Shown one piece after another: positions 1 through 64,000 of a stretch of 64,000 nucleotides of DNA. A model generated the notes under the pieces. It was given only the letters and a program-made list of their open reading frames with translations, had not been told where the DNA came from and did not search any database. Source of the stretch: an uncultured Gammaproteobacteria bacterium. Its GTDB lineage: Bacteria; Patescibacteriota; Patescibacteriia; Magasanikbacterales; GWA2-37-8. A program made the translations under genes and the position numbers. How positions within the stretch are numbered: position 1 is the first letter of the stretch; each line of letters opens with the position of its first letter. The stretch spans positions 9,671 through 73,670 of the forward strand of contig CAYXJO010000004.1 in the NCBI GenBank assembly GCA_964465205.1. Reading direction: 5' to 3'.

Positions 1-2928
1 ACCGATCTACTACCACCCGAGACTGTGCGTTTTATGCAAGAAACATTTACCGGTTGGGAAAAAGCCGGATTGAGCGCAGAGGCAATTAAATCTTTTACCG
101 CCAATGGTTTGACTACAGAAGAAGTGGGGGAAATTAACAAAATTATCGCTGCGGCTGAAGGTAATTTGGGAGCGATGAAAGTGGTGAGTGAAACATTACA
201 ACACAATAATGGTGATATAAAATCGGTGGTAGATAATATGTTGGTGGGGACAGATAAGGGGCATAATAGCGTAACTGCACTGCTTGCCAAACAACTCGAG
301 ACAGATCCAGCCAAGTTTGGCTATCAGGGTGATCTGACCAATGCTAAAGCTGTGGATATTTGGGCCAAGGGTGTAGCGGCAAAAATTGCGGCGGAAAATG
401 GACTTATCGGAAAGGATGGAGCCTCTACCGGTATTGTTTATGATAAAAATCACGATAGTTTCGTGATGTTAACTCAAGATGGGCAAAATAAATTAGGGGT
501 GAAATTAGTGGGTAAAGAGGTTACTGTGGGTCCGAAGGTTGAAACTGTGGAATTACCCCAAGAGCCAGAGTTTAATATCGATATGAAAGGTAGCTCGTGG
601 GTGATGGAAGGTAAAAATTATGTGGTAACCTACGATATGGGCAATCATGGTCTACAAGCAGTATATGATAAGGATGGCGATCTGTCTGCGTTTAAGGTTG
701 GTGGGATCAAGATTACCACCGGGGAATTAGACTCTCTAAAAGAGGCAATAGCCAAAATACCAGCCGATCATAAAGGAAGTGGTACTTTTGCTAGTGCAGA
801 TAGCAAAGTGATGATAAATTTTTACGATAATGATAAAATGGGCAAGCCGTTTATTAGTTTAAAAGGCAGATCTATACCTTTGGAAGACGCTCAGAAGTTA
901 ATGGGAGAAATGGATTATATTAGTGAGGAAAATGACACATTTGATCCCAAGGCACAAGTGGGGATGTGGCACAATGTTGAAGTTAACAAAGGCATGCCAG
1001 CTACTGGTATGGCAGAATTTGATCCTACTTCAAAATTTACGGTAATGACCCGTGGCGTCGGTGGCACTCATGAAATGGTATATGTGAAAACTGGAGACGA
1101 GAATCATTATGGTAGTAATTTGATTTATAATAAAGATGGGGCACTAATTGGTTGGCAAGATAAAAATGATGGTGAAATGCATTTTTCGGATAATCCAGAT
1201 TCATTCAAAGGCATAGATGCATCTGATAAGAGTGTGGGTAAAATTAATACTGGTGCCGCGGTGGAGAAGAAAATTAATGCAGAACCAATTGCTGATACAA
1301 ATGAAAATGGGTCTGGCGGCGAGGAGGGCACAAATCAGGAAAATAATGTGAAACAAAGTAGTGAGGGTGTTAAGAATGAAGCAGAACCTATTAAACAAAA
1401 GCAGGAGGCCGATGTAAATGTTGCGGAAAATCAGACCGTTAAAATAGAAAATAACACCATGCTACACATAACTCCTGAGCAGAATGCAAAATTAGGATTG
1501 CTTTACCCAAAAGCAGAAAATATAAAAGTCAGCTCTTTAGTTAGCGAACATGATGGAGTGCGTCAAGTGAGATTTGTAGTGAATTATTCCGAAGATGGCA
1601 AATTTCGACCCGGAGTAATAAGTAAACCGTACAGTGGAGATATGAAAAAGGGATTTGATGATTTTTTGGATTCTAAAGGTGCTGGATCGGAAAAATTATC
1701 GGGAAGTGTAGCCGAGCGTCCCATCCCCAAGAGCCTAGATCATTTTATGACTAATAAAACAAGGGGCCATATTGATAAAGGTTTAATTGAGTTGTTGTAT
1801 CTAAGGAAAGAACTGGATCCGCAAAAACATTATAGCATAACCGAATTACCCCAACAGGACGGTGGTTTTAAAGTGATGATAGTTGACGATGAAGGTCGTC
1901 AGGTTTTTGCAGGTAAAGGCAAAAATCAAAGTGAGGTTATAATGGATATGTTGCATAGTCCTGTATCAGAAAACAATGTTGACGCGGCGCCTGTTCCCCT
2001 AACCAACGTTGATCATCATTTGGATAAGGGTTTTGAAATTCCAGATAGCGTACCCGACGATCAGATAGAATTTGTGCGAGCTCGGTATAATGAACATTTG
2101 GCAGCGATGAAAAATTTTGAGAATTTAAATTCCGATCAGGCTAACTTATATACTCCAGCCGCACTTCAGGAGTGGAGGGGTCATATGACTAGTGTTGTGC
2201 GCTTAGATTTGGAAATATTTAAGAAGATAGTGGCTCAAGGCGGTTCACATACAGCTGAGCGTTTAAAGATGCTCGAAAACGGAGGAGATGAATTAATCGA
2301 TAGTACTAAAGGAAGTTGGGATAATAGTATTAAATTGGGTAATCAGGATATTCATTTGCCCAAAAAATTGACTTTTTCTGAGCTTAGCCGCATTTTGAAC
2401 CAAGTTAGAGAGTTTGAGGTTAGGTATACTAGAAACACCATTGAAGACACAACTGATTCTATTGGTATTGCCAAACACAATATCTATAATGAGATTTGCG
2501 CGAAAATTGTTGCCAATGGAAAAACTGGTAATAAAATTTTTGAAGATTTGCTTGCTGTTAATAGTGGGGATGGTAAACTTGAGACAAAAATTCCAGGTGC
2601 ATTCTTGGACACAAAACTTAATGTAGGTGGTGTGGAGATAAAAATATCCACCAAAATGGATTTGGGGAAAGTAGGGAGTGTAATTTATAGCGCTGATTTG
2701 TTTTCTCATAAATCAGCGGAATTAGAGGAGTTAAGAATTGCCGCCAATTCCGGGGACGTTGCTAGTAGTGAAAAGTACAATTATTTGAAAGGAATTTTTG
2801 AAGAGAATCTGCAGTCATTTAAAAAAGCAGTTGAGGCTGGTAAGGGTGCGGAGTTTGAAAATAATAATGTACTAAACTATAGTTGGGGACCTAGTGTGTC
2901 AATAGAGTCTTTAAAGCACATAAAATAG
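1..2928 (+). CDS. Large hypothetical protein, 5'-truncated at the window edge (at least 975 aa). No signal peptide, TM segment or recognisable catalytic motif.
   Basis: The reading frame is open from base 1 through the listed M at 25 to the stop at 2928. Codon usage matches the surrounding low-GC genome. The gene is convergent with the 1945-aa gene and shares a bidirectional terminator with it. Confidence 0.6.
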   Translation, partial: TDLLPPETVRFMQETFTGWEKAGLSAEAIKSFTANGLTTEEVGEINKIIAAAEGNLGAMKVVSETLQHNNGDIKSVVDNMLVGTDKGHNSVTALLAKQLETDPAKFGYQGDLTNAKAVDIWAKGVAAKIAAENGLIGKDGASTGIVYDKNHDSFVMLTQDGQNKLGVKLVGKEVTVGPKVETVELPQEPEFNIDMKGSSWVMEGKNYVVTYDMGNHGLQAVYDKDGDLSAFKVGGIKITTGELDSLKEAIAKIPADHKGSGTFASADSKVMINFYDNDKMGKPFISLKGRSIPLEDAQKLMGEMDYISEENDTFDPKAQVGMWHNVEVNKGMPATGMAEFDPTSKFTVMTRGVGGTHEMVYVKTGDENHYGSNLIYNKDGALIGWQDKNDGEMHFSDNPDSFKGIDASDKSVGKINTGAAVEKKINAEPIADTNENGSGGEEGTNQENNVKQSSEGVKNEAEPIKQKQEADVNVAENQTVKIENNTMLHITPEQNAKLGLLYPKAENIKVSSLVSEHDGVRQVRFVVNYSEDGKFRPGVISKPYSGDMKKGFDDFLDSKGAGSEKLSGSVAERPIPKSLDHFMTNKTRGHIDKGLIELLYLRKELDPQKHYSITELPQQDGGFKVMIVDDEGRQVFAGKGKNQSEVIMDMLHSPVSENNVDAAPVPLTNVDHHLDKGFEIPDSVPDDQIEFVRARYNEHLAAMKNFENLNSDQANLYTPAALQEWRGHMTSVVRLDLEIFKKIVAQGGSHTAERLKMLENGGDELIDSTKGSWDNSIKLGNQDIHLPKKLTFSELSRILNQVREFEVRYTRNTIEDTTDSIGIAKHNIYNEICAKIVANGKTGNKIFEDLLAVNSGDGKLETKIPGAFLDTKLNVGGVEIKISTKMDLGKVGSVIYSADLFSHKSAELEELRIAANSGDVASSEKYNYLKGIFEENLQSFKKAVEAGKGAEFENNNVLNYSWGPSVSIESLKHIK

Positions 2929-2940
2929 TTGGTAAAATTA

Positions 2941-2973
2941 AAACACCCTCCGCTCGGAGGGTGTTTTTGTTTC
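2941..2973. terminator. Bidirectional intrinsic terminator between the convergent giant genes
   Basis: Hairpin CACCCTCC-GCTC-GGAGGGTG, with an A-run on the 5' side and TTTTTG on the 3' side. Confidence 0.6.
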
Positions 2974-2986
2974 GTGTATCAATATT

Positions 2987-5900
2987 CTATTTTCCACCAC
3001 CAGCTCGGACAACTTTTTTGGGAGCCGGAGCAGGGGTTGGTGCTGGTGCGGCTGTCTTCGCTTTTTGTTGTGAAGCAGGTTTGGTATCTGTTTTTGCATC
3101 CGGTTTGGCCACGGGTTTGGTGGTGGCTTTGGTAGCGGTCTTGGCTGTGGTCGCTTTCTTTTTTTCTGCCTGGGTTTCTTCCACAGTTAGTGCAGTTATC
3201 AAATCTTTTACAAAATTTCTTTTTTCGTCTACCAATTCATTAATCTCTTTAGCTTTAAATTTTGGGAACAGGCGAAAGATTATAGCTGCACTCATGGCAT
3301 CTTGTTCTGCGCCTGGAGTTGGTAATTTCTTTTCCGAATTTATCCACTCCACAATTTCGGCCACAAAATCCAACATAAAAGTTTTGTCCCATTTATCTTG
3401 GCTAATGCGATTTTCAATTATGGCGGATAATTTTTCGGCCATTTTTTCTTGGCCAGCCGGCGGTAAATTGGGGTGAGCCTCGGCTATGGCCTGCTGCATT
3501 TCTTTTTTAATCATTTTTTTGTCAGCCGGCAATAATTCCAAAGCCATGGCTGCTGCTAATTCTGGCGGCGGCGGGGGAGCATTTGGTGCTTCTGCGGCTG
3601 CGCCACCAGTATTTGGTGGATTGTGAGAAGGAATTTCTACTGCCGCTCCGGATTTGTCTGGTGGCGGGGGAGGATTGCCGGGAGAACCCTCGGGATTTGA
3701 CCCGGTCGGTTTTTTTTGCCCATCTTCTTCTTTTTTCATTTTATCTCCAGCTCCTGGTGGAGGAGTTTCGCCCTTGGGTGACTTTGGTGGTTTGTCACCA
3801 GATTTTTTGTCGTCTTTCTTTTTGTCTGGGTATTGTCCTGGTTCCAAAGGTTTGCGATCATTCATTGGCAATGGTATGAACCAAGGATTGTTTTCTGGTG
3901 GCGCGATAGAAATTTCGTCAACACCAATTTCGCGTGGGCGAAATACATAGTCGGTTATTTCTTTGGTTGCATTTGGCACTTCGCCACCTTTGCCTACCAT
4001 GGTAGCGAGTACATGAGCCTTGCCGTCCGAAGAAGAATTATAGACAATTTCCCAAGTCCAGCGAGCAGAACCGTCTTTGTTCATAAGAGTTTGACCCAAT
4101 GTGCCGGCTTTGTCTATAGCCAATTCACCGTTGGTCATCGGCACATCAAAACCATTGCCCGCATTAAAGTCGCCAGTAGTGGGGTCGTAAAAACGAATGT
4201 GGAAATTGCTGAAATCACCCTTGGCCAAATCCGCTTTCATGACATTGTACATGGTATCAATAGTGCCGTCGTAGTTTACTTTGCCATCACGCAACATATC
4301 GTTGATGCCTTTTTTGAAGCTGAATGTCCAATCTTTGCCACTGTCATTTAGCATGCCGCGCAATTCTTTGCCGTCGTGAATGTGACCGGAAGTTTTGAGT
4401 ACGGTACCAACATCGCGGTTTTCGTATTCGCAATGTATATGGCCGCTATTATCAGAGATATGTTCATGGCGATATACGTGGTGTAATGGTTCAATACGAT
4501 CCGGCACTTGATCAGGGCGTAGTTCACCTTTCATTACACTATCATGCAATCGCTCTCCTAATTTCAGTGCTTCGCCTGTTGTTCTGGGCGACAAATCCAT
4601 GTCATAATGATGCCCTGGCCCCATGGTATCGTGACTGGTAAGTTTGCCAGACCACGGATCCATGTTGTTGTGCCAAATACGCGGCGCGTTATTCATTTGG
4701 CCGCCTAATTTTTGTAATTCCGCGATTACAGCATCGTGGCCTTTGACAGTAATAGTGTGAGAAGTCATCCCCACATCCCAGCCAGCTTTGTCCATGAGTT
4801 GTATAGAATTCGGATTAATGGTAGCACCATCAGGATTGAGTTGAAAATTGCCCACGGTTTTATTATTTTCGTCGGTAATTAGCATTTCAAATCCGTTAGT
4901 CGGGGATTTGGGCGCAACATGCCAGCCGTGGGGAAGAGTGAATTTGGTATTGAGACCAGGCACTTGTACAGTATCTGGGGCCATGGCCGGACTAGCGACA
5001 TGTTCACCGGTTACTTCGGAGTGTAGATGATTACTTTCGAAAATTTTGAACCCTTTGTCACGCAATGCATCCAAGGTTTGTTGAGGCAAACCACCTTGGG
5101 GATCGGGTTTAATATGGTCCAAAATCACATTACCTTTTACATCCGCGAGTATATAAGTTCCAGTGGCTTTGTCTAGTCCTATTTTCAAGCTACTATCCAA
5201 CGCCATTTCAGTGTTGTTGGAAAGCAATACCCCCGGAGCGAAATTGGGTGGATAGCCAGCACCATCGGTTTTGAAATATTCGGTCATTTTGCCAATCCAA
5301 CTGTGATCGAAACTGTCGCGCATGGTGGTTACCGCACATTCGGCTACTGCACCAGCCGCGAAGCCTACTACCGCCCCCATTGCACCCGCTTTGACCATTT
5401 CTAAGCGTCGCCAGTTTTTGAAACGTGCATCAGTGTTTTCGATTTGAGTAGAAATATCGTCTATGGCTTTTTGGGTTTCGGCATGTAATACGTCAGGATT
5501 AATACCGTGTTGTTGTTCTATGCGTTTGAGTAGGATTTTAATTTGATTGATAGAAGCAATACGAGTATTTAGATTTTTGCCTTCTTCACGCGCGGCCGAG
5601 AATAAATCCACTTGCTTTTCAGATTCCACTGCCAAGGCGGCAAAAATTCTAGCTACATAAGCACGTTCTTCGGAATTAACTTGCCCAGCCGGCTGGCGTG
5701 ATAAATTATCCAAAAATGCCACCACTTCTTCGGTGTGTAGTTTGAGATAATCAAACTTGCGCATTTCTTTGGCTCGATCACCAACAGCTTCTTGACCCAG
5801 CGCCGAACGACGCATTTCCATGCCACGATCATATTCCACATCGCGTCCACGACGCAAAGCTCCCATTACACCACCCATTATTGAACCTACCACTGGTGCG

Positions 5901-8824
5901 GCTAGTAGTGCGCGCATCGACATGCTGGCAGCGCCTTTGGTTATGGCAGTGGCAGTGGCCGCCGCTCCGGCAGCCGCAAAGGTGATTGGGGAAGATAATA
6001 CTTTGCCCAGCACTGGTACACTTTGGGCTTTGTCCACCAATTTGGTAAACCAAGAACTTACAAACCGCGGTTTGGTTTCACGAATGTCGCGTTCTTTGAG
6101 GCCAAGTTGTATTTCCAAATTCATGATACCTTTCAAGTGGCCAAGAATAATTTCGCGATTTTCCGGTCCGTATTTTTTTTCCATTTCTTTGGTAGCATCC
6201 TCGACGTACTTTTTGTAACTTTCGGCCAATTGATAAAAATTATGTGCAAACAGCAAACCTTTGGCCTCTTCGTCGTTGGCATTGGTAAATTTGTAGCCTT
6301 TGCGTTTGATAATCGGCAATATTCTTTCTTCCACTGTGGCATCGAACAACTGGCGTGACATCAAATGCGCACCGCTAGCGTGATCGAAAATTAAATCAGC
6401 TAATTCAGCATTGACTTCGGCGTCGTTGATATATTCACCTTTTTCATTTTCTTCGGCCACTTCGGCGGCAAAGGTTTCTATGATATTATTCAGTACTTCA
6501 AAATGGCGAATTTCTTTGTCGCGGGTAATCGGTTTGCCTTCACTACGTGAAAGCAACGCCGCTTCGATTTCGGTCATGAGGTTTTTGTTTTTTTGGATTT
6601 CGTTTACTGATTCACGATAGAATTTATCCAAATATAATTTTTCACTCGGACGAATAAACATGGAGCTGCGCAATTGGCGCCCTACTTTTTTGGCGGTTTC
6701 CCATGGGTGGGTGACTGCCTCTTTGACACCATGGGCCAAACGACCAAAGAATCCGCGTTTGGGTTCTGGTGCCTGTGGTGGTTGAGCGTTGTTTGGATCA
6801 AGTCCGCGCATGTAGGCGTTGAGTTTTTCTTCGGCCTGCGACCAAGCCAAACGTTCTACTACTTTGGATACGTCGATAAGATACGCTCTGTTCGGCGGGC
6901 GAATTGGCTCTGGCTCTGGTATGCGGATCGGCTCTGGTTTGGGTTCTGGTGTTTCTGGTTTCGGTTCTTTTACTTTGTCATCATCTTCCGGCGGATTTTC
7001 CATAAAATTCAAATTTTCCGGTAAGACCGCCGTACTAATATTATCTTGTTCATCTTTGCCGAGTTTGCCATCTTCGCCTGGTTCATCTACACCCGGAACA
7101 CCTTTCTTTTTCTTGGGCAAAATTAATTCACGGCGTTTTTTGAGAGCACGTTCGGCCAGCAGCCAATTTTTCTCATCGTCACCGGTTTTGCGATGATCTT
7201 TGTGCACCAAGTATGCTTCGCGGCGTTTGCGCCACTCATCCCATTTATCGGTGGGTTCACTCGCGTTGGCATCAATTAATTTTATTACACTATCGATTTC
7301 TTTGGTGGCAGATTTGGTTTCGTCTTCAATTTTCGCGTCTAAATCCGCACTGTCCGCACCGGTGTCGGCTTTCATCTTGTCGAATTTTTGTTTGAGTTCA
7401 TCCACGGTTTGCTGGCGAATTTCTCTCAACGCTTCCAATAGATCGTCTACCGGAATACCTTCACGTCGGCAATTTTCGGAACCTTTGGATTCGCACACTT
7501 CGAATTTACCGTCATCAGTCTCGTCGCTTTCCAAATTTTCTTTGGCATCTTTCACAGCGGCTATTATCCACTTCAATCGTTCGGCGCCATCTGCTTTTTT
7601 ACCCATTTTATCCAAAGATTTTTTCAAAATACCCACCGCTTTGTCCACGGCTTGGAGTAATGATTCGCGCTCTGGCCCCTGCTCTTTGGCTTCGGCTTTG
7701 GCAGTTGGTTTGGCCTCTGGTTGAGGCATGTTTTCCGCCGCGTCATCTTGGGCGCTGGCATCCACCTTTTTTTTGTATTCGGCAATCATAGGTATTTTAC
7801 TTAAATATTTTTTATACATGTCAATATAATGGCCGCTCTTATCATCCGTGTTGCCATATCCACCAGCTTGGCTATCGTATTCGTAAGCCGGAGTGGTGAG
7901 ATCTTCCGCGCGAATCCAGTTTTCTTTGACGCCGTGCGAAGTCATCTTGGCTGCGTTGGATTCAATGCCGCCGATCCAGGCGCGCCCTTTTTTGTCGCGA
8001 CAAAAGACGTATGTTAAATTGTTATTTTTGGAAGGATAACATTCAAAGGTGATGGGCCCATACATTACCGATCCACCTTGCCAACTGTCGATCATTTTGC
8101 CAAAATCCGGTTCGTTGTTTTTGTCGTCGAAACCAATTTCACCTGGTGGTAATTTTTTCCCGTGGTTAGCCTTGGTCTCTTCGGGTGTGGCGGATTTGAC
8201 TTTAAAATTCCCGGGCAGATCTACAGGTTGAGAACTAACGTCGATTAGAAAAGAATGTCCTTTTTTGACAGCGTCATTATAGCGGGTGTCCAAATTGGCC
8301 GCTGTACCCATGAATACAAATTCAGCGTCGGGAATCGGTTTGATATTTTTATCATCCAAAGTCATTTCGGATAAAGCTTTTTGCATGGCGGCCGGCAACA
8401 TGATGGATTCTTCGCCGTATTCTTTGGAATACCAACCGGTGGCATAAGAGGCGAGTAGCCGCCACACGCCCTGAGAATTACTGCGCCAAAAAGAACGTGG
8501 CACCAAAGATCCACCTCGTTCGATAAATCCGGTTACCGCCGCGCGTCCACTACCGATATCGTATGGATGCGAAGATAGCCAGATATTTTGTCCACCCATT
8601 TCAATTTTATATTGGGGGAGGACGCCGTTTTTTTTGAAATCTTCCGGGGAAAGCATTTTGCCGTTATACTCGCTGGCACTGCCGGACAAGATAACTTTGT
8701 CCAGAAGTTTTTCGGCTTCGGTGTCGGGAACTTTTTCAATTTTAATTTTAAAACCAACTTGCGTAGGATTTTTCGCCTGATCTGGTGTTGAACGTTTAGT
8801 TTCGGCGTGGTTTTGTCCCGACAT
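2987..8824 (-). CDS. Giant 1945-aa multidomain protein with two Gly/Ala-rich TM hairpins, coiled-coil stretches, a His-rich region with a tandem SGHIH motif (M23-peptidase-like, uncertain), a poly-Pro linker and a Lys/Ala/Thr/Pro-rich C-terminal tail
   Basis: One uninterrupted minus-strand ORF. Hydrophobic Gly/Ala-rich segments encode VLGKVLSSPITFAAAGAAATATAITKGAASM (about nt 5830-5990) and MVKAGAMGAVVGFAAGAVAECAVTTM (about nt 5320-5400). The His-rich region at about nt 4380-4500 reads HHYDMD...SGHIHCEYENRD...SGHIHDGKE. A PPPPP run lies near nt 3600-3900. The C-terminal tail reads KKKATTAKTATKATTKPVAKPDAKTDTKPASQQKAKTAAPAPTPAPAPKK. Confidence 0.8.
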   Translation of the reverse strand: MSGQNHAETKRSTPDQAKNPTQVGFKIKIEKVPDTEAEKLLDKVILSGSASEYNGKMLSPEDFKKNGVLPQYKIEMGGQNIWLSSHPYDIGSGRAAVTGFIERGGSLVPRSFWRSNSQGVWRLLASYATGWYSKEYGEESIMLPAAMQKALSEMTLDDKNIKPIPDAEFVFMGTAANLDTRYNDAVKKGHSFLIDVSSQPVDLPGNFKVKSATPEETKANHGKKLPPGEIGFDDKNNEPDFGKMIDSWQGGSVMYGPITFECYPSKNNNLTYVFCRDKKGRAWIGGIESNAAKMTSHGVKENWIRAEDLTTPAYEYDSQAGGYGNTDDKSGHYIDMYKKYLSKIPMIAEYKKKVDASAQDDAAENMPQPEAKPTAKAEAKEQGPERESLLQAVDKAVGILKKSLDKMGKKADGAERLKWIIAAVKDAKENLESDETDDGKFEVCESKGSENCRREGIPVDDLLEALREIRQQTVDELKQKFDKMKADTGADSADLDAKIEDETKSATKEIDSVIKLIDANASEPTDKWDEWRKRREAYLVHKDHRKTGDDEKNWLLAERALKKRRELILPKKKKGVPGVDEPGEDGKLGKDEQDNISTAVLPENLNFMENPPEDDDKVKEPKPETPEPKPEPIRIPEPEPIRPPNRAYLIDVSKVVERLAWSQAEEKLNAYMRGLDPNNAQPPQAPEPKRGFFGRLAHGVKEAVTHPWETAKKVGRQLRSSMFIRPSEKLYLDKFYRESVNEIQKNKNLMTEIEAALLSRSEGKPITRDKEIRHFEVLNNIIETFAAEVAEENEKGEYINDAEVNAELADLIFDHASGAHLMSRQLFDATVEERILPIIKRKGYKFTNANDEEAKGLLFAHNFYQLAESYKKYVEDATKEMEKKYGPENREIILGHLKGIMNLEIQLGLKERDIRETKPRFVSSWFTKLVDKAQSVPVLGKVLSSPITFAAAGAAATATAITKGAASMSMRALLAAPVVGSIMGGVMGALRRGRDVEYDRGMEMRRSALGQEAVGDRAKEMRKFDYLKLHTEEVVAFLDNLSRQPAGQVNSEERAYVARIFAALAVESEKQVDLFSAAREEGKNLNTRIASINQIKILLKRIEQQHGINPDVLHAETQKAIDDISTQIENTDARFKNWRRLEMVKAGAMGAVVGFAAGAVAECAVTTMRDSFDHSWIGKMTEYFKTDGAGYPPNFAPGVLLSNNTEMALDSSLKIGLDKATGTYILADVKGNVILDHIKPDPQGGLPQQTLDALRDKGFKIFESNHLHSEVTGEHVASPAMAPDTVQVPGLNTKFTLPHGWHVAPKSPTNGFEMLITDENNKTVGNFQLNPDGATINPNSIQLMDKAGWDVGMTSHTITVKGHDAVIAELQKLGGQMNNAPRIWHNNMDPWSGKLTSHDTMGPGHHYDMDLSPRTTGEALKLGERLHDSVMKGELRPDQVPDRIEPLHHVYRHEHISDNSGHIHCEYENRDVGTVLKTSGHIHDGKELRGMLNDSGKDWTFSFKKGINDMLRDGKVNYDGTIDTMYNVMKADLAKGDFSNFHIRFYDPTTGDFNAGNGFDVPMTNGELAIDKAGTLGQTLMNKDGSARWTWEIVYNSSSDGKAHVLATMVGKGGEVPNATKEITDYVFRPREIGVDEISIAPPENNPWFIPLPMNDRKPLEPGQYPDKKKDDKKSGDKPPKSPKGETPPPGAGDKMKKEEDGQKKPTGSNPEGSPGNPPPPPDKSGAAVEIPSHNPPNTGGAAAEAPNAPPPPPELAAAMALELLPADKKMIKKEMQQAIAEAHPNLPPAGQEKMAEKLSAIIENRISQDKWDKTFMLDFVAEIVEWINSEKKLPTPGAEQDAMSAAIIFRLFPKFKAKEINELVDEKRNFVKDLITALTVEETQAEKKKATTAKTATKATTKPVAKPDAKTDTKPASQQKAKTAAPAPTPAPAPKKVVRAGGGK

Positions 8825-8849
8825 ATTTTGTAATTAATTATTTACAAAA

Positions 8850-9182
8850 TTATTCTTTTTTGGCACCGCCTACATATATAGAGCGGAACTCCATCATGGC
8901 GCGAGCGGTGACTTCGGGTAAATTGGGTATGTTAGCGATAAAAAAGTTGTGAACTGCTTCTTGGCCCGGGTTGGACTGCATGAGGGCGTCGAATAGCTCG
9001 GCGCTGTCATTGGGCAGGGCCTGGAGCAGGGAAGTCATAATATGATTCTGCATGCGACCGTATAAATCTTGCTTCATGGCGGCTTTGAGGTCGGCATTTA
9101 CCTCGGCACCGTGGGCTTCTTCGATTATTTTGTTCAAAAACAGATCGATTTCGGCGGGCATTTCCGGGGCTGAGTTGGGCAT
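8850..9182 (-). CDS. Hypothetical 110-aa protein sitting immediately upstream of the giant gene, likely co-transcribed with it
   Basis: ORF with host-like codon usage and a 25-nt gap to the start of the giant gene. No recognisable domain. Confidence 0.5.
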   Translation of the reverse strand: MPNSAPEMPAEIDLFLNKIIEEAHGAEVNADLKAAMKQDLYGRMQNHIMTSLLQALPNDSAELFDALMQSNPGQEAVHNFFIANIPNLPEVTARAMMEFRSIYVGGAKKE

Positions 9183-9667
9183 ATTATATATATAATGTAT
9201 AAAGCCAGCGTGGGCTGGTCCGCCGGGTGGCGGATTGTTTATACTTTATCGTATCACAAAATCCGCTTTTTTTCAAATTTGGCATAAAATGAATTTTGGC
9301 TAATATTAGCTAAATACGGCGGGGATGTGGATAACTTTATGTTCACCCCCTTGACAAAAGTCCAAAATCGTGATATAGTATTCTGTTATGAAATAATCGA
9401 GCAGCTTTTGAGAGAGGAGCAGCCCGATTGTGTCACTGAATACCCTCTCGCCCAAAGAGGTTTTTTGTTAAGTAATGGTTTACCTATCAGTTCGTTACAA
9501 TCTAGTAGTGAAGACTCTGGCACAAAGTTGTATATATCATATATATGGTAATCAGCTTTGTGCTAGAGTGTAGAATGTCCAGTGCGCGGAATAATCCGTA
9601 GCGCTTGGCAAAGATGTCCCCAAGGCGTGCCGCACAGCGGCCCAATTGAACCAAAAAGGAGCCTACC

Positions 9668-10513
9668 ATGTCCGACAAGAACCAGACCCCCGAAAACGGA
9701 ACCGAAACCAACCAGACCCCCGAAATCCCCAAGGACAAGAAGGAGAATCCCATGCCCGAACCGAAGAAGACCCTGCCCCAGAAGTTCGACTACAACACCG
9801 GCCGCGAGCCCAAACATGCCGACGGCAGCAACCACGGCGCGCTGTGGTTCGTCGCCATCGCGGCGCTCGTGCTCGCCATCGGCGGCCTGGCGCTCGGAAG
9901 CGTGAACTACAGCGACATCGGCGGCTTGACGACCCTCATCAAGGGCCACAGCACCGACATCGCCAACTTGGTCAAAGAGAACGACGCCCGCAAAGCCGAG
10001 AACGACGACATGTATCTCAACCACGTCATGCCGGCCGAGGACGCCATCAGCGGCCTCAAGGTTCGCATGAACACCGCCGAAGGCACCATCAACGCCCACG
10101 GCAAGGCCATCACGGACGCCGAGAAGAACATCGTGTGGCTCACCGGCCAGAACAAGAAGGTCAACAAGGCGCTCTCGGAAAATGCCGAAACCGTCAAGAA
10201 TCAGGGCAAGACCATCGGTCAGTACGGCCAGAATTTCGAAAAGGTCAACGGCACGCTCGTCAAGCACGACGACCGCCTCGACTCGCTCGAAAAACGCCCC
10301 ATGACCAACAAGGCCAATCCCTTGTCCACCGGCGGCCCCACGGTCCTGTGGTGCGCGGGCAGCCTGAACAACCGGTTCGGCTGTCTGAACGACAAGCCCG
10401 TCGAGAAAGAGGTCGACGCGATCAAGCTCGCCTGCGGACCCGGCGGCTCGAAGAACGTCGCGAAGTTCGAAAACGGAACTTACGGCGATTTCGCCCCGGT
10501 CAACTGCAACTAG
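9668..10513 (+). CDS. Membrane-anchored coiled-coil protein (281 aa) with a single N-terminal TM helix and a 4-Cys C-terminal domain. First gene of the GC-rich island.
   Basis: AAGGAG RBS 8 nt upstream of the ATG. TM segment ALWFVAIAALVLAIGGLALGSV. Heptad-like region rich in K/E/N. Cys residues in the last 60 aa. GC is about 62%. Confidence 0.7.
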   Translation: MSDKNQTPENGTETNQTPEIPKDKKENPMPEPKKTLPQKFDYNTGREPKHADGSNHGALWFVAIAALVLAIGGLALGSVNYSDIGGLTTLIKGHSTDIANLVKENDARKAENDDMYLNHVMPAEDAISGLKVRMNTAEGTINAHGKAITDAEKNIVWLTGQNKKVNKALSENAETVKNQGKTIGQYGQNFEKVNGTLVKHDDRLDSLEKRPMTNKANPLSTGGPTVLWCAGSLNNRFGCLNDKPVEKEVDAIKLACGPGGSKNVAKFENGTYGDFAPVNCN

Positions 10514-10777
10514 GCCACCTCACTACTACACATGCTCTTTCGGCGTGGGACCCTCCGGGGTTCCACGCCACTCTTACATTGTTTATGATAGTCCCTTTTT
10601 AGGGACATATCATAGACAGCGTAGGAGTTAAGTCCTTTACATTTTAGAAGTCGTTAAGACCTTTCTGAGAGTTCCTGGTACAAAGAGAGGAACTATTTTA
10701 GTTTCTGTCTCTGTACCATGAACTTATTACCCACGATGTTCGTCACTTTCCTGCCGCAATGGCAAAGGAGGCTCGCA

Positions 10778-11401
10778 ATGAAACACCTATCCCTGTCTTT
10801 GGCGTTTATCGCCGCCCTGCTCATCTTCGGTTCCTTGGCCAACGCCTCGGAAGCCGACAACCCGCCCGTTGGTTGGCAGAACATTCCTCAGCTCCCGGAA
10901 AACAAGGAAGCCTGCAAGCTCGTCCCGGCCCTCACCCTCTTCGGAGGCGGCGGCTATGTGACCGGCGTCGAGAATCGCGGCAAACAACACGGCGAAGGCT
11001 TCGGTCTGGCCGTGGGATCGCTCGCGTTCAGCTTCCGCGCCACCCAGCACTTCATCGTCACTCCGCAACTTGACTTCGGTCTGGGCGGAGCGAAGAATGG
11101 TCGCTGGACCAGCTCGCTTGGCGTTCTGTTCGGAGGCCGTACGTATGGCGACGGGTTTCGTTTGTCCGCCGGGTTTTCCTGGGTGACTTACAACAACCTG
11201 GCCATCAAGGACGGCGGCTGGTGGTTGAACGGCGTGGGATTCCCCGTCAAGATGGACTTTAAACCGTGGGACAACAAGTACCCGGTTTTCTTCTCCATCA
11301 TGGCGACCCCGTTCGTCGGTATCAACCGCGGCAAGCACACCGGCGGCGGCCTGGAATTCCTGGGCGCTGGCATCGGCGGCGACTTGCCCTCGCCATTCTG
11401 A
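10778..11401 (+). CDS. Secreted OMP-like small beta-barrel protein (208 aa, C-terminal Phe)
   Basis: AGGAGG RBS and a signal peptide MKHLSLSLAFIAALLIFGSLANA with an A-N-A cleavage site. Gly/aromatic-rich amphipathic strands. The protein ends ...DLPSPF. The ORF-track start at 10718 is an upstream in-frame extension. Confidence 0.5.
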   Translation: MKHLSLSLAFIAALLIFGSLANASEADNPPVGWQNIPQLPENKEACKLVPALTLFGGGGYVTGVENRGKQHGEGFGLAVGSLAFSFRATQHFIVTPQLDFGLGGAKNGRWTSSLGVLFGGRTYGDGFRLSAGFSWVTYNNLAIKDGGWWLNGVGFPVKMDFKPWDNKYPVFFSIMATPFVGINRGKHTGGGLEFLGAGIGGDLPSPF

Positions 11402-11421
11402 TCTCAACGACTTCTCAACCC

Positions 11422-11460
11422 AGGTGGGCCGAGCTTCAGCTCGGTCCCACCCATTTTTAG
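11422..11460 (+). terminator. Intrinsic terminator after the OMP-like gene
   Basis: Hairpin GTGGGCCGAGC-TTCA-GCTCGGTCCCAC followed by CCATTTTT. Confidence 0.6.
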
Positions 11461-11681
11461 TGGTCACAATGATTTGTGAATACTAAAAAAGACATAAATT
11501 TATTTGTGTCTTGAGTTCATTAAAATTCGGATTAGAAAAACAAACACTTGGTACAAAGTTGATTGTCTCTTTGGTAATTAGCTTTGTGCCAAGTGATAAA
11601 TTCGGCGAGGTACAAAGCGTAGTGCTTTGTCCGCCGGTGAAAATTGAAAGCGTGTTCTCTACCACAAAGGAGTTTGAAGCC

Positions 11682-13145
11682 ATGAAACACACGATGCTGC
11701 TGGTTCTGATTGCCCTGATCGCGGCCCTGTTCACCATCGGTTGTTCGGCGGCGGGCGAAGACGCCCCCCAGAACATCATCGACGGCGACTCGACCGTGGA
11801 CGGCGACACCAACGAGGCCACCGAGGCCGACGGCGACTCCCAGGCCGAAGACGGGGATACCACGGAAGCGACCGAAGAGGAAAGCGAAAGCGAAACCTCG
11901 GACGGCGACTCGACCGTGGACGGCGACTCGAACGAAGGCGAACAGCCCGAGACCGAAGAAGCCGACACCGACACCACCCCCTACATCTGCCCCGGCACGA
12001 AGTTCGTGACCGGGCCGGCCGTGACCTGGCTGCAGAGCTGGGCCACCGGCGAGGAAAATCCCATCGACGCCGCCGGCACGTCTTGCACGTGTCCGGAAAG
12101 CGGCTGCGGACAGCAGCCCTGCGCGTGGTTGAACCCGCCGCGGAACTCGCGCATCACCACCTCGAACGGCACCTGCACCACCGAAGGCGACGACATCACC
12201 CTGTGCTACTACATGTCGCCGAGCCCGTCTCAGGAAACGTATGCGCCTTTCGTTACCCCCCAGGGTACGAAAGTCTGCACGCATGACGGACTTTACAGCG
12301 GCGCCCACGTCGAAGTCGACGGCGACACCGATACGGTGCTCCCCGACGGCGACTCGAACGAAGGCGAAGAAGAGGTGGACAACACCGAGACCGCCGACGG
12401 GGACATCGTTCCCGACGGGGACTCGGATACCACCGAGGCCGAACAAGAAGCCGACACGGAAGTCCCGGTGAACGAATGCCTGAGCAATGCGAATTGCGAC
12501 GACGGCCAAGCGTGCACCTATGACGAGTGCGTGTTTCTCACTTCGGGCAACCGCTGCGTTCGTTCGAACGAGGCCAACGGATCGCATTGCGACCCTGGCG
12601 TCAGCTTCGACGACGGATACTGCTACGAGGGTTCCTGCCACGGTTTCAACAACTGCGAGTCGAACCTCGACTGCCCCATGATTGACAACTGCAACTCGCA
12701 GCTCTGCATCATGGGCGAGTGTTACCCCAGCGAATCGGCGCCCCGTCCGGGCATTACCTGCGACGACGACAACCCCGATACCTACAGCGACGTTTGCAAC
12801 AGCAACGGCGTCTGCGAGGGAACTCCCAACGGGCAACAGACCGGTTTCGGGACTTGGGCCCTGCTGTTCGGCATGACCAATTGCCCCTCCTGGACGGTCG
12901 GCATCGACCATACCGGCAATGAGTCCGGCCCGAATGCTGAACACCAGGAAGACAGCGTCTGCTATTCCCGCACTGTGGGCGACAATCAAGCCCATTCGAT
13001 CTGGGGCCACATTGACCCCTGGGGTACGCAGCCTCCGGCCGGAATGAAGGTGCTCTGCACCACAAAGTACGGTACCCAATATTGGACCCCATGGGTTCAG
13101 GGTAACGGCGGCTGGTGGTTCGTCTGTTCCAACGACGGCCACTAA
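11682..13145 (+). CDS. Acidic Cys-rich secreted lipoprotein (487 aa), paralog of the next gene
   Basis: AGGAG RBS. Lipoprotein signal MKHTMLLVLIALIAALFTIGC (lipobox TIGC). The segment after the lipobox Cys is a DGD/TE/EA acidic low-complexity linker. The C-terminal half has many Cys in CxDG.xC patterns. The ORF-track start at 11511 is an in-frame upstream extension through the leader. Confidence 0.75.
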   Translation: MKHTMLLVLIALIAALFTIGCSAAGEDAPQNIIDGDSTVDGDTNEATEADGDSQAEDGDTTEATEEESESETSDGDSTVDGDSNEGEQPETEEADTDTTPYICPGTKFVTGPAVTWLQSWATGEENPIDAAGTSCTCPESGCGQQPCAWLNPPRNSRITTSNGTCTTEGDDITLCYYMSPSPSQETYAPFVTPQGTKVCTHDGLYSGAHVEVDGDTDTVLPDGDSNEGEEEVDNTETADGDIVPDGDSDTTEAEQEADTEVPVNECLSNANCDDGQACTYDECVFLTSGNRCVRSNEANGSHCDPGVSFDDGYCYEGSCHGFNNCESNLDCPMIDNCNSQLCIMGECYPSESAPRPGITCDDDNPDTYSDVCNSNGVCEGTPNGQQTGFGTWALLFGMTNCPSWTVGIDHTGNESGPNAEHQEDSVCYSRTVGDNQAHSIWGHIDPWGTQPPAGMKVLCTTKYGTQYWTPWVQGNGGWWFVCSNDGH

Positions 13146-13493
13146 ACCACCCCACCCGCACGGCGGGCTAATCCGATCACATAACCTAGGGCGGCAGGCT
13201 TCGGCTTGCCCCCTAGGCCTTTTACTTGAGATCATTATTCGTAGTGCTCTCAAGAAAAAGTTGTTTACCAACTATAGAAATTTCCTTACCTGCGGGCGCT
13301 TGTCCTTGTGCGTGAGGTTCGGGAGATTTTTGTGGTGGATAGGCAACTATCCAACATGATCCACTGTGTCTCTCTCCCAGTGGATTTTTGTTTCAACGGA
13401 GAGTTGCCCTTTGAAAATTGAGGATTAGAAAAACAACAACACACACGTCCACGTCTCGTTCCCATCTTTGCATGAAGAAAGGAGAAAATTCTC

Positions 13494-16400
13494 ATGCACC
13501 ACACGTCCCTTTCCCAAAAGTTACTTTTTGTGCTCTCGGTCTTGGCATTTCTCGTGATTGCTGGCTGTGGGAGCACCACCGTTACTACTGACGCCAATGA
13601 CGGCGACATGGAAGCGGTGGAATTGGACAATTCCGATGGGGACGAACCCATCAATGACGGCGACATCGAAAAAACGGAAGCCGAAGCCGACCAGGCCGAA
13701 GCGGAAGAAGATTCGACGGAAGCCGACACCGACACCGACGGCGACACGGAAGTTGAAAATTGCCAGAACTGGTACCCGGTTACCCCGCAGGTTGCTTTTT
13801 GCGATCTATTGGAGGAAGACCTCGGCCGCTTGGAGCGGATTTGCTACCAAGAGCAGCCGTCGCGACGCGAATGCTCGACCACCAAGGTCGGCGCGATCGG
13901 TTTCCAGTGCTCTATGGGAGCTACCTTCGTCATTTGCTATGACACGAATGGCGCGCCGGTTACCCCGGTCGTCTGTATCGTGAATGGCGAACGGACGCCG
14001 GCGATGGATAGCATCGCGGACACGGGTTTCCCGGGTTGCGACTATACCGTCATGCCGGTGGACGGCGACGAAGAGGAAGGCGAAAGCGAAGGCGAGACTG
14101 AAGAAGTCGAACCGGCCGACGGCGACACGGAAGTTTTGCCTGACGGCGACACCGAAGAGGTGCTCCCCGATGGCGATACGACCGAACAGCCCGAGGCCGA
14201 AGCTGAGGCGGACAACACCGAAGCCGTCGACGGGGACATTATTCCCGACGGCGACTCGGATATCACCGAGATCGACTCTGACCCCGAGTTGCCCCCGGTT
14301 TGCGAACCGGCGTGCGTGAGCGACGATCCTTGCAAACAGGCGGTGTGCGTCAATGGCACCTGCTTGTACGATTTGCTCACGGGCCTCGCCTGCGACGACG
14401 GCAACGCCTGCACGCGCGTGGATACGTGCTTGCTGGGCGAGTGCATCGGCGGCGACGAAGTCGTGTGTCAGGCCCTGGACCAGTGCCATTTGGTGGGGGA
14501 ATGTAACCCCGCCACCGGCACCTGCACCAGCCCGGCCGCAAACGACGGCACGCCCTGCAACGACGTGAGTCTCTGCACCACCCTCGACACCTGTTTGTCC
14601 GGCGTGTGCGGCGGCGCCGCCGTCGTGTGCAATGATAACAACGGTTGCACGAACGACTCGTGCGACCCGGAGCACGGCTGCGCGTTCGAACCAAATCTCA
14701 ACGCTTGCGACGATCACAACGCTTGCACCACGGGCGACATCTGTTCGAACGGCGGCTGCAGCGGCACGACCATCTCCTGCGACGATCTCAACCCCTGCAC
14801 CGACGACTCGTGCGACGCCGTTCTCGGCTGTCGCCATGTGCCCAACACCGCGTCCTGCGACGATGGCAATTGGTGCACGGTCGGCGACGTGTGCGGAGGC
14901 GGCACCTGCCACTCCGGCGCCACGCGCGACTGTTCAACCTTTGACTCGCAGTGCTCTAAAGGCATCTGCGACGAAGCCAACGATCAGTGCGTCAGCGATC
15001 CGCGTCCCCTCGAAGGGAAGTTGTGCGACGCCGACGCCAACGGCTGCACCAAAGACGATTACTGCCACGCGGGCGACTGCGTGAAGGGTACCGTCGTGGA
15101 CTGCACCGGGCAGAACGACCAGTGCAATACTGGCGTCTGCTATTCGACCGGCAACAATTCGTCCGTCTGCCTCAAGGACCCGACGCCGAAGCAGGGTAAC
15201 ATCTGCGACGACGGGGCCTATTGCACCATGGGGGAAACTTGCAACAACGGGGAGTGCATGAACGGCACCGCCCGCAATTGCACCGTTTTCACCGATCAAT
15301 GCAACGTGGGTACGTGCGACGAAACGCACGACACCTGCGTTCCTGTGGCCGTGGTAAACGGAACGGTCTGCAACGACGACAGCCTCTGCACCCAGAGCGA
15401 CACATGTCAATTTGGGATTTGCAAAGGCGATAACCCCGTCGTGTGTGGAGCACAGGACCAGTGCCATTTCGTGGGCACTTGTAACCCGTCCACCGGGACG
15501 TGTTCGAATCCGGTCAAACCGGACAACACGACCTGCGATGACGGTTCGCTGTGCACCAAGGAAGACAAGTGTACGGCCGGCACCTGCGGAGGCAGCACCG
15601 TTTTGTGCGACGACAACAATGTTTGCACGGACGACGTCTGTTTGCCTAAGGCCGGATGTCTGCACGCCAACAACTTCAACCCCTGCGACGACGGCAACGC
15701 CTGTACGCAGGGCGACATGTGCGGATACGGTCGATGCGAGGGCGAAGCGGTCGTCTGCGATGATGGCAACGTCTGCACGGACGACTATTGCGACATCGCC
15801 GCCGGCTGCAAAGCGGCTTTAAACGCCGCCCCTTGCGACGACAGCAACGCCTGCACCCAGGTTGACACCTGCTTGCTCGGTCAGTGCGTCGGGGGCAACC
15901 CTAAGACGTGCCCGGCCGAAGACGAATGCACCTATGCCGGCATCTGCGAACCGTCGGACGGGTTGTGTCGTGTTCAGTTCAAGCCTGAAGGTCTGCGTTG
16001 CAACGATAACGACAGTTGTACCGTCGGCGAGTACTGCGCTCTCGGTGTGTGCGGCGATGGCATTAGCCCCTGTGGCAGCCAGCACTGTCAGCCGATGAGT
16101 CCGAGCGGATACTACTGCTCGGAGTGTTGGAACGACGGCGATTGTCAGAGTGGATTCGCGTGCCTGCATCACGTTTGCGTCGATACCGCATGCGACGATG
16201 ACAATGCCTGTACGGTCGATACATTCAATCCGGTTATGGGTTGTCGCCACGATCAACGCACCTGCGACGACGGCAACGCCTGCACGTTCGACTTCTGCGA
16301 CACCATCGCCGGCTGCAAAACATTCCCGCTTTCGGGGATCGCGTGTAGCTCGGCCGATCCGAACGTGTGCAATGTGTATAAATGCAGCGCCGGGTCGTGC

Positions 16401-17069
16401 GATTACGATCACATGAAGAATTGCACGGACTACGACCGCACCACGGCCGATTCGTGCAACCCAACCACTGGCGAATGCATATACGACCCCATCCCCACCG
16501 ACGGCGACAGCGACGGCGATACCGAAACTGAAGCCGAGATTGATATAACCGACGGCGACCTCGACACCGAGAACGACACCGAAGAAACGCCGGCGTGCAT
16601 CCCGGCCAACTGCGACGACCAAAACCCCTATACGACGGATATTTGCGAGGCCGGCAACTGCCGCCACGTGGATAATCTCGCGCGGGCCTTTGTAATGCAG
16701 TTGCCGATTAACACCCAGATCACCAACGTGATCTTGTGGCCCACTGCGGGCACCGGCTATATCCATGACTACGTCGTCGCCACCGAATTACCAAAGGTTG
16801 ACACCAACGGCGACAGCGTGGTGGATTCGTACGAACTGGATATCTTGGCCGAGTTCTTGGCCGGACGTATCACGGAGCTGCCCGGTTCCGCCCAGGTGAT
16901 CTACCCGGGGTGGGACGGCGACGGCTTCCCGTGTTCGCCGCCTACGCCTACCGGCATCTGTCTGCTCAGCGACGGCACCACCGTTCAGCTGGTCTGGATG
17001 GCGGGCGGTCGTAACGCCCTTGGATGCCCATGGGACGGAGCGGTCGGATTCCCGATCGTTTGTCACTAA
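13494..17069 (+). CDS. Giant acidic lipoprotein (1191 aa) made of about 20 tandem 38-42-aa Cys-rich repeats (C[DN]DGNACT.[DG]D.C..G.C). These resemble the Myxococcus-type cysteine-rich repeat. A C-terminal dockerin/EF-hand-like loop reads DTNGDSVVDSYELD.
   Basis: RBS GAAAGGAG. Lipobox IAGC in MHHTSLSQKLLFVLSVLAFLVIAGC. Acidic DGDTE linkers. The linker DNTEAVDGDIIPDGDSDITE is nearly identical to DNTETADGDIVPDGDSDTTE in the upstream paralog. GC3 is very high. Confidence 0.8.
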   Translation: MHHTSLSQKLLFVLSVLAFLVIAGCGSTTVTTDANDGDMEAVELDNSDGDEPINDGDIEKTEAEADQAEAEEDSTEADTDTDGDTEVENCQNWYPVTPQVAFCDLLEEDLGRLERICYQEQPSRRECSTTKVGAIGFQCSMGATFVICYDTNGAPVTPVVCIVNGERTPAMDSIADTGFPGCDYTVMPVDGDEEEGESEGETEEVEPADGDTEVLPDGDTEEVLPDGDTTEQPEAEAEADNTEAVDGDIIPDGDSDITEIDSDPELPPVCEPACVSDDPCKQAVCVNGTCLYDLLTGLACDDGNACTRVDTCLLGECIGGDEVVCQALDQCHLVGECNPATGTCTSPAANDGTPCNDVSLCTTLDTCLSGVCGGAAVVCNDNNGCTNDSCDPEHGCAFEPNLNACDDHNACTTGDICSNGGCSGTTISCDDLNPCTDDSCDAVLGCRHVPNTASCDDGNWCTVGDVCGGGTCHSGATRDCSTFDSQCSKGICDEANDQCVSDPRPLEGKLCDADANGCTKDDYCHAGDCVKGTVVDCTGQNDQCNTGVCYSTGNNSSVCLKDPTPKQGNICDDGAYCTMGETCNNGECMNGTARNCTVFTDQCNVGTCDETHDTCVPVAVVNGTVCNDDSLCTQSDTCQFGICKGDNPVVCGAQDQCHFVGTCNPSTGTCSNPVKPDNTTCDDGSLCTKEDKCTAGTCGGSTVLCDDNNVCTDDVCLPKAGCLHANNFNPCDDGNACTQGDMCGYGRCEGEAVVCDDGNVCTDDYCDIAAGCKAALNAAPCDDSNACTQVDTCLLGQCVGGNPKTCPAEDECTYAGICEPSDGLCRVQFKPEGLRCNDNDSCTVGEYCALGVCGDGISPCGSQHCQPMSPSGYYCSECWNDGDCQSGFACLHHVCVDTACDDDNACTVDTFNPVMGCRHDQRTCDDGNACTFDFCDTIAGCKTFPLSGIACSSADPNVCNVYKCSAGSCDYDHMKNCTDYDRTTADSCNPTTGECIYDPIPTDGDSDGDTETEAEIDITDGDLDTENDTEETPACIPANCDDQNPYTTDICEAGNCRHVDNLARAFVMQLPINTQITNVILWPTAGTGYIHDYVVATELPKVDTNGDSVVDSYELDILAEFLAGRITELPGSAQVIYPGWDGDGFPCSPPTPTGICLLSDGTTVQLVWMAGGRNALGCPWDGAVGFPIVCH

Positions 17070-17078
17070 TCCTCAACG

Positions 17079-17140
17079 CCCCCTAGGGGGCACAACCGGC
17101 TCGGGGGGGGGAGAAATCTCCCCCCGGCCAAATATTTTTC
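17079..17140 (+). terminator. GC-rich palindromes and terminator at the end of the island
   Basis: Perfect palindrome CCCCCTAGGGGG, followed by hairpin GGGGGGGGAGAAATCTCCCCCC and a T-run. Confidence 0.5.
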
Positions 17141-17267
17141 TATCAATCAAATGCTTGAATACAAAAATTATTCAAACATCCGATTGGCAGATTAATTTCC
17201 GCCAAAACAAAAATTCCACCTTTTTCTCTCTCTAGGTGGATTTTTGTTTTCAAAAACAAATAAAAAA

Positions 17268-17382
17268 ATAGCCGTATAGATATTGGTTTTCGCCAGCGGC
17301 CATCGCACCCCGCCGTGCGGGGCGTAGCGCCGACAATCCGGCGCAAGTCTGGCCGCCAGAAAACTAATATCTATACGGCTAT
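17268..17382. repeat. GC-rich palindromic structured element, copy 1 (115 bp)
   Basis: An about 80-nt GC-rich core contains internal hairpins CCCCGC-CGT-GCGGGG and GCGCCG-ACAATC-CGGCGC. It is flanked by a perfect 17-bp AT-rich inverted repeat ATAGCCGTATAGATATT / AATATCTATACGGCTAT. Confidence 0.6.
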
Positions 17383-17389
17383 TATAATT

Positions 17390-18787
17390 TTAGGATGTTG
17401 TTTTTGAACTCCAAAAACCCCACATCGTCCAGATCCACCATATCACCGGCGTATGATGCAACATATTATCTGACACACTCAGTGCCAAATACACAAGAAT
17501 CGAAGAGATGAACACAATATTTGTCCAACTACTATTCCACCCGATTTTTAATTGTGTCAAAAATAGCGTCAAGTAAATAGTGACAAATAACAGTAATCCG
17601 ATAATGCCAGTCTCGAACCCTACTTTAAGATAATCATTGTGCGCTTCTGAGGTATTATCCCAAATATTTTTAACCGGTTTATTATCATCCCACACTTTGG
17701 CAAAAGCGCCATACCCATAGCCAATTATAGGGTGCTCGAAATATAGTGGTAATACTTTGTTGGCTACATCGGCGCGCCACTGAATGGAGTCGGCTTCTTG
17801 ATTACGAGTGGTCAAACGCGCGATTAGTGAATTGGACTGCAAATTAATATTGAATTCGTCTGTCAAAAAATTATTTACCGGATAAAACAAAATATAGAAT
17901 ACTCCCACCGACAGAGCCAGCTCTATTAGTAGTTTTGGCCGATAAATAATCCCAAGGATTATTAAAAATATCAGTAATCCTAGCCAGGCAATACGAGTAT
18001 AAGTAAAGGCCACTATGAGTGCCAATAATATCAGCGCTACAATTAATATGTTCTGTTTTTGAACAAAAATTTTGTTCACCCATGAATCGCTGATTTGGAA
18101 AAGTGGGCGATTGTGCAAGTGTACAAGATATCTATCGGCTATGGCCATAAAAATTAGCAAGGCAAAGGTGGCCATGATGTTGGGGTGAGCGAATGTACCA
18201 TAGATTCTGTTGGGCGTACCGTCGATAGTCATACCGGAATGGGTAATAAACTGGAAAATAGCCACGGTGATAGGTACTATGGCCGAAGAGAATAATGCCC
18301 AGTGTAGCCAGTGACCGTATTTATCTTTGTTTTTTTGATACAAAACGAAAGAAATACCAAATAGTGCAAATAAGTCGAGCGCCTTTACTGTTTCTATAAT
18401 AGTAGTGCTTTTATCGTGGCTCCAAACAAAACTAATCAAACACCAGGCGCAAAAACATATCCATAATTTTTTGAGTGGGATTTTATGCCAGTATTCCGAG
18501 TTTTTGAGAAAGAAGTAAGCAGACCACACCAAAAGAATGCCGGCCAGAGCCGCGTTGATGTTGATATGAATATTTTCATAAGAAAAAATCATCACATCTC
18601 GCCATTGATCGATCGCTGGTCGCGCCACGAGTAGTATCAAGACAGTGTATTCTTTGAAGGTGGCGTGCAAAAGCAAGAACAATAATGCCAAAAAGGCCAG
18701 TATATTAATATTGGTGATTGGGTTGAAGATGATAGTGAGGGTGAATAGTACGGCGAGCCAAGCTATCCCCGGCATTTTCATTTGCAT
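17390..18787 (-). CDS. O-antigen ligase/polymerase family (Wzy_C-like) polytopic membrane protein
   Basis: More than 10 predicted TM helices. Motifs FAHPNIMATF and AHNDYLKVGFETGIIGLLLF are typical of WaaL/O-antigen ligase periplasmic loops. Confidence 0.65.
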   Translation of the reverse strand: MQMKMPGIAWLAVLFTLTIIFNPITNINILAFLALLFLLLHATFKEYTVLILLVARPAIDQWRDVMIFSYENIHININAALAGILLVWSAYFFLKNSEYWHKIPLKKLWICFCAWCLISFVWSHDKSTTIIETVKALDLFALFGISFVLYQKNKDKYGHWLHWALFSSAIVPITVAIFQFITHSGMTIDGTPNRIYGTFAHPNIMATFALLIFMAIADRYLVHLHNRPLFQISDSWVNKIFVQKQNILIVALILLALIVAFTYTRIAWLGLLIFLIILGIIYRPKLLIELALSVGVFYILFYPVNNFLTDEFNINLQSNSLIARLTTRNQEADSIQWRADVANKVLPLYFEHPIIGYGYGAFAKVWDDNKPVKNIWDNTSEAHNDYLKVGFETGIIGLLLFVTIYLTLFLTQLKIGWNSSWTNIVFISSILVYLALSVSDNMLHHTPVIWWIWTMWGFWSSKTTS

Positions 18788-18843
18788 ATAAGTTGATTAT
18801 ATCATCTTTTTAGGCTATAATACAAGGTGTAAGTTTTGATTAA

Positions 18844-18954
18844 GTGGTATGGATATTTAATTTTCTGGCGGCCAGACTTGCACCGGATCGTTGGCGCTAC
18901 GTCCCGCGCGGCGGGATGCGATGGCCGCTGGCGAAAATCAAATATCCATACCAC
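18844..18954. repeat. GC-rich palindromic structured element, copy 2 (111 bp), in inverted orientation to copy 1
   Basis: The core is the reverse complement of the copy-1 core with 6 substitutions, of which at least two pairs are compensatory within stems. Its flanks form a different perfect 15-bp inverted repeat GTGGTATGGATATTT / AAATATCCATACCAC. Confidence 0.6.
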
Positions 18955-18966
18955 CAAATTATATTT

Positions 18967-19953
18967 ATGTCCACCAGATTACCAATTGATTGTGTGATAG
19001 CCGTTACATATCGATGCAATGCACGTTGCACTATGTGTGATATTTGGCAGATAAAAGATTTTCCGGAATTGAAACCAGAAATATTAAAAAAACTTCCCGC
19101 TTCTTTGCGTGATATCAACATCTCCGGCGGTGAGCCGTTTTTGCGTGCCGATTTAATAGAAATAATTCGCGTTTTGAAAGATGTCTGTCCGGTGGCTCGC
19201 ATGGTGATTTCCTCCAATGGTTTTGCCACCGAACTTATTATGGAAAAGATGCGTGAGATTATAAAAATTAATCCCGATATTGGCGTGGCCATCTCTATTG
19301 ATGGTATGGGGGAGATGCACGATGAAATGCGTGGTATTCCAGGTGGTTTCGATAAAGCCATGGCCACCATTAAGGCACTCAAAGAATTAGGTATGACCAA
19401 TTTGCGTTTGGCATTTACCATGGGCGATCGCAATGCCAAACATCTGTCAGCTGTGTATGATCTGTCGCGTTCTTTGGGAATACAGTTTACCCATAGCTTT
19501 GCCCAGAGCTCCGAATTTTATTTTGGCGGTAAACAGAACACCAACACTTTGCGTCGTGATTTGATTTGGGATCAATATGGTTATCTTATAAAACGCGAAC
19601 TCAAAACTTGGCGATTGAAAAATTGGCTGCGCGCTTATTATGCTTATGCCATGCGCGATTTTATTCTAAGTCATGATCAGCCCCTGTCCAACGCGCCGGG
19701 TCGTGATTTTATGTTTATCGACCCATCTGGTGCGGTCTATCCTTCGGTGGTCCACAATATCGTTATGGGAAATTTGCATAAAATAGATGATTTTATGGGT
19801 TGGTGGCTTTCGCCAGATGTCGAGACAAAACGCGCTCAGATAGACGCGCTTAAGTTGCCGATTTGGATGATGTGCACGGCGCGTACAGCGATGTTGCGCC
19901 ACCCGTTTCGAGTAATGTTTTGGGTATTTAAAAATAAATTTTTTGCCAAATAA
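18967..19953 (+). CDS. Radical SAM enzyme of unknown specificity
   Basis: CxxxCxxC motif in CVIAVTYRCNARCTMCD, and a glycine-rich SAM motif ISGGEPF. The start was moved to the internal ATG because the ORF-track N-terminus (from 18844) translates the GC-rich repeat element. Confidence 0.75.
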   Translation: MSTRLPIDCVIAVTYRCNARCTMCDIWQIKDFPELKPEILKKLPASLRDINISGGEPFLRADLIEIIRVLKDVCPVARMVISSNGFATELIMEKMREIIKINPDIGVAISIDGMGEMHDEMRGIPGGFDKAMATIKALKELGMTNLRLAFTMGDRNAKHLSAVYDLSRSLGIQFTHSFAQSSEFYFGGKQNTNTLRRDLIWDQYGYLIKRELKTWRLKNWLRAYYAYAMRDFILSHDQPLSNAPGRDFMFIDPSGAVYPSVVHNIVMGNLHKIDDFMGWWLSPDVETKRAQIDALKLPIWMMCTARTAMLRHPFRVMFWVFKNKFFAK

Positions 19954-19955
19954 AT

Positions 19956-21164
19956 ATGCGTATTATTTTGGTAAATAAATATTGGTATGCGCGCGGTGGT
20001 GCCGAGACGGTGGCACTGCTTACCAAACAACTGCTCGAGAATGCCGGTCATGAAGTGGCTGTGTTTGGTATGTCTCACCCCAAAAATGTTTTTCACAATG
20101 ATTATTTTGTAGATGGAGTGGATTATGAAAATTTACACGGATTGTCCGCTTTTAAATTTGCCAGACGATTTATATCCAATTCTCAGGCACGACGCAATTT
20201 TGCCAAATTGGTGGCGGATTTCAAACCCGACGTAGTGCATCTGCATAATATTTATCATCAAATTTCATTTTCGATTTTGGATGTCACGCGCGCTGAGCAC
20301 ATTCCCACTGTTATGACTTTGCATGATTACAAGCTTATCAGCCCAAATTACAATTTATATCACCACGGAGTAATTGATGAAACTGTGTGTGCACACCCGT
20401 ATTTGTGTTTGTTCAATGATTGTATGGAAAACAAAGCCCGCAGTGCATTGGTGGTGGCCGAGGCGTATTGGCGGCATTTCAAAAAGTACCAACGAGCGAT
20501 AAATGTCTTTGTCAGTCCGAGTCAATTTTTGAAAAATAAATTCGTCGAATATGGATTTTCGGAAAATAATTTTTCAATTTTACCCAATCCATATAGCTTG
20601 AACGCAGTGGCCGCAGAAAATGATAACGATGGTTATGTGTTGTATTACGGTCGTTTATCCAAAGAAAAAGGTTTGAATATTTTGCTCTCTGCCGCTCAGA
20701 AAACTCCGGGGATAAGGTATGCTATAGCCGGCACCGGCCCCCAAGAAAAAGAATTAAAAAAGTTTGCCCTCGACAATAATATTAATAACGTAGATTTTTT
20801 GGGGTATCACACCGGCGCTCGTTTGGAGGACATTGTTTCCAAAGCGCGTTTGGTGGTGTTGCCGTCTGTTTGGTATGAAAATTATCCGATGAGCATATTG
20901 GGTGCTCACGCGCGCGGCAAAATCGTGATTGCCAGTAATATCGGCGGTATTCCAGAATTGGTCGGGGAAGAATTCTTGGTGCCAGCCGGCGACGCGACTG
21001 CTTTGGCGGCGATTGTGGACAAATGGTATCGTGCGAGCGAAAACGAACGCCGTTTGGTCGGCCGTAAATTACGCGAACAAATTGAAAAAACTAATAGTCC
21101 GGAGAAATATTTAAGCAACCTGCTAAATATTTATGCCTCGGCACAAACACAAATTAAACATTGA
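19956..21164 (+). CDS. Glycosyltransferase family 4 (GT-B fold)
   Basis: C-terminal EX7E-type motif GGIPELVGEE. GT4 architecture and length. Confidence 0.8.
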   Translation: MRIILVNKYWYARGGAETVALLTKQLLENAGHEVAVFGMSHPKNVFHNDYFVDGVDYENLHGLSAFKFARRFISNSQARRNFAKLVADFKPDVVHLHNIYHQISFSILDVTRAEHIPTVMTLHDYKLISPNYNLYHHGVIDETVCAHPYLCLFNDCMENKARSALVVAEAYWRHFKKYQRAINVFVSPSQFLKNKFVEYGFSENNFSILPNPYSLNAVAAENDNDGYVLYYGRLSKEKGLNILLSAAQKTPGIRYAIAGTGPQEKELKKFALDNNINNVDFLGYHTGARLEDIVSKARLVVLPSVWYENYPMSILGAHARGKIVIASNIGGIPELVGEEFLVPAGDATALAAIVDKWYRASENERRLVGRKLREQIEKTNSPEKYLSNLLNIYASAQTQIKH

Positions 21165-23160
21165 GATCAAAATTTATAAAAGTATCATTTTTGTTTTTCT
21201 CGCCTTGGTTATCGCGGGCGGGGTTTTTTATATTGCACGCGCAAAAAACGCCAACCAATATCCGCGGCTAGCCAATTATATTTTGGGTACGCTGCCTACC
21301 GATAGTGAAAGTATCGCCAAATTGGCCAAACAAGATCTGCTCATCATTAGTCCGGAACAGGGGACTGTCCGGCGTAGTGTGATTGATACTATTCGACAAA
21401 TAAACCCCAATATTATCTTGCTGGCTTATGTGCCGGCACCTACATATAATACCGCCGCTTGGGGTGTATATCCGGCCAATACTCTGTACAAAAATTTTCA
21501 TGTGCCGGATAGTTGTTGGTTGCGCGATAGTAGTGGTAATATGATTAGTAACTGGTGGCCGGGTCTTAAGCATATGAATTTATCGCCATCGTGTAGTGAA
21601 AATTTAATTAATTTCACGCGTGACAATGTTTTGTCACAAGGAATTTGGGATGGGATTTTTTATGACATGATTTTTGATAATATTAGTTGGCTCAATGATG
21701 GCGATATTGATTTAAATGGCGACGGCGCCAAAGATAATAAATCTTGGGCAGATGCCGAGTGGCAAAAACGCACCGTTTATCTTTTGGATCGCTCTCGTAC
21801 TTTATCTGTAAAATATATTTTGATTAACGGCAGTTCGGTATCAGATTACCAGTCCTATGTAAACGGGCGCATGTACGAAAATTTCCCCACTCCATGGGAA
21901 GCGGGTGGCTCGTGGAGCGGTATTATGAGTGGCCTGGTGCGTAACGCCGCGGCTAATCAATCACCCAAGATGTATGTAGTGAATGCTAATACCAAAAATA
22001 CCGGCAATAAAAATGATTATCGCCGCATGCGTTTTGGTTTGGGTAGTGCACTCATGTTTGATAATGTTTATTTTAGCTTTGATTATGGTGACAAAGATCA
22101 TAATCAAGTGTGGTGGTATGACGAATATGATGTGAGTCTGGGTACGCCTGCCGGGCCGGCACGTTCCATGAATAATCGCACGCAATTTACCGATGATGTA
22201 TGGCGACGTGATTATACCAATGGTATTGCACTAGTGAATCCAACCACTCAAGCGCAGAATATTGATTTGGGTGGCGAGTTCGAAAAAATAAGCGGCACCC
22301 AGGATCGCGCGGTCAATAGCGGTTTGATTGTGGACAGAGTTCAGGTCGGATCAAAGGATGCCGTACTAATGCTTAAAACTTTTCAAACAGTAGATGGAGC
22401 TGTTTTTGCCAATGGTGCGTTTTTGCGTTTTTATAATACAAAAGGCACCCGCGCGCGCAACGGTTTTTTTGCCTTTGATGATTCGGTCGCTGGTGGTAGC
22501 TCGGTGTGGCGTGGTGATTTGGATAATGATGGGCGTCTAGAGCGCGTAGTAATGACCGGATACAAAATGCAAATTTATAATCAAGATGGTAATTTTTGGT
22601 ATGATGACTATCCGTTGGGCTGGAATGTCAAAGGCGGTACGCGGTTCGCGGTAGGTCGCACCAAATCCAAAACCAACAATATTTTGGTTAGTACCATGAT
22701 TGGCGGCAAGGTAGCTTTGCTCAATCAATATGGTCAAATGATTAATCGCGAATTTTATCCTCTGGGTAAAAAATTTAGTGGCGGATTTTCGGTGGCCATC
22801 GGTGATGTGGATGGTGACGGTAAAGGTGAAAACATTATTGGTGTAGGCGCAGGCAAGCCGGCCGAAGTGATTATTTATGATGAGAATTTGAAAAAGATTA
22901 AAAAGAGATTTTATCCGTATGAGAAAAATTTTACCGGCGGGGTGGAGGTAGCGACCGGTGATGTGAATGGTGATGGTAAGGTAGAAATTATTACTTTGCC
23001 CATGAAAAATAAAAAACCCGTTGTGCGGGTGTATAGCGGTGTGGGTAAAAAAATATCTGAGTTTACGATGAGTAGTAGTTTTGGTGGTAAGAATTATACT
23101 ATTGGTGCCGCTGATGTGAATTTTGATGGACGAGTGGAGATTGTTGTTGGTGGCAATTAG
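21133..23160 (+). CDS. N-terminally anchored secreted protein with a putative glycoside-hydrolase-like TIM-barrel N-domain (tentative) and C-terminal FG-GAP/VCBS-type repeats
   Basis: N-terminal TM IIFVFLALVIAGGVFYIA. Repeats GDVDGDGKGENIIGVG, GDVNGDGKVEIITLP and ADVNFDGRVEIVVGG match FG-GAP Ca-binding loops. Confidence 0.55.
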   Translation: MPRHKHKLNIEIKIYKSIIFVFLALVIAGGVFYIARAKNANQYPRLANYILGTLPTDSESIAKLAKQDLLIISPEQGTVRRSVIDTIRQINPNIILLAYVPAPTYNTAAWGVYPANTLYKNFHVPDSCWLRDSSGNMISNWWPGLKHMNLSPSCSENLINFTRDNVLSQGIWDGIFYDMIFDNISWLNDGDIDLNGDGAKDNKSWADAEWQKRTVYLLDRSRTLSVKYILINGSSVSDYQSYVNGRMYENFPTPWEAGGSWSGIMSGLVRNAAANQSPKMYVVNANTKNTGNKNDYRRMRFGLGSALMFDNVYFSFDYGDKDHNQVWWYDEYDVSLGTPAGPARSMNNRTQFTDDVWRRDYTNGIALVNPTTQAQNIDLGGEFEKISGTQDRAVNSGLIVDRVQVGSKDAVLMLKTFQTVDGAVFANGAFLRFYNTKGTRARNGFFAFDDSVAGGSSVWRGDLDNDGRLERVVMTGYKMQIYNQDGNFWYDDYPLGWNVKGGTRFAVGRTKSKTNNILVSTMIGGKVALLNQYGQMINREFYPLGKKFSGGFSVAIGDVDGDGKGENIIGVGAGKPAEVIIYDENLKKIKKRFYPYEKNFTGGVEVATGDVNGDGKVEIITLPMKNKKPVVRVYSGVGKKISEFTMSSSFGGKNYTIGAADVNFDGRVEIVVGGN

Positions 23161-23164
23161 TTTT

Positions 23165-24091
23165 TTATTTGCCGGTAAAAATACAGACTACCGGCCCGCT
23201 GAATATATGGCCGGCGGCGAGCGCTTGTTGCAAGCCGACAATTGCCAGTGCGCTGTTGGTAGAAATTTCAATGTTTGCGGTTTGTTTTACGAGTTCAATT
23301 GCGGATTTTATTTCAGCATCCGTTGCTACCCAGCCCAATCCTTGGCTGTTTTTTAATACTGTCAAAATTTTGTTTTTGCGATGCGCTATTTTATCTACAA
23401 TCGCGCCAGCCAAAGATGTGTTGGTTGGCACTGTGGCGATATTGGTTACCAGTGGATGGCAAGCGGAGGTTTGAACTATGTGTATTTGTGGATTTATTTT
23501 GATTTTTTGAAAAGCTTCATATAGACCTTGGGCGGTGGTGCCGCTACTGGTCGGTATAAATACGGCCGATAAATTTTTTATCTCGGCCAGTTCTTGGGCC
23601 AGTTCGGTATAGCCAACGAGCGCTATATCATCGGTAGATTGGCGCAGGTTTTTTATCGCACCACCACAGATACCGGTCTGACAACCGTCTTTTTCGCTTT
23701 GGAAGGCCGTTTGTTTGGGATTGGATACTTGTTGCATCTCTATCGCCGGATCCGACGTGATAATATCTTGCAAAATTTTTAATTTATCGGCATTAATTTT
23801 CTTACCAACAAAAATAGTTAACGAAATCTTATCGGTGTGATCGTGGTTGTGGGCGGCAATTGTAATAGCGGCGGCGATAGCCGCATTGCCCGAAGAAGCG
23901 ATTACAAAATTTCGCACACCGGCGGATAAATAATATTCAATCATCGCGGGAATCGATCGCCCTTTGTGTGAAAGTAAAGGGTGTAAATCTTCACGTTTCA
24001 AATATAGCGGTGTGTTGAGGCCGATTTTTGTCGCCAGTTTTTCGAATTGTATTTGAGGAGTTATCATGTTGATAAATTTTTTTGACAACAA
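23165..24091 (-). CDS. PLP-dependent enzyme, fold type II (threonine-synthase / cysteine-synthase-like)
   Basis: Putative PLP lysine in LLSHKGRS. Gly-rich loops SSGNAAIAAA and TSSGTTAQG. The true start may be the internal MITPQ. Confidence 0.55.
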   Translation of the reverse strand: MLSKKFINMITPQIQFEKLATKIGLNTPLYLKREDLHPLLSHKGRSIPAMIEYYLSAGVRNFVIASSGNAAIAAAITIAAHNHDHTDKISLTIFVGKKINADKLKILQDIITSDPAIEMQQVSNPKQTAFQSEKDGCQTGICGGAIKNLRQSTDDIALVGYTELAQELAEIKNLSAVFIPTSSGTTAQGLYEAFQKIKINPQIHIVQTSACHPLVTNIATVPTNTSLAGAIVDKIAHRKNKILTVLKNSQGLGWVATDAEIKSAIELVKQTANIEISTNSALAIVGLQQALAAGHIFSGPVVCIFTGK

Positions 24092-24145
24092 TTTTTATCT
24101 TTGATATATTACCCGGCGTTATCTTAATTTATTTTTTATTAATTT

Positions 24146-24310
24146 ATGAAATTAGTTTGCCCGGAATGTAAAAATAACGTTGATTTGTCCACTTATCATG
24201 ATTTGGCGGTCGGCCACATTGTCGAATGCAATCATTGCGGTATTACTCTCATGGTAACCAAAGTCAGTGATGATAGTGTGGAGGCGGAAATTGTCGATGA
24301 GGGCAAATAA
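24146..24310 (+). CDS. Small zinc-ribbon protein (54 aa, CxxC...CxxC), LysW-like. Absent from the ORF track because it falls below the size cutoff.
   Basis: Translation MKLVCPECKNNVDLSTYHDLAVGHIVECNHCGITLMVTKVSDDSVEAEIVDEGK. A hairpin terminator follows at 24313-24345. Confidence 0.45.
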   Translation: MKLVCPECKNNVDLSTYHDLAVGHIVECNHCGITLMVTKVSDDSVEAEIVDEGK

Positions 24311-24344
24311 ATTGTTAATCAAGCGGGCTCGCGAGAGCTCGTTT

Positions 24345-24902
24345 TTATTTTGGTAGAAAAATTAAATTACGTAATTCATCTAGTTGATTATTTAATTTCA
24401 ACTTGGCGATATATAGGGCCAAATTTGATCCCCAGTATTTGTCGGATAAAATATTTTCTACGAATTCATCAAAATTTAATTCTAGTATTTTTATTTTTTC
24501 ACCACTGTCCAATTTGGGCTCGCTGACTTTGGTGCAATTGCGGGCGATGTACACGTAGATAGTCCAATCAATTTTATAAAATGGTTCAAAAGTTTGCCAT
24601 AAATACCAGTCATCACTGTGCAATCCGGTTTCTTCGAGTAGTTCGCGCCGAGCGCTCTCCTGGGGTGATTCGTCGGGCTCTTGGCGCCCGCCAAACATAG
24701 ACACAGCACGCGCTGTGATTCCTGGTTGTTCTTCGTTGGCAAGTAGGATTTTGTCACCCATGGTGGCTATTACTTGTACGGTATTTGGGCGTTTCAGCAT
24801 TTCAAAAGTAGATTTCGAACCGTCAAACATTTCTTGTTCCCATTGATAAGTATCAAAGATTATTCCCGAGAACACTTTTTGGGCTTCATTAGGTATTTTC
24901 AT
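24345..24902 (-). CDS. NUDIX hydrolase
   Basis: Nudix box GGRQEPDESPQESARRELLEETG. Confidence 0.8.
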   Translation of the reverse strand: MKIPNEAQKVFSGIIFDTYQWEQEMFDGSKSTFEMLKRPNTVQVIATMGDKILLANEEQPGITARAVSMFGGRQEPDESPQESARRELLEETGLHSDDWYLWQTFEPFYKIDWTIYVYIARNCTKVSEPKLDSGEKIKILELNFDEFVENILSDKYWGSNLALYIAKLKLNNQLDELRNLIFLPK

Positions 24903-24903
24903 A

Positions 24904-26265
24904 TTATTGAATTATTGCTTCAATCATACCACGAAATCCATGGCTGCCACAGAATATTATTATGTCTCCAGTGGTGGCATTTGTTTTTAGGTATTGTATG
25001 AGTTCGGTATCTTCGGCTACATACACGGCTTGTCCACCCCCGCGGTTGATAATATCCGCCAAAGTTTCGCCCGAGATAAATTCGGCATCGTTTTTTAATT
25101 TGGTAAGATGAGGAATTAGCACCATATTCGCGGCAGTAAAAGCGCCGGCGTATTGCGGCTCGGCTTCCGGTTTGCGGTTGCCGGAATTTGGTTCAAACAC
25201 GCAAAATATTTTTCCGGTGTAAATTTTACGCAAAGTTTCCAAAACACTCCTCACTTTGATAGGGGAATGGGCAATGTCGTCGAATATAATCGCTCCTGTT
25301 TTGGTCATGCCGCGTTTTTCTAGACGGCGTTTGATGCCGCCGAATGACTTGATGCTTTCAATAATTTTTTCCGGCGCAATACCGATTTGGTGCGCCAGAG
25401 CAAAAGCGCCGCAAATATTTTCGGCTTGGTATTCTCCCAATAGGTTGGTGTGAATGCGAAATTCGGTATTTTGAAATTTGATAGTGAATTCCAGCCCAAG
25501 AGGTGACGAGATTATGTCGGTGTAATAATAGTCACAGCGAGCGGTACGCCCATAAATGATTTTGTTTTCTTGCGCGCGGTCCGCTATTTCAGTCGGCACG
25601 TTCTCGCTCATAACTGTTAGCCCGGTAGGTGGAATTGAGGATAATAATTTTTCAAAAACGGAATAGTAATCTTTTTCGGTCGGGTATACATCGGCATGAT
25701 CCCATTGTACCGCCGTAAGTAGTAAATGTGTTGGAGAGTAATGAAAAAATTTGGGACCACTATCCCAGCGCGAGGTTTTATATTCGTCGCCCTCAAGCAC
25801 ACTCCATTCTCCGCCCAGATCATCAGCGGCTAATTCGGGTGTGCCAGAAAGCGCGCCAAACATGTAGGCCGGTTTTTTGTCGGCATTGATGAGCATCCAC
25901 GAGAGTAGGGCGGTAGTAGAAGTTTTGCCGTAAGTGCCGGCGCAGACAATGGAATTTGTATGGACCAATTCGCGCGCAATGAGCTCAGGATAGGAAACGT
26001 ACGGAATGTTATTTTTTTGTACAAACAAAAACTCCGGATTTTCACTGCCGGCCACATTGCCCACCACCACCAAGTCCGGCTTGCCCATTTTTTCGGGGTG
26101 CCAGCCAGCGTAATAGGCGATGTGATTGTTTTGTAGGTGAGTAGAAATCGGGGGATAAAATCCAACATCACTACCGGTGACGTCCCAACCTTTGTTTTTC
26201 ATGCATATCGCGAGCGCCCCCATGCCTACGCCACAGATGCCGATAAAATGAATATGCTTTGGCAT
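24904..26265 (-). CDS. murC: UDP-N-acetylmuramate--L-alanine ligase (MurC/Mpl-type Mur ligase)
   Basis: N-terminal HFIGICGVGMGALA motif and Mur ligase central and C-terminal regions. 453 aa. Confidence 0.7.
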   Translation of the reverse strand: MPKHIHFIGICGVGMGALAICMKNKGWDVTGSDVGFYPPISTHLQNNHIAYYAGWHPEKMGKPDLVVVGNVAGSENPEFLFVQKNNIPYVSYPELIARELVHTNSIVCAGTYGKTSTTALLSWMLINADKKPAYMFGALSGTPELAADDLGGEWSVLEGDEYKTSRWDSGPKFFHYSPTHLLLTAVQWDHADVYPTEKDYYSVFEKLLSSIPPTGLTVMSENVPTEIADRAQENKIIYGRTARCDYYYTDIISSPLGLEFTIKFQNTEFRIHTNLLGEYQAENICGAFALAHQIGIAPEKIIESIKSFGGIKRRLEKRGMTKTGAIIFDDIAHSPIKVRSVLETLRKIYTGKIFCVFEPNSGNRKPEAEPQYAGAFTAANMVLIPHLTKLKNDAEFISGETLADIINRGGGQAVYVAEDTELIQYLKTNATTGDIIIFCGSHGFRGMIEAIIQ

Positions 26266-26267
26266 AA

Positions 26268-26915
26268 TTATTTAAAAATATTTTTCAATTCTTCCACATC
26301 GGTGTTCCATGTTTTCTTGTTCCACCACTCAAATCCGCTAAATTGTGTTTTGTATAGCGCCGCTCCATCTTTCGCGCTACCCAAATAAACAAATTTTTTG
26401 TTATTTTCTTTGGCCCATACAATCGCGCGCGTCATCATACCGATACCGAGATTGGGTATATTAGTATCTAAATTATAAAGTGGATAGCTATAATGTAAAA
26501 TTTTATCATTTGCAAAACAAATCGCATAGCCAACTGGATTATTATCTATAGAAAATTTCAAAAGTAAATTAAAGTTACTTTTTTCACCGTCAGTCAAAAG
26601 TTCTTTGATTTTATTGGCGCTAAAAATTCCGGGACCAAACTTGGTATCGTAAAAATTTTTTCCCATTTTTCCAATTTCCCAAGAATAATCTGCGTAGGGG
26701 ATAGTAGTCACTTCCATTTTTACATTTTCCGTTTTACGCAACACCCGGCGATTCTCGCTGCTCAATTCAAATTTGCTCAAATCCACTCGCACGCTGCGTG
26801 TTTCGTACATGGCACCCCGGCCTGCGCGTGTAAACAAAAATCCGGCGTCATAGAGCGCATAGATGTTATTTTCAGAAAAGTCGGTAATAGTTTTTTCGGA
26901 CCAAACGAGGTACAT
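26268..26915 (-). CDS. Aminoacyl-tRNA--protein transferase-like protein (Ate1/Bpt ATE_C-type GNAT fold; Fem-related) lacking the N-terminal Cys domain
   Basis: Matches ATE_C signature positions: SSENRRVL, VYLGSAKDGA (compare YYLGYW) and LYKTQFSGFEWW (compare YKxxFxPxE...W). Confidence 0.5.
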   Translation of the reverse strand: MYLVWSEKTITDFSENNIYALYDAGFLFTRAGRGAMYETRSVRVDLSKFELSSENRRVLRKTENVKMEVTTIPYADYSWEIGKMGKNFYDTKFGPGIFSANKIKELLTDGEKSNFNLLLKFSIDNNPVGYAICFANDKILHYSYPLYNLDTNIPNLGIGMMTRAIVWAKENNKKFVYLGSAKDGAALYKTQFSGFEWWNKKTWNTDVEELKNIFK

Positions 26916-26924
26916 ATTATAATT

Positions 26925-28055
26925 TTAGTATAGCGCCATCCACACGCCTACTACCACCATGAAGCAGTGTATAAGCCAAAAGCGCGTGACGATTTTTTCT
27001 TCGCTCCAACCCATAAATTCAAAATGATGATGTAGTGGGGACATTTTGAATAATCTTTTTCCGAAAATTCGACGTGATAATACTTGTAGTATTACCGTGA
27101 TTGCTTCGATATAAAAAATAAAACCAATAATCGGGATAAGTAAAGTTTTATTGATCGCAATAGCGTTGACCGCAAACAGTGCGCCTAGCCCCAGTGATCC
27201 CACGTCGCCCATTTGAAACCGTGCTGGTTTGACGTTGAAATAAGTATAGGCGATAAGCGCGCCGGTGACGGTGGCATTTAGTAGAGTAAAAGCCGGGCGG
27301 CCTTCAGCCCAAGCAATCATGGTAAGTCCGGCAAATGACGCAATGAGCGCCCCGCCAGCAAGCCCGTCCATGCCGTCGGCGATATTCACTGCGTTGGCTG
27401 TAAACATTACAAACAAAATCACAATCGGGATAATGAGCCAGCCCAGCGCCAGTTGGCCGTCAAATGGAATATGTACGCTATGCCAGTACTGCCCAAGTTT
27501 AAAATAAATCCAATAGGCAACAATCCCACCAGCAATAAATTGCAAGAATAATTTTTCGTGCACTTGAACGCCTCGATTTTGTTTGCTGCCAAACATTCCT
27601 ACTATACGAGCAAACGCATGCCATGGCAAAGTGATAAAGTGCCAAACACGCATATACCAGTGACGATGAATTTTTATCAAGGTCCAGACTTGGGATAATT
27701 TTCTCTCGCGGCGTCTTACGCCAAAAATATTTAAAATATCGTCGGTAGCGCCTAGTAGTGCCGCCACCCCCATGGCACCCATTGGCACATAAGTATAGGC
27801 GCGTTGCCAGTTGAGTAAAAGCGTTACAATTGTGACGGTGATTACCACCAGCAATCCACCCATTATGGGTGTGCCGATTTTGTGTCGGCGTTCACCTTGG
27901 AGTGTGTAATCAGCTTCACCATGGCGTGTCAGTTTGTATTTATACAAAATTTTGGTCAGTAGTGGTGCCCACAAAAAAGCTCCCACGCATGATGCCATAA
28001 GATAAATAAGCGCTTGTTTGAGTAGTTCGATGGAAAATGGTCCGCAGAAGTCCAT
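26925..28055 (-). CDS. mraY: Phospho-N-acetylmuramoyl-pentapeptide transferase
   Basis: KIGTPIMGG, NAVNIADGMDGLAGG and the MraY-specific PLHHHFE motif. An about 50-aa cytoplasmic-loop insertion is present. Confidence 0.8.
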   Translation of the reverse strand: MDFCGPFSIELLKQALIYLMASCVGAFLWAPLLTKILYKYKLTRHGEADYTLQGERRHKIGTPIMGGLLVVITVTIVTLLLNWQRAYTYVPMGAMGVAALLGATDDILNIFGVRRRERKLSQVWTLIKIHRHWYMRVWHFITLPWHAFARIVGMFGSKQNRGVQVHEKLFLQFIAGGIVAYWIYFKLGQYWHSVHIPFDGQLALGWLIIPIVILFVMFTANAVNIADGMDGLAGGALIASFAGLTMIAWAEGRPAFTLLNATVTGALIAYTYFNVKPARFQMGDVGSLGLGALFAVNAIAINKTLLIPIIGFIFYIEAITVILQVLSRRIFGKRLFKMSPLHHHFEFMGWSEEKIVTRFWLIHCFMVVVGVWMALY

Positions 28056-28069
28056 AGTGAGAGAAAAAA

Positions 28070-28918
28070 TTAAATTTTAACCCGTCTAATTTCTAGCACG
28101 CTAGCATTTTTGGCCTCCAAAAAAGTTTCGCATTCGTTGATTTGATGAAATAAATCATCGGATAGGGCAGGGGATTTTTCTATCCACTGTTGGACCAAAA
28201 GCCCCTTGCCCGGCGCGATAATTTTTATTTCACCCGTATTCACGCCGTGTCCGTATTTGCCCTCGCCACTCCAAGCCCGTGAATGGACATATTTTATACC
28301 ACTTTCACCGCAGTCAGTGATTAGAATGATGTGATTACGTTTTTTGGTCGGTCCGGTTTCGAGCATGGTGATGATATCCCCAGATTGAATTTGGGAATAA
28401 TCATAGCCGGTAGTTTCGTCGCCCAGTTTGGTAGTATTTTTGTCGTTACAAAAGCCGCTACGCACGCCAATGTTTTCGATTGGTCGCAAACGACGTACCA
28501 GGTTGCGCAGAAAAGTACCCGGAATATTTTTAATAAATTTTTGCGCGATGTCAATTTTATTCGTCTCTAGATAGTGGGCGCGCAATACATGGGCAACCAA
28601 TCCCGAACAATCTACTCCTAAATTATTTTCAATCAAAAATTTACGAATATTTTCGGTTTCTTCTTTTTTGTCATCGATGTGATCCCCGTGAATACAGCAA
28701 TGTCCATCGTGATCAAAAATGCCATGGTGGTATTGAATGGAAATTATTTTCGCTTCTTCGACTATTTCGGCCGGCGTGCCTTTGCCCACTAGCGATCGTA
28801 GGGCGCCTCGTCGATTCGTGCGCGTGTTGACAAAATACGGACATCGTATCCCAGTTACACCCGGAAATGGCAGCGAAAGATATTGATCAATTAATTTTTG
28901 CGCTTGAGATGAAAGCAT
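28070..28918 (-). CDS. Cytoplasmic NlpC/P60-like (papain-fold) hydrolase, tentative
   Basis: DCSGLVAHVL motif around a putative nucleophile Cys with downstream His residues. No signal peptide. Confidence 0.4.
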   Translation of the reverse strand: MLSSQAQKLIDQYLSLPFPGVTGIRCPYFVNTRTNRRGALRSLVGKGTPAEIVEEAKIISIQYHHGIFDHDGHCCIHGDHIDDKKEETENIRKFLIENNLGVDCSGLVAHVLRAHYLETNKIDIAQKFIKNIPGTFLRNLVRRLRPIENIGVRSGFCNDKNTTKLGDETTGYDYSQIQSGDIITMLETGPTKKRNHIILITDCGESGIKYVHSRAWSGEGKYGHGVNTGEIKIIAPGKGLLVQQWIEKSPALSDDLFHQINECETFLEAKNASVLEIRRVKI

Positions 28919-28920
28919 AA

Positions 28921-30126
28921 TTATCCCGAAATAGAATAAATTATTTCTTTACCGATTTTATTGAATTTGTTATGGGTAAGCATTATGCCGTACCGGCTCT
29001 GTATGCGCATTCTGTCGGTGCCAAGATCAGTGTTGTCGTAAGTGATAATATGCAGATTTTTTAAGCGGTTAATATTGGGGGTGCGATTAATTTTTTGGTT
29101 GCGTAAGATTATTTGCGCGCCATCATCGACGCTGGCAAGTAGAGTGTCATCAGGTGTTGTGCCTAGCAAAGCGGCAATGTGTGCCGCGAAAGTTGGCACA
29201 CCGGGATTTTGTGATTGCAGTTCACTTTCATATGGCACTGAAGCCAATTGTCTGGCATTGATTTCGATCAAAAACATTTTGCCACTTTTGCGTTCGAGTA
29301 CCGTATCGATGCCGTATAGTCCGCGCCAGCCGTTTTTGGCCAGCTTTTTGCCGATAGCGGTAGCGATTTTATAAAATTGTTTATTTTGCGAGTTGGTGAG
29401 TATTTGTTTGGGTAAGGCCCAATCATTGCCAATGGTGGCAAAGGGATTGTCGGTAAAAGGCCGTAGTCCGGTAATCTGATAATTAATACTTCCTGACAAA
29501 ATTTTATCTCCCCAGATTATATTGTTGTTGGTAAAGGCCGGTCCGTCGATATATTTGGTTATGCGCGCCGGTCGTTCGGGAAATTTACGTTTTAATTCTT
29601 CTAATTGTTTTTTGGTTTTTACCAGTATTGTCCCGGTGCCGGTATGCGCGCGATTGAATTGTAAAATAAATGGATTCTTACTCCAAATAATATTTTGCAA
29701 TTTATCCACTTGGTGCGGCGGTAAATATTTTTTGAGTGGACCCAGCCATTCTACTTGTGAAATTTTTTCTTCTACCCGATTACCCAGTTCGGCCGATGGA
29801 TTGAGTAGATGCCATTTTTGTTCGCGACAAAGCAATTCCATTTGTTTGTTGGCTTTGAATACCATTACATAATCTTTGGCACGAATGTTGTCGGTACAGA
29901 TTTTGTTTTTGAGTAGTTGCAAAGTGTCCAGCGGTTGGCAACCTTTGGTCAAAATTAAATTAGGGTATTGAGCGAGCAAAGTGCGCGTGTAAGTAGAGTC
30001 ATTGGTGATGATAAAATAATTGGGTATACCCAAGAGAAGCCCGGCCGCCGCCCGCTCCACATCTCGACACACATAAAAAATTCGACGCGTGCCGATTTTG
30101 CGTTTTATTTTAGCCAAAATATCCAT
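28921..30126 (-). CDS. ATP-grasp ligase (Ddl-like)
   Basis: C-terminal FLIEINARQLASVPYE, comparable to the Ddl E-x-N Mg-binding motif. ATP-grasp length and architecture. Confidence 0.6.
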   Translation of the reverse strand: MDILAKIKRKIGTRRIFYVCRDVERAAAGLLLGIPNYFIITNDSTYTRTLLAQYPNLILTKGCQPLDTLQLLKNKICTDNIRAKDYVMVFKANKQMELLCREQKWHLLNPSAELGNRVEEKISQVEWLGPLKKYLPPHQVDKLQNIIWSKNPFILQFNRAHTGTGTILVKTKKQLEELKRKFPERPARITKYIDGPAFTNNNIIWGDKILSGSINYQITGLRPFTDNPFATIGNDWALPKQILTNSQNKQFYKIATAIGKKLAKNGWRGLYGIDTVLERKSGKMFLIEINARQLASVPYESELQSQNPGVPTFAAHIAALLGTTPDDTLLASVDDGAQIILRNQKINRTPNINRLKNLHIITYDNTDLGTDRMRIQSRYGIMLTHNKFNKIGKEIIYSISG

Positions 30127-30226
30127 AAATTATCTGTAAATATTATAGCAGATTATGTGCACAAAGTCAAAATAAAAAAGGGCGGTGGTCCGCCCGTGAA
30201 ATGAACTATGGGGCGAGCTGCTTAGC

Positions 30227-30520
30227 TCACCTGTTTTTGTGGTTTTTTGTCACGATCATCCACCCTTCTACGATGGCTGCGACCGGCCAAAACACCCAAC
30301 ACAACAAGAGCATGGTCGAAGCCAGAGCTTGGCTGACTTCTTGCATCTTTTCGATCTCCATATCGGTGTATTGATCATTTTTGAGGCGCTGGACATGTTC
30401 CGGGTTGAATGGAGTTGCGAGTAATTTGATAGTGGATTTCATGTGGAGTAGCATGCTGTAATACAGCACGATACCCGCTAAAATATAGATACTGATAAAG
30501 AGCCATGTGGGCCATTCCAT
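30227..30520 (-). CDS. Small 2-TM membrane protein (97 aa) in a GC-richer islet
   Basis: GGAGG RBS. Hydrophobic helices WLFISIYILAGIVLYY and LLLCWVFWPVAAIVEGWMIV. Own terminator hairpin GGGCGGTGGTCCGCCC at 30183-30203 with a T-run on the minus strand. Confidence 0.55.
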   Translation of the reverse strand: MEWPTWLFISIYILAGIVLYYSMLLHMKSTIKLLATPFNPEHVQRLKNDQYTDMEIEKMQEVSQALASTMLLLCWVFWPVAAIVEGWMIVTKNHKNR

Positions 30521-30661
30521 CTCTTATACCTCCGGTTAAGTGGTTGGGATCACGCCTATGCAATAGGCAGAGGCGTGTGTATTTTAATGATTTTCTTGCC
30601 TTTGTCAAGTTGAAATGTTATAATCTCAAAAGATGTTATAAATCTCTGTTTTCTTGTCTGT

Positions 30662-31600
30662 ATGGACAGTTTGTATAAACAATTGAAAGATTTTGGTCAA
30701 ACAAAATCGAATATTCCTTTGGCCAAGTACACCACTTTTAAAATTGGTGGTACCGCGCGTTATCTGGTGGAAATAGACGACACGAACAAGTTGGTTGATG
30801 CATTGAATTTTTTATCCGGTGAAGGTATTCCGTACTTTGTTTTGGGTGGCGGATCCAATTTGCTTTTTTCCGACAATGAATATGACGGTGTGGTGGTAAA
30901 AGTGGCTACTCGCAAAAATAGTATTGTTGGAAATAATATTAGTATCGACGCTGGATTGCCGTTGGCGCTACTGGTGAATATGTGTAGCCAAAACGGTTTT
31001 ACCGGCATGGAATGGGCAGCGGGAATACCCGGTACGATTGGTGGCGCGGTGCGTGGTAACGCCGGTGCGTATGGTGGTTCGACCGCGGACAGTCTAGTTT
31101 CTGTCACGGTTTGGCGCGATCAAGATGTGACACAATTGTCTCCTGTTGAATGTAGTTTTGGTTATCGGGAAAGTATATTCAAACATAATTCCGACGTTGT
31201 GCTTTCGGCTGAATTTACGTTTGTTCCCGGTGACAAAGCGGCTATTTTGCAAAAAAGTCAGGGGTATATATTAGAACGCAGCGCCAAGTTTCCGCGCTTT
31301 TTTTCCGCCGGTAGTTTTTTCAAAAATTTTGATTTAAAAAATTATCACGGCGACCAGTCACTGCTACCGGAAAAGTTTTTGCAAGTAGGCAAGGTGGGTG
31401 CCGCGTGGTTTATTGAACAATCCGGCATGAAAGGGCGTGCGGTAGGCGACGCCAAAGTATCCGACGAGCACGCCAATTTCATTGTCAATTGTAATAATGC
31501 GACTCAAACTGATGTACTAAATTTAGTTGAGCAAGTCAAAGAAGCGGTGTATAATAAGTTTGGCGTTGAACTAGAACCAGAAGTGCAAATTGTAAAATAA
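30662..31600 (+). CDS. murB: UDP-N-acetylenolpyruvoylglucosamine reductase
   Basis: FAD-binding N-terminus YTTFKIGGTARYLVE...VLGGGSNLLFSD and the MurB C-terminal domain. Confidence 0.85.
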   Translation: MDSLYKQLKDFGQTKSNIPLAKYTTFKIGGTARYLVEIDDTNKLVDALNFLSGEGIPYFVLGGGSNLLFSDNEYDGVVVKVATRKNSIVGNNISIDAGLPLALLVNMCSQNGFTGMEWAAGIPGTIGGAVRGNAGAYGGSTADSLVSVTVWRDQDVTQLSPVECSFGYRESIFKHNSDVVLSAEFTFVPGDKAAILQKSQGYILERSAKFPRFFSAGSFFKNFDLKNYHGDQSLLPEKFLQVGKVGAAWFIEQSGMKGRAVGDAKVSDEHANFIVNCNNATQTDVLNLVEQVKEAVYNKFGVELEPEVQIVK

Positions 31601-31746
31601 TATCTTTAGTACATTGTCAGTTCGTGTTTCGGTATTTTTGTTCGCTCCTTGTGCTACGCAGTGTCGCTATACAAAAATCCGAACCACTCGCTTATCGGTA
31701 TTATGTACTCAAGATATTATTTAACAATTTATTATAACCGTATATT

Positions 31747-32100
31747 ATGCAAATAAATATCACTGGCAAGGGGATAGAGCTTACCGAAGCTATTAAGGAT
31801 TATGTAAATAAGAAATTTGAGGGTTTGGATAAGTTTTATGATCGAATTATTCGTGCCAATGTTAGCGTGGGCATGGAAACCAAACATCATCTCAAAGGCC
31901 AGGTATTTGTCTGTGAGTGTAAATTGGAGATTCCGGGCAACGACGTGTTTGCTAGTAAAAATGAAAAAGTGCTTTATAAAGCAATTGATAAAGTGCGTGA
32001 TTATTTAGAAGCAGAACTCAAAAAACACAAAGCCAAAACGAGTCGTAGCGAACATCGCGACAAGGCAACCCGCCGTGCCACCAAAGAATATCAAATGTAA
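31747..32100 (+). CDS. hpf: Ribosome hibernation promoting factor / RaiA (short form)
   Basis: MQINITGKGIELTEAIKDYV...KFEGLDKF typical S30AE-family start. 117 aa. Confidence 0.85.
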   Translation: MQINITGKGIELTEAIKDYVNKKFEGLDKFYDRIIRANVSVGMETKHHLKGQVFVCECKLEIPGNDVFASKNEKVLYKAIDKVRDYLEAELKKHKAKTSRSEHRDKATRRATKEYQM

Positions 32101-32102
32101 GT

Positions 32103-34382
32103 GTGTTGAGATTATTCACGAAGATATTTAATTTAATTAGACAGCACCTGTTTACTTTATATGTGGTGGCAGGTGCTTTTGTCGTAGCCTTTTGTCTGTG
32201 CTGGATTAATATTGACCACCAACCACACTGGCGTTGGTTTGCAATCACGATAGGGGTGTGGTGTGCGGTATTCATATTTTATCAATTAATCAAATTCTTG
32301 TATTCGCGCCTGGTGCGTCGGCGACAATTGAGTGTATTTTGGCAAAGCGAATTCGCGCGTTGTTTGGATGAGTTATTTCTCATTTCATCGCTGGCATTGT
32401 TCACCATATTTATACGTTATAAAATTGACGCTATACTGTTGGGTTTATTGATTTGGTGTCTTTTTTTCAATCGTTTGCATCAATATTTTGCCAAACACAC
32501 TTTTTCGCAAGTGTGGCAAAATATCAATTTAACCATTTTTACATTGTCGGGATTTGTATTTTTGTTGGCTAGTATTACCCAATTCGCCGCTAGAGAATAT
32601 TATATTCTGGATGCCGCCATTCGTCCGGCATTTGTATCGTTGCGCGCGTTTGCGATTACCATGCTGTGGCTGTTGGGTTTTTCGGTGTCAGGTTTGGTGA
32701 TATTGCGTTATCAAAAATGGCATCGCTACGTATTATTAGTGTTGTGGTCGATGTTTTTTTTAGGCGGATTGTTTTTGAGTTTTACCAATTTAGGTATTTT
32801 ATATTTTTCTGGATTATATTTTTCTCCCATTGCGTGGCAGCATGCCGGTGGTGGTATGGGTGTGGCGATAAATTGGCTCACTATTATTTTGGCAGTAGGT
32901 TTTGTTTTGTCTTTAGGTATTTTTATAATTTTGATTCATCGATTCGCGCGCACTTTAGTGGCTGCCCCCAAACGTTACTGGCGCTTTTATCTGCGTTTAA
33001 TTGTGATTTCGGCCGCGTTATCACTCCTAGCCACTTCCGCATTTAAGACCACTCCGGAATTTGCCATTGCCAAATCTTTCTATGATTATTATTTCAAGGC
33101 GCAAGCCGAAGTGGAGTTGTCGCCGATTATTCAAGAAAAATTAAAGCGTTTTGGTTTAAATTATAACCTAGAACAATTTTATTTAGCTCACAAAGAGCGT
33201 GTGTTTAGCGAGCCGAACAAAATTATTTCTAGTAAATTTGAAACCCAAAAACCAAATATCATTATATTCTTTCTGGAATCTTTTTCTGCCCGTCTTACAG
33301 ATATATATAATTCCGGTTTTACAAATTTAACACCGGGGTTGGACATGATGGCCGCGGACAAAAATACCACTGTTTTTCATAAATATTATAATGCTTCTAC
33401 ACCAACTATTACCGGTACATTGTCTATTCTGTGTTCGTTTTTGCCGCCTACTGGACATCAGGAAATAGAAATACAAAAAAAATTACAACGTACGCGCCTG
33501 CTTTGTTTACCGGAAATTCTCAAAAGAAATGGTTACCAATATTCGGAATATATCACGGCCATCGGGAAAGATTTTGCGAATAAAGGTACCTTGCTACCAA
33601 GTATTGGTGTGGATGTGGTCACCGGTCAAGATGAATTGAAAAAACTTGTTACTGGCGAACCTTTAGCTTGGGGATATAGCGATCACCAAATGTTGCCGGT
33701 GCTCTGGGATAAAATCCAAACTCAAAAACAGCCGTTTTTGTATATGTTGGCCACCGTCGATACCCATCCGCCGTTTAATAAGGCCAAAGACAGAGTGCGC
33801 TATAATGCTTACAATAGCGATGCTTTGGACATGTTTCATACTACCGATGATGCTTTTCGACAATTTTGGGAAAAATTTAAGCAAAGTAGTTTTGCTAGCA
33901 ATACCATTGTGATTGCTGTAGGTGATCATGCTGTGTTTCCAGCCATGTACAATTCTGTCAAAATTCCTGGTTATCCGGGTTGGTTGGATTTTTACGATCA
34001 GATTACTTTTATGATGTATGTGCCGGACAGCCTGTTGCCCAAAGAAGTAGACATGTATTCATCCAGTTTGGATGTGACCCCATCATTGTTGCAAGTGTTA
34101 AATATCAACACCCCCAATGCGTTTGAGGGTCATTCGTTATTTGATCCTCGGGGTCGTAAGCAGTATCCCAATATTTTAGGTATGCACGAGTTTGGTTTGT
34201 ATGTAAATCAGGTAGTTAGCAGCACCAAGCGCACAGAGTCGTATAATTTGCCGGATAATATCAAATGCACCCCGGCGGATTATACTACCACCAGCACTGC
34301 ACCCCTTACTTTGTGTGAATATTTAGATTTTTATCATTGGAAACGGCAGATGTTTGAGCAGGGGAGATTTTGGGGAAAATAA
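32103..34382 (+). CDS. LtaS/OpgB-like polytopic membrane sulfatase-superfamily phosphotransferase
   Basis: More than 10 N-terminal TM helices followed by an alkaline-phosphatase-superfamily domain with the IIIFFLESFSAR metal-site motif. Confidence 0.6.
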   Translation: MLRLFTKIFNLIRQHLFTLYVVAGAFVVAFCLCWINIDHQPHWRWFAITIGVWCAVFIFYQLIKFLYSRLVRRRQLSVFWQSEFARCLDELFLISSLALFTIFIRYKIDAILLGLLIWCLFFNRLHQYFAKHTFSQVWQNINLTIFTLSGFVFLLASITQFAAREYYILDAAIRPAFVSLRAFAITMLWLLGFSVSGLVILRYQKWHRYVLLVLWSMFFLGGLFLSFTNLGILYFSGLYFSPIAWQHAGGGMGVAINWLTIILAVGFVLSLGIFIILIHRFARTLVAAPKRYWRFYLRLIVISAALSLLATSAFKTTPEFAIAKSFYDYYFKAQAEVELSPIIQEKLKRFGLNYNLEQFYLAHKERVFSEPNKIISSKFETQKPNIIIFFLESFSARLTDIYNSGFTNLTPGLDMMAADKNTTVFHKYYNASTPTITGTLSILCSFLPPTGHQEIEIQKKLQRTRLLCLPEILKRNGYQYSEYITAIGKDFANKGTLLPSIGVDVVTGQDELKKLVTGEPLAWGYSDHQMLPVLWDKIQTQKQPFLYMLATVDTHPPFNKAKDRVRYNAYNSDALDMFHTTDDAFRQFWEKFKQSSFASNTIVIAVGDHAVFPAMYNSVKIPGYPGWLDFYDQITFMMYVPDSLLPKEVDMYSSSLDVTPSLLQVLNINTPNAFEGHSLFDPRGRKQYPNILGMHEFGLYVNQVVSSTKRTESYNLPDNIKCTPADYTTTSTAPLTLCEYLDFYHWKRQMFEQGRFWGK

Positions 34383-34406
34383 TTGCTAGTATTGATTAAA
34401 TAGTAT

Positions 34407-34435
34407 AAAATATATGGTATCAAACCATATATTTT
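34407..34435. repeat. AT-rich inverted-repeat motif AAAATATATGGTAT-caa-ACCATATATTTT, copy 1. Possible operator or terminator.
   Basis: Perfect 12-bp arms. Ends 1 nt before the ATG of the downstream GT-C gene. A second copy is at 37552-37581. Confidence 0.5.
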
Positions 34436-34436
34436 T

Positions 34437-36134
34437 ATGTTACCAGTTTTTAAAAATAAATTATTTTTAAGTGGACTGATTATTTTTCTAGCTTCCTTTC
34501 TGTTGTTTTTACCAAATATTAATGATGGTTTTTTGTCGGACGATTATGATTTTTTGGCACGGATGGACGGTGTCAAAAATTGGTCTTCGGCTTGGGCACA
34601 AATCAATCCCGGTAATCAGTTTTTTTGGCGGCCGATACTAAACACTAGTTTTTTATTGAATTATCTTATTTTCGGCGAGCACTCCGCAGTGAGTTATCAT
34701 CTTTTCAATAATCTGGCGCACGCTCTGGTGGCTCTGTTGGTGTTTCTGATAGTTTGGGAATGGTGGCGCAAATTGGATCGAGCGATTTTGGCGGGGTTGT
34801 TTTTTGGAGTTTATCCCATGCATCACGAATCGGTGACTTGGATTGCCGGTCGCACCGATGTATTGGCGGCCTTGTTTTTTGTAGCCGCTTGGTATTGTTT
34901 TATGTTGTTTTTACGAGGTGCCAAATCAAAATTTTGGTGGGCACTGGTTTTGTGCGGCGTGGCGTTTATTACCAAAGAGGCGGCGTTAGGTTTGCCCGCA
35001 GTTTTATTTGGGGTAGATGTGATTTGGTTTGGTCGTAAAAAAATAAAATATTATATTTTGACTTACGGTCCATTTGCAATTCTGTATTTACTATATTTTT
35101 GCGGTCGTTATTTTTCAATTGGTACTTTGGTAGGGGGGTATCAAAATGCATCCGGCATTATTGCGTTGCATTTGCCGATTAGTCAAGTGTTGGCCTCGCC
35201 ATTTTTTTACCTTACCAAAATGATTAATTATCCATTTTGGGCGGATGGATTTTCGTGGACTAGTGGTTGGGGGCAGATTTTGTTTACGGCGCGCAAGTGG
35301 TGGTTTTTGTTTTTACCTGCTTTAATTTTGTTGTTTATTCAATGGCGTAATAACAATCGGTCGGCGATTAAAGATTTGCCGGCATTGTATATTCTCGTAC
35401 TATTAGCCACCGGTCCAGCCTGGTCGCTAATGGCCGGAATTGATTATAATGGATCGGATAGCCGTTTTATTTACATCCCCACTATTATCGGGTCGATGGT
35501 TTTGGGTTATTTGCTTACTCCAAATTTTTTAAATAATACGCAAAGGAAAATCGTTCGAATAGTTTCGGGATTAGCGATGGTTTTCTTTGTATTTGCATTT
35601 TTTGTGAACTATATACCATGGGCCGAAGCGGCACGAGTTAATATGGTGGTAGAAAAAGATTTACCTATCATATATCAGTCGGTGGTACCAGGAACAATGA
35701 TTTATGTAACCAATTTGCCGGATAACTACTTTGGCGCATATATATTTCGTAATGGTTTTTATGAATTGGCGGAGAATACGCTGAGAGATGAATCCTTGTC
35801 ACCCTCGGCCTACGGCGGTACTTTTTGGCAAATGAAATCAGCCGATAAATACGGCGGTCTTTGCCCTGCTTGGCTCAAACCAGCGGGTGATTTGTTGGTT
35901 TGGGATAAACATTTAGAAAAATTAGTTAGACGTTCAGATTTGTTGGATAGATTAAATACTACCACTGTTTTTGCGATTGATGAAAAATTGGTAAAAAATC
36001 AAGCTAGATATAAACTGCTGGTGTGGAATAACCAACTTTGGTCTGGAGAAGAAAAGTTTGTTATTAGTTTCCCCAAAGATTTACCACTTGGTAAGGTGGC
36101 TGCTAGTTGTCCGTTGTGGAGAATAAGTCAATAA
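34437..36134 (+). CDS. GT-C fold membrane glycosyltransferase-like protein (PMT/ArnT/DUF2723-like), paralog 1
   Basis: Polytopic. N-terminal FLSDDYDFLARMDG loop and a WRPILNTSF...HLFNNLAHALVALLVF pattern shared with the downstream paralog. Confidence 0.5.
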   Translation: MLPVFKNKLFLSGLIIFLASFLLFLPNINDGFLSDDYDFLARMDGVKNWSSAWAQINPGNQFFWRPILNTSFLLNYLIFGEHSAVSYHLFNNLAHALVALLVFLIVWEWWRKLDRAILAGLFFGVYPMHHESVTWIAGRTDVLAALFFVAAWYCFMLFLRGAKSKFWWALVLCGVAFITKEAALGLPAVLFGVDVIWFGRKKIKYYILTYGPFAILYLLYFCGRYFSIGTLVGGYQNASGIIALHLPISQVLASPFFYLTKMINYPFWADGFSWTSGWGQILFTARKWWFLFLPALILLFIQWRNNNRSAIKDLPALYILVLLATGPAWSLMAGIDYNGSDSRFIYIPTIIGSMVLGYLLTPNFLNNTQRKIVRIVSGLAMVFFVFAFFVNYIPWAEAARVNMVVEKDLPIIYQSVVPGTMIYVTNLPDNYFGAYIFRNGFYELAENTLRDESLSPSAYGGTFWQMKSADKYGGLCPAWLKPAGDLLVWDKHLEKLVRRSDLLDRLNTTTVFAIDEKLVKNQARYKLLVWNNQLWSGEEKFVISFPKDLPLGKVAASCPLWRISQ

Positions 36135-37531
36135 TATCTATGTCTAATCGGTGGAAATCCGGGTTGGTGTTTCTAGTGCTTTTTTTGGCAGTGATTTTGG
36201 TGTATTGGCCCACTCTACACAATACTTTTATTTTGGATGATTATGTTTGGATTCAATCATTGAGCTGGGATCAAGTTAGACATTTGTTTGTTGGTTCGTG
36301 GGAGCACGTTAATACCTTGCGTCCGATAATGCGTTTACAATTTTGGTCTAGCCGATTGTTGTTTGGCGAAAATCCTTTTGGCTGGCATCTTACCAATATT
36401 GTTTTGCATACTTTAGTAGCTTGGTGTGCCTACGAGATAGTCAGAAAGACCAGTGCTAACGAAAAGGTGTCTTTTGCAGCAGCTTTGATATTCGCGGTTT
36501 TTCCCACCAATCACGAGACGGTTGCTTGGATTTCCGGCCGCACGCATCCATTTGGTCTGTTACTATCTCTCGCGGCCGCGTTTTTGATTTATTTTAGTGG
36601 CATAATTTTGCGTAAACGGATTTGGTATTTGGTCACCGGTTTCTTGTTGTTATTGGCGAGTTTTTTAACATATGAGGTTTCTTTTGTAGTCCCGTTTGCT
36701 TTGCTATTTATTTGGATAATAGTGGGGCCACATTCGCGTCGAGCGTTGTTTTCCGTAATTAGCAGTTTTGGACTGTTGGGGTGCCTAATCGTTTATCGTT
36801 GTCTAGTGTTGGGTGGGTCGATTGGCTCAGTGGGTGCCCAGCACGACAATATCTTTTTAGCACCTTTTCTAAATTTTAAATTATTCAATATTTTGTATTG
36901 GCACTCACGCGAGCTCAAATGGCTGTTGGTGTTTTTGGTATTTTTGTTGATATTAAATTTTGTTTTACACAGACAGCAATATAAATATGATTCGCGTGTG
37001 TCCAAAATTATATTATTTTTTCTATTTTCGTTATTATCCTATGCGCCCTTTGTAATTACCAAAGGAGTGGCGCCGCGTTTTCTTTACTCATCATTATTCT
37101 TTTGTTTTATAACCTTAGCTTTGGCATACGATTATTTGTACATAGAAATGTCGAGGGCTATAAAGGGGTTGGTGGTTGTGGTGACAGTTTTCATTTTAAT
37201 ATTATCGTTTTGGCAGGCGCGCCAAATGGCCGAACGATATAATATTTTGGCCAATAGTTATGTCGAAATTCAACAAACTCTGTTAAGTGATTTTCCAGTC
37301 TGGCCATCTGGTAAGGATATGCTTTTTTATAATATTCCCAATGGTTACCAAGGTATTTTGGCGTTTTTGACATATTTTGATAAAGCGGTGCAGTATGTTT
37401 ATTATGGCCAACCGGTGGGCAAAGTATATCGGGCCGATCAATTGTCACCGGATGAGTTGAACAAGGTGTTAGCCGAGAAGCCAATAACTTATAAATTTCT
37501 TGGATTTGATAGTGGGATAATACGTCAGTAA
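36107..37531 (+). CDS. GT-C fold membrane glycosyltransferase-like protein, paralog 2
   Basis: ILDDYVWIQSL...RPIMRLQFW...GWHLTNIVLHTLVAWCAY, the same architecture as paralog 1. The start may be the internal ATG at 36140. Confidence 0.5.
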   Translation: MSVVENKSIISMSNRWKSGLVFLVLFLAVILVYWPTLHNTFILDDYVWIQSLSWDQVRHLFVGSWEHVNTLRPIMRLQFWSSRLLFGENPFGWHLTNIVLHTLVAWCAYEIVRKTSANEKVSFAAALIFAVFPTNHETVAWISGRTHPFGLLLSLAAAFLIYFSGIILRKRIWYLVTGFLLLLASFLTYEVSFVVPFALLFIWIIVGPHSRRALFSVISSFGLLGCLIVYRCLVLGGSIGSVGAQHDNIFLAPFLNFKLFNILYWHSRELKWLLVFLVFLLILNFVLHRQQYKYDSRVSKIILFFLFSLLSYAPFVITKGVAPRFLYSSLFFCFITLALAYDYLYIEMSRAIKGLVVVVTVFILILSFWQARQMAERYNILANSYVEIQQTLLSDFPVWPSGKDMLFYNIPNGYQGILAFLTYFDKAVQYVYYGQPVGKVYRADQLSPDELNKVLAEKPITYKFLGFDSGIIRQ

Positions 37532-37551
37532 AAATGTTTGTCATTATTTAC

Positions 37552-37581
37552 AAACTCGTGTAAAATATATGGTATTAAAAC
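37552..37581. repeat. AT-rich inverted-repeat motif AAAATATATGGTAT-taaa-ACCATATATTTT, copy 2
   Basis: Same 12-bp arms as copy 1. Lies 27 nt upstream of the tkt start. Confidence 0.5.
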
Positions 37582-37607
37582 CATATATTTTGTTTTAACC
37601 GGCCAAT

Positions 37608-39809
37608 ATGACGGCCAAAATTATGCCAAAAATAAATTTATCTCAATACGAAAAAAAAGTTGACGGTGCGGTATATACGGATTTGCGTGGAGCAAAACTA
37701 CCGTTATTGGCCGGTGTGGATTTGTCAAAGATGGAAAAATTAGCCCGAATGTTGCGTGCTTTAATTTTTGCTCAAGTAGAAGCCGCCCAAAGTGGCCATC
37801 CGGGTAGTGCCGGCAAGGTAGAACAATTTTTGGCTTTGGTGCTTGGTGGAAATTTGGCATTTGACGGCATTGACCCCAAAAATCCCGGCCGCGATCGATT
37901 GGTGTGGAGCGCTGGGCATTCGTCACCATTACTTTATGCCGGTTTGTCGATCATTTATGAATCTATGCGCCGTGCCGGACGACAATTTATGCCTGAAGAA
38001 ATGCACGCAATCTTGCCAGAGGACCTGATAAATTTCCGTCGTCCCAATGGTCCGCAGGGGCATATTGAAAATTATTATCCATTGTCAGATTATGCTACTG
38101 GTCCGAGTGGTCACGGACTGTCGGCGGCGGTGGGAATTGCAACCACGCATCATTCATGCGGATTGCCTACACGCGTTTGGACTATTATGGGAGATGCCGA
38201 ATCGGAAGAGGGTATGAGTTATGAAGCGCGTAATTTGGCGGTGGCACTGGGGTTAGATAATTTAGTTGTTTGTTTGGATTATAATCATTTTGGTATTGAC
38301 GGGCCGATTGAAGAGGTGGCGTCTTCGCCGTATCTCAATCATTGGTTGGGTTTGGGCTGGAATGTTGTTGAGGTGGATGGTCATGATTTTGCGCAATTAC
38401 TTGCGGCGTACGCGGTCGCCGGACGTGGATTTTACAATCATCGACCGACTGTAGTAATTGCACATACCCTCAAAGGGAAGGGTTACGGCACAGTCGAGGG
38501 TACGGAGAAGGCGCATGGCACACCGGCCGCTCATGAAGATTATATAAAAATTATTAAAAAATTAGGTTTTGATATTGTAGGGGCGCCGGGCAAGGTGATG
38601 TCCGATATTGAAAAAGTTTTTGAACAAATGAACTTAGCCGATGAACAATATATTAGCGCGCGGTTGGAAGCGGCTAAGGAAAAAATCAAACCGGAAAGCG
38701 AATTGGTAGCGGAAATGAAAAAGAAATTGGACGGTCGGCCGTTGAAAGATCCGCGTAAAATTACACGACCAAAAAAATTGCCGGCAGAATTAGTTTTCAA
38801 AGCTGGCGAAAAAGTGTCTTTACGCAAAGCGGTGAGTGCGTGGTGCGAGTGGTATATGAAACAAACGGCGTTTTTTTATACTGGAGCAGGGGATTTGAGC
38901 AAATCGGTTTTGACCGGTGCGGCAGAAAAGGTGTATGGAGTGCTGTCGCCCGAGAATTATTTTGGCCGCGGCATAAGATATGGTATTGCCGAAGCTAATA
39001 TGGGTATGGTGGGCGCGGCGATTTCACAAGATATTTTACCGGGTGGATTTAGGCCGGTATCTCTCTTCGGTACTTACGCTGTTTTTACCGCCATGATGGG
39101 CAATGCCTTGCGTCTCGCCGTGATAAACAACCATCTCAATCCAAGTGCGGCCGGATTTTTTGTAGCTTTGGCATCTCACGATGGTTTGGATACTGGTGAG
39201 GATGGTCCGACACACCAAGGGCTTTATTGGATGAGTTATTTTGATGCGTTGCCCGGTATAAAAGTGTACAAACCTTTTGATGCCAATGAAGTGATAGAAA
39301 TGTTGTTTGGGGCTTTGGAGCGCGGTGAGCCTATTGTGTTAGCTGTACCGCGCAATGATATGCTGGTGTTGAAGCGTAGTGATGTACCGGATGCGCGTGC
39401 GGCACTTGATGGCGCATATGTATACAAAAATTATTCAAACAGTCGTAAGCCAAAGAAATGTTTGGTGGTGTCGGGTCCGCAAATGTTGCAAAACATTTTG
39501 ACGGTGTTGCCGGATTTGGAGAAAAAAATAAACATAAAAATTGTTTGCGTTACCGCGCCGGAGTTGTTTGAAGATTTGCGTGTGCGCGATCCACACAAAG
39601 TGAAAAAAATATTTAATGACAAAGACAGGGAAGTAGCGGTGACTTTACATGGCGGGTGGACAGGGTGGTTGGATAGGTTTTTATTGCCATCAGATGAGCT
39701 AGGTCGGCGAATTGCCACGGATGGTTATTATAAATCCGGGCGGGCGAGCGAAGTGTATGAATTGGCCGGGTTGGGGCCGGATGGGATTGCGAAGAAAATT
39801 TTGGAATAA
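37608..39809 (+). CDS. tkt: Transketolase (single-chain, 733 aa)
   Basis: ThDP motifs GHPGSAG and MGDAESEEGMSYEA. Pyrimidine-binding motif SHDGLDTGEDGPTHQG. Confidence 0.85.
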   Translation: MTAKIMPKINLSQYEKKVDGAVYTDLRGAKLPLLAGVDLSKMEKLARMLRALIFAQVEAAQSGHPGSAGKVEQFLALVLGGNLAFDGIDPKNPGRDRLVWSAGHSSPLLYAGLSIIYESMRRAGRQFMPEEMHAILPEDLINFRRPNGPQGHIENYYPLSDYATGPSGHGLSAAVGIATTHHSCGLPTRVWTIMGDAESEEGMSYEARNLAVALGLDNLVVCLDYNHFGIDGPIEEVASSPYLNHWLGLGWNVVEVDGHDFAQLLAAYAVAGRGFYNHRPTVVIAHTLKGKGYGTVEGTEKAHGTPAAHEDYIKIIKKLGFDIVGAPGKVMSDIEKVFEQMNLADEQYISARLEAAKEKIKPESELVAEMKKKLDGRPLKDPRKITRPKKLPAELVFKAGEKVSLRKAVSAWCEWYMKQTAFFYTGAGDLSKSVLTGAAEKVYGVLSPENYFGRGIRYGIAEANMGMVGAAISQDILPGGFRPVSLFGTYAVFTAMMGNALRLAVINNHLNPSAAGFFVALASHDGLDTGEDGPTHQGLYWMSYFDALPGIKVYKPFDANEVIEMLFGALERGEPIVLAVPRNDMLVLKRSDVPDARAALDGAYVYKNYSNSRKPKKCLVVSGPQMLQNILTVLPDLEKKINIKIVCVTAPELFEDLRVRDPHKVKKIFNDKDREVAVTLHGGWTGWLDRFLLPSDELGRRIATDGYYKSGRASEVYELAGLGPDGIAKKILE

Positions 39810-39812
39810 AAA

Positions 39813-39845
39813 GACGGCCCCGAGAGGGGCCGTTGGTGTTTATAG
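39813..39845 (+). terminator. Intrinsic terminator after tkt
   Basis: Hairpin ACGGCCCC-GAGA-GGGGCCGT followed by a T-rich tail. Confidence 0.5.
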
Positions 39846-39860
39846 AGGGGGTTACGCCAC

Positions 39861-40214
39861 TTATTTGGGGCGTAGGTTGGAAAACCCGCACTTTTCCAGA
39901 TCGAATGGATAGACGAAGCATTCGACCAGGGCGAGTGGAAAGTATTTTGTAATAACTTGCACAATGCTGTGTGCAAGGTCCTGCTGAACTTGGTAGGTGC
40001 GTTCAGGTGTTGCGAATAGCCCAACCACTTCCACAATGACCTCCTCGCCAAGACCGTGCGTCATTAGGTCGCTGGGAAAAAACACGGTGACGCTGTTAGA
40101 TGCGACTTTAAGCGCTTTCGCAGACGCCACGACATGTCGAATTTCATTACAGAGATACTCAAGTGTATCTTGTGGTGTGTTGGTTGGCACGCCCCACACT
40201 TTGATGATCGGCAT
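39861..40214 (-). CDS. Tautomerase-superfamily-like protein (N-terminal Pro-1: MPIIKV...), 117 aa, in a GC-rich islet
   Basis: Begins M-P-I-I-K-V-W-G as in 4-OT/MIF family enzymes. Has an AGGAAACGAAT RBS region. GC is about 50% in contrast to the neighbouring genes. Confidence 0.4.
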   Translation of the reverse strand: MPIIKVWGVPTNTPQDTLEYLCNEIRHVVASAKALKVASNSVTVFFPSDLMTHGLGEEVIVEVVGLFATPERTYQVQQDLAHSIVQVITKYFPLALVECFVYPFDLEKCGFSNLRPK

Positions 40215-40345
40215 ATTCGTTTCCTTTCCCGCCTACTGGGCGGAGTTGCTGTTAGCCTTGATCACGTACGGTTTATCACCCAATAACTCAGTGAAAAGCC
40301 CCATTTCCTCGTCCACGATTCCATGGTAATTTTCCGGTCCGTCCA

Positions 40346-40510
40346 GCTAGAGAAGATCGATTTTTTGACCGTCATACTCGGTTGTTACCGCCGTCAGGCC
40401 CTCCTCGTGATCGTAAACTCTTTCGGAGGTCACCGTCCACGGTTCGTCGCAGTCGTCGATCAGTTGGTCTCCTTTTTTTAGTTGCATGAAATCTTCGCGC
40501 GTGATCATCT
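40346..40510 (-). CDS. Unannotated small acidic protein (54 aa) with a strong GGAGG RBS, upstream of and co-oriented with the tautomerase-like gene
   Basis: Translation MITREDFMQLKKGDQLIDDCDEPWTVTSERVYDHEEGLTAVTTEYDGQKIDLL. RBS GGGAGGTAAAAG-ATG. GC-rich codons. Confidence 0.4.
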
Positions 40511-40555
40511 TTTACCTCCCGGCCTTCTGGCCTGTTTGGGTTTTTAACACCAGTA

Positions 40556-40636
40556 AAAAGAGCCAAAGAACAATTTACATTAGCATAAATTCGCCCATTT
40601 GTCAACCCCCAAAAAATCCTGTAAAATACCTCTGTT
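40556..40636 (+). promoter_or_regulatory. Consensus sigma70 promoter cassette A (upstream block, -35 TTGTCA 40599-40604, 17-nt spacer, extended -10 TGTAAAAT 40620-40627), driving the P-type ATPase
   Basis: Near-identical about 80-bp blocks occur at 43830-43912 and 47290-47365. Confidence 0.6.
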
Positions 40637-40659
40637 TTTCAAACTATATTTTTTGTGTT

Positions 40660-43152
40660 ATGCCAACAATCACTGATCTCAAAATTTCGCAAATCGCGAA
40701 CTATGTCGGCCTCAATAGTGCCGACGCGCAACTGGCTCAGAAACAATATGGTCTCAACCTACGCCCTGTGGCCAAACGCAAGACGTGGCTTCATCGTCTT
40801 TGGGACATCTTCACGGAGCCGATGATGTTTTTGATTCTTGCGACTGGAGTTTTGTATTTCTTTTTTCACGATTGGGTAGAAGCGGTGATAATTTTGGCAT
40901 CAATTATCCCTATTGGCCTCATTGAATTTATCCAAGAGGGGCGTACTGATAAAGCGATTGAAGTACTCGATAAGTTCATGGTGCAGTATGTGCTAGTCTA
41001 TCGTGATGGCAAACTGCAAAAAATGGAAAGTAAATATCTCGTGCCGGGGGATGTGGTGCATTTGACCGCAGGTGACAAAATTCCGGCCGATGGCGTGCTT
41101 ATTAATTCTCCGGGGCTCACGGTAGATGAGTCGATTTTGACTGGGGAATCCGTCACTGTGGTCAAAGCGCAGCTGGTGAATCACGATGAAATTAAAGACG
41201 AAAATATTTTGTATCAAGGTACCATGATCGCACAGGGCGAGGGTCAACAATTGGTTCTGGATACCGGCGTGAATACCAAATATGGCAAGTTGGGCGCCTT
41301 ACTTGAAAGTATCGAGGGCCAAAAAACCCCATTGCAGAAAAAAATTCATAAATTGGTAAATGGTGTAGCAGTGGTCGCGTTTATTACAGCTGTTCTTACT
41401 ACAGTGCTTGTGGGTTGGTCGCGAGGTGTGATGGAGGGTGTGTTAGCTGGGCTCACGATGGCTATGTCGCTTATCCCCGAAGAATTTCCAGTGGTATTTT
41501 CCGTGTTTCTCATTTTGGGTGTATTGCGTCTAGCCAAAGAAAAAGCACTGACACGGAAAATGGTTATGGTTGAGACTTTGGGGAGTGCTACGGTCATTTG
41601 TACGGATAAAACCGGCACCTTGACCGAGGGGAGCATGTCTTTAGAGCAGATATATTTTAGCGGAAAAATTTTTGATGTAAAAAAAACTACAATAATTAAA
41701 AATGAATTTTCCGATTTGATTACCGCGTCACTACTCGCTTTGGAACGAGTTGCGGTGGATCCAATCGAGGTCGAAATGCAAGATTTTGCCCGTGTTCAAG
41801 GATTAAATCCGGAGGAATTTTATTCGGGTTATACTCTCAAACACGATGCGCCCTTTGATGCCAAAACGAAAATGGTGCATCATATTTGGCAAAATAATGA
41901 TACGAAAAAATGCGCGCAATACAGCGTGGGCGCGCCCGAATCGGTGTTCGGGTGTTGTGAATTTATCGGAAATGGTCGGGCTGAGGTTTTAGCCATAAAC
42001 GACAAACTAGCAGGTGATGGTTATCGTGTAATTGCGGTAGCGCAAAAAGAAACCGATTGCAGTGATCGAGTAGAATTATCCGGCTTGCGTTTCGTGGGGC
42101 TACTCGTGATGCGCGATCCGGTGCGCGCGGGAGTAAAAGATGCGATTCGCGTGTGCCAAGAAGCGGGGATACGGGTAGTGATGATTACTGGTGATAACAA
42201 GCTTACCGCACATAATGTCGCCGAGAGTTTGGGCATGAAACATAATGAAGAAATGATTAGCGGTGATGAATTTGCCGAATTAACCACTGAAGGAATTTTA
42301 AAAATTGTAAAATCACATGATATTTTCGCACGTATCCGTCCGGAACAGAAATTTATGATTGTGGAAGCACTCCAAAAACAGGGTGAGGTAGTAGCGATGA
42401 CTGGTGATGGGGTCAACGATGCGCCAGCGCTGAAAAAAGCGGATATTGGCATTGCGATGGGTAGTCGCGGTACCGAGGTGGCACGCGCCGCTGCGGGCAT
42501 GGTACTACTTGATGATAATTTTTCTACGATTGTGGACGCGGTCAAGGAAGGTCGTCGAATTTATGATAATATGCGCAAGGCGTTTATGTTTTTGTTTTCA
42601 TTTCATTTGCCGATTATCGGTCTCGCGGTGGTGCCGCTGTTATTTAATCAGCCAATGATTTTTATGCCTATCCATATAATTTTTTTGGAATTGATTTGTG
42701 ATCCGGCGTCGGTACTCGGTTTTGAGCGTGACCATGCGCGCCTTGGGTTGCTTCAAGAACCGCCTAGGCCGGTGAGTGAACCACTTATAAATCCGAAATT
42801 ATGGTGGCAGATTATCGTGCAGGGTGTGGCGATTCTTGCGGTATCACTCGGATTTTATTATTACGGCGTGCGATTGGGTGGTGCAGAGCTCGGCCGTACG
42901 CTCGCGTTTTCCGCGCTCGTGGTATCACAGGTGGCGCTTATACTCCTCACGCGTGAGTGGGTGCAGGTGAAAAGTAATTTCTTATTGTTGTTTATAGCCG
43001 TAGCCACATTGGTCGCTTTGGTGGCACTTCTTACTGTACCGTTCGCGCGCGGGATTTTTCATTTTGCGCCGATCAGTTGGGCGCTCGTGGATAGCGTTAT
43101 TCTGATTCCGTTTGCGGTGATGGGGGCGGTGAGTTTGGTGGTGAGGAAATAA
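40660..43152 (+). CDS. P-type cation-transporting ATPase (E1-E2; Ca2+/Mg2+-type)
   Basis: DKTGTLTEG phosphorylation motif. MTGDGVNDAPALKKADIGIAMG hinge motif. PEEFP in TM4. TGES actuator motif. The start was reset to the ATG at 40660 downstream of the promoter cassette. Confidence 0.85.
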   Translation: MPTITDLKISQIANYVGLNSADAQLAQKQYGLNLRPVAKRKTWLHRLWDIFTEPMMFLILATGVLYFFFHDWVEAVIILASIIPIGLIEFIQEGRTDKAIEVLDKFMVQYVLVYRDGKLQKMESKYLVPGDVVHLTAGDKIPADGVLINSPGLTVDESILTGESVTVVKAQLVNHDEIKDENILYQGTMIAQGEGQQLVLDTGVNTKYGKLGALLESIEGQKTPLQKKIHKLVNGVAVVAFITAVLTTVLVGWSRGVMEGVLAGLTMAMSLIPEEFPVVFSVFLILGVLRLAKEKALTRKMVMVETLGSATVICTDKTGTLTEGSMSLEQIYFSGKIFDVKKTTIIKNEFSDLITASLLALERVAVDPIEVEMQDFARVQGLNPEEFYSGYTLKHDAPFDAKTKMVHHIWQNNDTKKCAQYSVGAPESVFGCCEFIGNGRAEVLAINDKLAGDGYRVIAVAQKETDCSDRVELSGLRFVGLLVMRDPVRAGVKDAIRVCQEAGIRVVMITGDNKLTAHNVAESLGMKHNEEMISGDEFAELTTEGILKIVKSHDIFARIRPEQKFMIVEALQKQGEVVAMTGDGVNDAPALKKADIGIAMGSRGTEVARAAAGMVLLDDNFSTIVDAVKEGRRIYDNMRKAFMFLFSFHLPIIGLAVVPLLFNQPMIFMPIHIIFLELICDPASVLGFERDHARLGLLQEPPRPVSEPLINPKLWWQIIVQGVAILAVSLGFYYYGVRLGGAELGRTLAFSALVVSQVALILLTREWVQVKSNFLLLFIAVATLVALVALLTVPFARGIFHFAPISWALVDSVILIPFAVMGAVSLVVRK

Positions 43153-43155
43153 CAA

Positions 43156-43200
43156 AAATATACTGTGCGCTGAAAGTATATTTTGTTATTTATCATTTTA
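43156..43200 (+). terminator. AT-rich hairpin terminator after the ATPase gene
   Basis: AAAATATACT...AGTATATTTT 10-bp stem followed by a T-rich tail. Confidence 0.4.
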
Positions 43201-43213
43201 TGAATAAAAAAAA

Positions 43214-43235
43214 GAGCAGGGGAAGGCCCCTGCTC
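43214..43235 (-). terminator. Intrinsic terminator of the minus-strand Cys-rich gene
   Basis: 9-bp stem GAGCAGGGG/CCCCTGCTC. The T-run on the minus strand appears as the A-run at 43205-43213 on the plus strand. Confidence 0.55.
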
Positions 43236-43252
43236 GCGGTGAGTGATAGTGT

Positions 43253-43765
43253 TTATTGTGGGCGTGCCACTTTGTGCATATACACACCGGATACGGATTG
43301 CTTTACTTCGTACCAATCTTTGGCGAGGCGTTCCTCGCAGGTGCATCGGTACGGTCCGCATCGATTCGATTTGGCAGCCACCTCAAACCGGTTGCAACAC
43401 CACGCGTCGTTCGGCGTGATGGTGCATTGAATATCGCCGAAGACAAATTCATACAGTTCATCGTTCATTCCGCCGCGGTTCATTTCAAAATCCCCACGTC
43501 GGTGACGCCACTGGCCAGTCATTTCGCAGTTCTCTGCCGAAACTCCGCCGACACAGCCGACAAAATTGACGGTCAGACTTCCGTCCAGATCCATGAGGAT
43601 GGCGAGGGTGGAACCAGATGTGGGTTTTGAGACTTCGACTTCGGTTGGTTCATCAAACGGTTTGGGTCCGTCGAGTAAATTGTTGATCGTGAATGCGATC
43701 ATCAACACGACACACAATCCCAAACCCAAACCTAAGTATGCCTTTTTCCAGAAATTTTTATCCAC
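43253..43765 (-). CDS. Membrane-anchored secreted Cys-rich protein (170 aa) in a GC-rich islet
   Basis: GTG start with a GAGGAGGG RBS. TM/signal anchor LGLGLCVVLMIAFTI. 10 Cys in the ectodomain, including a CC pair. Confidence 0.55.
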   Translation of the reverse strand: MDKNFWKKAYLGLGLGLCVVLMIAFTINNLLDGPKPFDEPTEVEVSKPTSGSTLAILMDLDGSLTVNFVGCVGGVSAENCEMTGQWRHRRGDFEMNRGGMNDELYEFVFGDIQCTITPNDAWCCNRFEVAAKSNRCGPYRCTCEERLAKDWYEVKQSVSGVYMHKVARPQ

Positions 43766-43829
43766 TTGTCCCTCCTCGGCCTCCCGGCCTGTTATTGGTT
43801 AGGCTCTGTTTTGTTGTTTTCACCTCATG

Positions 43830-43912
43830 AAAAGAGCACAAAGAACAATTTACAATAGCACAAATCCGCCCATTTGTCAATACCCCCGAAAAGGTGTAAA
43901 ATATACCTGTTT
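43830..43912 (+). promoter_or_regulatory. Consensus sigma70 promoter cassette B (-35 TTGTCA 43874-43879, extended -10 TGTAAAAT 43895-43902), driving gpsA
   Basis: Same block as cassette A, with a 17-nt spacer. Confidence 0.6.
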
Positions 43913-43935
43913 TTAGTATCTAAACGTATAAAAAT

Positions 43936-44940
43936 ATGCCAAGAAAAATCTCGGTGGCCGTGCTCGGCGCCGGTAATATGGGTACCGCACTCGCTTCTGT
44001 AATCGGCAAAAATGGCCACAAAGTAAATATTTGGAATCATGAGGGCGACCCGGAGCCACTCGCACAAATAAACGAGACGCACGAAAATAAAAAGTATCTA
44101 GCTGGTATTGCATTGTCTCCAAATATTCACGCTGAATCTAGCTTGGAACAAGCAGTCCAAGGCGCGCAGGTGATTGTTTTTTGTGTCCCTAGCAATTTTA
44201 TGGCCGCGCTTGTGGAGCGAACAGTACAGTATTTACCTTGTGGAGTTGTGTGCGTGGACGCGTCCAAAGGTCTCGACGAAAAATCTTTGTTCCTCGTGCC
44301 GGATATTATCGCCGATAAAATTCCCGAATGTATCGGCAAAAGTGTGGCGAGTATTTCTGGACCAGCCATCGCACGCGACATGGCTGAAGGGAAATTCACC
44401 GCCATGAATGTGGCAAGCAAAGACACGAAAGCGATCAAAATTGTCCGCAAAATTTTTGAAAATGAAAATCTCAAATTAGTGCCGACCAAAGACGTGATTG
44501 GGGTAGAACTCGCCGGTTCGTTTAAAAATGTGTATGCTATAGCGATGGGAATTTGCGACGGCCTCGAATACCCCATGAACACCAAAGCGGCGCTACTCGT
44601 GATGGCGCTCAAAGAAGTCGGAGTGCTCATCAAAAAAATGGGTGGAAAAGCACACACAGTATATGATCTTGCCGGTCTTGGCGATCTCGCCGCTACTGGA
44701 CTCTGCGCCATTTCGCGCAATCGCCGTTTCGGAGAATTTTTAGCCAAAGGGATTGGTCGTGACGAAGCAATCAAACAGGTGGGGCAGGTGGTGGAGGGTG
44801 CGGGTGCTAGCAAAGTCCTCAAAACCCTCGCCGAAAAACATAATGTCAAAATGCCATTCGCGGATTTTGTGTATGAAGTTGTTTGGGAAGATAAAAACGC
44901 GAGCGAGATGATAAAAAAACTTTTGGCCGATTATGCGTAG
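43936..44940 (+). CDS. gpsA: NAD(P)H-dependent glycerol-3-phosphate dehydrogenase
   Basis: Rossmann motif KISVAVLGAGNMGTALA and the GpsA C-terminal domain. 334 aa. Confidence 0.85.
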   Translation: MPRKISVAVLGAGNMGTALASVIGKNGHKVNIWNHEGDPEPLAQINETHENKKYLAGIALSPNIHAESSLEQAVQGAQVIVFCVPSNFMAALVERTVQYLPCGVVCVDASKGLDEKSLFLVPDIIADKIPECIGKSVASISGPAIARDMAEGKFTAMNVASKDTKAIKIVRKIFENENLKLVPTKDVIGVELAGSFKNVYAIAMGICDGLEYPMNTKAALLVMALKEVGVLIKKMGGKAHTVYDLAGLGDLAATGLCAISRNRRFGEFLAKGIGRDEAIKQVGQVVEGAGASKVLKTLAEKHNVKMPFADFVYEVVWEDKNASEMIKKLLADYA

Positions 44941-46651
44941 TATCGAAGACAAAGAAATACGTTGGTTGTCGATAGTCTTTTTATTTATTTCGATTATCAT
45001 TATCGTGCGTCTTTTTATTTTACAAGTAAAAGAGCATGCCTACTACGAAGCGTTTGCTACGGGAACACACGAAATTTATCAGCAACTTTATCCGGTACGA
45101 GGCGCCATCTATTTTCAAGATACACGTACCCACGATGAATTTCCGGTGGCGGTAAATAAAGATTTTTATTTGATTTATGCCGTGCCCAAAGAAATTAAAT
45201 CATCCGATATAGTATCTACCACCGATAAATTGGCCGCTATTTTGGGTGTTGATGATAATATTAAAAAAGAAATATTTGAAAAATTGAGCAAACCAAATGA
45301 CGTATATGAACCAATAGCCAAGAAACAGCCAGAAAGCGTGGTGGCGGCTATAAAAGATCAAAAACTTGGTGGTATTTATGCTACCACTCAAGTCTATCGT
45401 TATTATCCGGAATTAGAATTGGCTGGAAATATTTTGGGTTTTACCGGTTTTGATGATAATGGCGGTTTGATAGGTAGTTATGGTATCGAAGGTTATTGGA
45501 ACAAGATTTTGGCCGGTCGGGGTGGGTTTATGGCCGGTGAACGTGGTGCCAAGGGTGGTTGGATTGCTTTGGCTGGTCGCAGTCTTACCCCGGCAGAAGA
45601 TGGTGCGGATTTGGTTTTGACTATTGATCGAGCGATAGAAAATAAAGCCTGCGAACGATTAAAAGCCGGCATGGAAGAATTCAAAGCTAAAAGTGCGGCC
45701 TTAACCATGATTGATCCCAAAACCGGAGCTATCGTAGCAATGTGCAGTTATCCGAATTTTGATCCTAATAATTATTCCAAAGTAGAGGACGAAAAATCTT
45801 TTAATAATACGAATATTTTTACTCCGTATGAACCGGGTTCAGTATTCAAATCAATTACCATGTCGATGGCTTTGGATTTGGGGCTCGTTAATCAAGACAC
45901 TACCTTTATCGACCCATGTCAGCGTAAAATTGCTGGCTATACTATCAAAAATGCGCTGGATAAATGTTATGGCACTGCTACTATGACCAATGTTTTGGAA
46001 AATTCGATAAATACTGGCATGATTTGGGTAGAAGAAAAAATCGGGCAAGAGAGATTCCGTGATTATATAAATAAATTTGGTTTTGGAGAAAAACTCGGCG
46101 TGACTATGAATACTGAAGCTAGAGGTAATATTGAACAGCTTGCTAGAAAAAGACCGATTGATTATGCCACTGCTTCGTTTGGGCAAGGTATTACCGTCAC
46201 TCCGCTGCAATTGGCTATGGCCTATAGCGCCCTCGCCAATGGTGGCCGTATGTATAAACCTTATGTGGTTTCCGAAATCCGTTATCCCAATGGCAAAAAA
46301 GAGAAAACTGAACCGGAATTGGTAGACAACATTGTTTCCGAACGCACCAGCAAAATTATTACCGGCATGCTTACCTCGGTAGTGGAGAACACTTATAAAA
46401 ATAGCGTAAAAATGAAAGATTATTATATTGCCGGCAAAACTGGTACGGCGCAAATTCCTGGGCCGGGTGGATATACCGACGAAACCAATCACACTTTTTG
46501 TGGATATTTTCCGGCACAAAATCCCAGGTGGGTGATGGTAGTGAAATATGAAGCCCCAGAACGCCAATGGGCCGAGAGTACGGCGGCGGTAGTTTTCAAA
46601 GATGTGGCGGATTTTGTGTTGGATTATTACGCGGTAGCTAAAGAGAGATAA
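44933..46651 (+). CDS. Class-B penicillin-binding protein (PBP2/FtsI-like transpeptidase)
   Basis: N-terminal membrane anchor. SxxK (GSVFKS), SxN (ENSINT) and KTG (GKTGTAQ) motifs. Confidence 0.85.
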   Translation: MRSIEDKEIRWLSIVFLFISIIIIVRLFILQVKEHAYYEAFATGTHEIYQQLYPVRGAIYFQDTRTHDEFPVAVNKDFYLIYAVPKEIKSSDIVSTTDKLAAILGVDDNIKKEIFEKLSKPNDVYEPIAKKQPESVVAAIKDQKLGGIYATTQVYRYYPELELAGNILGFTGFDDNGGLIGSYGIEGYWNKILAGRGGFMAGERGAKGGWIALAGRSLTPAEDGADLVLTIDRAIENKACERLKAGMEEFKAKSAALTMIDPKTGAIVAMCSYPNFDPNNYSKVEDEKSFNNTNIFTPYEPGSVFKSITMSMALDLGLVNQDTTFIDPCQRKIAGYTIKNALDKCYGTATMTNVLENSINTGMIWVEEKIGQERFRDYINKFGFGEKLGVTMNTEARGNIEQLARKRPIDYATASFGQGITVTPLQLAMAYSALANGGRMYKPYVVSEIRYPNGKKEKTEPELVDNIVSERTSKIITGMLTSVVENTYKNSVKMKDYYIAGKTGTAQIPGPGGYTDETNHTFCGYFPAQNPRWVMVVKYEAPERQWAESTAAVVFKDVADFVLDYYAVAKER

Positions 46652-46656
46652 AAAAA

Positions 46657-46674
46657 GAGCGGGGGAACCCGCTC
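46657..46674 (-). terminator. Hairpin terminator for the minus-strand small membrane genes (partly bidirectional)
   Basis: GAGCGGG-GGAA-CCCGCTC, with an A-run at 46651-46656 on the plus strand. Confidence 0.5.
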
Positions 46675-46697
46675 AAAATCGGTTGCGTTGTCCGTGG

Positions 46698-47000
46698 TTA
46701 ACCGCCAATGATCCATGCGCCGATGCTGACGCCGAAAATCATTGCGATACCAACGAAGACCAGTGGCAGCATCGCTGGCATATCATTTAACCAGCCCCGA
46801 TATTCCGTGTTTTGTTTGATGTGGCCGAACAGGCCTACCCATGCGGTAATTGCACCTGTAACCACACCGATCCCCGCCGAAAAGTTCGTTGGGAGTCCGG
46901 AGTATATGACGAAGCATGCTATTGTAACCGCTCCTACCACACCGATTGTGATCCATGACCACAGCGGCTTCTGGTCAATCATTTTAAACAGGTAGTTCAT
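46698..47000 (-). CDS. Small 3-TM membrane protein (100 aa), GC-rich islet
   Basis: Hydrophobic helices. Codons GC-richer than the flanks. Confidence 0.5.
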   Translation of the reverse strand: MNYLFKMIDQKPLWSWITIGVVGAVTIACFVIYSGLPTNFSAGIGVVTGAITAWVGLFGHIKQNTEYRGWLNDMPAMLPLVFVGIAMIFGVSIGAWIIGG

Positions 47001-47003
47001 GTT

Positions 47004-47246
47004 TCACTCCTTTCTGTCCTCGGCGATGCCGAGGTGTTTCATAATCTTTTTCTGGTTGGTGAGAATCTGATCCACCCACATGAAGATACATGCCGTAGCC
47101 AGAATGGCTACGAAGCCGATGTAGTGGAGCGTCGCCAGAATCTCTGGCGAAGTTACGTCGGCCTTAGGAAGGAGCGTCTTGAACACGCCGGTGATCAAAA
47201 TCCAAACCGCCGCGCCGAAGAAACCAATCCTTAATGACGTTGCCAT
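47004..47246 (-). CDS. Small 2-TM membrane protein (80 aa), GC-rich islet
   Basis: Hydrophobic helices. A 3-nt gap separates it from the downstream small gene. Confidence 0.5.
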   Translation of the reverse strand: MATSLRIGFFGAAVWILITGVFKTLLPKADVTSPEILATLHYIGFVAILATACIFMWVDQILTNQKKIMKHLGIAEDRKE

Positions 47247-47289
47247 GTCTTCCTCCTGCCCCGTGCATTTATTGTTTAAGGTGCTCTAG

Positions 47290-47365
47290 CTCACGCTAGC
47301 CAATTACAATAGCACAAAATCACCCACTTGTCAAGACCCTCCAATTAACGTAAAATATAGGCATA
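47290..47365 (+). promoter_or_regulatory. Consensus sigma70 promoter cassette C (-35 TTGTCA 47328-47333, -10 TAAAAT 47351-47356), driving murF
   Basis: Shares CAATTACAATAGCACAAAAT...TTGTCAA-N17-TAAAAT with cassettes A and B. Confidence 0.55.
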
Positions 47366-47385
47366 AATAGCCTATTTTAATATTT

Positions 47386-48681
47386 ATGTTACGCACCATT
47401 CTTTTGTACATTTTGCGCGTTCTCTCGCAAAAAATTATTCGCAAATACAACCCCGATGTAGTGGGTATCACTGGCTCGGTAGGCAAGACTTCGGCCAAAG
47501 AAGCGGTCGCGGCTGTACTTGGTTCCAAATTCAATGTCCGTTGGAATCACAAAAATTACAATAATGAGATTGGTTTACCGCTCACGATTATCGGTATCGA
47601 CCACACCCCGGGCCATTCTATTTTTGGTTGGCTCGCAGTTTTTGGCAAAGCACTCCATTTGCTATTCGTGCGTACCAAAGACTATCCAGAAGTTTTAGTT
47701 TTGGAAATGGGCGCAGATAAACCCGGCGATATTAAATACTTGACCGATATCGCTCCGTGCAAAGTTGGCGTACTCACCGCCATCGCACATGCGCATACCG
47801 AGTATTTTAAAACACTCAAAAAAATTGCACAGGAAAAAAGGGTAATTATCTCACATCTAAAAAATGATGATTTTGCGATTCTTAATTTCGATTATGATCT
47901 CGTGATGGAAAATCGCGACAAAACCGTGGCCGAAGTGGTAACGTATGGGTTCAAGGATGGTGCCGATTTGCGCGCTAGCGATATCAATTTGCTCACAGAT
48001 GAAAAATCAGATTGGCCAACGGGTTTGAATTTTAAAGTTTCATACAAAGGTAATATCGTGCCAGCCTTTTTGCCGGGGGTGGTGGCAGAGCATCTCATTT
48101 ATGCGCCGCTTGCCGGTATGGCAGTGGGGCTTGTGTTTGGTATCAATCTGGTGGACGCGATTGAGGCAATAAAAAATATCAAGCCTCTCTCTGGACATAT
48201 GCGCTTGGTGCCGGGGATTAAAGGTTCGATGATAATCGACGATACATATAATTCCAGTCCCGAAGCAACTAAATCGGCTTTATATACTTTATCCAAAATT
48301 GTTACTCGCCCAGGCGCGGAAAAATACGCGGTACTCGCGGATATGCTTGAGCTCGGCAGTGAGACAGAGAATACTCACAGAGAAGTGGGTATGAAAGTAG
48401 CTGAGATGGGGGTGGATTATTTGGTCACAGTCGGCGAGGCGTCCAAAGTTACTGCACAGGCGGCCCAAGATTATGGAATGGACGCGAGTCATGTGATTAA
48501 ATTTGCGAGCGCACTTGAAGCTGGTAAGTTTTTACAAGAAAAAATAAAAGCGAGTGATTTGGTGCTCATCAAAGGTTCGCAGAGTATGCGTATGGAGCGT
48601 GCGGTAAAAGAAATTATGGCAGATCCTTTGCACGTGGAGGAATTGCTGGTGCGACAGGGGAGCGAATGGGCGGGGAGATAG
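47386..48681 (+). CDS. murF: Mur ligase, MurF-like (UDP-MurNAc-tripeptide--D-Ala-D-Ala ligase)
   Basis: P-loop GITGSVGKTS and Mur ligase middle and C-terminal domains. 431 aa. Confidence 0.65.
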   Translation: MLRTILLYILRVLSQKIIRKYNPDVVGITGSVGKTSAKEAVAAVLGSKFNVRWNHKNYNNEIGLPLTIIGIDHTPGHSIFGWLAVFGKALHLLFVRTKDYPEVLVLEMGADKPGDIKYLTDIAPCKVGVLTAIAHAHTEYFKTLKKIAQEKRVIISHLKNDDFAILNFDYDLVMENRDKTVAEVVTYGFKDGADLRASDINLLTDEKSDWPTGLNFKVSYKGNIVPAFLPGVVAEHLIYAPLAGMAVGLVFGINLVDAIEAIKNIKPLSGHMRLVPGIKGSMIIDDTYNSSPEATKSALYTLSKIVTRPGAEKYAVLADMLELGSETENTHREVGMKVAEMGVDYLVTVGEASKVTAQAAQDYGMDASHVIKFASALEAGKFLQEKIKASDLVLIKGSQSMRMERAVKEIMADPLHVEELLVRQGSEWAGR

Positions 48682-48685
48682 AGCT

Positions 48686-48724
48686 TATAAAAAAAGCGCG
48701 GTCAAACCGCGCGTCGAGTTTTTT
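48686..48724. terminator. Bidirectional intrinsic terminator
   Basis: GCGCGGT-CAAA-ACCGCGC flanked by an A-run and a T-run. Confidence 0.6.
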
Positions 48725-48998
48725 ATCCACACTTAATATCGCTGTATGCAATGAATGTTATCGCTGCTCCAAACGCTATACCGATAGCTATAGCTACCAG
48801 GTATTTTTCTGAGGAGTATCTGTGTCGTGCGCGTGTTTTTTCGTTAAAGTATAATATTCCTACGGTTATTATACCAAGGAATATCAACATCATGCAAAAT
48901 ATTTCCGAAGCAACGAATGCCTCCATGAAATACTTCGCACCAATTCCGGCTATTGTTGCCGACGCCACAGGTCCAATCGTGTTAATTATTTTTTTCAT
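48723..48998 (-). CDS. Small membrane protein (91 aa)
   Basis: Three hydrophobic helices. Confidence 0.4.
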   Translation of the reverse strand: MKKIINTIGPVASATIAGIGAKYFMEAFVASEIFCMMLIFLGIITVGILYFNEKTRARHRYSSEKYLVAIAIGIAFGAAITFIAYSDIKCG

Positions 48999-49152
48999 TA
49001 TAACCTTCCGTTTTCTTATTTGGTAGTAACATGTTTAGATTATGTCATGGAAATTTTTAAAAGTGCCTTAATCAAAGTAGCACCAAATCGACAGCCTGTC
49101 AATATTTTAGATCAAAAAATCTCATACATCATTTACAGCCTACCTTTTAATT

Positions 49153-49653
49153 ATGATCTTACTTGTATATTCTATCATCGGCGTAATTTTTGCCATTGTC
49201 CTTATTTCTACCATTATTGGCATCCCGTGCCTACCTACCCACCGTAAACAGGCGCGCAAGATGATCGAGCTCGCGGAAATAAAACCGGGCGACAAAGTGA
49301 TTGATTTAGGTGCCGGGCATGGCCGACTTTTATTTTTGGCCGCGCAAAAGGGCGCTCACGCCGTCGGATACGAACTCAACCCAGTTTTGGTTGCGTGGAT
49401 TTGGATAAAATCGCAGATTATCAAAACGCCTGGCATGGTAGAAATAAAAATGCGTTCATTATTTACTGCCGATGTACGCTCGGCAGATACAGTATTTTGT
49501 TTTTTATTTCCGGGGTATATGGACAAGTTGGAAGAAAAATTATTTTCCCAAATGAAGCCGGGTACGAAGATTGTTGCGTATGTTTTCCCTTTTCCTAACA
49601 AAAAATATACTCACAAAGAAGAAGGGTGTTTTGTGTATAAAATTTATAAATAA
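49153..49653 (+). CDS. Class I SAM-dependent methyltransferase with an N-terminal TM helix
   Basis: Motif I VIDLGAGHGRL. Acidic motif II region. Confidence 0.65.
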   Translation: MILLVYSIIGVIFAIVLISTIIGIPCLPTHRKQARKMIELAEIKPGDKVIDLGAGHGRLLFLAAQKGAHAVGYELNPVLVAWIWIKSQIIKTPGMVEIKMRSLFTADVRSADTVFCFLFPGYMDKLEEKLFSQMKPGTKIVAYVFPFPNKKYTHKEEGCFVYKIYK

Positions 49654-49703
49654 AAAACCGGAGGCGACGCACGCCTCCGGGAGCGGAAACTTCTATGGTG
49701 GGT

Positions 49704-49871
49704 TCAGGCCACGATACCCAATCGCCGGTACTCGGCGACCAGTGCATCGGTTTCTTCCCGCCCCTTGCCGCGCACTTTGCACTCTACGCGAATATTATAC
49801 TCGCTCTGGTAAAAATACGCCGTCCGGGCGTATCCATACCAGTGGAAGAGTGCTACAACCACGCCAATCAT
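49704..49871 (-). CDS. Possible unannotated small membrane protein (55 aa) in a GC-rich patch, followed by a strong hairpin
   Basis: Translation MIGVVVALFHWYGYARTAYFYQSEYNIRVECKVRGKGREETDALVAEYRRLGIVA. Hairpin CCGGAGGCG-ACGCA-CGCCTCCGG at 49658-49680, with a T-run on the minus strand. No clear RBS. Confidence 0.3.
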   Translation of the reverse strand: MIGVVVALFHWYGYARTAYFYQSEYNIRVECKVRGKGREETDALVAEYRRLGIVA

Positions 49872-49960
49872 AATCAAAAAACAGAAATTCGTGAGTTTTT
49901 GTTTAATGATAAATAAAAAAACGGCAAGCTTAGAGCTGCCGCTATATTTTTATAATTATA

Positions 49961-50359
49961 TTACCAGATTGACTTTTGGATCAATTTATCACCATGCTTG
50001 GTCAAAACTTCTGTTATGTTTTTACTCCCGTAATCCATTATTTTCAATTGCCCATCGGCAAGAGTAAAATTACTGGGATTGACCATGTGGTGGTGATCTA
50101 TCAATATGTCATTTCCAAGTAAACTACTCATTATTTTGGCAAATTGTTTTATTTCTGTACGATACGGTTTGCCGTATTTCTGGATGTTAATTAGTCCAAA
50201 GGCGGATATGATGGTGGGTTGTAGGAATGGGTGTTTTGTTTTGCGAAATAATTTGTATTCTCGCCAATTGTTAATAATCCCGGCAAATAATTTACCACGT
50301 ATGGTCGTGGGATTATCTGCCGAAAAAGACAACTTATATTTGAGTAAAATTATCCCCAA
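49961..50359 (-). CDS. Hypothetical protein (132 aa). Weak resemblance to a kinase-like C-lobe (LIDHHHMVNPSNF...IMDYG).
   Basis: ORF with host codon usage. The motif resemblance is weak. Confidence 0.35.
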   Translation of the reverse strand: MGIILLKYKLSFSADNPTTIRGKLFAGIINNWREYKLFRKTKHPFLQPTIISAFGLINIQKYGKPYRTEIKQFAKIMSSLLGNDILIDHHHMVNPSNFTLADGQLKIMDYGSKNITEVLTKHGDKLIQKSIW

Positions 50360-50539
50360 ATGTAAGTTCTTTTTTTATAGCGAAACACTACTTGCCATAC
50401 ACTGCACAATGCTTGTATACAGTGAATTTTTGGGATTTTTATTACGATCCCAAACAATGGCAAGGCCACCACTATTCTAGTACTGCCTTGGTATATTTCC
50501 ATGATTCCCCCTTTGATTTAAAAGTGCGTTTCAAAATTG

Positions 50540-50611
50540 TAGCTCGTAGGGGAATCGAACCCCTATTTCCGCCGTGAGAGGGCAGCGTCCTAGCCGTTAG
50601 ACGAACGAGCC
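50540..50611 (-). tRNA. tRNA-Glu (anticodon CUC), CCA not encoded
   Basis: Manual fold: acceptor GGCTCGT/ACGAGCT (G1-U72), D-arm GTCT-AACGGCTA-GGAC, anticodon arm CTGCC-CTCTCAC-GGCGG with U33 and A37, T-arm AGGGG-TTCGATT-CCCCT, discriminator A. Confidence 0.75.
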
Positions 50612-50702
50612 GTGATGCGGAGTATGATAACATAAATTGATCCAAAAGTCAATCATTTGTTTATTTACAAAAGACATAAAAGGCGCTAAAATAGAGCTTG
50701 AT

Positions 50703-51821
50703 ATGAAAAAAACTCTCCTTATTACCCTTGAGTATCCGCCGCAAATCGGTGGCATCGCCAGTTATGTATATAATTTAGCCCTACATCTGCCTTCTGAGCA
50801 GGCGGTAGTTTGTGCGCCCAAACAAAAAGGCGACACTGAGTTTGATCAAAAAAATCCTTGGAAAACTTATCGGGTCAGGCCGTTCTGCGCCCTGTTTTGG
50901 CCGCGCTGGGTGCGTCTTTTGTGGCATGTGTGGCGTATAGTCAGAAAAGAAAAAATTGAGCAATTATATATTCACCATACTTTGCCGGTAGGCTATGTTG
51001 CTAAAATTATCAAACAATTATTCAAAATCAACTATACTTTATTTATTCACGGCACTGATTTGCATGTGGGTACACGTAATTGGTGGAAACGTCGTCAGTT
51101 TCGCAAAGTTTGTCTGTCGGCTGAAACCATAATAGTGAATAGTGAATTTTTAAAAAATAAATTATTAGCAAAATTTGAACAGCTATCCAATGTTATCGTT
51201 CTCAACCCCTGTCCATCTGATATTTTTTTAACATCTCAACCTCACGACAAATTATCGCACTTGCGTTCGCAGTTGGCAGTGGGTGGTAAACGGGTTATGG
51301 TAGCTGTAGGCCGTTTGGTAGATGGTAAGGGGTATCCGCATTTGATCAATGCTTTATCAGAAATTGTCGCGCAAGTACCAAACGCGTTACTGCTTTTAAT
51401 TGGCGATGGTCCCAAACGTGATGAATTAATGCGTATGGTACAAAAAAATAATTTACAAAATTCAGTACGTTTTTTGGGTAATGTTCCGCACACAGAATTG
51501 TCGGCGTATTACCAGATTTCAGATTTGTTTGTTTTGCTCACTCATCCGGATGAGAATACCGAAGAGGGTTGGGGTACGGCATTTTTGGAAGCAGCCGCCT
51601 CGGGTTTGCCGGCCGTGGCCGGACGGGCTGGTGGGGTAGAGGAGGCGGTAGAAAATTTGGTCACCGGAATCGTAGTGGATGTCGCCAAGCCGGAATTAAT
51701 AATTAAAAATATTGTTGAATTATTGAAAAATATTGATTATACCCATCAGCTGGGTATGGCTGCGCGCGAACGAGTGATGCGAGAGTTTCGTTGGGATAAA
51801 CAAGTGGCAAAATTATTATAG
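50703..51821 (+). CDS. Glycosyltransferase family 4
   Basis: MKKTLLITLEYPPQIGGIASY N-terminus. C-terminal AGRAGGVEEAVEN (EX7E). Confidence 0.8.
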   Translation: MKKTLLITLEYPPQIGGIASYVYNLALHLPSEQAVVCAPKQKGDTEFDQKNPWKTYRVRPFCALFWPRWVRLLWHVWRIVRKEKIEQLYIHHTLPVGYVAKIIKQLFKINYTLFIHGTDLHVGTRNWWKRRQFRKVCLSAETIIVNSEFLKNKLLAKFEQLSNVIVLNPCPSDIFLTSQPHDKLSHLRSQLAVGGKRVMVAVGRLVDGKGYPHLINALSEIVAQVPNALLLLIGDGPKRDELMRMVQKNNLQNSVRFLGNVPHTELSAYYQISDLFVLLTHPDENTEEGWGTAFLEAAASGLPAVAGRAGGVEEAVENLVTGIVVDVAKPELIIKNIVELLKNIDYTHQLGMAARERVMREFRWDKQVAKLL

Positions 51822-51831
51822 TATACTGTTT

Positions 51832-52560
51832 ATGATTAGCGTAGTTATTCCTGTTTATAATCACGCCCACACTCTAAAAAAGTGTATCTTGGGTTTGGTG
51901 AATCAAACTTATCGACTGTTAGAAATAATTATTGTAAACGATGGTAGTACGGATGATTTTTTGCGCACGGCATCCACGGTCGAAGGTATTTTGAAAACTC
52001 AAAACATTGAATATAAAATTATCAATCAAAAAAATGCCGGCGCACCGGCTGCGCGCAATCGCGGTTGGCGTGAATCAAAAGGGGATTATGTGATATTTTA
52101 TGATGCCGATATTATTGCCCAGCCAATAATGTTACAAAAAATGCATGATGCGCTCACACACAATCCAACAGTTTCATATAGTTATAGTCAGTTTCGTTTT
52201 GGTTGGAAAAAAATAAAAGCCCAAGAATTTGATGCTGATGATTTGCGCCAAAATAATTACGTAAATACAGTTTCGTTAATCCGGCGGAGCGCGCTAGTAG
52301 AAGTATTTGGTAGTAATAATCCGTGGGATGAAAACTTGAAACGTTTTCAAGATTGGGATTTGTTTTTGACGCTTTTAGAAAATAACAAAACCGGCGTTTT
52401 TGTGCCGGAAGTATTGTATGGCGTGCGGGTGAGTGGACGAATAGGTATTAGTAGCTGGTTGCCTAGCTTCATATATCGTTTGCCGTGGAAGACGACCCAA
52501 GTAAAAAAATACGAAGCAGCACGAGAGATTATTGCACGCAAACACGGATTGAAATTTTAA
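51832..52560 (+). CDS. Glycosyltransferase family 2
   Basis: ISVVIPVYNHAHTL, DGSTDD and YDADI (DxD). Confidence 0.8.
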   Translation: MISVVIPVYNHAHTLKKCILGLVNQTYRLLEIIIVNDGSTDDFLRTASTVEGILKTQNIEYKIINQKNAGAPAARNRGWRESKGDYVIFYDADIIAQPIMLQKMHDALTHNPTVSYSYSQFRFGWKKIKAQEFDADDLRQNNYVNTVSLIRRSALVEVFGSNNPWDENLKRFQDWDLFLTLLENNKTGVFVPEVLYGVRVSGRIGISSWLPSFIYRLPWKTTQVKKYEAAREIIARKHGLKF

Positions 52561-54401
52561 ACCTGATCCGCGATTTTTATAAAGAAGGCTCTATCTTTTG
52601 GGTGATTGAGAAGTTTGACAACTTCTTCTTTTTTTACCCAACGCGCTTCGGGATTTTCGGGATCCAGAGGACAAAGCTGTCCGGTGCCGCGTGCTAGGAA
52701 AAAGCTGATTTGTTTGTGGATATAGAGATTGTATGGTGGAATATATGTTAGTCGTTCGTAATCCCCAAGAAATTTGGTGATTTGCAAGTTTTCGGGTGCG
52801 ATGCCTGTTTCTTCGTATATCTCTCTTTTGGCCGCCACGCTTACATCTTCATTCGGCTCCACATTGCCTTTGGGAAATGTCCAGGTGTGCGATTTGAGAT
52901 TTGACACCATTGCAATCTCGTTTTGTTTGTTCACTACTATACCACCGGTGCTATGTGAAAAATACCAGCCAATTGGCGAGATGATTATTATTAGCCACAC
53001 CATACCGATGACGTGGGTTAGGGCCGGCGAAGTGATATTAATAATTAAAAAACAAAATAAAGTTGCCAAAAAAATTCTGCGCGCGTCTCCGACTTTGTTT
53101 TTAAATATATTGAATATTAAATATCCGATAAAATACAACCAAGCTACCAACCCTAGTAGTCCCAACTCCGCGGCGATTTCAAAATATCCCCAATCAAAAT
53201 GTGGAGTGGTAATTGTTTTTTTCAAAATCGGACTATAGATAGTCACAGTATCTCCCAAACCGGTGCCAAAAAACGGGGTATATTTAATTTTTTCCCAGAT
53301 CGCCGGTAAAATAAGCAATCGCGACAAGCCACTATCATCCAGTTGAGGTGCGGAAATGGCTTGAGTACGTAATCCGAGTAGCTCCCATCCCGCACTGTGC
53401 CCGCGACTGGCAAATAGATGTGTGCTAGAAAAAATAACTACAAAAGTGACAATAACTCCGGCACCATACATCAGCAGACGTTGCCAGTTATCACGACGCA
53501 CCAGTAATAATAAGCCACCTGCAATACCCAACATATAGGCGCGAGTAAGACTAAGCGACAAGACCGCTAAAAGTAAAATTGCGAGAACGACAAATATATT
53601 TTTATGCGGCGCGGCTGGTATTTTTCTGCTATCGGGCCCACGATCTGTTTGTGGGGCGGTTTGGCGACCGATAAAATATACCAACAACGGCGACAGTAAT
53701 AAGTGCTCGTTTAATACTACGCGATAAAAGTTTTGAGTTAAATCGGTAATTTTACCACCGGCCACATCGCGAAACCAGTGATAAAAATTATCTTGCAAAG
53801 TAAATATTCCGGAAGAAAAACCACTAAAAGTAAAAAACGCAAAAGTTACATTCCCAATAATACCGGCTACAAATAAATTGAATAGGGTAGAGCGAAATGG
53901 TTTGTTGGTCCAAAAATGGAGTAAGGGGAAGGTGTATAATAAAAATACGTATGGTAAACCGTCGGCAAATATCAGTTTTATATCGTGTCCGTTCAGGTAG
54001 CCGTTAATCGCCCCAAACTCAGCAATCATTAGTAATAGTAAAATCGGCGCGGCCATTTGGCGTATGAGAAAATAAAGTTCTTGTTGAATAAACCTGTCAC
54101 GAATAATTTGAAAAGTAAAAATTATTAGGGAACCAAATAATAACCAAGTACGCAGTGCTATTCCACCTAGTGCTAGATATCCACCGGCACCACCCAGGAT
54201 AATCTCCCCGGCGATGATGGCCCAGCCGCGCCAATCTTGCTTAAATATCAAATAGATCGTACCGACGAAAATCAGCGTGGTGATAATTTGATTCACAATA
54301 CTGGCAACTTGTAGTGGTGTGTCTGGGCCAAAAAAATACGCGAACACGCGTAAAACAAAATATCCTATAATAAAACCAGTCAGTTGTTTTTTGTTTAGCA
54401 T
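52557..54401 (-). CDS. Fusion protein: O-antigen-ligase-like (Wzy_C) polytopic membrane domain plus a C-terminal NUDIX hydrolase domain
   Basis: About 12 TM helices with PHFDWGYFEIAAELGLLG. The C-terminus has the Nudix box KGNVEPNEDVSVAAKREIYEETGI. Confidence 0.65.
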   Translation of the reverse strand: MLNKKQLTGFIIGYFVLRVFAYFFGPDTPLQVASIVNQIITTLIFVGTIYLIFKQDWRGWAIIAGEIILGGAGGYLALGGIALRTWLLFGSLIIFTFQIIRDRFIQQELYFLIRQMAAPILLLLMIAEFGAINGYLNGHDIKLIFADGLPYVFLLYTFPLLHFWTNKPFRSTLFNLFVAGIIGNVTFAFFTFSGFSSGIFTLQDNFYHWFRDVAGGKITDLTQNFYRVVLNEHLLLSPLLVYFIGRQTAPQTDRGPDSRKIPAAPHKNIFVVLAILLLAVLSLSLTRAYMLGIAGGLLLLVRRDNWQRLLMYGAGVIVTFVVIFSSTHLFASRGHSAGWELLGLRTQAISAPQLDDSGLSRLLILPAIWEKIKYTPFFGTGLGDTVTIYSPILKKTITTPHFDWGYFEIAAELGLLGLVAWLYFIGYLIFNIFKNKVGDARRIFLATLFCFLIINITSPALTHVIGMVWLIIIISPIGWYFSHSTGGIVVNKQNEIAMVSNLKSHTWTFPKGNVEPNEDVSVAAKREIYEETGIAPENLQITKFLGDYERLTYIPPYNLYIHKQISFFLARGTGQLCPLDPENPEARWVKKEEVVKLLNHPKDRAFFIKIADQV

Positions 54402-55300
54402 AATAGCGTGCGGTAGCCATTCAGAAATATGGTGGCACCCATGGCTTTTTTACCTTCTAGCTGCAAATTCAATACCTCGATTGCTCCATTTTTGCAGCCG
54501 AAAAATATTTTTTCATTTTCGATTTCTATTTTTCCCGGGGCCACATTACGATCGACCGGTTGGATGGTGATGAATTTTATTCTTTTGCCGCTTAGTTCTG
54601 TCCAAATTCCCGGCCAAGGAGTAAGTGCTCGATACAAATTGTATATCTGAGTGACGGTTTGTTCGGTGAAGTTTATTTTGCCATCATTGCGAGATAGTGG
54701 TTTGCAGTAAGTGGCTTCGTTTTCGTTTTGAGATACGGGTTGAATATTCCCAACGACCCACTTTGGGGCCGTGTCTAGAAGGGTAAAAATAGCCTTTTCC
54801 AGCAGTTTTTGGGCCAAAGTGGTGTGATTATCGGTATCTTCTATTGTGACCTTTTCTTGGTTCAAAATAGGACCATGGTCCATTTTTTCGTCCATAAGCA
54901 TAATCGTCACCCCGGTTTCTGTGTCGCCATTTATAATTGCCGTCTGAATAGGGGCCGCTCCGCGATATTTCGGCAATAGGGAAGTGTGTACATTGATAGA
55001 TTGGAATTTGGCCCCATCTAAAATATTTTTGGGTATAATAAACCCGTATTGACACACAATGTTCAAATCAACGGCGTAAGGTTGAAAATCAAAATTTTTT
55101 AGTGTGGTAGGTTGTAGAATATTCAAATTCAATTTCTGTGCCAAAATTTTTACCGGCGGAGACTGAAGTTCCTGGTGTCGACCGACGGGTTTGTCGGGCG
55201 CGGAAAAAACATTTTTTATTTCAAAAAGGCCGCTATTATGTAGAGCCTGTAGAATGCCGGCGGCAAAATCGTGTGTACCAAAGAAATTAATTGAGATCAT
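54395..55300 (-). CDS. fmt: Methionyl-tRNA formyltransferase
   Basis: MISINFFGTHDFAAGILQAL formyl-transferase N-domain and the Fmt C-terminal domain. Adjacent to def. Confidence 0.85.
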   Translation of the reverse strand: MISINFFGTHDFAAGILQALHNSGLFEIKNVFSAPDKPVGRHQELQSPPVKILAQKLNLNILQPTTLKNFDFQPYAVDLNIVCQYGFIIPKNILDGAKFQSINVHTSLLPKYRGAAPIQTAIINGDTETGVTIMLMDEKMDHGPILNQEKVTIEDTDNHTTLAQKLLEKAIFTLLDTAPKWVVGNIQPVSQNENEATYCKPLSRNDGKINFTEQTVTQIYNLYRALTPWPGIWTELSGKRIKFITIQPVDRNVAPGKIEIENEKIFFGCKNGAIEVLNLQLEGKKAMGATIFLNGYRTLLC

Positions 55301-55302
55301 AA

Positions 55303-55788
55303 TTATGAGTTTTTGTCTTCACGGCGAATATTCTTGGCTTTTTCAATAAATAATATGCCATTAATATGGTCTACTTCATGTTGTACTATGCGCGCAAAAT
55401 AATTTTCGGCATTAAACGTAATCGTTTGCCCCAATTCGTTCATGGCTTTGACCGCGATTTTTTTGTATCGCTTTACGTCGCCCCATACTCCGGGCACCGA
55501 CAAGCAACCTTCGGTATCGGAAGTTTTTATGATGCTTTTTTTCTCCCACACCGGATTGATCAATACCAAATCTTGATCTGTGCCAGCGTATTGTTTTGCA
55601 ATCACACACAGGGCAAGGGACTCGGACACTTGCGGGGCGGCGATACCTACGCCATCTTTGGCGTACATAGTTTCGGTCATGTCGGCGATTAATTTTTTGA
55701 TTTTATTGGATTGCAAATCAGCCACGGTTATTTCCGCGCCTTTTTTATGCAGAATTGGATTGGGTTCGGTAGTCACCGATAGTATCAT
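55303..55788 (-). CDS. def: Peptide deformylase
   Basis: GVGIAAPQV, EGCLSVPG and HEVDHING motifs. Confidence 0.85.
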   Translation of the reverse strand: MILSVTTEPNPILHKKGAEITVADLQSNKIKKLIADMTETMYAKDGVGIAAPQVSESLALCVIAKQYAGTDQDLVLINPVWEKKSIIKTSDTEGCLSVPGVWGDVKRYKKIAVKAMNELGQTITFNAENYFARIVQHEVDHINGILFIEKAKNIRREDKNS

Positions 55789-55798
55789 AATCCTGTAA

Positions 55799-56059
55799 TT
55801 ATTTTTCTTGTACTTTATTTTTGCTTGTCCGCCACAGGAATAATTTGGCCGGAGAAGACGCTTGGCTTTCGTTAATTTCGGAAAAAATTCTACGCGCCTC
55901 GGCCGTGCCGATACGTTTGATTATTCCCAAATACATGCCAAATTTTTTGCGTTCCCCAAAAGAGGACGATATCACATCGGCCCAGTAGTGGGCTTCAGAG
56001 TGAATATTCTTATTAGCAGTTTTTTGCTCTTTTGTCAAGATGTTTTTAATATCATCCAT
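55799..56059 (-). CDS. Small hypothetical protein (86 aa)
   Basis: ORF with host codon usage, co-oriented in the def-fmt block. Confidence 0.4.
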   Translation of the reverse strand: MDDIKNILTKEQKTANKNIHSEAHYWADVISSSFGERKKFGMYLGIIKRIGTAEARRIFSEINESQASSPAKLFLWRTSKNKVQEK

Positions 56060-56077
56060 AATCAGTGAAGTGCTAAT

Positions 56078-56875
56078 TTAGATGATGAAATTGGCTGTGA
56101 GATAGCCAACACCCATTGGTGCTTCGTAGCAGTATGAACGATAAGTATAGTTTTGATCATGAATAATACCCATGAGTATGAGAATGGCACGAAAGCCGGG
56201 ATCAGCTGCTGCCGCTTTTACGAAATTGGGATCAAATTGCAACATGTTTGCCACATTTTTATTGGCCAAAAGATCCTGAATTTTTTTATCGAATTCCGGA
56301 CCGGACTCGTTGTATCCAGCGGGTGCTTCGGAAGTCAGGGCGTGTGAGAGATCGCCTGAGGCTATCACCGCTATACGTTTATTGGTATTCATGATTTGGT
56401 CATTGATTAGATTGCCGAGGTCCCAATGAGCCTTGAAATCCAATTCAGAATAGCCAATCGGTAGAATATTAGTGTTGGTGAGATGAGAAGACAGAAAAAA
56501 CAACGGCACGGCTGTGGGGTGGTCCAATAGTTTTTCACTGATGAGTACCGTCGGTATGCTATTATCTTTTGTGGCTTCGCGAATAGCCGCAGTGAGTGTC
56601 ATCTCACCGTGAAATTGAAGTTTGGTGGTCAAATCACCAAAATCTCGCAGGTCAGTCTCATAATCCGGCGACATATTTATCGTGAACGCGTCCGGAAGTA
56701 GGTGATTGTGCGACGATATCACCAAAATAGTGTCGGGTTTGCTCAAGTAGAGGTCCTCCTCTAGTTGTGCTAAGGCCTTTCTGGTTTTGTCTAATTTTTT
56801 TAAATCTTCCTCTTTGCCGATTGTAGGCAAAAGTAATGGTGGGTGCGGCGTAATTGCCGCAAAAGCTAGCGACAT
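56078..56875 (-). CDS. Class III extradiol dioxygenase-fold protein (LigB/MEMO1-like)
   Basis: MSLAFAAITPHPP...SSHNHLL pattern. The start was set at the internal Met to avoid overlap with the upstream gene. Confidence 0.45.
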   Translation of the reverse strand: MSLAFAAITPHPPLLLPTIGKEEDLKKLDKTRKALAQLEEDLYLSKPDTILVISSHNHLLPDAFTINMSPDYETDLRDFGDLTTKLQFHGEMTLTAAIREATKDNSIPTVLISEKLLDHPTAVPLFFLSSHLTNTNILPIGYSELDFKAHWDLGNLINDQIMNTNKRIAVIASGDLSHALTSEAPAGYNESGPEFDKKIQDLLANKNVANMLQFDPNFVKAAAADPGFRAILILMGIIHDQNYTYRSYCYEAPMGVGYLTANFII

Positions 56876-56876
56876 A

Positions 56877-59075
56877 TTATTTATTATTAGCGAGAATAAG
56901 TTTATTAGCGGTAACCAACTGAGCCAAGCGACTCGGTTCTGCAAAACGATGAGCATAATCAGATTCGGCCAGTGTTATTATTACGTATTGCTTTTTGGTC
57001 TTTTTGTCTTCTACAAGCATTACCAGATTCGCTCCTACTTCGTCGATATAACCGGTTTTACTGGCTAGGATATTGTATGTTAACTTTTTTTCGTGTAGCA
57101 AAAGATTGGTATTTTGTACGGTACGTTTGCCGATTTTAGGATCATAGGCCGTTTTAAAGGTATAAGAAGCTTTACCGGCGCTGCTTTTAATTATATCATT
57201 TTTCGTTACCTTGACAAATATCTTGAGTAGGTCGCGAGCGGTGGAGATATTCCTGGCATCAAGACCGGTCGGTTCAACGATTTGAGTATTGTCTGCGCCC
57301 CAATCGGCCAAACGTTCATTAATAGAAGCAATAAATGCTTTTTCGGTCAGTCCGCTATTTTGTGCGAGCAAGCGCGCAATGTTGTTGGTTGAAATTACCA
57401 GCGTTGAAACTAAAGCGTCCTCATTGAGGATCTTTTGTCCAGTTTTAATTTTCAGAGCATTACCTTCGGATGCGTATAGTTTGTCATTATAGGTGGTGGA
57501 TTTTTTTAAATCAAAATTTTGAGACAATGCTTCGTTCACGGTGAGTAATTTCGTCAAAGAGGCAATGGGGTATTTGGTGTCAATATTTTTTCCGGCGATA
57601 ATACGTCCGGTTGGGTATTCAGCGATGAGGTAAGCCGGTAGTTTGCTTTTGGCGGTATCGTATACTGTCGCTCCACTGTCGCCCAGGAATTTATCTTTGG
57701 CAGAGAGTAGTGAGCTGTTTAGGAATATCTGTTCACCATCGGGGATGCGTGTTGCCATAGCAAAATCTATATTTACAGCATTGGTTTTTTTGTAACCCAT
57801 GGTGTTGAATGTTTCACGGTCGGCAATCGGACGTTTTTTACCACCCTCCATCGTATAGTACTTATTGGCTTCAGCCAAATAGAGCAGAGTGCCGTCCTGA
57901 AAATCCACCGGTTCCATGGCAATGGTGAGCTTATTTAGTTCTTTGAGTGTATGCTTTTCAATAGACAGTTTTTTGAAATTAACATCGATAATAGCCTTGC
58001 TAATCGGTTTGGCAATACTGTCTTTTACATAAAAGTATGGTTGTTTGAGCTCTGCCACTTGATAAATTACCCCTTGAGGCGCAGTTGAACTAACTGTAAT
58101 AGTTTGACCGATTTTGTATCCGACAATGTCGGTATCAGTGACATCGATAATTTCGTCTGGATTGTACCCCATTTTTCGTACTACTTCGGCCGAGGCAAAA
58201 GGACGTAGGGTGTCATAGTCCAATAAATAAGTGGTAGCCGGTGTTTTTAGAATAGAATAATTGGGAAATGCTATATCCGGCCCGGCGGTATAATTGGACA
58301 ACTCACTGTCCGGTACAGTAATGGCCATTTTTGGGTCAATCCGAGTGACGAGCGCACTCATGTTTTTGAATTTACGCTTGTTGTTATTCGTAATCAACCA
58401 ATATTCACTAGTCGAGGCGGATTTGAGTAATGTGCCATTGGGATATGTTTGGCCGAACCATGTTTCCCAAATACGCCAAAAATTTTTGTTGCCATGCAAA
58501 TGAGGGGTATAGGTGTACAAAAACGCTGTCGCCCAGCTCTGGGGGGTGACCAAGGTATCGTCGATAGTAGTGGGTGTGTCTTTCTTTTTTACAAAACTTT
58601 TGTCGGTATTGTCATAGTACCAGCGCATGATGCCGGCGGCGTTATCCACCTGCTTATCAAAGCCTTGAAATGTTTGAATTTTGGGGTCGTCCATTGAACA
58701 ACTGTCACACACTGCATAACCAGCGGCCCAATCTAATTGTTTCTGGGTGGGGGAGTCATCAGTAACCAAACTCTGTTCTTTTTGCAAAGTGGCCAAAATA
58801 AACTTGGGGTTAATGTTGTAGTTCAGACCGGCTTCGTAGATAATATCGGCAGCGGATTTGGATGTACCGGTAGCGTCTGGAGCAGAGTAGTTGCGCAGAT
58901 AGCTACCGCGTAAATTTAAAAATTGTTGTACGTCGTGATTAGTCCAACTGCGGCTGTCCTGCACTTCGGCATCGGATATAATGAAATTGGGGTTGAAATC
59001 TGACTGAGCAAGGGCGAGGGTGGGGGCAAATGCCATTGCGCCAAACAACAAAATTGATAGGCCTTTTTTGAGCAT
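56877..59075 (-). CDS. Secreted D-alanyl-D-alanine carboxypeptidase-like (S11, PBP5/6-type) C-domain with a large N-terminal extension
   Basis: Signal peptide MLKKGLSILLFGAMAFAPTLALAQS. SxxK in YPIASLTKLLT. KTG in ASKTGYIDEVG. Confidence 0.6.
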   Translation of the reverse strand: MLKKGLSILLFGAMAFAPTLALAQSDFNPNFIISDAEVQDSRSWTNHDVQQFLNLRGSYLRNYSAPDATGTSKSAADIIYEAGLNYNINPKFILATLQKEQSLVTDDSPTQKQLDWAAGYAVCDSCSMDDPKIQTFQGFDKQVDNAAGIMRWYYDNTDKSFVKKKDTPTTIDDTLVTPQSWATAFLYTYTPHLHGNKNFWRIWETWFGQTYPNGTLLKSASTSEYWLITNNNKRKFKNMSALVTRIDPKMAITVPDSELSNYTAGPDIAFPNYSILKTPATTYLLDYDTLRPFASAEVVRKMGYNPDEIIDVTDTDIVGYKIGQTITVSSTAPQGVIYQVAELKQPYFYVKDSIAKPISKAIIDVNFKKLSIEKHTLKELNKLTIAMEPVDFQDGTLLYLAEANKYYTMEGGKKRPIADRETFNTMGYKKTNAVNIDFAMATRIPDGEQIFLNSSLLSAKDKFLGDSGATVYDTAKSKLPAYLIAEYPTGRIIAGKNIDTKYPIASLTKLLTVNEALSQNFDLKKSTTYNDKLYASEGNALKIKTGQKILNEDALVSTLVISTNNIARLLAQNSGLTEKAFIASINERLADWGADNTQIVEPTGLDARNISTARDLLKIFVKVTKNDIIKSSAGKASYTFKTAYDPKIGKRTVQNTNLLLHEKKLTYNILASKTGYIDEVGANLVMLVEDKKTKKQYVIITLAESDYAHRFAEPSRLAQLVTANKLILANNK

Positions 59076-59157
59076 ACTTGATAATATTTATTTGGTGGTA
59101 TTATAACACGATTTTGAGTAAATATATAGTAGCGAAGTGTTAATTAGATAGTCTCTC

Positions 59158-59186
59158 CTTGACAAAGTCAGTGTTTTGTGTTACAA
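59158..59186 (+). promoter_or_regulatory. Perfect-consensus sigma70 promoter TTGACA-N17-TACAAT for the GC-rich lipoprotein gene
   Basis: TTGACA at 59158-59163 and TACAAT at 59181-59186. Confidence 0.55.
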
Positions 59187-59280
59187 TGTCATGTCTTGTT
59201 CTTTGCTAACTGACTGAGTTATGCCGTGCCATGGTGGTTCGGTATCGAATAATAACAACAAACGAGAAACGAGGTTTTAG

Positions 59281-59781
59281 ATGAGAAAAGCTCTGTGTCT
59301 TTTGATAGGGATGGTTATTCTGGGCACCATCGGTTGCGCTGCCAGCACCAACGAACCGTCTTACGCGGAAAAAGTCTTGGGGGGCACCCACGAACTGCGA
59401 AAGATGGTGGAACGGCAGGGTAGTCAGACCACTACTTCCAGCAGCTTCTTCTTGGTCGTAGGCAGTATGACCCAGACTCAAACTGCCGAAACCCTGATCA
59501 AATTCTCCTGGAAGATGAATGACGGCACCTACGCTATTTCATCTCTGCCTCTGGAGAAAATTCGCGTTCGGATCGACGAAACCGCAACGTCGCCTACCGC
59601 TCAGTTTCGCTGGCGGCCGTGGCGCGGCGGTTGCCTGTGCCGCACTGCGATCCCAGAACTTCAGACGCTAATGGACAACAACGTTGTTTACATGCTTCTG
59701 AACGTGAGATCGGCCGATTGGCCGGTACAGGTCAGCCTTCCGCTCAACGAAAACAAGGCGGAATTCATCCCGTCAAAGTAA
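59281..59781 (+). CDS. Lipoprotein (166 aa) in a GC-rich islet
   Basis: Lipobox LGTIGC in MRKALCLLIGMVILGTIGCAAS. RBS GAGG. GC is about 55%. Confidence 0.6.
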   Translation: MRKALCLLIGMVILGTIGCAASTNEPSYAEKVLGGTHELRKMVERQGSQTTTSSSFFLVVGSMTQTQTAETLIKFSWKMNDGTYAISSLPLEKIRVRIDETATSPTAQFRWRPWRGGCLCRTAIPELQTLMDNNVVYMLLNVRSADWPVQVSLPLNENKAEFIPSK

Positions 59782-59823
59782 AGTGTGGCGAAAAATTCAA
59801 AGGACTGAGCAGGCCGACTGCTT

Positions 59824-59847
59824 CCGCCAGCAATGGCGGTTTTTTTA
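59824..59847 (+). terminator. Intrinsic terminator after the lipoprotein gene
   Basis: CCGCC-AGCAAT-GGCGG followed by TTTTTTT. Confidence 0.65.
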
Positions 59848-59921
59848 TTGACCAACAGTGTAATTTGTGCTAGGGTTATTTCAAAGACAGATCTTTTTAC
59901 AATCTTGCCAGGAGGTCGAGA

Positions 59922-60530
59922 ATGGATATAAAAGCGATTTTAGCGATGATGCGCGTGGTTATGGACCTCAAGAAAGTTAAACGTGCGGGCTGGAACCGTA
60001 AGGCCCAGAAAGGTGGCACCTCTAAGACGAGGAAAGTTAAGGACCTTGAAAGCGTGGCCGACCATACGTACAGCACTGTCATGTTGGCGATGTGGTTGTT
60101 GCCCCAACTGGGTTACGTAATGGCGGAAAATCAGCTCAAAATTATCAAGATGCTGCTTATCCATGATTTGCCAGAAAGTCTGTTGGGAAAAGATCAGATT
60201 GTTTACGACAAAGACGATCGCATCAATTTGACTTTATCCCAGCAAAAGAAACTAATGGAACGAAAAGCCTTGCGTCAATTCTTGATAGCGGTCAAAGCAC
60301 CTGCGGAATACTGGGATTTGTACGTTGAGTTTGACGACAATAAAAGTCGGATGGCTCAACTCGCGCATCAACTCGACAAACTCGATGCGGTACTCCAGGC
60401 TCACCATTACGCCAAGATGCGCGAACAATCTCGGCCGGAAGAATTTTTGGCCGCAGCCAAACTCGTGATCACCGATCCGGTGTTGGTTGAGTTGTTGGAC
60501 AAAATTCCTGGGTTCTACAGCGAGCTTTAA
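59922..60530 (+). CDS. HD-domain phosphohydrolase (YfbR-like 5'-deoxynucleotidase family)
   Basis: Strong AGGAGG RBS. HD motif region VADHTYSTVMLAMWL...IHDLPESLLGD. Confidence 0.65.
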   Translation: MDIKAILAMMRVVMDLKKVKRAGWNRKAQKGGTSKTRKVKDLESVADHTYSTVMLAMWLLPQLGYVMAENQLKIIKMLLIHDLPESLLGKDQIVYDKDDRINLTLSQQKKLMERKALRQFLIAVKAPAEYWDLYVEFDDNKSRMAQLAHQLDKLDAVLQAHHYAKMREQSRPEEFLAAAKLVITDPVLVELLDKIPGFYSEL

Positions 60531-60549
60531 GGATTGGCACACTAACCAC

Positions 60550-60580
60550 GGCGCTCTTCGGAGCGCCTGTTTTATTTTGA
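60550..60580 (+). terminator. Intrinsic terminator after the HD gene
   Basis: GGCGCTC-TTCG-GAGCGCC followed by TGTTTTATTTT. Confidence 0.65.
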
Positions 60581-60590
60581 ATTTATTGAC

Positions 60591-60623
60591 AAAAAAACAA
60601 CCCCACTTTGGAGTTGTTTTTTT
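60591..60623. terminator. Bidirectional terminator (serves minus-strand clpB)
   Basis: Hairpin CAACCCCA-CTT-TGGAGTTG flanked by an A7 run and a T7 run. Confidence 0.6.
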
Positions 60624-60629
60624 ATGTTA

Positions 60630-63257
60630 TTATTTTACTATAATTTTACCCTTATCCACCCCCACTTTTACTTTTTGTCCGTCGTGTATCTTGCTTTCGA
60701 TGATTTTCAGCGCCAATTGATCGAGAATTTCATTTTGTATCAAGCGTTTGAGTGGCCGTGCGCCAAAATCTGGATTAAATCCTTCTTTGGCTAAATATTT
60801 TTTTGCGTTTGCGTCAACTTCTAGGGTAATTTTACGTTCATTGAGACGGACTTGAACATTTTGTAATTGTAAGTCAATTATACTTTCTATATGTTTTTCC
60901 GAAAGAGAGTGAAAAATAACAATTTCGTCGATACGATTGAGGAACTCCGGCTTAAACGATTCATGGAGCATATCCATGATTTTTTCATTAACTCCGTCCT
61001 CGTTTTTTTTGCGATTCAGTTTTTGACCAAAACCCAGTTCGCCTTTTTTGTTGTAATCCAAAATTGTTTGACTACCAATATTGCTAGTCATGATAATTAC
61101 GGTGTTTTTGAAGTTCACCGAGCGTCCTTTGGAATCCGTCACTTTACCTTCGTCCAAAATTTGCAACAAAATATTGAATACATCTGGATGAGCTTTTTCA
61201 ATTTCGTCAAATAATATTACCGAATATGGTTTGCGACGAACTATTTCTGTGAGTTGTCCACCCTCATCGTAGCCTACGTATCCGGGCGGGGAGCCGACGA
61301 TTTTGCTTACACTGTGTTTTTCCATATACTCACTCATATCTACGCGCACCAGAGAATCCTCGGTGTTGAACATAAATTCTGCCAATGCTTTGGCCAGCTC
61401 GGTTTTGCCCACACCGGTTGGCCCCAGGAACATAAATGACCCGATAGGACGATTAGGTTCGGAGATGCCGGCACGATTGCGACGAATGGCATTGGCGATG
61501 GCAGCGATGGCTTCTTCTTGCCCAATCACACGTCCACCAAGCTCCTTTTCCATGTCTGCTAGTTTGGAGGTTTCACTTTTGAGCATTTTAGATACTGGTA
61601 TACCGGTCCAGCGCGATACCACCGTGGCGATATCTTCTTCAGTAACTTCTTCTTTTAAAATGCCACGCTTTTTTTGTAAATCTAATAATTTTTTTTCATC
61701 ATTACGAATTTCACCCTCGAGTAAGGGGATTTTGCCATAGCGAATTTCGGCTACTTTTTGTAAATCACCTTTGCGTTCTTCGATGTCGGCTTGTTGTTTG
61801 AGACTATCGATCTCACGCTTACGTTCGTGAATACGAGTGATTACTTCTTTTTCGTTTTTCCAGCGCGCTTCTAGTTCGGAAGATTTTTCTTTTAGATCGG
61901 CTAGATCTTTTTCCAATTTAAGCAACCGAGCTTTGGAATCTTCATCACTTTCTTTTTTAAGCGCGCGTTTTTCAATTTCGTATTTAATTTCTTGGCGTTT
62001 CATTTTGTCCAATTCTTCCGGCATAGAGTTAATTTCTAGGCGCAGAGCTGAGGCTGCTTCGTCGATAAGATCGATAGCTTTGTCCGGCAAAAAGCGATCA
62101 CTAATATAACGGTCAGATAATTTGACTGCGGCCACCAGTGCCGGATCGGTAATGCGTACACCGTGATGAACTTCGTATTTTTCTTTGATACCACGCAATA
62201 TGGCTATCGCGTCATCGAAAGACGGTTCTACTACCAGTACCGGTTGGAAACGGCGTTCCAAAGCAGCGTCTTTTTCAATGTGTTTTTGGTATTCTTTTAG
62301 AGTGGTAGCGCCAATACAATGTAATTCACCGCGCGCTAGCATGGGTTTGAGCATGTTGGAGGCGTCCATCGATCCTTCGCTGGCGCCCGCTCCCACAATG
62401 GTATGTAGTTCGTCAATAAATAAAATTATTTTACCACCGCTGGCATTTACTTCTTTGAGTACTGCTTTGAGACGTTCTTCAAATTCACCGCGAAATTTGG
62501 TGCCGGCAAGTAAAGAGCCAATATCCAAAGTGACTACTTCTTTGTTGCGTAGAGATTCTGGGACATCACCGTTTACAATCCGTTGTGCTAATCCTTCGGC
62601 CACAGCGGTTTTGCCCACACCTGGTTCGCCGATTAGTACGGGATTATTTTTGGTACGGCGAGAAAGTATTTGCATTACACGGCGAATTTCATCGTCACGA
62701 CCAATTACCGGATCGATTTTTTCTTTGCGAGCAAGATCGGTAAGATTTTTACTGTATTTTTCAAGAGCATTATATTTACCCTCTGGGTCAGGGGAGTCCA
62801 CTCGTTGGTTGCCACGGATGGTGGCTAGTGCTTTTAGAGCTACTTCGTATTGAACACCAGATTTGTTCAATAGTTCACTAATTGGATTTTTGCCGGTCAG
62901 GAATGCTAAAAATAAGTGTTCAACACTAATATACTCATCACCCATGCGTTGCGCTTCTTGGGTAGCGGCTTGGAAAATATGCAGCATTGACTGGCTAAGC
63001 ATTACTTGTCCTAAATTGCCCTGAGGCGCATTTTTAGCTTTTGGCAACTGGTCGATTAATGCTTGTATATCGGCACGTAGAGAAATTAGGTTGGTGTTGA
63101 GTTTTTGCAGAATAGAAACCACAATACCTTCGTCATCTTCGAGAAAAGCAAAAAACAAATGAGGTGGTTCCACCTGGGTTTGACGATTATCGAAAGCAAT
63201 GTGAGCAGCCTCTTGAATTGTTTCTTGAGCGCGATTGGTAAAATTTTGTGGTTGCAT
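60630..63257 (-). CDS. clpB: ClpB disaggregase (two AAA+ modules with a middle coiled-coil)
   Basis: Walker [10 protein letters not shown] (NBD1) and GPTGVGKTE (NBD2). Long coiled-coil M-domain. 875 aa. Confidence 0.9.
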
Positions 63258-63400
63258 AGTAATTTTAGATGTTTATCACTCTATGTATGAGAGTGATAAT
63301 ATTTTATCATACTTGACCAAGTTGTCAAGTTCAGCTAGTATTATAGCGAAAATGGCTAAAAATAGACATGGATCTTTGACAGGAGAAAGGGGATATATCA

Positions 63401-64000
63401 ATGAGTAAAAAAGAAATGGCGGGCTGGGGAGGCCCCTGGATTTTTTTTCGGGAACTTTGTCGAAGTTGGTTTCATCGATCGCCTGGTCTGGTAGGCTTCT
63501 GGCTGCTGATGGTGCTGAAATATACGCCCATTGAACTCACCAAAGTATTCGTGGGCGTGGCCGTACCAGTACTACTGGCCGAATATGTGCGTCTACGGCT
63601 CGATCGTTGGCGAGTGGTGTTGGCAGTGGAGCCGGAAAAAAAGAAAGAGTACTTGAGTGCTCTTGATCAGTTCTTCAACACTGAAGTAAACAAGTTGACA
63701 TTGGGAAAACGTACCTTGGATCTGGTATTGCGCATCGCGCAGTATCTGAACAATGTATGGGGACCAAAGTTCCTCTCTCGGCCAAGCGAACGTTACACCT
63801 ATACCGCCATGAGTAAATCAGTGGCCGGATTTGCCTTTGCATGGTCGCTCACGTGGTATTTGCCGCATTGGATTCCCGGGATGGTGTGCCTGTATTTCGC
63901 TTTTGTAGACACCAGCGCGAAGTGGGGTTTACATTTGCCAATCAAAAAAATTGGTTGGAAAAACACAGGCAACAAATCCTGGGGAGGCCTATTCTTTGGT
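63401..64000 (+). CDS. Partial (3'-truncated) hypothetical membrane-associated protein in a GC-richer segment. Not listed in the ORF track because no stop codon occurs within the window.
   Basis: RBS AGGAGAAAGGGG 9 nt upstream of the ATG. The frame is open to the window end (200 codons). A hydrophobic segment reads GLVGFWLLMVLKY...VFVGVAVPVLLA. GC is about 50%. Confidence 0.4.
   Translation, partial: MSKKEMAGWGGPWIFFRELCRSWFHRSPGLVGFWLLMVLKYTPIELTKVFVGVAVPVLLAEYVRLRLDRWRVVLAVEPEKKKEYLSALDQFFNTEVNKLTLGKRTLDLVLRIAQYLNNVWGPKFLSRPSERYTYTAMSKSVAGFAFAWSLTWYLPHWIPGMVCLYFAFVDTSAKWGLHLPIKKIGWKNTGNKSWGGLFFG

Follow-up and report, generated by a model that had tools for sequence, protein, structure and literature searches.

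A GC3-rich envelope gene cluster beside Wzy in Magasanikbacteria encodes two predicted lipid-anchored, disulfide-rich surface proteins

The window, that is, the whole stretch of 64,000 nucleotides of DNA that was analysed, contains a four-gene envelope island (9668-17069, forward strand) made up of genes G1, G2, A and B, in a Candidatus Magasanikbacteria (CPR/Patescibacteria) cell. The neighbouring radical SAM (rSAM), GT1 and GHL15 genes match Magasanikbacteria MAGs, CPR genes flank both sides of the island on one contig, and a strong AAAGGAG Shine-Dalgarno (SD) sequence lies upstream of all four island genes. G1 (9668-10513, +; GC3 0.89), the first of them, encodes a protein with an N-terminus rich in K, E and P, a single transmembrane helix, an ectodomain of coiled-coil type and Cys in its C-terminus, for which profile searches returned only weak matches of the coiled-coil type; its slot in L001, L003 and L011 is taken by analogous proteins with a Zn-ribbon or other N-terminus, a transmembrane helix and a coiled coil. 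G2 (10778-11401, +; GC3 0.78) encodes a secreted, Gly-rich, all-β protein whose last residue is Phe and whose signal peptide, MKHLSLSLAFIAALLIFGSLANA, is cleaved before SE. We take its start as the ATG at 10778, which the SD sequence supports, and not as 10718, the start of the listed open reading frame. No family was found for G2 in a Pfam search; its ortholog in L038 shares 30% identity with it and has YDF as its last residues, and a single-sequence AF2 model gives a β-meander of about 10 strands at low confidence (pLDDT 48). Both G1 and G2 look like envelope structural proteins.

Protein A (11682-13145, +; 487 aa) starts with a signal peptide and a lipobox, FTIGC, that ends at Cys21 by a regular-expression rule (11682-11744), with its AAAGGAG 7 nt upstream; the ortholog P0121 has the same start point and the lipobox VLTGC. 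A low-complexity, DGD-rich acidic tether (11745-11975) leads to an N-terminal globular domain with 8 Cys (11976-12317; 48% identical to its counterpart in P0121), which is followed by a second acidic tether (12318-12467), about four divergent four-Cys modules with 16 Cys between them (12468-12821) and a C-terminal domain with 4 Cys (12822-13142) that is common to Cys-rich lipoproteins of L007, L011 and L013 and to P0121. A itself has no match to PF00526 or to any other Pfam family, and its family link comes only through BLASTP, in which its modules are 36% identical to the repeats of B (E 7e-13). A is a short version, with about four modules and other end domains.

Protein B (13494-17069, +; 1191 aa) contains 127 Cys, or 10.7% of its residues. 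Its signal peptide and lipobox (13494-13568; VIAGC, Cys25), preceded by the SD sequence GAAAGGAG, include a helix at residues 6-22 in the AF2 model. Acidic tether 1 (13569-13757; pLDDT <50) is followed by an N-terminal globular domain with 8 Cys (13758-14057), 46% identical to the corresponding domain of the L034 ortholog and present also in that of L038, and then by acidic tether 2 (14058-14297). The rod (14298-16493) comprises about 27 four-Cys β-hairpin modules of the Dicty_CTDC type, each 24-31 aa long, and acidic tether 3 with one further four-Cys module (16494-16673) connects it to a C-terminal tip domain with 4 Cys (16674-17066). This tip domain is an orphan that holds a non-conserved loop, DTNGDSVVDSYEL (residues 1103-1115). 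A word-index search among 5.8e9 proteins found no homolog of it, and the sole relative seen is in L038, 27% identical by BLASTP over the C-terminal third. The tip domains matched no family, showed no relatives beyond the lineage and were given no confident fold by AF2, and no binding or adhesive domain was recognised in A or B.

The periodicity of the rod is evident at several levels. Residues 270-1056 hold 114 Cys, which at a spacing of 24-31 aa correspond to about 28 four-Cys modules in all, and modules of types a, b and c are arranged in super-repeats of about 50 aa and larger. In the DNA, direct-repeat families recur at start-to-start spacings of 72, 78 and 150 nt, although Tandem Repeats Finder did not detect the modules because they are too diverged. 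The Pfam model PF00526 (Dicty_CTDC) matches B in seven stretches with 66.4 bits, against a gathering cutoff of 27 (E 1.8e-18); the syntenic orthologs of L003, L011 and L007 match it as well (E 5e-25 to 3e-67), and the alternating a/b module consensus recurs throughout an alignment of B with 40 homologs. The AF2 model folds each module into one β-hairpin, with pLDDT 80-90 in the repeat region and disordered tethers, and on this model the rod is predicted to be elongated and stapled by disulfides. No solved structure matches B by sequence, and Foldseek ranks an elongated, Cys-rich arm, that of the Entamoeba adhesin heavy chain, as its best match (E 6e-6, probability 0.89).

A and B are extremely acidic and rich in Cys. 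On the basis of a PS51257-style rule (a hydrophobic region, then a lipobox with its Cys within positions 15-35), which both proteins pass, they are predicted to be lipid-anchored surface proteins. A has a Lys at position 2, within the first seven residues, and the first Lys or Arg of B is at position 9, outside that range; the lipobox is conserved in the orthologs P0121, L034_B, L036_B, L003 and L005. The mature proteins carry net charges of -80 (A) and -177 (B), with 10 and 15 DGD motifs, respectively. The 63 disulfides would need an extracytoplasmic oxidation system, and a scan of window ORFs turned up neither lgt nor lspA.

A first-pass annotation made from the sequence had described two ORFs, the longer of 1191 aa, encoding surface-exposed lipoproteins of Cys-rich repeats with lipoboxes at both starts and acidic DGD-rich spacers, and had called them unexpected in a reduced low-GC genome. 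This description is supported: the coordinates and length agree, the self-similarity of B is real, and the composition is indeed unexpected for such a genome, with relatives found mainly among proteins of Myxococcota-like GC-rich bacteria. The relationship drawn between the two genes fares less well. A linker tract common to both exists and lies in acidic tether 2 of each (12318-12442 in A, about 83% identical in DNA to 14142-14275 in B), but it had been called nearly identical and its two segments are 83% (12359-12442 versus 14192-14275) and 84% (12318-12362 versus 14142-14186) identical; the A ortholog does not carry it. No homology was detectable between the N-terminal domains of A and B or between their C-terminal domains, and each protein has its own ortholog in L034/L038. 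A and B are mosaics and not whole-length paralogs. With separate orthologs in a relative, only the linker tract of about 125 nt looks recently exchanged, and the recent duplication suggested for the pair finds no backing.

The first-pass annotation did not mention the GC3-rich island, its recurrence across Magasanikbacteria or the conserved spacers. The island is set apart from its genome by its synonymous sites. GC3 is 0.76-0.89 in the island, compared with 0.34-0.48 in 18 other large genes measured and about 0.42 in the genome. GC is raised only in the coding sequences, and host-like spacers sit between every pair of island genes (41-47% GC here, 39-55% in four other MAGs). Codons ending in C are strongly preferred, with TGC, GAC, TTC, AAC and ATC each making up 76-81% of their family and four-fold sites carrying 50-73% C and 21-32% G; GAA is still the preferred codon, unlike in typical high-GC genomes, and the Lys/Arg balance of many island proteins resembles that of AT-rich genomes. 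Dicty_CTDC genes in other organisms match the composition of their own genome, in one case at 44% GC, and the amino-acid content therefore does not force high GC. At residues identical between the window proteins and their L034/L038 orthologs, agreement in codon choice is close to the level expected by chance, and all these genes are still GC3-rich. Some force on synonymous sites would thus keep the cluster at a GC3 of about 0.8 in a genome of about 0.4.

GC-rich Cys-repeat genes adjoin Wzy in seven further loci (L001, L003, L004, L007, L011, L012 and L013), and L038 is a complete syntenic locus. Magasanikbacteria that have diverged to 60-87% identity in rSAM carry the cluster at one and the same site, and separate assemblies recovered the arrangement in several MAGs and in metagenome contigs of different studies; it can therefore hardly be a chimera or a recent transfer. 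The proteins themselves change quickly: those of the island are 32-44% identical to their L038 orthologs (G2 30%), compared with 75% for the adjacent Wzy, and in the repeat array of a B ortholog a segment of 672 nt in one strain corresponds to 177 nt in another that is 95% identical in DNA.

The spacers, by contrast with these proteins, are the best-conserved DNA of the locus. The spacer between A and B contains a conserved, strongly structured, noncoding element (13219-13413, +) with 88% nucleotide identity to L034, L036 and L038 over about 207 nt, in which RNAalifold predicts 68 pairs; 3 compensatory changes are seen, and no pair is broken. Its minimum free energy is -77.8 kcal/mol, with z = -8.7 on the forward strand and -3.1 on the reverse strand. 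It has no match in Rfam, and could be an sRNA or a 5' leader or attenuator of B. A second conserved element (17112-17250, +), downstream of B, contains a central hairpin and, beyond it, one that resembles a terminator; it is 87% identical to positions 5346-5480 of L038, and RNAalifold predicts 41 pairs with 3 compensatory changes.

Tandem four-Cys modules of about 24 aa with the signature C-D-D-x-N-x-C-T-x-D-x-C are the hallmark of Dicty_CTDC and are found in B too. The PF00526 family comprises Dictyostelium prestalk and extracellular-matrix proteins together with thousands of uncharacterised large bacterial proteins, mostly from Myxococcota-like genomes; its top bacterial matches are larger proteins of about 1100-2100 aa, often with further known domains, and we found no bacterial member with a studied function in the literature. 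A and B differ from this family in their lipobox anchor, polyanionic DGD tethers and lineage-specific end domains, and in having GC-rich codons in an AT-rich CPR genome, whereas at the other loci examined the gene has the composition of its flanks. The arm of the Entamoeba adhesin heavy chain is rigid and built from small disulfide-linked β-hairpin modules (PMC12948311). In its predicted structure, B would share with that arm the long runs of disulfide-linked hairpins of about 20-30 residues. Bacterial fibrillar adhesins are built as an anchor, a stalk of repeats and a tip domain, and B resembles them in its membrane anchor, long repeat stalk, distinct terminal domain, rapid evolution and variation in repeat number. 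It departs from them in a stalk of Cys-rich hairpins where theirs is Ig-like or similar, in an anchor that is a lipobox and not LPXTG or an autotransporter, and in having no known adhesive domain; its adhesin role is putative.

What kind of protein A and B are can be read in other ways. The first-pass annotation had seen about 20 repeats of 38-42 aa from the Myxococcus cysteine-rich family, ending in a dockerin or EF-hand Ca-binding module and arisen by recent duplication, and the CDDGN motifs, the single EF-hand-like loop and the imperfectly shared linker agree with it, as does the fact that the Myxococcus repeats (TIGR02232, PF13948 DUF4215) are Cys-rich, carry CDDGN-like motifs and come from the same broad GC-rich bacterial group. 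Some B homologs (P0075 and P0082) even carry both Dicty_CTDC and PF13948, the latter being part of the Pfam set behind the precomputed domain annotations listed for these two. For A and B, however, the PF13948, TIGR02232, dockerin and EF-hand models of Pfam and NCBIfam gave no match at E ≤ 1, Dicty_CTDC matches B instead, and the modules are both more numerous and shorter, as described above. The loop fails PS00018 at its position 6 (Ser), occurs once, where a dockerin would have a duplicated 22-aa segment, and falls in a 14-aa gap in the L038 ortholog; together with the separate A and B orthologs and the end domains without detectable homology, this makes the reading extremely unlikely. A more substantial rival, if still an unlikely one, is that A and B form a polyanionic, cation-binding coat or matrix, either a hydrated brush or a Ca/Mg-loaded envelope layer, and are not ligand-specific adhesins. 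Their charge and DGD motifs speak for such a role, as do the naming of the Dicty_CTDC repeat after slime-mould extracellular-matrix proteins, the envelope-structural look of the neighbours G1 and G2 and the failure to recognise an adhesive domain. Against it, the combination of an anchor, a long rod and a separate tip with very fast sequence evolution and strain-level changes in module number typifies projecting proteins and would be unexpected for a bulk matrix, and no Ca-binding family was recognised among the matches.

The composition of the island likewise admits several accounts. An origin of the GC-rich segment as an assembly chimera or a binning contaminant, which the abrupt change in composition might suggest, has next to no probability, given the CPR genes on both flanks of one contig, the host-like spacers between all island genes and the independent assemblies elsewhere. 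Recent horizontal acquisition from a Myxococcota-type GC-rich donor, not yet ameliorated, would explain the atypical GC3; where relatives of the B repeats are named, they belong to Myxococcales, Polyangiaceae, Deltaproteobacteria and Binatia, and a protein with a lipobox followed by a DGD tether is present in a genome of uniformly 63.5% GC. This is nevertheless very unlikely: the cluster sits at the same Wzy-side site in diverged Magasanikbacteria, orthologs that are still GC3-rich share codons at near-chance levels, and the conserved spacers are host-like, so that the foreign composition does not run throughout. Furthermore, the island borders have no integrase or tRNA gene, a repeat scan of 9100-17450 found no border direct repeats, and no close donor emerged, the best matches being 35-45% identical and limited to the repeats. 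An ancient transfer is a possible ultimate origin of the island. Finally, the GC-rich codons could reflect translational selection on four very highly expressed envelope genes that prefer C-ending codons. The NNC preference, the retention of GAA, the four-fold C and G frequencies, the strong SD sequence at all four genes and the restriction of the elevation to coding DNA are in keeping with this account, which we nonetheless regard as doubtful: ClpB and other housekeeping genes in the window have a GC3 of 0.36-0.47, and a preprint reports that the codon usage of ribosomal proteins in Patescibacteria predicts low expression for GC-rich genes (10.64898/2026.06.21.733656).

We consider it probable that A and B are lipid-anchored, fibrillar or adhesin-like surface proteins in an old, vertically inherited four-gene cluster beside Wzy whose GC3 is held high. 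In B, Cys25 would be lipid-modified and hold the protein on the outer face of the membrane; from this anchor outwards follow a disordered polyanionic DGD tether, the 8-Cys domain, another tether, the rod of about 28 modules and the 4-Cys tip. We infer that the rod is a stalk holding the tip domain away from the cell, and B would therefore be fibrillar and adhesin-like, serving host-cell or surface contact. Diversifying selection, together with the gain and loss of modules, would keep altering B. Expression appears to be controlled through the conserved AT-rich spacers, including the structured RNA candidate just upstream of B.

More tentatively, Magasanikbacteria, and perhaps other Patescibacteria, may have a small class of fast-evolving envelope genes that selection on synonymous sites keeps at GC-rich, host-like codons under conserved structured RNA leaders, in which case the contrast in composition would be functional and not left over from transfer. 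Lipoproteins, transmembrane coiled-coil proteins and β-rich secreted proteins would make up the proposed class. The general codon usage of the AT-rich genome around these genes has been reported as 'complementary' to that of its GC-rich hosts. If such a class exists, the codon contrast could tune the translation or export of disulfide-rich fibrils, or allow continual recombination with host-derived DNA. Genes with a GC3 of about 0.8 in a genome of about 0.4, maintained across lineages, are a clear natural example in which to study how bacteria keep up a given composition at synonymous sites; candidate causes are selection, biased conversion and ongoing exchange with hosts. The structured RNA candidate upstream of B is a further yield of the locus. 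For CPR/Patescibacteria, a life attached to host cells is presumed, though few of the molecules that make the contact have been described, and this conserved cluster of fast-diversifying, predicted lipid-anchored rod proteins offers a specific candidate for that role.

The genes A (11682–13145, + strand, an ORF of 487 aa) and B (13494–17069, + strand, an ORF of 1191 aa) encode lipoproteins of the Dicty_CTDC family that are secreted and rich in Cys. The ORF of A as listed begins at a TTG at 11511; we prefer the ATG at 11682 because an AAAGGAG SD lies 7 nt upstream of it and the ortholog has the same start. Both N-termini consist of a hydrophobic signal sequence with a lipobox at its end, FTIGC with Cys21 in A and VIAGC with Cys25 in B, and both pass a PS51257-style rule, save that B has no K/R before position 9. 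The mature proteins are extremely acidic, with net charges of −80 (A) and −177 (B) and with 10 and 15 DGD motifs, respectively. The lipoboxes and acidic spacers of the first-pass annotation therefore stand, as does its wider description of lipoproteins built of Cys-rich repeats, here four-Cys modules in both; judging from the sequences, both proteins would be lipid-anchored. Of the 127 Cys of B, 1 belongs to the lipobox, the N-terminal domain has 8, residues 270–1056 include 114 and the C-terminal domain has 4, and the 29 of A are distributed as 1 + 8 + 16 + 4. All 126 non-lipobox Cys of B may be stapled in disulfides.

The periodic self-similarity claimed for B is borne out by direct-repeat families between 14390 and 16430, with start-to-start spacings of 72, 78 and 150 nt. 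At the protein level, the unit is a four-Cys module of 24–31 aa, so that the 38–42-aa unit first proposed amounts to one and a half modules, and the count of about 20 repeats gives way to ~28. In 40 aligned homologs of B, CDDGNACTxxDxCxxGxCxG modules alternate with CxDxNxCTxDxCDPxxGC modules to form a ~50-aa super-repeat, and B has the same alternating consensus. Tandem Repeats Finder did not detect the modules of the B array because the copies are too diverged; the array was therefore not recently amplified in this genome.

B matches Pfam Dicty_CTDC (PF00526) with an E value of 1.8e-18 and 66.4 bits (cutoff 27) across 7 stretches, whereas the Myxococcus cysteine-rich repeat family, to which both proteins had been likened, matched neither A nor B at E ≤ 1 in Pfam or NCBIfam. 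Nor did the dockerin and EF-hand families of these collections, and the loop that had suggested them, DTNGDSVVDSYEL, occurs only once, departs from PS00018 at position 6 and is missing from the closest ortholog, where the alignment has a gap of 14 residues. A had no hit in Pfam; BLASTP links its ~4 modules to the B modules (36% identity, E 7e-13). The B repeats have matches in more than 3,200 database proteins, of which the best are 35–45% identical and only in the repeat region, and named relatives belong to Myxococcales, Polyangiaceae, Deltaproteobacteria and Binatia. In metagenomes, a scan meant to find close relatives of B yielded nothing nearer than repeat proteins of other organisms (30–43% identical), and PDB sequence searches with A and B found nothing.

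When run on B with 40 homologs, AF2 predicts one β-hairpin per module throughout the repeat region (residues 273–855 and 884–1000, pLDDT 80–90), and pLDDT is below 50 in the DGD-rich acidic tethers, the N-domain and the C-domain. Together with the module analysis, this model portrays the B repeats as a modular hairpin rod. Searched against the PDB with Foldseek, the model best matches four Entamoeba Gal/GalNAc lectin heavy-chain structures (E 6e-6 to 6e-3), and TM-scores are low. In that heavy chain, the Cys-rich portion is made of small disulfide-linked β-hairpin modules that form an elongated rigid arm (PMC12948311), and the likeness of the predicted B rod to it is one of construction only.

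A word-index homology search with A and with the B tip domain found nothing; only a full HMMER scan of 1.84e9 representatives recovered the single true relative of A, the ortholog P0121 (E 5.5e-33). Its contigs (L034, L035, L036 and L038, one of them labelled ANAN16-1) come from groundwater metagenomes and carry orthologs of G2, A and B, plus Wzy. A and B are collinear in architecture, and no homology was detectable between their N-domains or between their C-domains, either by BLAST or by profile–profile comparison using the orthologs (probabilities of 0.2%, 0.6% and 1.4%). L034, L036 and L038 carry distinct A and B orthologs in unchanged order, and codon identity at identical residues between the window genes and these orthologs is at about chance level; any duplication of A and B is therefore old, rather than recent as had been proposed. 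The near-identical DNA linker cited for that proposal does exist as a ~125-nt tract of tether 2 common to A (12318–12442) and B (14142–14275), although it is only 83–84% identical. It alone looks recent, and local conversion between the two genes is its likely source, because the A ortholog lacks it.

A and B are part of an envelope gene cluster of Magasanikbacteria that is conserved, evolves fast and has a high GC at third codon positions (GC3). In the window, the cluster is an island of four + strand genes spanning 9668–17069, in which A and B are preceded by G1 (9668–10513), which encodes a TM and coiled-coil protein, and G2 (10778–11401), which encodes a secreted Gly-rich all-β protein ending in Phe; each gene has an AAAGGAG SD before it and hairpins after it. 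GC3 is 0.76–0.89 in the island genes versus 0.34–0.48 in the 18 other large genes measured, and intermediate in two smaller ones, a DUF5663 gene (8850–9182; 0.60) and a + strand gene at 59281–59781 (0.65) for another predicted lipoprotein, which has MRKALCLLIGMVILGTIGC directly before AAS and no Pfam family. The island has a distinct codon usage, and its five spacers, at 41–47% GC, resemble other window spacers. A low-confidence, single-sequence AF2 model of G2 has ~10 long antiparallel strands and resembles an outer-membrane β-barrel, which would be odd given that the lineage is thought to have no outer membrane. Secreted Gly-rich proteins with a C-terminal aromatic F are also encoded at L003 2633–3331 and L038 347–1048. 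Directly upstream of the island lie two very large ORFs of ordinary composition, 25–2928 (+, 967 aa) and 2987–8824 (−, 1945 aa), in which no Pfam family was found; in L007, L011 and L012, too, large proteins with no recognisable similarity come before the island.

The flanks hold cell-wall and glycan genes (Wzy, the radical SAM gene rSAM, GT1, GHL15, Mur ligases and MraY) in addition to the DUF5663 gene, and relatives of the rSAM protein come from Candidatus Magasanikbacteria MAGs (58–63% identity). Cys-repeat matches lie next to Wzy or upstream of rSAM in L001, L003, L004, L007, L011, L012 and L013, mostly inside GC-rich stretches, and L002, L005 and L018 have stretches of 64–73% GC at the same site with no B-type match. 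ORF analysis gives a recurring order: a TM coiled-coil protein (Zn-ribbon or other N-terminus, then TM, then coiled coil), a β-rich protein with a signal peptide, a Cys-rich lipoprotein with a lipobox, Wzy on the − strand and rSAM on the + strand. In these loci, island genes have a GC3 of 0.70–0.86 and their neighbours mostly 0.3–0.5, spacers in L003, L007, L011 and L012 have 39–55% GC, and the Cys-rich orthologs match Dicty_CTDC. Beside Wzy in the Magasanikbacteria-like MAGs L005 (~1031–3230) and L002 (1–925), GC-rich genes at the same site encode a different Cys repeat, CNGxDDDCDxxxDE, which resembles a metal-binding motif of the MopE type; different Cys-rich cassettes may thus be exchanged at this position.

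Genes with a GC3 of 0.69–0.94 also occur elsewhere in these loci (L003 14609–15148, L007 14397–15284, L012 14307–15158, L002 6424–7311 and 8726–9598, and L018 43–1185), mostly encoding TM and coiled-coil proteins, with the L002 pair looking cytoplasmic; the GC3-rich class is thus wider than the island. The isolate names of these assemblies trace to several separate studies, and the rSAM proteins encoded in them are 60–87% identical to each other; the island is therefore neither a chimera nor the product of one recent transfer. A prophage or plasmid origin of the island was dropped, as phage and plasmid collections gave 0 matches. Neither Cys-rich proteins nor GC heterogeneity in Magasanikbacteria turned up in literature searches.

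The compositional anomaly of the island is maintained rather than residual: orthologs share codons at about chance level, yet all are GC3-rich (0.64–0.80), and the island spacers are AT-rich and conserved. Amino-acid content does not force the high GC, since Dicty_CTDC genes in ten other metagenome loci follow the composition of their flanks, in one locus at 44% GC. Many island proteins favour Lys over Arg (K/(K+R) 0.5–1.0); in a uniformly 63.5% GC genome that encodes a similar protein with a lipobox and DGD tether, most non-ribosomal proteins have values of ~0.3–0.4. A regional mutation bias or biased gene conversion that raised GC3 does not fit with spacers that are AT-rich. Housekeeping genes, ClpB among them, have a low GC3, which is indirect evidence against translational selection, and a 2026 preprint (10.64898/2026.06.21.733656) reports a codon usage in Patescibacteria from which GC-rich genes are predicted to be poorly expressed. 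Continual exchange with GC-rich host DNA is a possible means of maintaining the anomaly, although database and metagenome searches with B found no close donor sequence.

Between the window and L038, identity is 75% for the Wzy protein and 73% for its DNA, and 32–44% for the proteins of G2, A and B; the best-conserved DNA is that of the spacers, at 88% (13216–13419), 87% (17112–17250 and 11484–11535) and 76% (10536–10727). Module number in B appears to vary at the strain level: L034 and L038 are 95% identical across 2.8 kb, yet one segment of the module array in the B ortholog measures 672 nt in one contig and 177 nt in the other. In L038 (3052–5298), a stop and a gap of 198 nt also interrupt the B ortholog, which lies at 2148–4220 in L034. 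The cause could be that modules were gained or lost, that the gene is a pseudogene or that repeats collapsed during assembly.

The spacer between A and B contains a strongly structured noncoding element (13219–13413, + strand, 195 nt) that is 88% identical to the same spacer of L034, L036 and L038, whose flanking genes are 38–47% identical in protein. It folds with −77.8 kcal/mol and z = −8.7 on the + strand versus z = −3.1 on the − strand. Its consensus with L034 has 68 pairs, with 3 compensatory double changes, 5 GU-compatible single changes and 0 broken, and a terminator-like hairpin at its end lies ~100 nt before the B start codon. When 360 kb of Magasanikbacteria loci were searched with a covariance model, no additional copy turned up and the element was found only in the sub-lineage of the window; the spacer elements matched no Rfam family at the gathering threshold or E ≤ 1. 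The element may act as an sRNA or as a leader that attenuates B. The second conserved element (17112–17250, + strand), downstream of B, comprises a central hairpin and a terminator-like hairpin resembling the one at 13355–13395.

An element of ~105 nt, with a 25-nt inverted repeat (17267–17291/17359–17383), is present in two 88.6% identical copies (17274–17376 and 18847–18951) whose inverted orientation brackets the Wzy gene; the pair looks MITE-like. The copy at 18847–18951 extends over the GTG listed as the start of the rSAM ORF, and since homologs align only from about residue 40, the true start is probably near 18967. GGTAATYAGCTTTGTGC occurs upstream of G1 (9547–9563) and A (11573–11589), with GGYACAAAGTTG as its inverted-repeat partner, and GGATTAGAAAAACAA upstream of A (11529–11543) and B (13422–13436); both motifs are common only to the upstream regions of island genes. 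A 53-nt block at 11484–11535, which contains the palindrome GACAYAAATTTATTTGTGTC, has conserved counterparts in L034 and L038 at 87% identity. Upstream of G1, 9351–9460 (+) has a near-consensus sigma-70-type promoter (TTGACA, 17 nt, TATAGT, with TG) and a terminator-like hairpin ~65 nt past it, which could mark a small RNA or leader.

For Magasanikbacteria, these features point to envelope proteins that may be under diversifying selection, among which B would act as a stalk and tip in an adhesin-like role, regulated perhaps by the candidate RNA encoded in the spacer before it.

Follow-up and report, generated by a model that had tools for sequence, protein, structure and literature searches.

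Several families of small, non-coding palindromic repeats are scattered through bacterial genomes. Correia/NEMIS of Neisseria, ERIC/IRU of the enterobacteria, and bcr1 of the Bacillus cereus group are 100 to 160 nt long and bounded by inverted repeats; bacterial MITEs and MITE-like repeats in general form a single long stem-loop or cruciform-like RNA, sit in intergenic gaps near gene ends where they are co-transcribed, and are patchily distributed among related genomes. Pairs of MITEs can also mobilize the genes between them, as in integron mobilization units (PMC3184786). In the REP/REPIN system (RAYT, TnpA-REP), GC-rich extragenic palindromes occupy untranslated regions, often between convergent genes, leave no target duplication, and fold into long hairpins, across which compensatory changes are described as common (PMC3116915). 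For Patescibacteria/CPR genomes, our literature searches found no report of mobile palindromic repeats of this small size.

Here, we describe two elements, E1 and E2, which resemble both of these groups in several of these respects and which bracket a waaL-like gene in a 64-kb stretch of a Patescibacteria (Ca. Magasanikbacteria-like) genome (the whole of this stretch being referred to as the window). They probably represent a small, palindromic, non-coding repeat that could be copied to new sites and of which two copies, old and diverged, are present here; in behavior, it is like MITEs, REPINs, ERIC, or bcr1.

Structure of the elements and compensatory change

As a whole palindrome, E1 spans positions 17267 to 17383 (the element proper, about 17270 to 17380) and is stated on the plus strand, which is the strand that bears its G-U pairs. 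E2, inverted with respect to E1, spans 18839 to 18959 on the minus strand. Both are supported by inverted-repeat search, folding, and the covariance model R1 (138 bits for E1 and 133.8 bits for E2). Each element folds into a closing stem (P1) of 22 to 25 bp that carries a GC-rich three-way junction. In E1, inverted-repeat search and folding place the 5′ arm of P1 at 17267 to 17291 and the 3′ arm at 17359 to 17383 (25 nt, 96% complementary), enclosing a junction core at 17292 to 17358. Within this core, P2 pairs 17296 to 17302 with 17350 to 17356, P3 is a hairpin at 17305 to 17325, P4 is a hairpin at 17327 to 17344 with GTAG directly on its 5′ side, and the junction strands read GCCA, UC, A, AAGUC, and CA. 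The E2 core lies at 18866 to 18932 on the minus strand, and the closing inverted repeat of E2 measures 27 nt (89% complementary). GC content is 76% in the E1 core and 73% in the E2 core, as compared to 45% for the window. At 111 to 121 nt, E1 and E2 fall within the MITE size range (<400 bp) and, like MITEs, are non-coding and have terminal inverted repeats; no open reading frame (ORF) is confined to either of them, and several frames are open through the GC-rich core, one being continuous with the ORF of the neighboring radical SAM gene.

The first-pass annotation of this DNA had reported GC-rich structured elements of ~113 nt in opposite orientation around waaL, and the inverted-repeat search bears this out: cores of 85 nt (17283 to 17367 in E1 and 18857 to 18941 in E2) are inverted repeats with 91% complementarity, and the longest exact stretch common to both copies is 21 nt. 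Core 17-mers (from either end, with up to 3 mismatches) are expected 0.04 to 0.11 times in the window but were observed twice, in E1 and E2 only, which excludes a chance origin for the similarity; the observation as such is confirmed as real. Also correct were the reported distances to waaL (8 nt from an E1 end at 17382 to the start of the ORF, stop codon included, at 17390, and 57 nt from an E2 start at 18844 to the ATG at 18785 to 18787) and the count of six core differences, exactly six being present in the 67-nt junction core. The closing stems, by contrast, had been described as clamps of 17 and 15 bp that differ completely in sequence, whereas the actual stems are longer and homologous: 17 of 22 stem pairs are identical, four are changed on both sides, and 1 bp is inserted on both arms. 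The core had further been thought to match an adjacent GC-rich island in GC content. Its 73 to 76% departs from the 60% of the gene in question, the two lack sequence similarity, and that gene is also present in relatives lacking the elements, all of which leaves the proposed link without a basis. Derivation of the core from this gene was rejected, the only match being a chance one of 13 nt and the gene being ancestral.

Fold energies are −75.6 kcal/mol for E1 (z-score, −10.7) and −64.4 kcal/mol for E2 (z-score, −8.5), with fold z-scores overall ranging from −6 to −10.7. Among 43 predicted pairs, five differ between the copies on both sides, two changes yield G-U, and a single pair is broken, in addition to the base pair inserted on both arms. 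The replacement of CCCCGC/GCGGGG by TCCCGC/GCGGGA, which is compensated, and the conversion of one G-C pair of the GCGCCG stem to G-U were both recognized in the first pass and are confirmed here. When, as a control, the 3′ partners were slid by 1 to 3 columns, 0 to 1 double changes and 35 to 52% pairing were obtained, versus 98.8% pairing in the real structure; in a random-substitution simulation, the probability of at least five compensated doubles was ~1e-5 and that of at most one broken pair was ~0.0015. The compensatory pattern between E1 and E2 is real and significant, and sequence drift between the copies has left the fold in place. Fold-preserving compensatory changes are also reported for bcr1 (PMC3184786), and because such patterns are documented both in REPINs and in bcr1-type MITE-like repeats (PMC3116915, PMC3184786), they are not by themselves a sign of a noncoding RNA (ncRNA) gene.

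Divergence is unevenly spread over the structure: the two copies do not differ in P2 or in the junction strands, P1 and P3 have changed with compensation, and the termini are the most diverged, with 6 of the outer 10 bp identical. One way to arrive at such arms is templated repair from one arm to the other (quasipalindrome correction in replication), by which palindromy would be made and kept with no selection on elements that are now functionless and immobile. Template switching at quasipalindromes is known to generate mutations; all four double changes of P1, as well as its indel, restore perfect Watson-Crick pairing, and P1 has diverged by ~24% as opposed to ~9% for the core, which would be hard to attain via paired independent mutations under purifying selection. 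However, G-T mismatches at columns 20-100 and 40-60 persist uncorrected in both copies, and the mechanism explains how arms are maintained, not how two copies arose. Silent on that origin, templated repair complements the copied-repeat explanation more than it competes with it, and it is improbable as an account of its own.

The same distribution of change is the one expected of an RNA whose core is functional and whose closing stem is free to vary. E1 and E2 could accordingly be structured RNA modules acting in cis, or else a small ncRNA, with their own function in the transcripts of waaL and the radical SAM glycan genes; the junction would be the functional part (e.g., as a protein-binding or processing site), and the closing stem would only have to pair. 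The high GC content of the core within a window of much lower GC content agrees with such a role, as does the strand asymmetry of the fold: G-U occurs at four pairs on the E1(+)/E2(−) strand (columns 20-100 and 40-60 in both copies, 4-116 and 64-77 in E2 only) and at one pair position on the opposite strand, and RNA parameters make the E1(+)/E2(−) strand the stabler by 1.9 and 4.9 kcal/mol, whereas the strands are equal with DNA parameters. On the other hand, that G-U-favored strand is antisense to the likeliest covering transcripts (the waaL 3′ untranslated region [UTR] and the radical SAM 5′UTR), and the two invariant blocks of 21 nt are weakly significant given two copies at ~10% divergence (~0.01, an estimate).

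Gene context and comparison with relatives

The enclosed waaL gene (17390 to 18787, minus strand) encodes a Wzy_C/O-antigen-ligase-like membrane protein of 465 aa (PF04932, 4.6e-22) and has a host-like GC content of 40%; beyond E2 lies the radical SAM gene (18967 to 19953, plus strand; PF04055). Each copy of the element occupies an untranslated gap beside waaL. Between the waaL ATG and E2, overlapping promoter-like sites at 18793 to 18825, in a stretch conserved in relatives, are predicted to act as divergent promoters: TTGTAT-18-TATAAT, read from the sequence on the minus strand (18825 to 18796), from which a nearly leaderless waaL mRNA would follow, and TTGATT-17-TATAAT, detected by promoter scan on the plus strand (18793 to 18821), which would drive the radical SAM operon. 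Since it sits between the latter site and the start codon, E2 is predicted to fall within the 5′UTR of this operon; similarly, E1 probably lies in the waaL 3′UTR, given its position between the waaL stop codon and a T-rich run that precedes a conserved bidirectional terminator. This run, AUUUUUUUAUUUGUUUUUG (17251 to 17266, minus strand), is directly 3′ of E1 on the waaL-sense strand, and the two may form a terminator-like arrangement, which the terminator scan leaves unscored because the loop exceeds the limit of the scan. At the def gene, a 1.2-kb Logan contig is 100% identical to the window, and SRR11845627 contains an identical strain.

Two features of this context favor the RNA-module alternative: both copies lie beside one and the same set of cell-surface glycan genes, and another promoter-like site, TTGGTA-16-TATAAT, points into E2(−). 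The weight of such a site is lessened by the total in the scan, 11 against a shuffled expectation of 6.1, i.e., just ~2-fold more.

For comparison, we used 11 syntenic loci from the nearest, Ca. Magasanikbacteria-like relatives (L013 to L018 and L020 to L024), whose coding DNA is ~72% identical to that of the window. All 11 contain the radical SAM gene, waaL, and the conserved terminator region in the gene order and orientation of the window, and all 11 lack E1 and E2 at the orthologous sites, which is the presence/absence pattern by which MITEs are recognized. Within this shared synteny, BLASTN homology to the window breaks at the positions of the elements (ending at 18827 and restarting at 18979 for E2, ending at 17398 and restarting at 17250 for E1), and alignments agree, such that both elements are missing from every sampled relative. 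The spacer between radical SAM and waaL is 62 to 69 nt in the relatives except L024, for which gene calls give 251 nt, yet alignment shows the same short spacer; the window spacer without E2 is 28 nt, compared to 32 nt in relatives. E2 is thus a clean insertion of 110 to 120 nt into an otherwise conserved spacer of 62 to 69 nt. At the site of E1, a different palindromic repeat is present in all relatives, and there is therefore no truly empty site for this element.

A third, unrelated long hairpin element occupies another intergenic gap of the window (31587 to 31730) and, together with the different repeat of the relatives at the E1 site, suggests that these intergenic gaps tend to collect such elements. 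Homology of E1 and E2 to this hairpin was rejected, as the AATATCT that they have in common runs in opposite senses relative to the stem. Also rejected was an origin of the closing stem from the target site: an 11-nt match between the E1 arm and the sequence after the waaL stop codon in L013 (E = 3.8) was judged to be a chance match of AT-rich DNA.

The waaL gene has 72.4% DNA identity to that of relatives, within the 71.5 to 78% of neighboring genes. With a divergence like that of its flanks and the same place and orientation in element-free relatives, waaL is ancestral at the locus: it is not cargo and forms no part of the repeat. These observations bear on two further explanations. In the first, the inverted pair is a substrate for DNA inversion or hairpin-mediated excision of the 1.45-kb segment, rewiring surface-glycan expression; the first-pass annotation had raised inversion or excision of the enclosed gene. 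The geometry is indeed that of an invertible segment, with 85-nt inverted repeats of 91% identity around one gene and both divergent promoter-like sites, which fall within 17384 to 18838. Inversion would strip the radical SAM operon of its promoter and put the operon downstream of waaL. Invertible promoter segments phase-vary surface polysaccharide loci in other bacteria, such as Bacteroides fragilis, and phase-variable loci of this kind are well established. Nevertheless, a programmed inversion or gene-switch role is not supported, and the explanation as a whole is very improbable: the orientation of waaL with respect to both flanks is the same in all relatives, which lack the repeats; no recombinase or integrase was found among the Pfam-scanned ORFs of the window; at 21 nt, the longest exact run is close to, or shorter than, the least that RecA needs to recombine efficiently in Escherichia coli; identity between the repeats has fallen to 91%, whereas recombination sites in active use are usually kept identical; and known invertase sites measure 10 to 30 bp, unlike hairpins of 113 nt.

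In the second, E1 and E2 are the structured ends of one mobile unit (for instance, a gene cassette or a transposon of the composite or foldback type) that delivered waaL. The inverted terminal copies exactly bracket one ORF, and the MITE pairs that mobilize intervening genes offer a precedent (PMC3184786), but this explanation is hardly credible for a gene of host-like GC content that diverges as its neighbors do and whose place, orientation, and adjoining conserved promoter and terminator are shared by relatives that lack the elements. A composite transposon carrying waaL was rejected on synteny and equal divergence, and an inversion left by replicative transposition was rejected because waaL is oriented as in relatives.

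Searches for known families and further copies

Copies beyond E1 and E2 were found neither in the window nor in 75 kb of relatives nor in the genome, metagenome, and viral collections scanned. Covariance model R1 returned only generic hairpins, both in the 64-kb window (with filters off) and in the relatives. A two-anchor pattern, CAGCGGCCATCG...AGTCTGGCCGC, yielded no true copy in GTDB representative genomes, IMG/VR, and JGI metagenomes, its four matches (L001 to L004) being due to chance in GC-rich DNA. In IMG/VR, a degenerate pattern of the junction only gave 8 matches, 0 of which had a complementary P2, and single 18-mers gave 7 chance matches and 0 matches, with no true copy. Sensitive blastn of plasmid and phage collections detected no copy, and six-frame peptides of both cores had no match at E ≤ 10 among 5.8 billion proteins. 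Neither element matched Rfam at the gathering threshold, nor was there any match at E ≤ 10 across 17200 to 19020; a tRNA and tmRNA search (ARAGORN) returned nothing on the elements, its sole finding being a tRNA-Glu at 50539. Readings of the core as a hammerhead, a twister, or an armless tRNA were discarded, as their motifs are absent and both Rfam and ARAGORN were empty.

These results count against the RNA-module alternative, which lacks an Rfam match and homologues elsewhere in the collections searched and which has to contend with relatives that have this gene cluster but neither element; we regard it as possible but unlikely. Of the three options put forward in the first pass, a structured ncRNA family finds no support in the Rfam and copy searches, whereas a REP/MITE-like mobile palindrome fits best, in view of the absence of the elements from relatives and the clean insertion of E2.

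Evidence for a mobilizing enzyme or an insertion signature was also sought. A Pfam scan of the 36 ORFs of the window that are at least 150 aa long and judged real detected no transposase, recombinase, integrase, or RAYT. The flanks of E1 (..AAAAAAAT and ATTATAAT..) and of E2 (..ATAATTT and TTAATCA..) contain no consistent target-site duplication, although their AT richness and the age of the copies leave a 2-bp duplication possible.

Likeness to known repeats and origin of the copies

E1 and E2 depart from MITEs in having no readable target-site duplication, in having ends that are the least conserved part, and in numbering two known copies; moreover, neither a transposase nor a parent insertion sequence was seen among the window ORFs scanned, and their center is a conserved GC-rich three-way junction rather than variable filler. 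With respect to REPs, the core motif GTAG-CGCCG...CGGCG has GTAG directly before P4, as in GTAG-tagged REPs (PMC3733652). E1 and E2 nevertheless do not have the build of REPs or REPINs. A REP unit is a palindrome of 20 to 40 nt tagged by GTAG or CGTC, and a REPIN is a symmetric doublet of two such units in inverted orientation with conserved ends and a variable middle, whereas the arms of E1 and E2 are not palindromic units, P3 and P4 are unrelated, and the middle is conserved; in addition, no RAYT (Y1 HUH transposase) gene occurs among the window ORFs scanned, and the two known copies compare with tens to hundreds for REPINs.

The elements also recall the T- or Y-shaped terminal hairpins of parvoviruses (AAV inverted terminal repeats [ITRs]) and the branched-tip attC sites of integrons, a likeness that we take to be one of shape only. 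As in those systems, a long stem is capped by two small hairpins, and an inverted pair surrounds a segment; here, however, the segment is an ancestral chromosomal gene, neither a replicon nor a cassette. The R″ and R′ sequences of attC (RYYYAAC and GTTRRRY) are absent, the stem base of E1 and E2 reading GGTTTTC and GAAAAC, and whereas attC sites form direct arrays beside an integrase, E1 and E2 are inverted and form no array, with no integrase found in the window ORFs scanned.

The best reading is of an apparently low-copy repeat that behaves like a MITE or a REPIN, with membership in neither group established. Several findings count against this reading: only two copies are known, neither has a readable target-site duplication, no transposase or recombinase occurs among the window ORFs scanned, E1 has no truly empty counterpart in the relatives, and conservation is reversed relative to classical MITEs and REPINs, with an invariant center and most-diverged ends, a pattern that an end-binding transposase would not be expected to leave. 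The repeat would belong to the lineage of this Patescibacteria genome, and its hairpin may have been kept because a single-stranded DNA or RNA hairpin is the form that is copied; alternatively, the hairpin may be tolerated or useful in host transcripts, as a 3′ stabilizer or terminator of waaL or as a 5′ structure of the radical SAM mRNA. Two copies around one gene would be most simply accounted for if the second insertion had been a short-range one, into the closest intergenic gap that was free, in which case the bracketing would require no function aimed at waaL. It is rather improbable that the three-way junction is a previously undescribed functional module of Patescibacteria (RNA, or single-stranded DNA recognized by a protein of the host or of the element) that flanks waaL so that expression of the surface-glycan cluster can be controlled, insulated, or rearranged; were it so, the free closing stem and invariant junction would reflect function and not mere selfish copying.

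In their behavior, E1 and E2 resemble a new family of small intergenic palindromes, which is real but fairly ordinary. The locus allows a dated comparison of one gene cluster before and after the insertions, in the tiny, gene-dense genomes of Patescibacteria/CPR. The elements are seen to have landed in what are probably the 5′UTR and 3′UTR of cell-surface glycan genes, with their fold kept by compensated changes, which makes the locus usable as a natural test of the effects of hairpins on mRNA stability, termination, and translation in unculturable organisms. As it stands, the repeat adds modestly to the intergenic repeats catalogued in bacteria; were the element to prove more than selfish DNA, a new structured motif would be defined by the invariant three-way junction.

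Structure and covariation of the inverted pair

Two elements, E1 (17267–17383, plus strand) and E2 (18839–18959, minus strand, inverted with respect to E1), were delimited by reading positions 17100–19100 alongside a repeat finder. Between them lies a waaL-like gene encoding a Wzy_C/O-antigen-ligase-like protein (17390–18787, minus strand): the E1 repeat ends at 17383 and the ORF, including its stop codon, starts at 17390, while the waaL ATG lies 57 nt from the E2 start proposed in the first-pass annotation (18844). Both methods bear out that annotation's description of an inverted pair bracketing the gene at these distances. The inner 85 nt of E1 (17283–17367) and E2 (18857–18941) are inverted repeats with 91% complementarity, and each element has its own closing inverted repeat (25 nt at 96% in E1, 27 nt at 89% in E2). 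At up to three mismatches, the core-end 17-mers are present only at E1 and E2 in the 64 kb, against a shuffled expectation of 0.04 to 0.11; the feature is real and statistically solid.

Each element forms one long hairpin closed by an AT-rich stem of 22 to 25 bp (P1), inside which an asymmetric internal loop (GCCA/CA) is followed by a 7-bp stem (P2, GCGGCCA/UGGCCGC) leading into a three-way junction with hairpins P3 (CCCCGC...GCGGGG) and P4 (GCGCCG...CGGCGC). Fold energies are −75.6 kcal/mol (z −10.7) for the plus strand of E1 and −64.4 kcal/mol (z −8.5) for the minus strand of E2; the opposite strands are nearly as stable (−73.7 and −59.5 kcal/mol, respectively), and the difference between strands disappears with DNA parameters. 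Unguided RNAalifold gives the same structure.

We counted pairs on the two-sequence alignment of E1 and E2, in which 5 of the 43 pairs have substitutions on both sides yet remain paired: four in P1 (C-G to U-A, C-G to G-C, A-U to G-C, and G-C to A-U) and one in P3 (C-G to U-A). P1 also has one additional T-A pair, gained on both arms. Two differences yield G-U, the sole broken pair is the loop-closing pair of P4, and the other two differences fall in hairpin loops; nothing differs in the junction strands or P2. When the 3′ partners were slid by 1 to 3 columns, 35 to 52% of positions paired with 0 or 1 double changes, versus 98.8% and five for the real structure. When the 15 observed substitutions were placed at random, with transition bias, five or more compensated doubles arose at a frequency of ~1e-5 and one broken pair or fewer at ~0.0015. 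Some process has therefore maintained the fold. The compensatory substitutions noted in the first-pass annotation stand, but its statement that the closing stems differ completely in sequence is wrong: the P1 stems share 17 identical pairs out of 22 and are homologous. Templated correction of one arm by the other may contribute to such perfect stems; as the explanation of the elements it is improbable, leaving the origin of the copies unexplained.

Further copies and the locus in relatives

Rfam yielded no match to the elements, either at the gathering threshold or at E ≤ 10. A covariance model of E1 and E2, run with filters off, recovered only these two in the 64-kb window, and the search of related genomes for more copies proposed in the first-pass annotation found none, the model returning generic hairpins only from 75 kb of relatives. 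Pattern scans of GTDB representative genomes, JGI metagenomes, and IMG/VR, with each match read or re-scored, produced only chance matches in GC-rich DNA; plasmid and phage collections held no copy, and six-frame peptides of both cores matched none of 5.8 billion predicted proteins. Pfam detected no transposase, integrase, or recombinase domain among the 36 window ORFs of at least 150 aa judged real.

Elsewhere in the window is another long intergenic hairpin, the third, whose core is unrelated and richer in AT (31587–31730; 28-nt arms at 93% complementarity, 88 nt apart; z of −6.6 to −7.8 with fold energies of −44 to −45 kcal/mol). It is situated between the stop codon of murB (31600) and an hpf/raiA-like ORF (ATG at 31768), and gives only sub-threshold hairpin noise in Rfam. 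A second Wzy_C/O-antigen-ligase-like gene (52557–54401), fused to a C-terminal NUDIX domain, has no flanking hairpin element.

A 100% match to the waaL-like protein comes from an 82-kb NCBI contig, followed by relatives at 81%, 74%, 62%, and ~50% identity, which, where they are named, carry the names Patescibacteria/Parcubacteria and Ca. Magasanikbacteria. We compared the window with eleven syntenic loci (L013–L018 and L020–L024), all of which have divergent radical SAM and waaL genes, then a conserved terminator region, then a GC-rich gene, as in the window. The radical SAM–waaL spacer is 62 to 69 nt in 10 of the 11, versus 179 nt in the window; in the remaining one, L024, it is 251 nt by gene calls but the same short spacer in alignment. 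BLASTN identity is ~72% along genes, with homology interrupted at 18828–18978 (E2) and 17251–17397 (E1). In the spacer alignment E2 is a clean insertion, the non-element spacer being 28 nt in the window and 32 nt in relatives. Relatives lack the E1 sequence downstream of waaL and have a different palindromic repeat at that site, though none offers a truly empty E1 site. The relatives' repeat family has TTGTCATTCCGAC...GTCGAAATGACAA as its ends and GGAATCTCTG/CAGAGATTTC as inner repeats; one to several copies are present (L013, 1790–2110; L024, 11227–11392; L021, 9954–10119; L014, 6930–7030). Small repeats seem to have a hotspot in the gap downstream of waaL.

The orientation and divergence of waaL are those of its neighbouring genes, in relatives as in the window; the gene is therefore ancestral rather than brought by the repeats, and shows no sign of past inversion. 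Programmed inversion, for which the geometry of the pair speaks and nothing else, is very unlikely, and a transposon carrying waaL, contradicted by synteny, is the least probable reading of all. A 1,221-nt Logan contig from an independent sequencing run (SRR11845627) is 100% identical to 54916–56136, so the strain is also represented by reads in a second data set.

The first-pass annotation had tied the elements to the adjacent GC-rich island. This link fails: the counterparts in relatives of the gene beside E1 (13494–17069, 60% GC) are GC rich as well, and the gene does not resemble the E1/E2 core in sequence. The whole block (9500–17069) has 54 to 64% GC, versus ~42% elsewhere, and encodes proteins mostly without Pfam matches, in addition to one of 1,191 aa that has Cys-rich repeats of the Dictyostelium type and coding repeats of the GACGGCGAC type; since relatives are GC rich at the same position, it is a compositionally odd ancestral gene set, not a recent island. 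Its intergenic gaps contain AT-rich hairpins (9515–9568 and 11542–11598) that share the arm motif GG(C/T)ACAAAGTTG and match the covariance model by stem only. Noncoding positions 13216–13419, upstream of the gene for the 1,191-aa repeat protein, are 88% identical to L024 13873–14079, an unusually high conservation seen also at 17112–17250 (below).

Predicted placement relative to transcription

The 51 nt from the waaL ATG to E2 are conserved in relatives, and their minus strand carries TTGTAT-18-TGnTATAAT 6 to 8 nt before the ATG, a promoter-like site that would produce a nearly leaderless waaL mRNA. The −10 box lies 6 to 8 nt before the ATG in relatives also (18785–18801 in the window; 340–365 in L013), and this conserved spacing suggests a leaderless message; in L014, the radical SAM gene has only ~16 nt from −10 box to ATG. 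On the plus strand, TTGATT-17-TATAAT at 18793–18821 would place E2 in the 5′ UTR of the radical SAM/glycosyltransferase/GHL15 operon, with the element ending 8 to 12 nt upstream of the radical SAM ATG. Promoter-like matches in this AT-rich stretch reach only ~2 times the shuffled expectation. E1 directly follows the waaL stop codon and is succeeded, on the waaL-sense strand, by AUUUUUUUAUUUGUUUUUG and then a conserved CCACC/GGTGG bidirectional terminator; judged by sequence, this resembles a 3′ stabiliser or terminator. Both elements have the same orientation relative to the putative host transcripts, and this is the strand that lacks the G-U pairs, which makes the strand evidence mixed.

The adjoining noncoding positions 17112–17250 share 87 to 90% identity with relatives, versus only ~72% for coding DNA of the same relatives. 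They contain a long hairpin (AATGCTTGAATA...TATTCAAGCATT) and the CCACC/GGTGG hairpin, the latter having flanking T-runs on both strands, and fold better on the minus strand (−49.2 versus −37.5 kcal/mol). The region is a candidate conserved sRNA or bidirectional terminator; Rfam places no family above noise there.

Nature of the elements

Any account has to explain two diverged copies, absent from relatives with the same gene order, located in untranslated gaps, with a compensated fold and no coding capacity. Such behaviour is that of small palindromic intergenic repeats, and we somewhat favor a copy-and-insert palindromic repeat as the most likely reading, in which the second copy would have arisen by a short-range event into the nearest free gap. 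Compensatory changes across the hairpin are common in REPINs (PMC3116915) and are also reported for bcr1 of Bacillus (PMC3184786); covariation alone therefore does not make an RNA gene. Unusually, E1 and E2 are conserved in the centre and vary freely at the ends, a pattern that leaves room for a functional structured module, which we regard as a possible but distinctly less probable explanation.

As a copy-and-insert repeat, the pair agrees with the REP/MITE-like mobile palindrome of the first-pass annotation in its behaviour and in its absence from syntenic relatives. Of the features that define MITEs, a target duplication is not readable and the termini are variable; unlike REPINs, the elements are not symmetric doublets. 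We therefore describe the element as working like these repeats rather than as a member of either family. E1 and E2 make up a new family within a well-known class of elements, so far with two copies in one lineage.

Follow-up and report, generated by a model that had tools for sequence, protein, structure and literature searches.

Moron-like gene cassettes at housekeeping-gene junctions of a Patescibacterium probably turn over by transfer within the CPR

Phage morons, a concept of Hendrix and Juhala reviewed by Cumby, Davidson and Maxwell in 2012 (PMC3594210), are extra DNA relative to syntenic relatives. A moron comprises one or two small genes under a promoter and terminator of its own, often encodes a membrane protein, and differs in GC content from the neighbouring genes (PMC3594210). 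We found these features in short islets within a 64,000-nt stretch of a Patescibacteria contig (hereafter the window). Unlike phage morons, the islets lie between core chromosomal genes of a bacterium and not in a phage or prophage. Several of them also share one chassis, in which a bidirectional promoter would serve the downstream host gene as well, and the cargo behind this chassis varies between genomes.

Two other systems are comparable. The flexible genomic islets and individually transferred genes of Patescibacteria are likewise small additive or replacement insertions at conserved junctions, with deviating composition, many hypothetical or membrane proteins and transfer mostly within the phylum (PMC12455944). 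In contrast to these, the units in the window measure 0.4-1.4 kb, far under the usual island-detection size, and their repeated promoter, leader and terminator architecture and Shine-Dalgarno (SD) dependence in an SD-poor genome are not described in PMC12455944. Integron gene cassettes are also small, mostly single-ORF units of varied, in many cases unknown, function with defined exchange sites, and orphans are common among them. However, neither an integrase nor attC sites were found for the islets, which carry their own promoter and terminator where integron cassettes are mostly promoterless, and which are spread over several junctions instead of forming an array.

The typical islet is a mono- or bicistronic unit. 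A strong predicted extended -10 promoter is followed by about 60-85 nt of leader and a GGAGG motif, and downstream of the one or two small ORFs lies a GC-rich intrinsic terminator. Most units are antisense to the neighbouring genes. Slots A (between the transketolase and P-type ATPase genes), B (upstream of gpsA) and C (upstream of the Mur ligase gene) contain the following features.

39814-39833, both strands (terminator scan): slot A terminator hairpin, ACGGCCCCTCTCGGGGCCGT then a T-run
39861-40214, minus strand: I2a, 117 aa, predicted tautomerase superfamily with Pro1, downstream of I2b in the slot A unit; GC3 0.53
40347-40508, minus strand: I2b, 53 aa, a soluble, acidic product, promoter-proximal in the slot A unit; GC3 0.61
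40509-40576, minus strand: slot A leader, GCTCTTTT..., a GGCC-N4-GGCC hairpin, then GGAGG
40577-40627, both strands: slot A bidirectional promoter (predicted), overlapping -35 boxes
43214-43235, minus strand: slot B terminator, GAGCAGGGGCCTTCCCCTGCTC then T8
43253-43765, minus strand: I3, 170 aa, N-terminal membrane anchor (one transmembrane segment) and 9-Cys ectodomain; GC3 0.57
43766-43902, both strands: slot B leader (43766-43851) and bidirectional promoter (predicted; minus face 43880-43852, plus face 43874-43902)
46657-46674, minus strand: slot C terminator, GAGCGGGTTCCCCCGCTC then T7
46698-47000, minus strand: I4b, 100 aa, 3 transmembrane segments; GC3 0.59
47004-47246, minus strand: I4a, 80 aa, 2 transmembrane segments, C-terminal IMKHLGIAEDRKE; GC3 0.69
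47247-47356, both strands: slot C leader and bidirectional promoter (predicted; minus face 47334-47306, plus face 47328-47356)

The slot A terminator ends the I2b-I2a unit and also faces the convergent transketolase gene. At the other end of the unit, the minus face of the promoter reads TTGACA-N14-TGCTAATGT (40605-40577), and the plus face, TTGTCA-N17-TAAAAT (40599-40627), points toward the P-type ATPase gene, whose true start is at 40660. The plus faces of slots B and C are directed at gpsA and the Mur ligase gene. I2b had no match in protein-family searches, and the I4b hit to SLATT_1 was not significant (19 bits against a cutoff of 41).

The remaining units are as follows.

30180-30624, minus strand: islet 1 unit, with terminator 30195-30180, ORF 30227-30520 (97 aa, 2 transmembrane segments) and promoter 30608-30581; a divergent plus-strand promoter for murB is predicted at 30596-30624
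48696-49102, minus strand: slot D unit, in cassette 48682-49152, with promoter 49102-49074, ORF 48723-48998 (91 aa, 2 transmembrane segments) and terminator 48712-48696
49650-49885, minus strand: islet 5, 58% GC stretch, with terminator 49680-49658 and a 55-codon ORF (49704-49871)
59159-60567, plus strand: islet 6, two monocistronic units in tandem
Plus strand: first unit of islet 6, with promoter 59159-59187, lipoprotein-like ORF 59281-59781 (166 aa) and terminator 59824-59839
Plus strand: second unit of islet 6, with promoter 59848-59876, HD_3 hydrolase 59922-60530 and terminator 60550-60567
63401-64000, plus strand: islet 7, 5' part of a conserved membrane-protein gene

An earlier note on this DNA had listed seven GC-rich patches, all of which (islets 1-7) are present where it placed them, although the set is mixed. 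Neither an SD nor a promoter was detected in islet 5, which has no Rfam match and no copy in any of the loci compared. Its fold is unusually stable (z-score -4.8; none of 200 shuffles was equally stable), and it may represent a structured RNA or decayed cassette ends. Islet 7 was ruled out as a variable cassette by its conserved counterpart, a 275-aa gene adjoining clpB in contig L010 (63-75% amino-acid identity by tblastx). The slot D cassette, which was not among the seven patches, is AT-rich (GC3 0.38). Since it has the same build as the others, the class is defined by architecture and not by GC. Taken together, slot D, islet 5 and islet 7 make the class non-uniform, which counts against a single cassette explanation. 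The predicted products include transmembrane proteins, a 9-Cys anchored protein, a lipoprotein-like signal, a tautomerase fold and an HD_3 domain, in agreement with the earlier calls. An envelope association holds for about six of ten products but is not general, as I2a, I2b and the HD protein are soluble.

Composition separated the islets from the backbone less by GC than by codon usage. Backbone GC had been put at about 38% and measured 42.8% (17200-64000), while islets 1-7 measured 45.6, 49.5, 50.5, 50.6, 57.9, 49.4 and 48.8%. They are thus above the backbone, but the contrast with patches of about 48-58% had been overstated. In 400-nt windows the islets barely exceed parts of the transketolase gene, itself up to 0.49-0.50 GC, and raw GC alone is therefore a weak signal. 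The sharp contrast is limited to third codon positions. GC3 was 0.607 +/- 0.045 (minimum 0.534) for nine islet ORFs and 0.422 +/- 0.036 (maximum 0.484) for 31 backbone genes, without overlap (Mann-Whitney p = 3.4e-6), and only 3.4% of size-matched backbone chunks reached GC3 >= 0.53. Islet codon usage is shifted chiefly to NNC codons (e.g. ATC, TTC, AAC, TAC, GAC), and its RSCU correlates at 0.74 with the 7.7-kb island and at 0.29 with the backbone. Translation initiation showed the same dichotomy. Anti-SD pairing energies are -6.2 to -12.3 kcal/mol for eight of the nine islet ORFs (I4b, -8.2; I2b, through GGGAGG, -11.6; I3, -12.3), whereas nearly all of the roughly 30 housekeeping genes pair more weakly than -4 kcal/mol and essentially none has a strong SD. 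The impression that GGAGG is rare elsewhere was thus correct, and the view of the islets as a distinct compositional class rather than random fluctuation is well founded.

The regulatory parts are alike between slots. The pattern TTGAC-N15-TGnTAnnnT occurs 11 times in the window (0.66 expected), and a 31-nt promoter sequence is present in three copies (0 expected). Alignment A1 spans nine slot/genome combinations over some 170 nt of promoter plus leader, and its invariant columns are the -35 box common to both faces and the -10 box of the plus strand. The downstream ORFs are unalignable, and similarity returns at the terminators. The slot A leader is kept in slot B and in contigs L001 and L002, although alifold backs only its GGCC hairpin. 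Hairpins resembling the slot A terminator and nearly identical to the slot B terminator were found in the same slots of L001, and homologues of the slot C terminator in slot C of L002 and L003. The hairpin terminators noticed earlier were recovered by the terminator scan as intrinsic terminators; promoter and terminator activity is predicted from these motifs. Promoter, leader and terminator are native to the lineage and common to several slots.

Between these conserved modules, the contents of the slots change. The gene order Tkt-ATPase-GpsA-PBP2-MurLig is kept in related metagenome contigs. In L004, L005, L007 and L008 (GpsA identity 64-66%), Tkt...GpsA-PBP2-MurLig is packed with spacers of 4-34 nt, while in closer relatives the same junctions are empty, reduced to a deletion stub or filled with unrelated ORFs. 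L003 has empty slots A and B (16 and 35 nt), and the islet 1 junction is empty in L003/L018, at just 99 nt. Slot B is occupied by I3 in the window and by two transmembrane ORFs in L001. In L002 it is reduced to an 80-nt stub made up of the plus face and a remnant of the minus face, as if the cassette had been cleanly deleted. In slot C, the window has the I4a-I4b pair and L003 an ORF resembling I4a, whereas the 158-aa ORF found there in L002 is unrelated. The slot D junction, between the Mur ligase and methyltransferase genes, is 92 nt long in L002, against about 12 nt in L003. At islet 6, Logan contig L009 corresponds exactly to 59162-60635 of the window, and the same slot in L010 contains an HD homologue of 47% identity, compared with 88% for ClpB. 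The I4a family occupies slot C in the window and in L003 but slot B in L001 (32-33% identity). Since one and the same cassette was present in four samples of the L003-type population, no within-species turnover was seen. These occupancies support the repeated small-scale acquisition proposed earlier, in a comparison of three close relatives and one more distant group that does not rigorously polarise gain and loss for every slot. No recombinase, transposase or target-site duplication that would point to an insertion mechanism was found, which weighs against the cassette reading.

I2a matches no Pfam or NCBIfam model, but its AF2 model (pLDDT 92.9) is closest in the PDB to fused 4-OT, cis-CaaD and MIF (TM 0.70), and we regard it as a tautomerase-fold protein on the basis of this model. 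Like members of the tautomerase superfamily (4-oxalocrotonate tautomerase/cis-CaaD/MIF), it has two beta-alpha-beta units, about 117 aa and an invariant N-terminal proline; unlike them it lies outside the Pfam/NCBIfam models, and solved members share only 10-20% sequence identity with it. By HMMER, 634 cluster representatives match the family, with Pro2 invariant, and the family was found in Patescibacteria genomes only. Identity of I2a to copies from Saccharibacteria and Parcubacteria is 40-44%. Its counterpart in the orthologous L002 slot reaches only 22%, although L002 and the window share 70-87% identity in the backbone. Each distant copy is again a monocistronic promoter-GGAGG-ORF-terminator unit, with GC above that of AT-rich hosts. 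Cargo GC3 stays at 0.43-0.67 regardless of whether the host backbone is at 0.25 or 0.60. In five hosts that are AT-rich or of moderate GC it is higher than the backbone, and in Saccharibacteria L014 it falls below the host. The higher-GC donor suggested in the earlier note is not supported by this pattern, by the restriction of the tautomerase-like family to Patescibacteria and by I3, an orphan with only a self-match among 5.8e9 proteins searched. A CPR-internal gene pool or GC-biased gene conversion fits better than a single GC-rich donor. We consider it probable that the islets are moron-like chromosomal cassettes turned over by transfer within the CPR, to which the low HD identity beside a well-conserved ClpB in L010 and the mosaic of L001 and L002 (described below) also point.

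The islets could instead be native, vertically inherited, highly expressed small genes that diverge rapidly and are occasionally lost, without transfer. Selection for high expression would likewise yield strong promoters, SD sites and codons ending in C, and the islets have near-consensus promoters, strong SD sites and a shift chiefly toward NNC. Moreover, their regulatory chassis is conserved and lineage-specific, an HD gene occupies the same slot in L010, I4a-like genes recur in three genomes, and in some slots small membrane proteins that diverge fast could give the impression of replacement (I4a family, about 33% identity). Nevertheless, GC3 is not raised in genes for which high expression is expected (ribosome hibernation factor 0.38, ClpB 0.37), and in L015 the L27 and L9 genes have a GC3 of 0.26-0.28 against 0.43 for the I2a-like gene. 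Clearly non-homologous proteins in the slots, empty outgroup junctions, the low cargo GC3 of L014 and the fact that I2a resembles distant CPR copies more than the L002 gene at the same position also argue against vertical descent, which we consider unlikely.

GC-biased gene conversion at recombination-hot-spot junctions would raise GC3 locally in cargo that is not foreign in composition. It is consistent with the higher cargo GC3 in the five AT-rich or moderate-GC hosts and with the L001/L002 mosaic beside slot B, where gpsA-PBP2 is 94% identical in nucleotides and the ATPase gene interior 65-79%. The slot A and B modules within the window are also more alike (0.88) than orthologous modules (0.72-0.84). 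However, the slot D cassette shows no GC enrichment, L014 cargo lies under the host GC3, and the 7.7-kb island, which is not a small socket, has the same codon usage. Because conversion accounts for composition only and not for the SD dichotomy or the non-homologous cargo, we find this explanation improbable.

Prophage remnants or phage morons left in the chromosome are a very unlikely source. Extra DNA relative to syntenic relatives, deviating GC and an own promoter and terminator are as in morons (PMC3594210), and one 87-kb IMG/VR contig contains a single copy of the islet promoter, spacer included (about 0.02 expected by our own estimate). Yet the window has no phage structural, integrase or replication genes and no significant PHROGs match except a generic HD match, the cassettes match no phage or plasmid DNA, and the flanking genes are core (e.g. 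murB, PBP2 and gpsA). That the islets are structured non-coding RNA genes with spurious ORFs, as GC-rich islands in AT-rich genomes are, is hardly credible: islet 5 (z = -4.8, no SD, own terminator) and the I4a and slot D ORF regions (z = -3.2 and -3.8) do fold better than shuffles, but the sole Rfam match is a tRNA, the SD is correctly spaced in eight of nine ORFs, protein families and folds could be assigned to I2a and the HD protein, conservation of the I4a family in three genomes is at the protein level and extends to its C-terminal motif, and transmembrane and signal features are coherent.

The host is a Magasanikbacteria-like Patescibacterium. Under transfer of moron-like cassettes, its ancestral housekeeping cluster would have been compact, co-directional and without SD sites. 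Autonomous accessory transcription units ("chromosomal morons"), carrying mostly membrane or secreted proteins, would have inserted into the intergenic junctions of this cluster, in slots A, B and C antisense to the cluster. The cassette terminator would also halt the upstream housekeeping transcript. The -35 boxes of the bidirectional promoter overlap, with TTGACA on one strand and TTGTCA-N17-TAAAAT on the opposite one. Its plus-strand face would restart transcription of the downstream housekeeping gene, and the operon would therefore be split without being silenced, which may explain how such insertions are tolerated. Gain, loss and replacement of cargo would take place over genus-level divergence times. 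The cargo would be drawn from a pool circulating within Patescibacteria that is SD-dependent and has its own codon usage, with a GC3 of about 0.45-0.65, which may be why such units are visible as GC-rich islets only in AT-rich hosts.

The window is an ordinary segment of bacterial chromosome. Pfam scans identified murB, genes for a ribosome hibernation factor, a sulfatase-family protein, transketolase (Tkt) and a P-type ATPase, gpsA, PBP2, two Mur ligases, glycosyltransferases, O-antigen-ligase-like proteins, fmt, def, a D-Ala-D-Ala carboxypeptidase, clpB and a DUF5663 protein, together with very large proteins without known domains. The nearest named relatives of its GpsA, at about 63% identity, are Candidatus Magasanikbacteria and "Patescibacteria group" MAGs, while a GpsA search of GTDB gave no match. 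The GC-richer islets lying among these backbone genes are a real and coherent feature.

The earlier note had put the backbone at about 38% GC. We measured 42.8% over 17.2-64 kb, so the raw contrast with the seven patches (45.6-57.9% GC) is smaller than claimed, and in 400-nt windows the islets (0.50-0.53 GC) are equalled by parts of the transketolase gene. Gene by gene, the contrast is sharp. GC3 was 0.607 +/- 0.045 in nine islet ORFs versus 0.422 +/- 0.036 in 31 backbone genes, with disjoint ranges (Mann-Whitney p = 3.4e-6), and size-matched backbone fragments attained a GC3 of 0.53 in only 3.4% of cases. The synonymous codon usage of the islets correlates at 0.29 with the backbone and at 0.74 with the two clear genes of a 7.7-kb GC-rich island (9500-17200), which has this codon usage in common with them. 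The island encodes a 1191-aa lipoprotein-like protein (13494-17069; LIAGC lipobox, Dicty_CTDC repeats, 127 Cys and 149 Asp residues, strong Shine-Dalgarno [SD] sequence) and a 227-aa Gly-rich secreted protein (10718-11401). Two other ORFs of the island, 9646-10602 (78 Arg) and 11532-13271, appear to be read in the wrong frame, and an rRNA operon was dismissed there since an Rfam scan of the whole window gave tRNA-Glu alone.

The earlier note suggested a higher-GC donor; no specific one is implied. Across seven genomes, the cargo ORFs held in such units have a GC3 of 0.43-0.67 whatever the host backbone, which spans 0.25-0.60, and in one Saccharibacteria genome the cargo GC3 is lower than that of the host. 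The islets therefore appear GC-rich because their host is AT-rich.

GGAGG-type ribosome-binding sites had been described as rare outside the islets, and this holds: anti-SD pairing is -6.2 to -12.3 kcal/mol in eight of the nine islet ORFs, and the backbone is nearly SD-free. Almost every backbone gene has an AT-rich upstream region without SD, including gpsA, PBP2 and a Mur ligase gene, whose N-termini are fixed by homologues. The host 16S gene lies outside the window. The anti-SD motif is reportedly absent from about half of Parcubacteria 16S genes (PMC9297842). Essentially all housekeeping genes at 17200-64000 lack an SD (for example, ATAATT-ATG upstream), and this is equally so in relatives L002-L007, L015 and L016.

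Three junctions hold islet genes antisense to the surrounding co-directional housekeeping genes: slot A (Tkt/ATPase), slot B (ATPase/GpsA) and slot C (PBP2/MurLig). The extended -10 promoter TTGAC-N15-TGnTAnnnT occurs 11 times in the window versus 0.66 expected, and a nearly identical 31-nt promoter, TTGACAAATGGGCGRATTTRTGCTAWTGTAA, is found on the minus strand of three units at 40605, 43880 and 47334, with none expected by chance. A plus-strand promoter, TTGTCA-N17-TAAAAT, overlaps the same -35 box and aims at the downstream ATPase gene, gpsA or Mur ligase gene. The longest ORF of the P-type ATPase, from 40486, would overlap both the slot A promoter and the slot A ORF I2b. The true start, as fixed by homologues and an in-frame ATG, is 40660 (MPTITDLKIS...), and the promoter is therefore intergenic.

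Downstream of the minus-strand promoter lies a leader (60-85 nt), which in slots A and B comprises GCTCTTTTC, an A-run, a GGCC-N4-GGCC hairpin and then GGAGG. By sequence, the units do carry their own hairpin terminators, as earlier proposed: a strong hairpin with a T-run stands 3' of every unit, and the one at 39813-39834 scores as a terminator on both strands. When nine slot/genome combinations were aligned, the promoter and leader matched throughout over about 170 nt, the ORFs did not align, and the terminators were similar again (GAGCGGGG..CCCCGCTC-T7). Invariance is confined to the columns of the shared -35 box and of the plus-strand -10 box. The two modules that the window itself has in slots A and B show a similarity of 0.88, versus 0.72-0.84 between each and its own orthologue, which hints at duplication or conversion.

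An upstream CUCUUUU pairs with the SD in five of eight single-sequence leader folds, and the leader may have a regulatory role. A riboswitch or thermometer is unsupported because, in the consensus fold of six leaders, the 4-bp GGCC hairpin alone is retained and shows no compensatory change. The promoter spacer carries an ACAAAT-N6-ATTTGT symmetry, half of which stems from the -35 and extended -10 consensus. We rejected an operator here, as the same spacer drives a tRNA on an unrelated viral-catalogue contig; the element may simply be the strong-promoter consensus of the lineage, and the spacer may be part of a consensus common to the lineage and its phages. That copy, TTGACAAATGGGTGATTTTGTGCTATAAT, lies at 870-894 of L017 (IMGVR_UViG_3300035670_000113, 37% GC), upstream of the tRNA gene and beside an NPPF-type DNA methyltransferase, and is the sole viral-catalogue match to the islet promoter.

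We compared the junctions with those of relatives. One metagenome scan supplied three syntenic contigs, L001-L003 (GpsA identity 84, 83 and 74%), protein look-ups supplied L004-L008 (64-66%), and L010 was fetched for the clpB side. The slots were occupied as follows.

Slot A (Tkt/ATPase): I2b and I2a in the window; one 125-aa membrane ORF in L001; a small membrane ORF and an I2a-like gene, 22% identical to I2a, in L002; empty (16 nt) in L003
Slot B (ATPase/GpsA): the Cys-rich I3 (170 aa) in the window; two small membrane ORFs, the first I4a-like, in L001; 80 nt holding the plus-strand promoter and the minus-strand promoter as far as GGATTTGT in L002; empty (35 nt) in L003
Slot C (PBP2/MurLig): I4a and I4b in the window; an unrelated 158-aa soluble ORF in L002; an I4a-like ORF in L003; the L001 contig stops short of this slot

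Variable presence among relatives, which the earlier note had proposed to look for, is thus evident: slots A-C are empty, remnant or differently loaded. The slot C ORF of L003, a 78-aa membrane protein, is the sole cassette in these L003 junctions, and the one upstream of murB is also empty there (99 nt). Judged from its sequence, the L002 slot B remnant looks like a clean cassette deletion. In the L003-type species the cassette was the same across four samples; turnover is therefore seen between species and not within one. Distant relatives have the order Tkt-(lactamase-B)-aminotransferase-GpsA-PBP2-MurLig with spacers of 4-34 nt and no small reverse genes, which argues that the compact co-directional cluster is the older state. 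The ATPase gene is absent from the more distant L004 and L007.

Over gpsA, PBP2 and the 3' portion of the ATPase gene, the sister genomes L001 (1389-6524) and L002 (7431-12010) share 91-100% nucleotide identity, and over the 5' and middle parts of that gene only 65-79%. This mosaic profile implies that a recombination tract ends inside the ATPase gene.

Among the cargo proteins, the Cys-rich I3 had no relative in a set of 5.8 billion proteins. The HD protein of islet 6 (I6b) matched PF13023 (HD_3) over residues 15-169 with 75.9 bits (gathering cutoff 22.5) and had seven relatives, the best at 51% identity. In L010 an HD gene 47% identical to it occupies the same S11/ClpB slot, next to a ClpB 88% identical, and an extra 180-aa reverse ORF is present that the window lacks. 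I4b (46698-47000; 100 aa, three transmembrane segments) scored 19 bits against SLATT_1, a two-transmembrane effector domain of conflict systems; this is not significant (cutoff 41).

I2a had been called tautomerase-like, and this was correct. Its family comprises 634 cluster representatives and has no Pfam model, I2a itself matched nothing in Pfam or NCBIfam at E <= 0.01, and one cluster member bears the JGI name PptA. All 26 aligned members have Pro2, right behind the initiator Met, which fits the tautomerase Pro1. The AF2 model (pLDDT 92.9) predicts the element order E-H-E-E-H-E with a beta-alpha-beta fold, and the top Foldseek matches in the PDB were fused 4-oxalocrotonate tautomerase (4-OT), cis-CaaD and MIF (E = 1.5e-6, TM 0.70).

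Using a six-sequence alignment as query, we found the I2a family among GTDB species genomes only in Saccharibacteria, Parcubacteria and "Patescibacteria group" MAGs. The window I2a is 40-44% identical to distant CPR copies. In L002, which has backbone proteins 70-87% identical to those of the window, the gene at the orthologous slot shares 22% identity with it. Being nearer to distant copies than to its positional counterpart, I2a by its sequence indicates replacement by transfer and not descent. Every distant copy is a monocistronic unit with TTGACx-N15-TGnTAnnGT, GGAGG or AAGGAG, the ORF and a GC-rich terminator. On the 1.14-Mb Saccharibacteria chromosome OZ246404.1 (L011/L013, 3765-5336), an I2a-like gene is the first of three consecutive single-gene units between SMC and an opposite-strand LTD-domain protein. 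All three have a promoter, an AGGAGG and a terminator of their own, and units two and three encode small Cys-rich zinc-ribbon-like proteins. The cassette style therefore reaches beyond the clade of the window. Single-gene transfers in Patescibacteria are reported to stay mostly within the phylum (PMC12455944), and the islet cassettes fit this picture of gene flow.

The earlier list of islets did not stand as one class in full. Islet 7 is a conserved membrane-protein gene and islet 5 has neither an SD nor an evident promoter. A further unit at slot D, the MurLig/methyltransferase junction, escaped the GC-based reading because it is AT-rich. The features of this region are listed below.

48682-49152, minus strand: slot D cassette, AT-rich and of islet-type build
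49102: promoter of the slot D cassette
48723-48998: its 91-aa two-transmembrane ORF
48712-48696: its terminator
49650-49885, minus strand: islet 5, with two terminator-like hairpins
49961-50359, minus strand: AT-rich ORF (132 aa) that has its own terminator (49943-49920) and a kinase-like stretch, HHMVNPSN...IMDYG
50539-50611: tRNA-Glu, the sole RNA gene detected in the window by Rfam

The slot D cassette is absent from L002 and L003, where the junction measures 92 and about 12 nt. A 91-aa ORF read on the plus strand at 48751-49026 is probably a mirror artefact of this cassette. Islet 5 has a folding energy of -102 kcal/mol versus -79 +/- 4.8 for shuffles (z = -4.8), a thermodynamic signal, and had no Rfam match at E <= 1 and no homologue in any fetched locus. 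It may be a new small structured RNA or the debris of former cassettes or decayed cassette ends. Together with the 132-aa ORF, which had no Pfam match, it forms an insertion of about 0.9 kb relative to L002, where the tRNA directly follows the methyltransferase gene. An independent assembly, the 1474-nt Logan contig L009 (SRR11845629), is identical to window 59162-60635 and covers exactly islet 6, from the first promoter to just beyond the last terminator. That this contig breaks off at both cassette borders could be due to strain variation, flank repeats or mere low coverage.

Phage morons are the closest analogy to the islets, and the published definition (PMC3594210) fits them in all but location. 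The islets are extra DNA relative to syntenic relatives (junctions of 470-850 nt in the window versus 4-35 nt in L003, L004 and L007), their base composition deviates (GC3 0.61 vs 0.42, the slot D unit being the exception), and they have predicted consensus extended -10 promoters and hairpin-and-T-run terminators of their own. The islet promoter with its spacer also occurs once in an 87-kb IMG/VR contig, driving a tRNA. However, the islets are chromosomal, flanked by murB, tkt, gpsA, PBP2, Mur ligase and clpB genes, and share a bidirectional set of promoter, leader and terminator around the cargo (the chassis). Pfam scans found no phage genes in the window, PHROGs, NCBIfam and PADLOC scans gave no significant match, phage and plasmid DNA searches matched only the conserved P-type ATPase core, and a leader-motif scan of viral contigs gave no match.

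Selection for high expression could be the source of the strong promoters, SD sites and C-ending codons, but chaperone, hibernation-factor and ribosomal-protein genes lack the islet codon bias, and in L015 the ribosomal protein genes have no raised GC3. If recombination hot spots favour GC-biased gene conversion, GC3 could rise locally, but this leaves the non-homologous cargo and the SD split unexplained. Integron cassettes were also considered: no integrase or recombinase, IntI included, was found by Pfam scans among nearly all large ORFs of the window, and the cassette 3' ends, where attC sites would lie, are short GC hairpins with T-runs, as typical of intrinsic terminators. Known RNA genes were set aside, as Rfam gave tRNA-Glu only, both across the window at gathering thresholds and within 39.8-50.7 kb at E <= 1. 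So were type I toxin-antitoxin systems: the proteins have 80-100 aa and two to three transmembrane segments, and a plain reading of the units recognised no antisense RNA partner.

An antisense unit inside a co-directional cluster would normally cut off the downstream genes. The inserted unit would bring two compensating elements, a bidirectional terminator and a second promoter face, which is the best-conserved part of the module and would point at the downstream housekeeping gene. Insertion would then be nearly neutral for the cluster, so that junctions could accumulate cassettes. Exchange of cargo by recombination through the conserved chassis is plausible because the slot that the I4a family occupies varies between genomes, the window has similar modules in slots A and B, and the L001/L002 identity is mosaic (94% over gpsA-PBP2, 65-79% inside the ATPase gene).

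An integrase-free "socket" system of the clade, with a copied chassis, swappable cargo and an SD-dependent cargo regime, is a more speculative proposal, and we consider it unlikely as a whole. One regulatory chassis would be copied to new intergenic junctions, made up of a bidirectional promoter whose -35 boxes overlap, a conserved leader (about 80 nt) that ends in a GGCC hairpin and GGAGG, and a bidirectional terminator. It would act as flanking homology through which small-protein cargo is swapped in and out by recombination, and would allow housekeeping operons to be split without silencing. The cargo would form a separate SD-dependent translational regime beside SD-free core genes, and the host could gate accessory-gene expression as a group.

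The interest lies mainly in the split between SD-led and SD-less genes and in the socket-like conserved flanks around changing cargo. The split touches on the open question of translation initiation in Parcubacteria, and the cassettes are a concrete test set for whether and how SD-dependent initiation operates there. As the AT-rich slot D unit was missed by GC, architecture detects such genes better than GC does. The promoter, leader and terminator modules are also candidate parts for CPR genetic tools. Patescibacteria have tiny genomes, and their host interactions are thought to rest on surface and membrane proteins of which little is known. Should small autonomous cassettes be a main route for trying out and exchanging such proteins, many orphan small genes in CPR genomes would be explained, as would the way in which a streamlined, operon-dense chromosome accepts insertions without loss of essential downstream gene expression.
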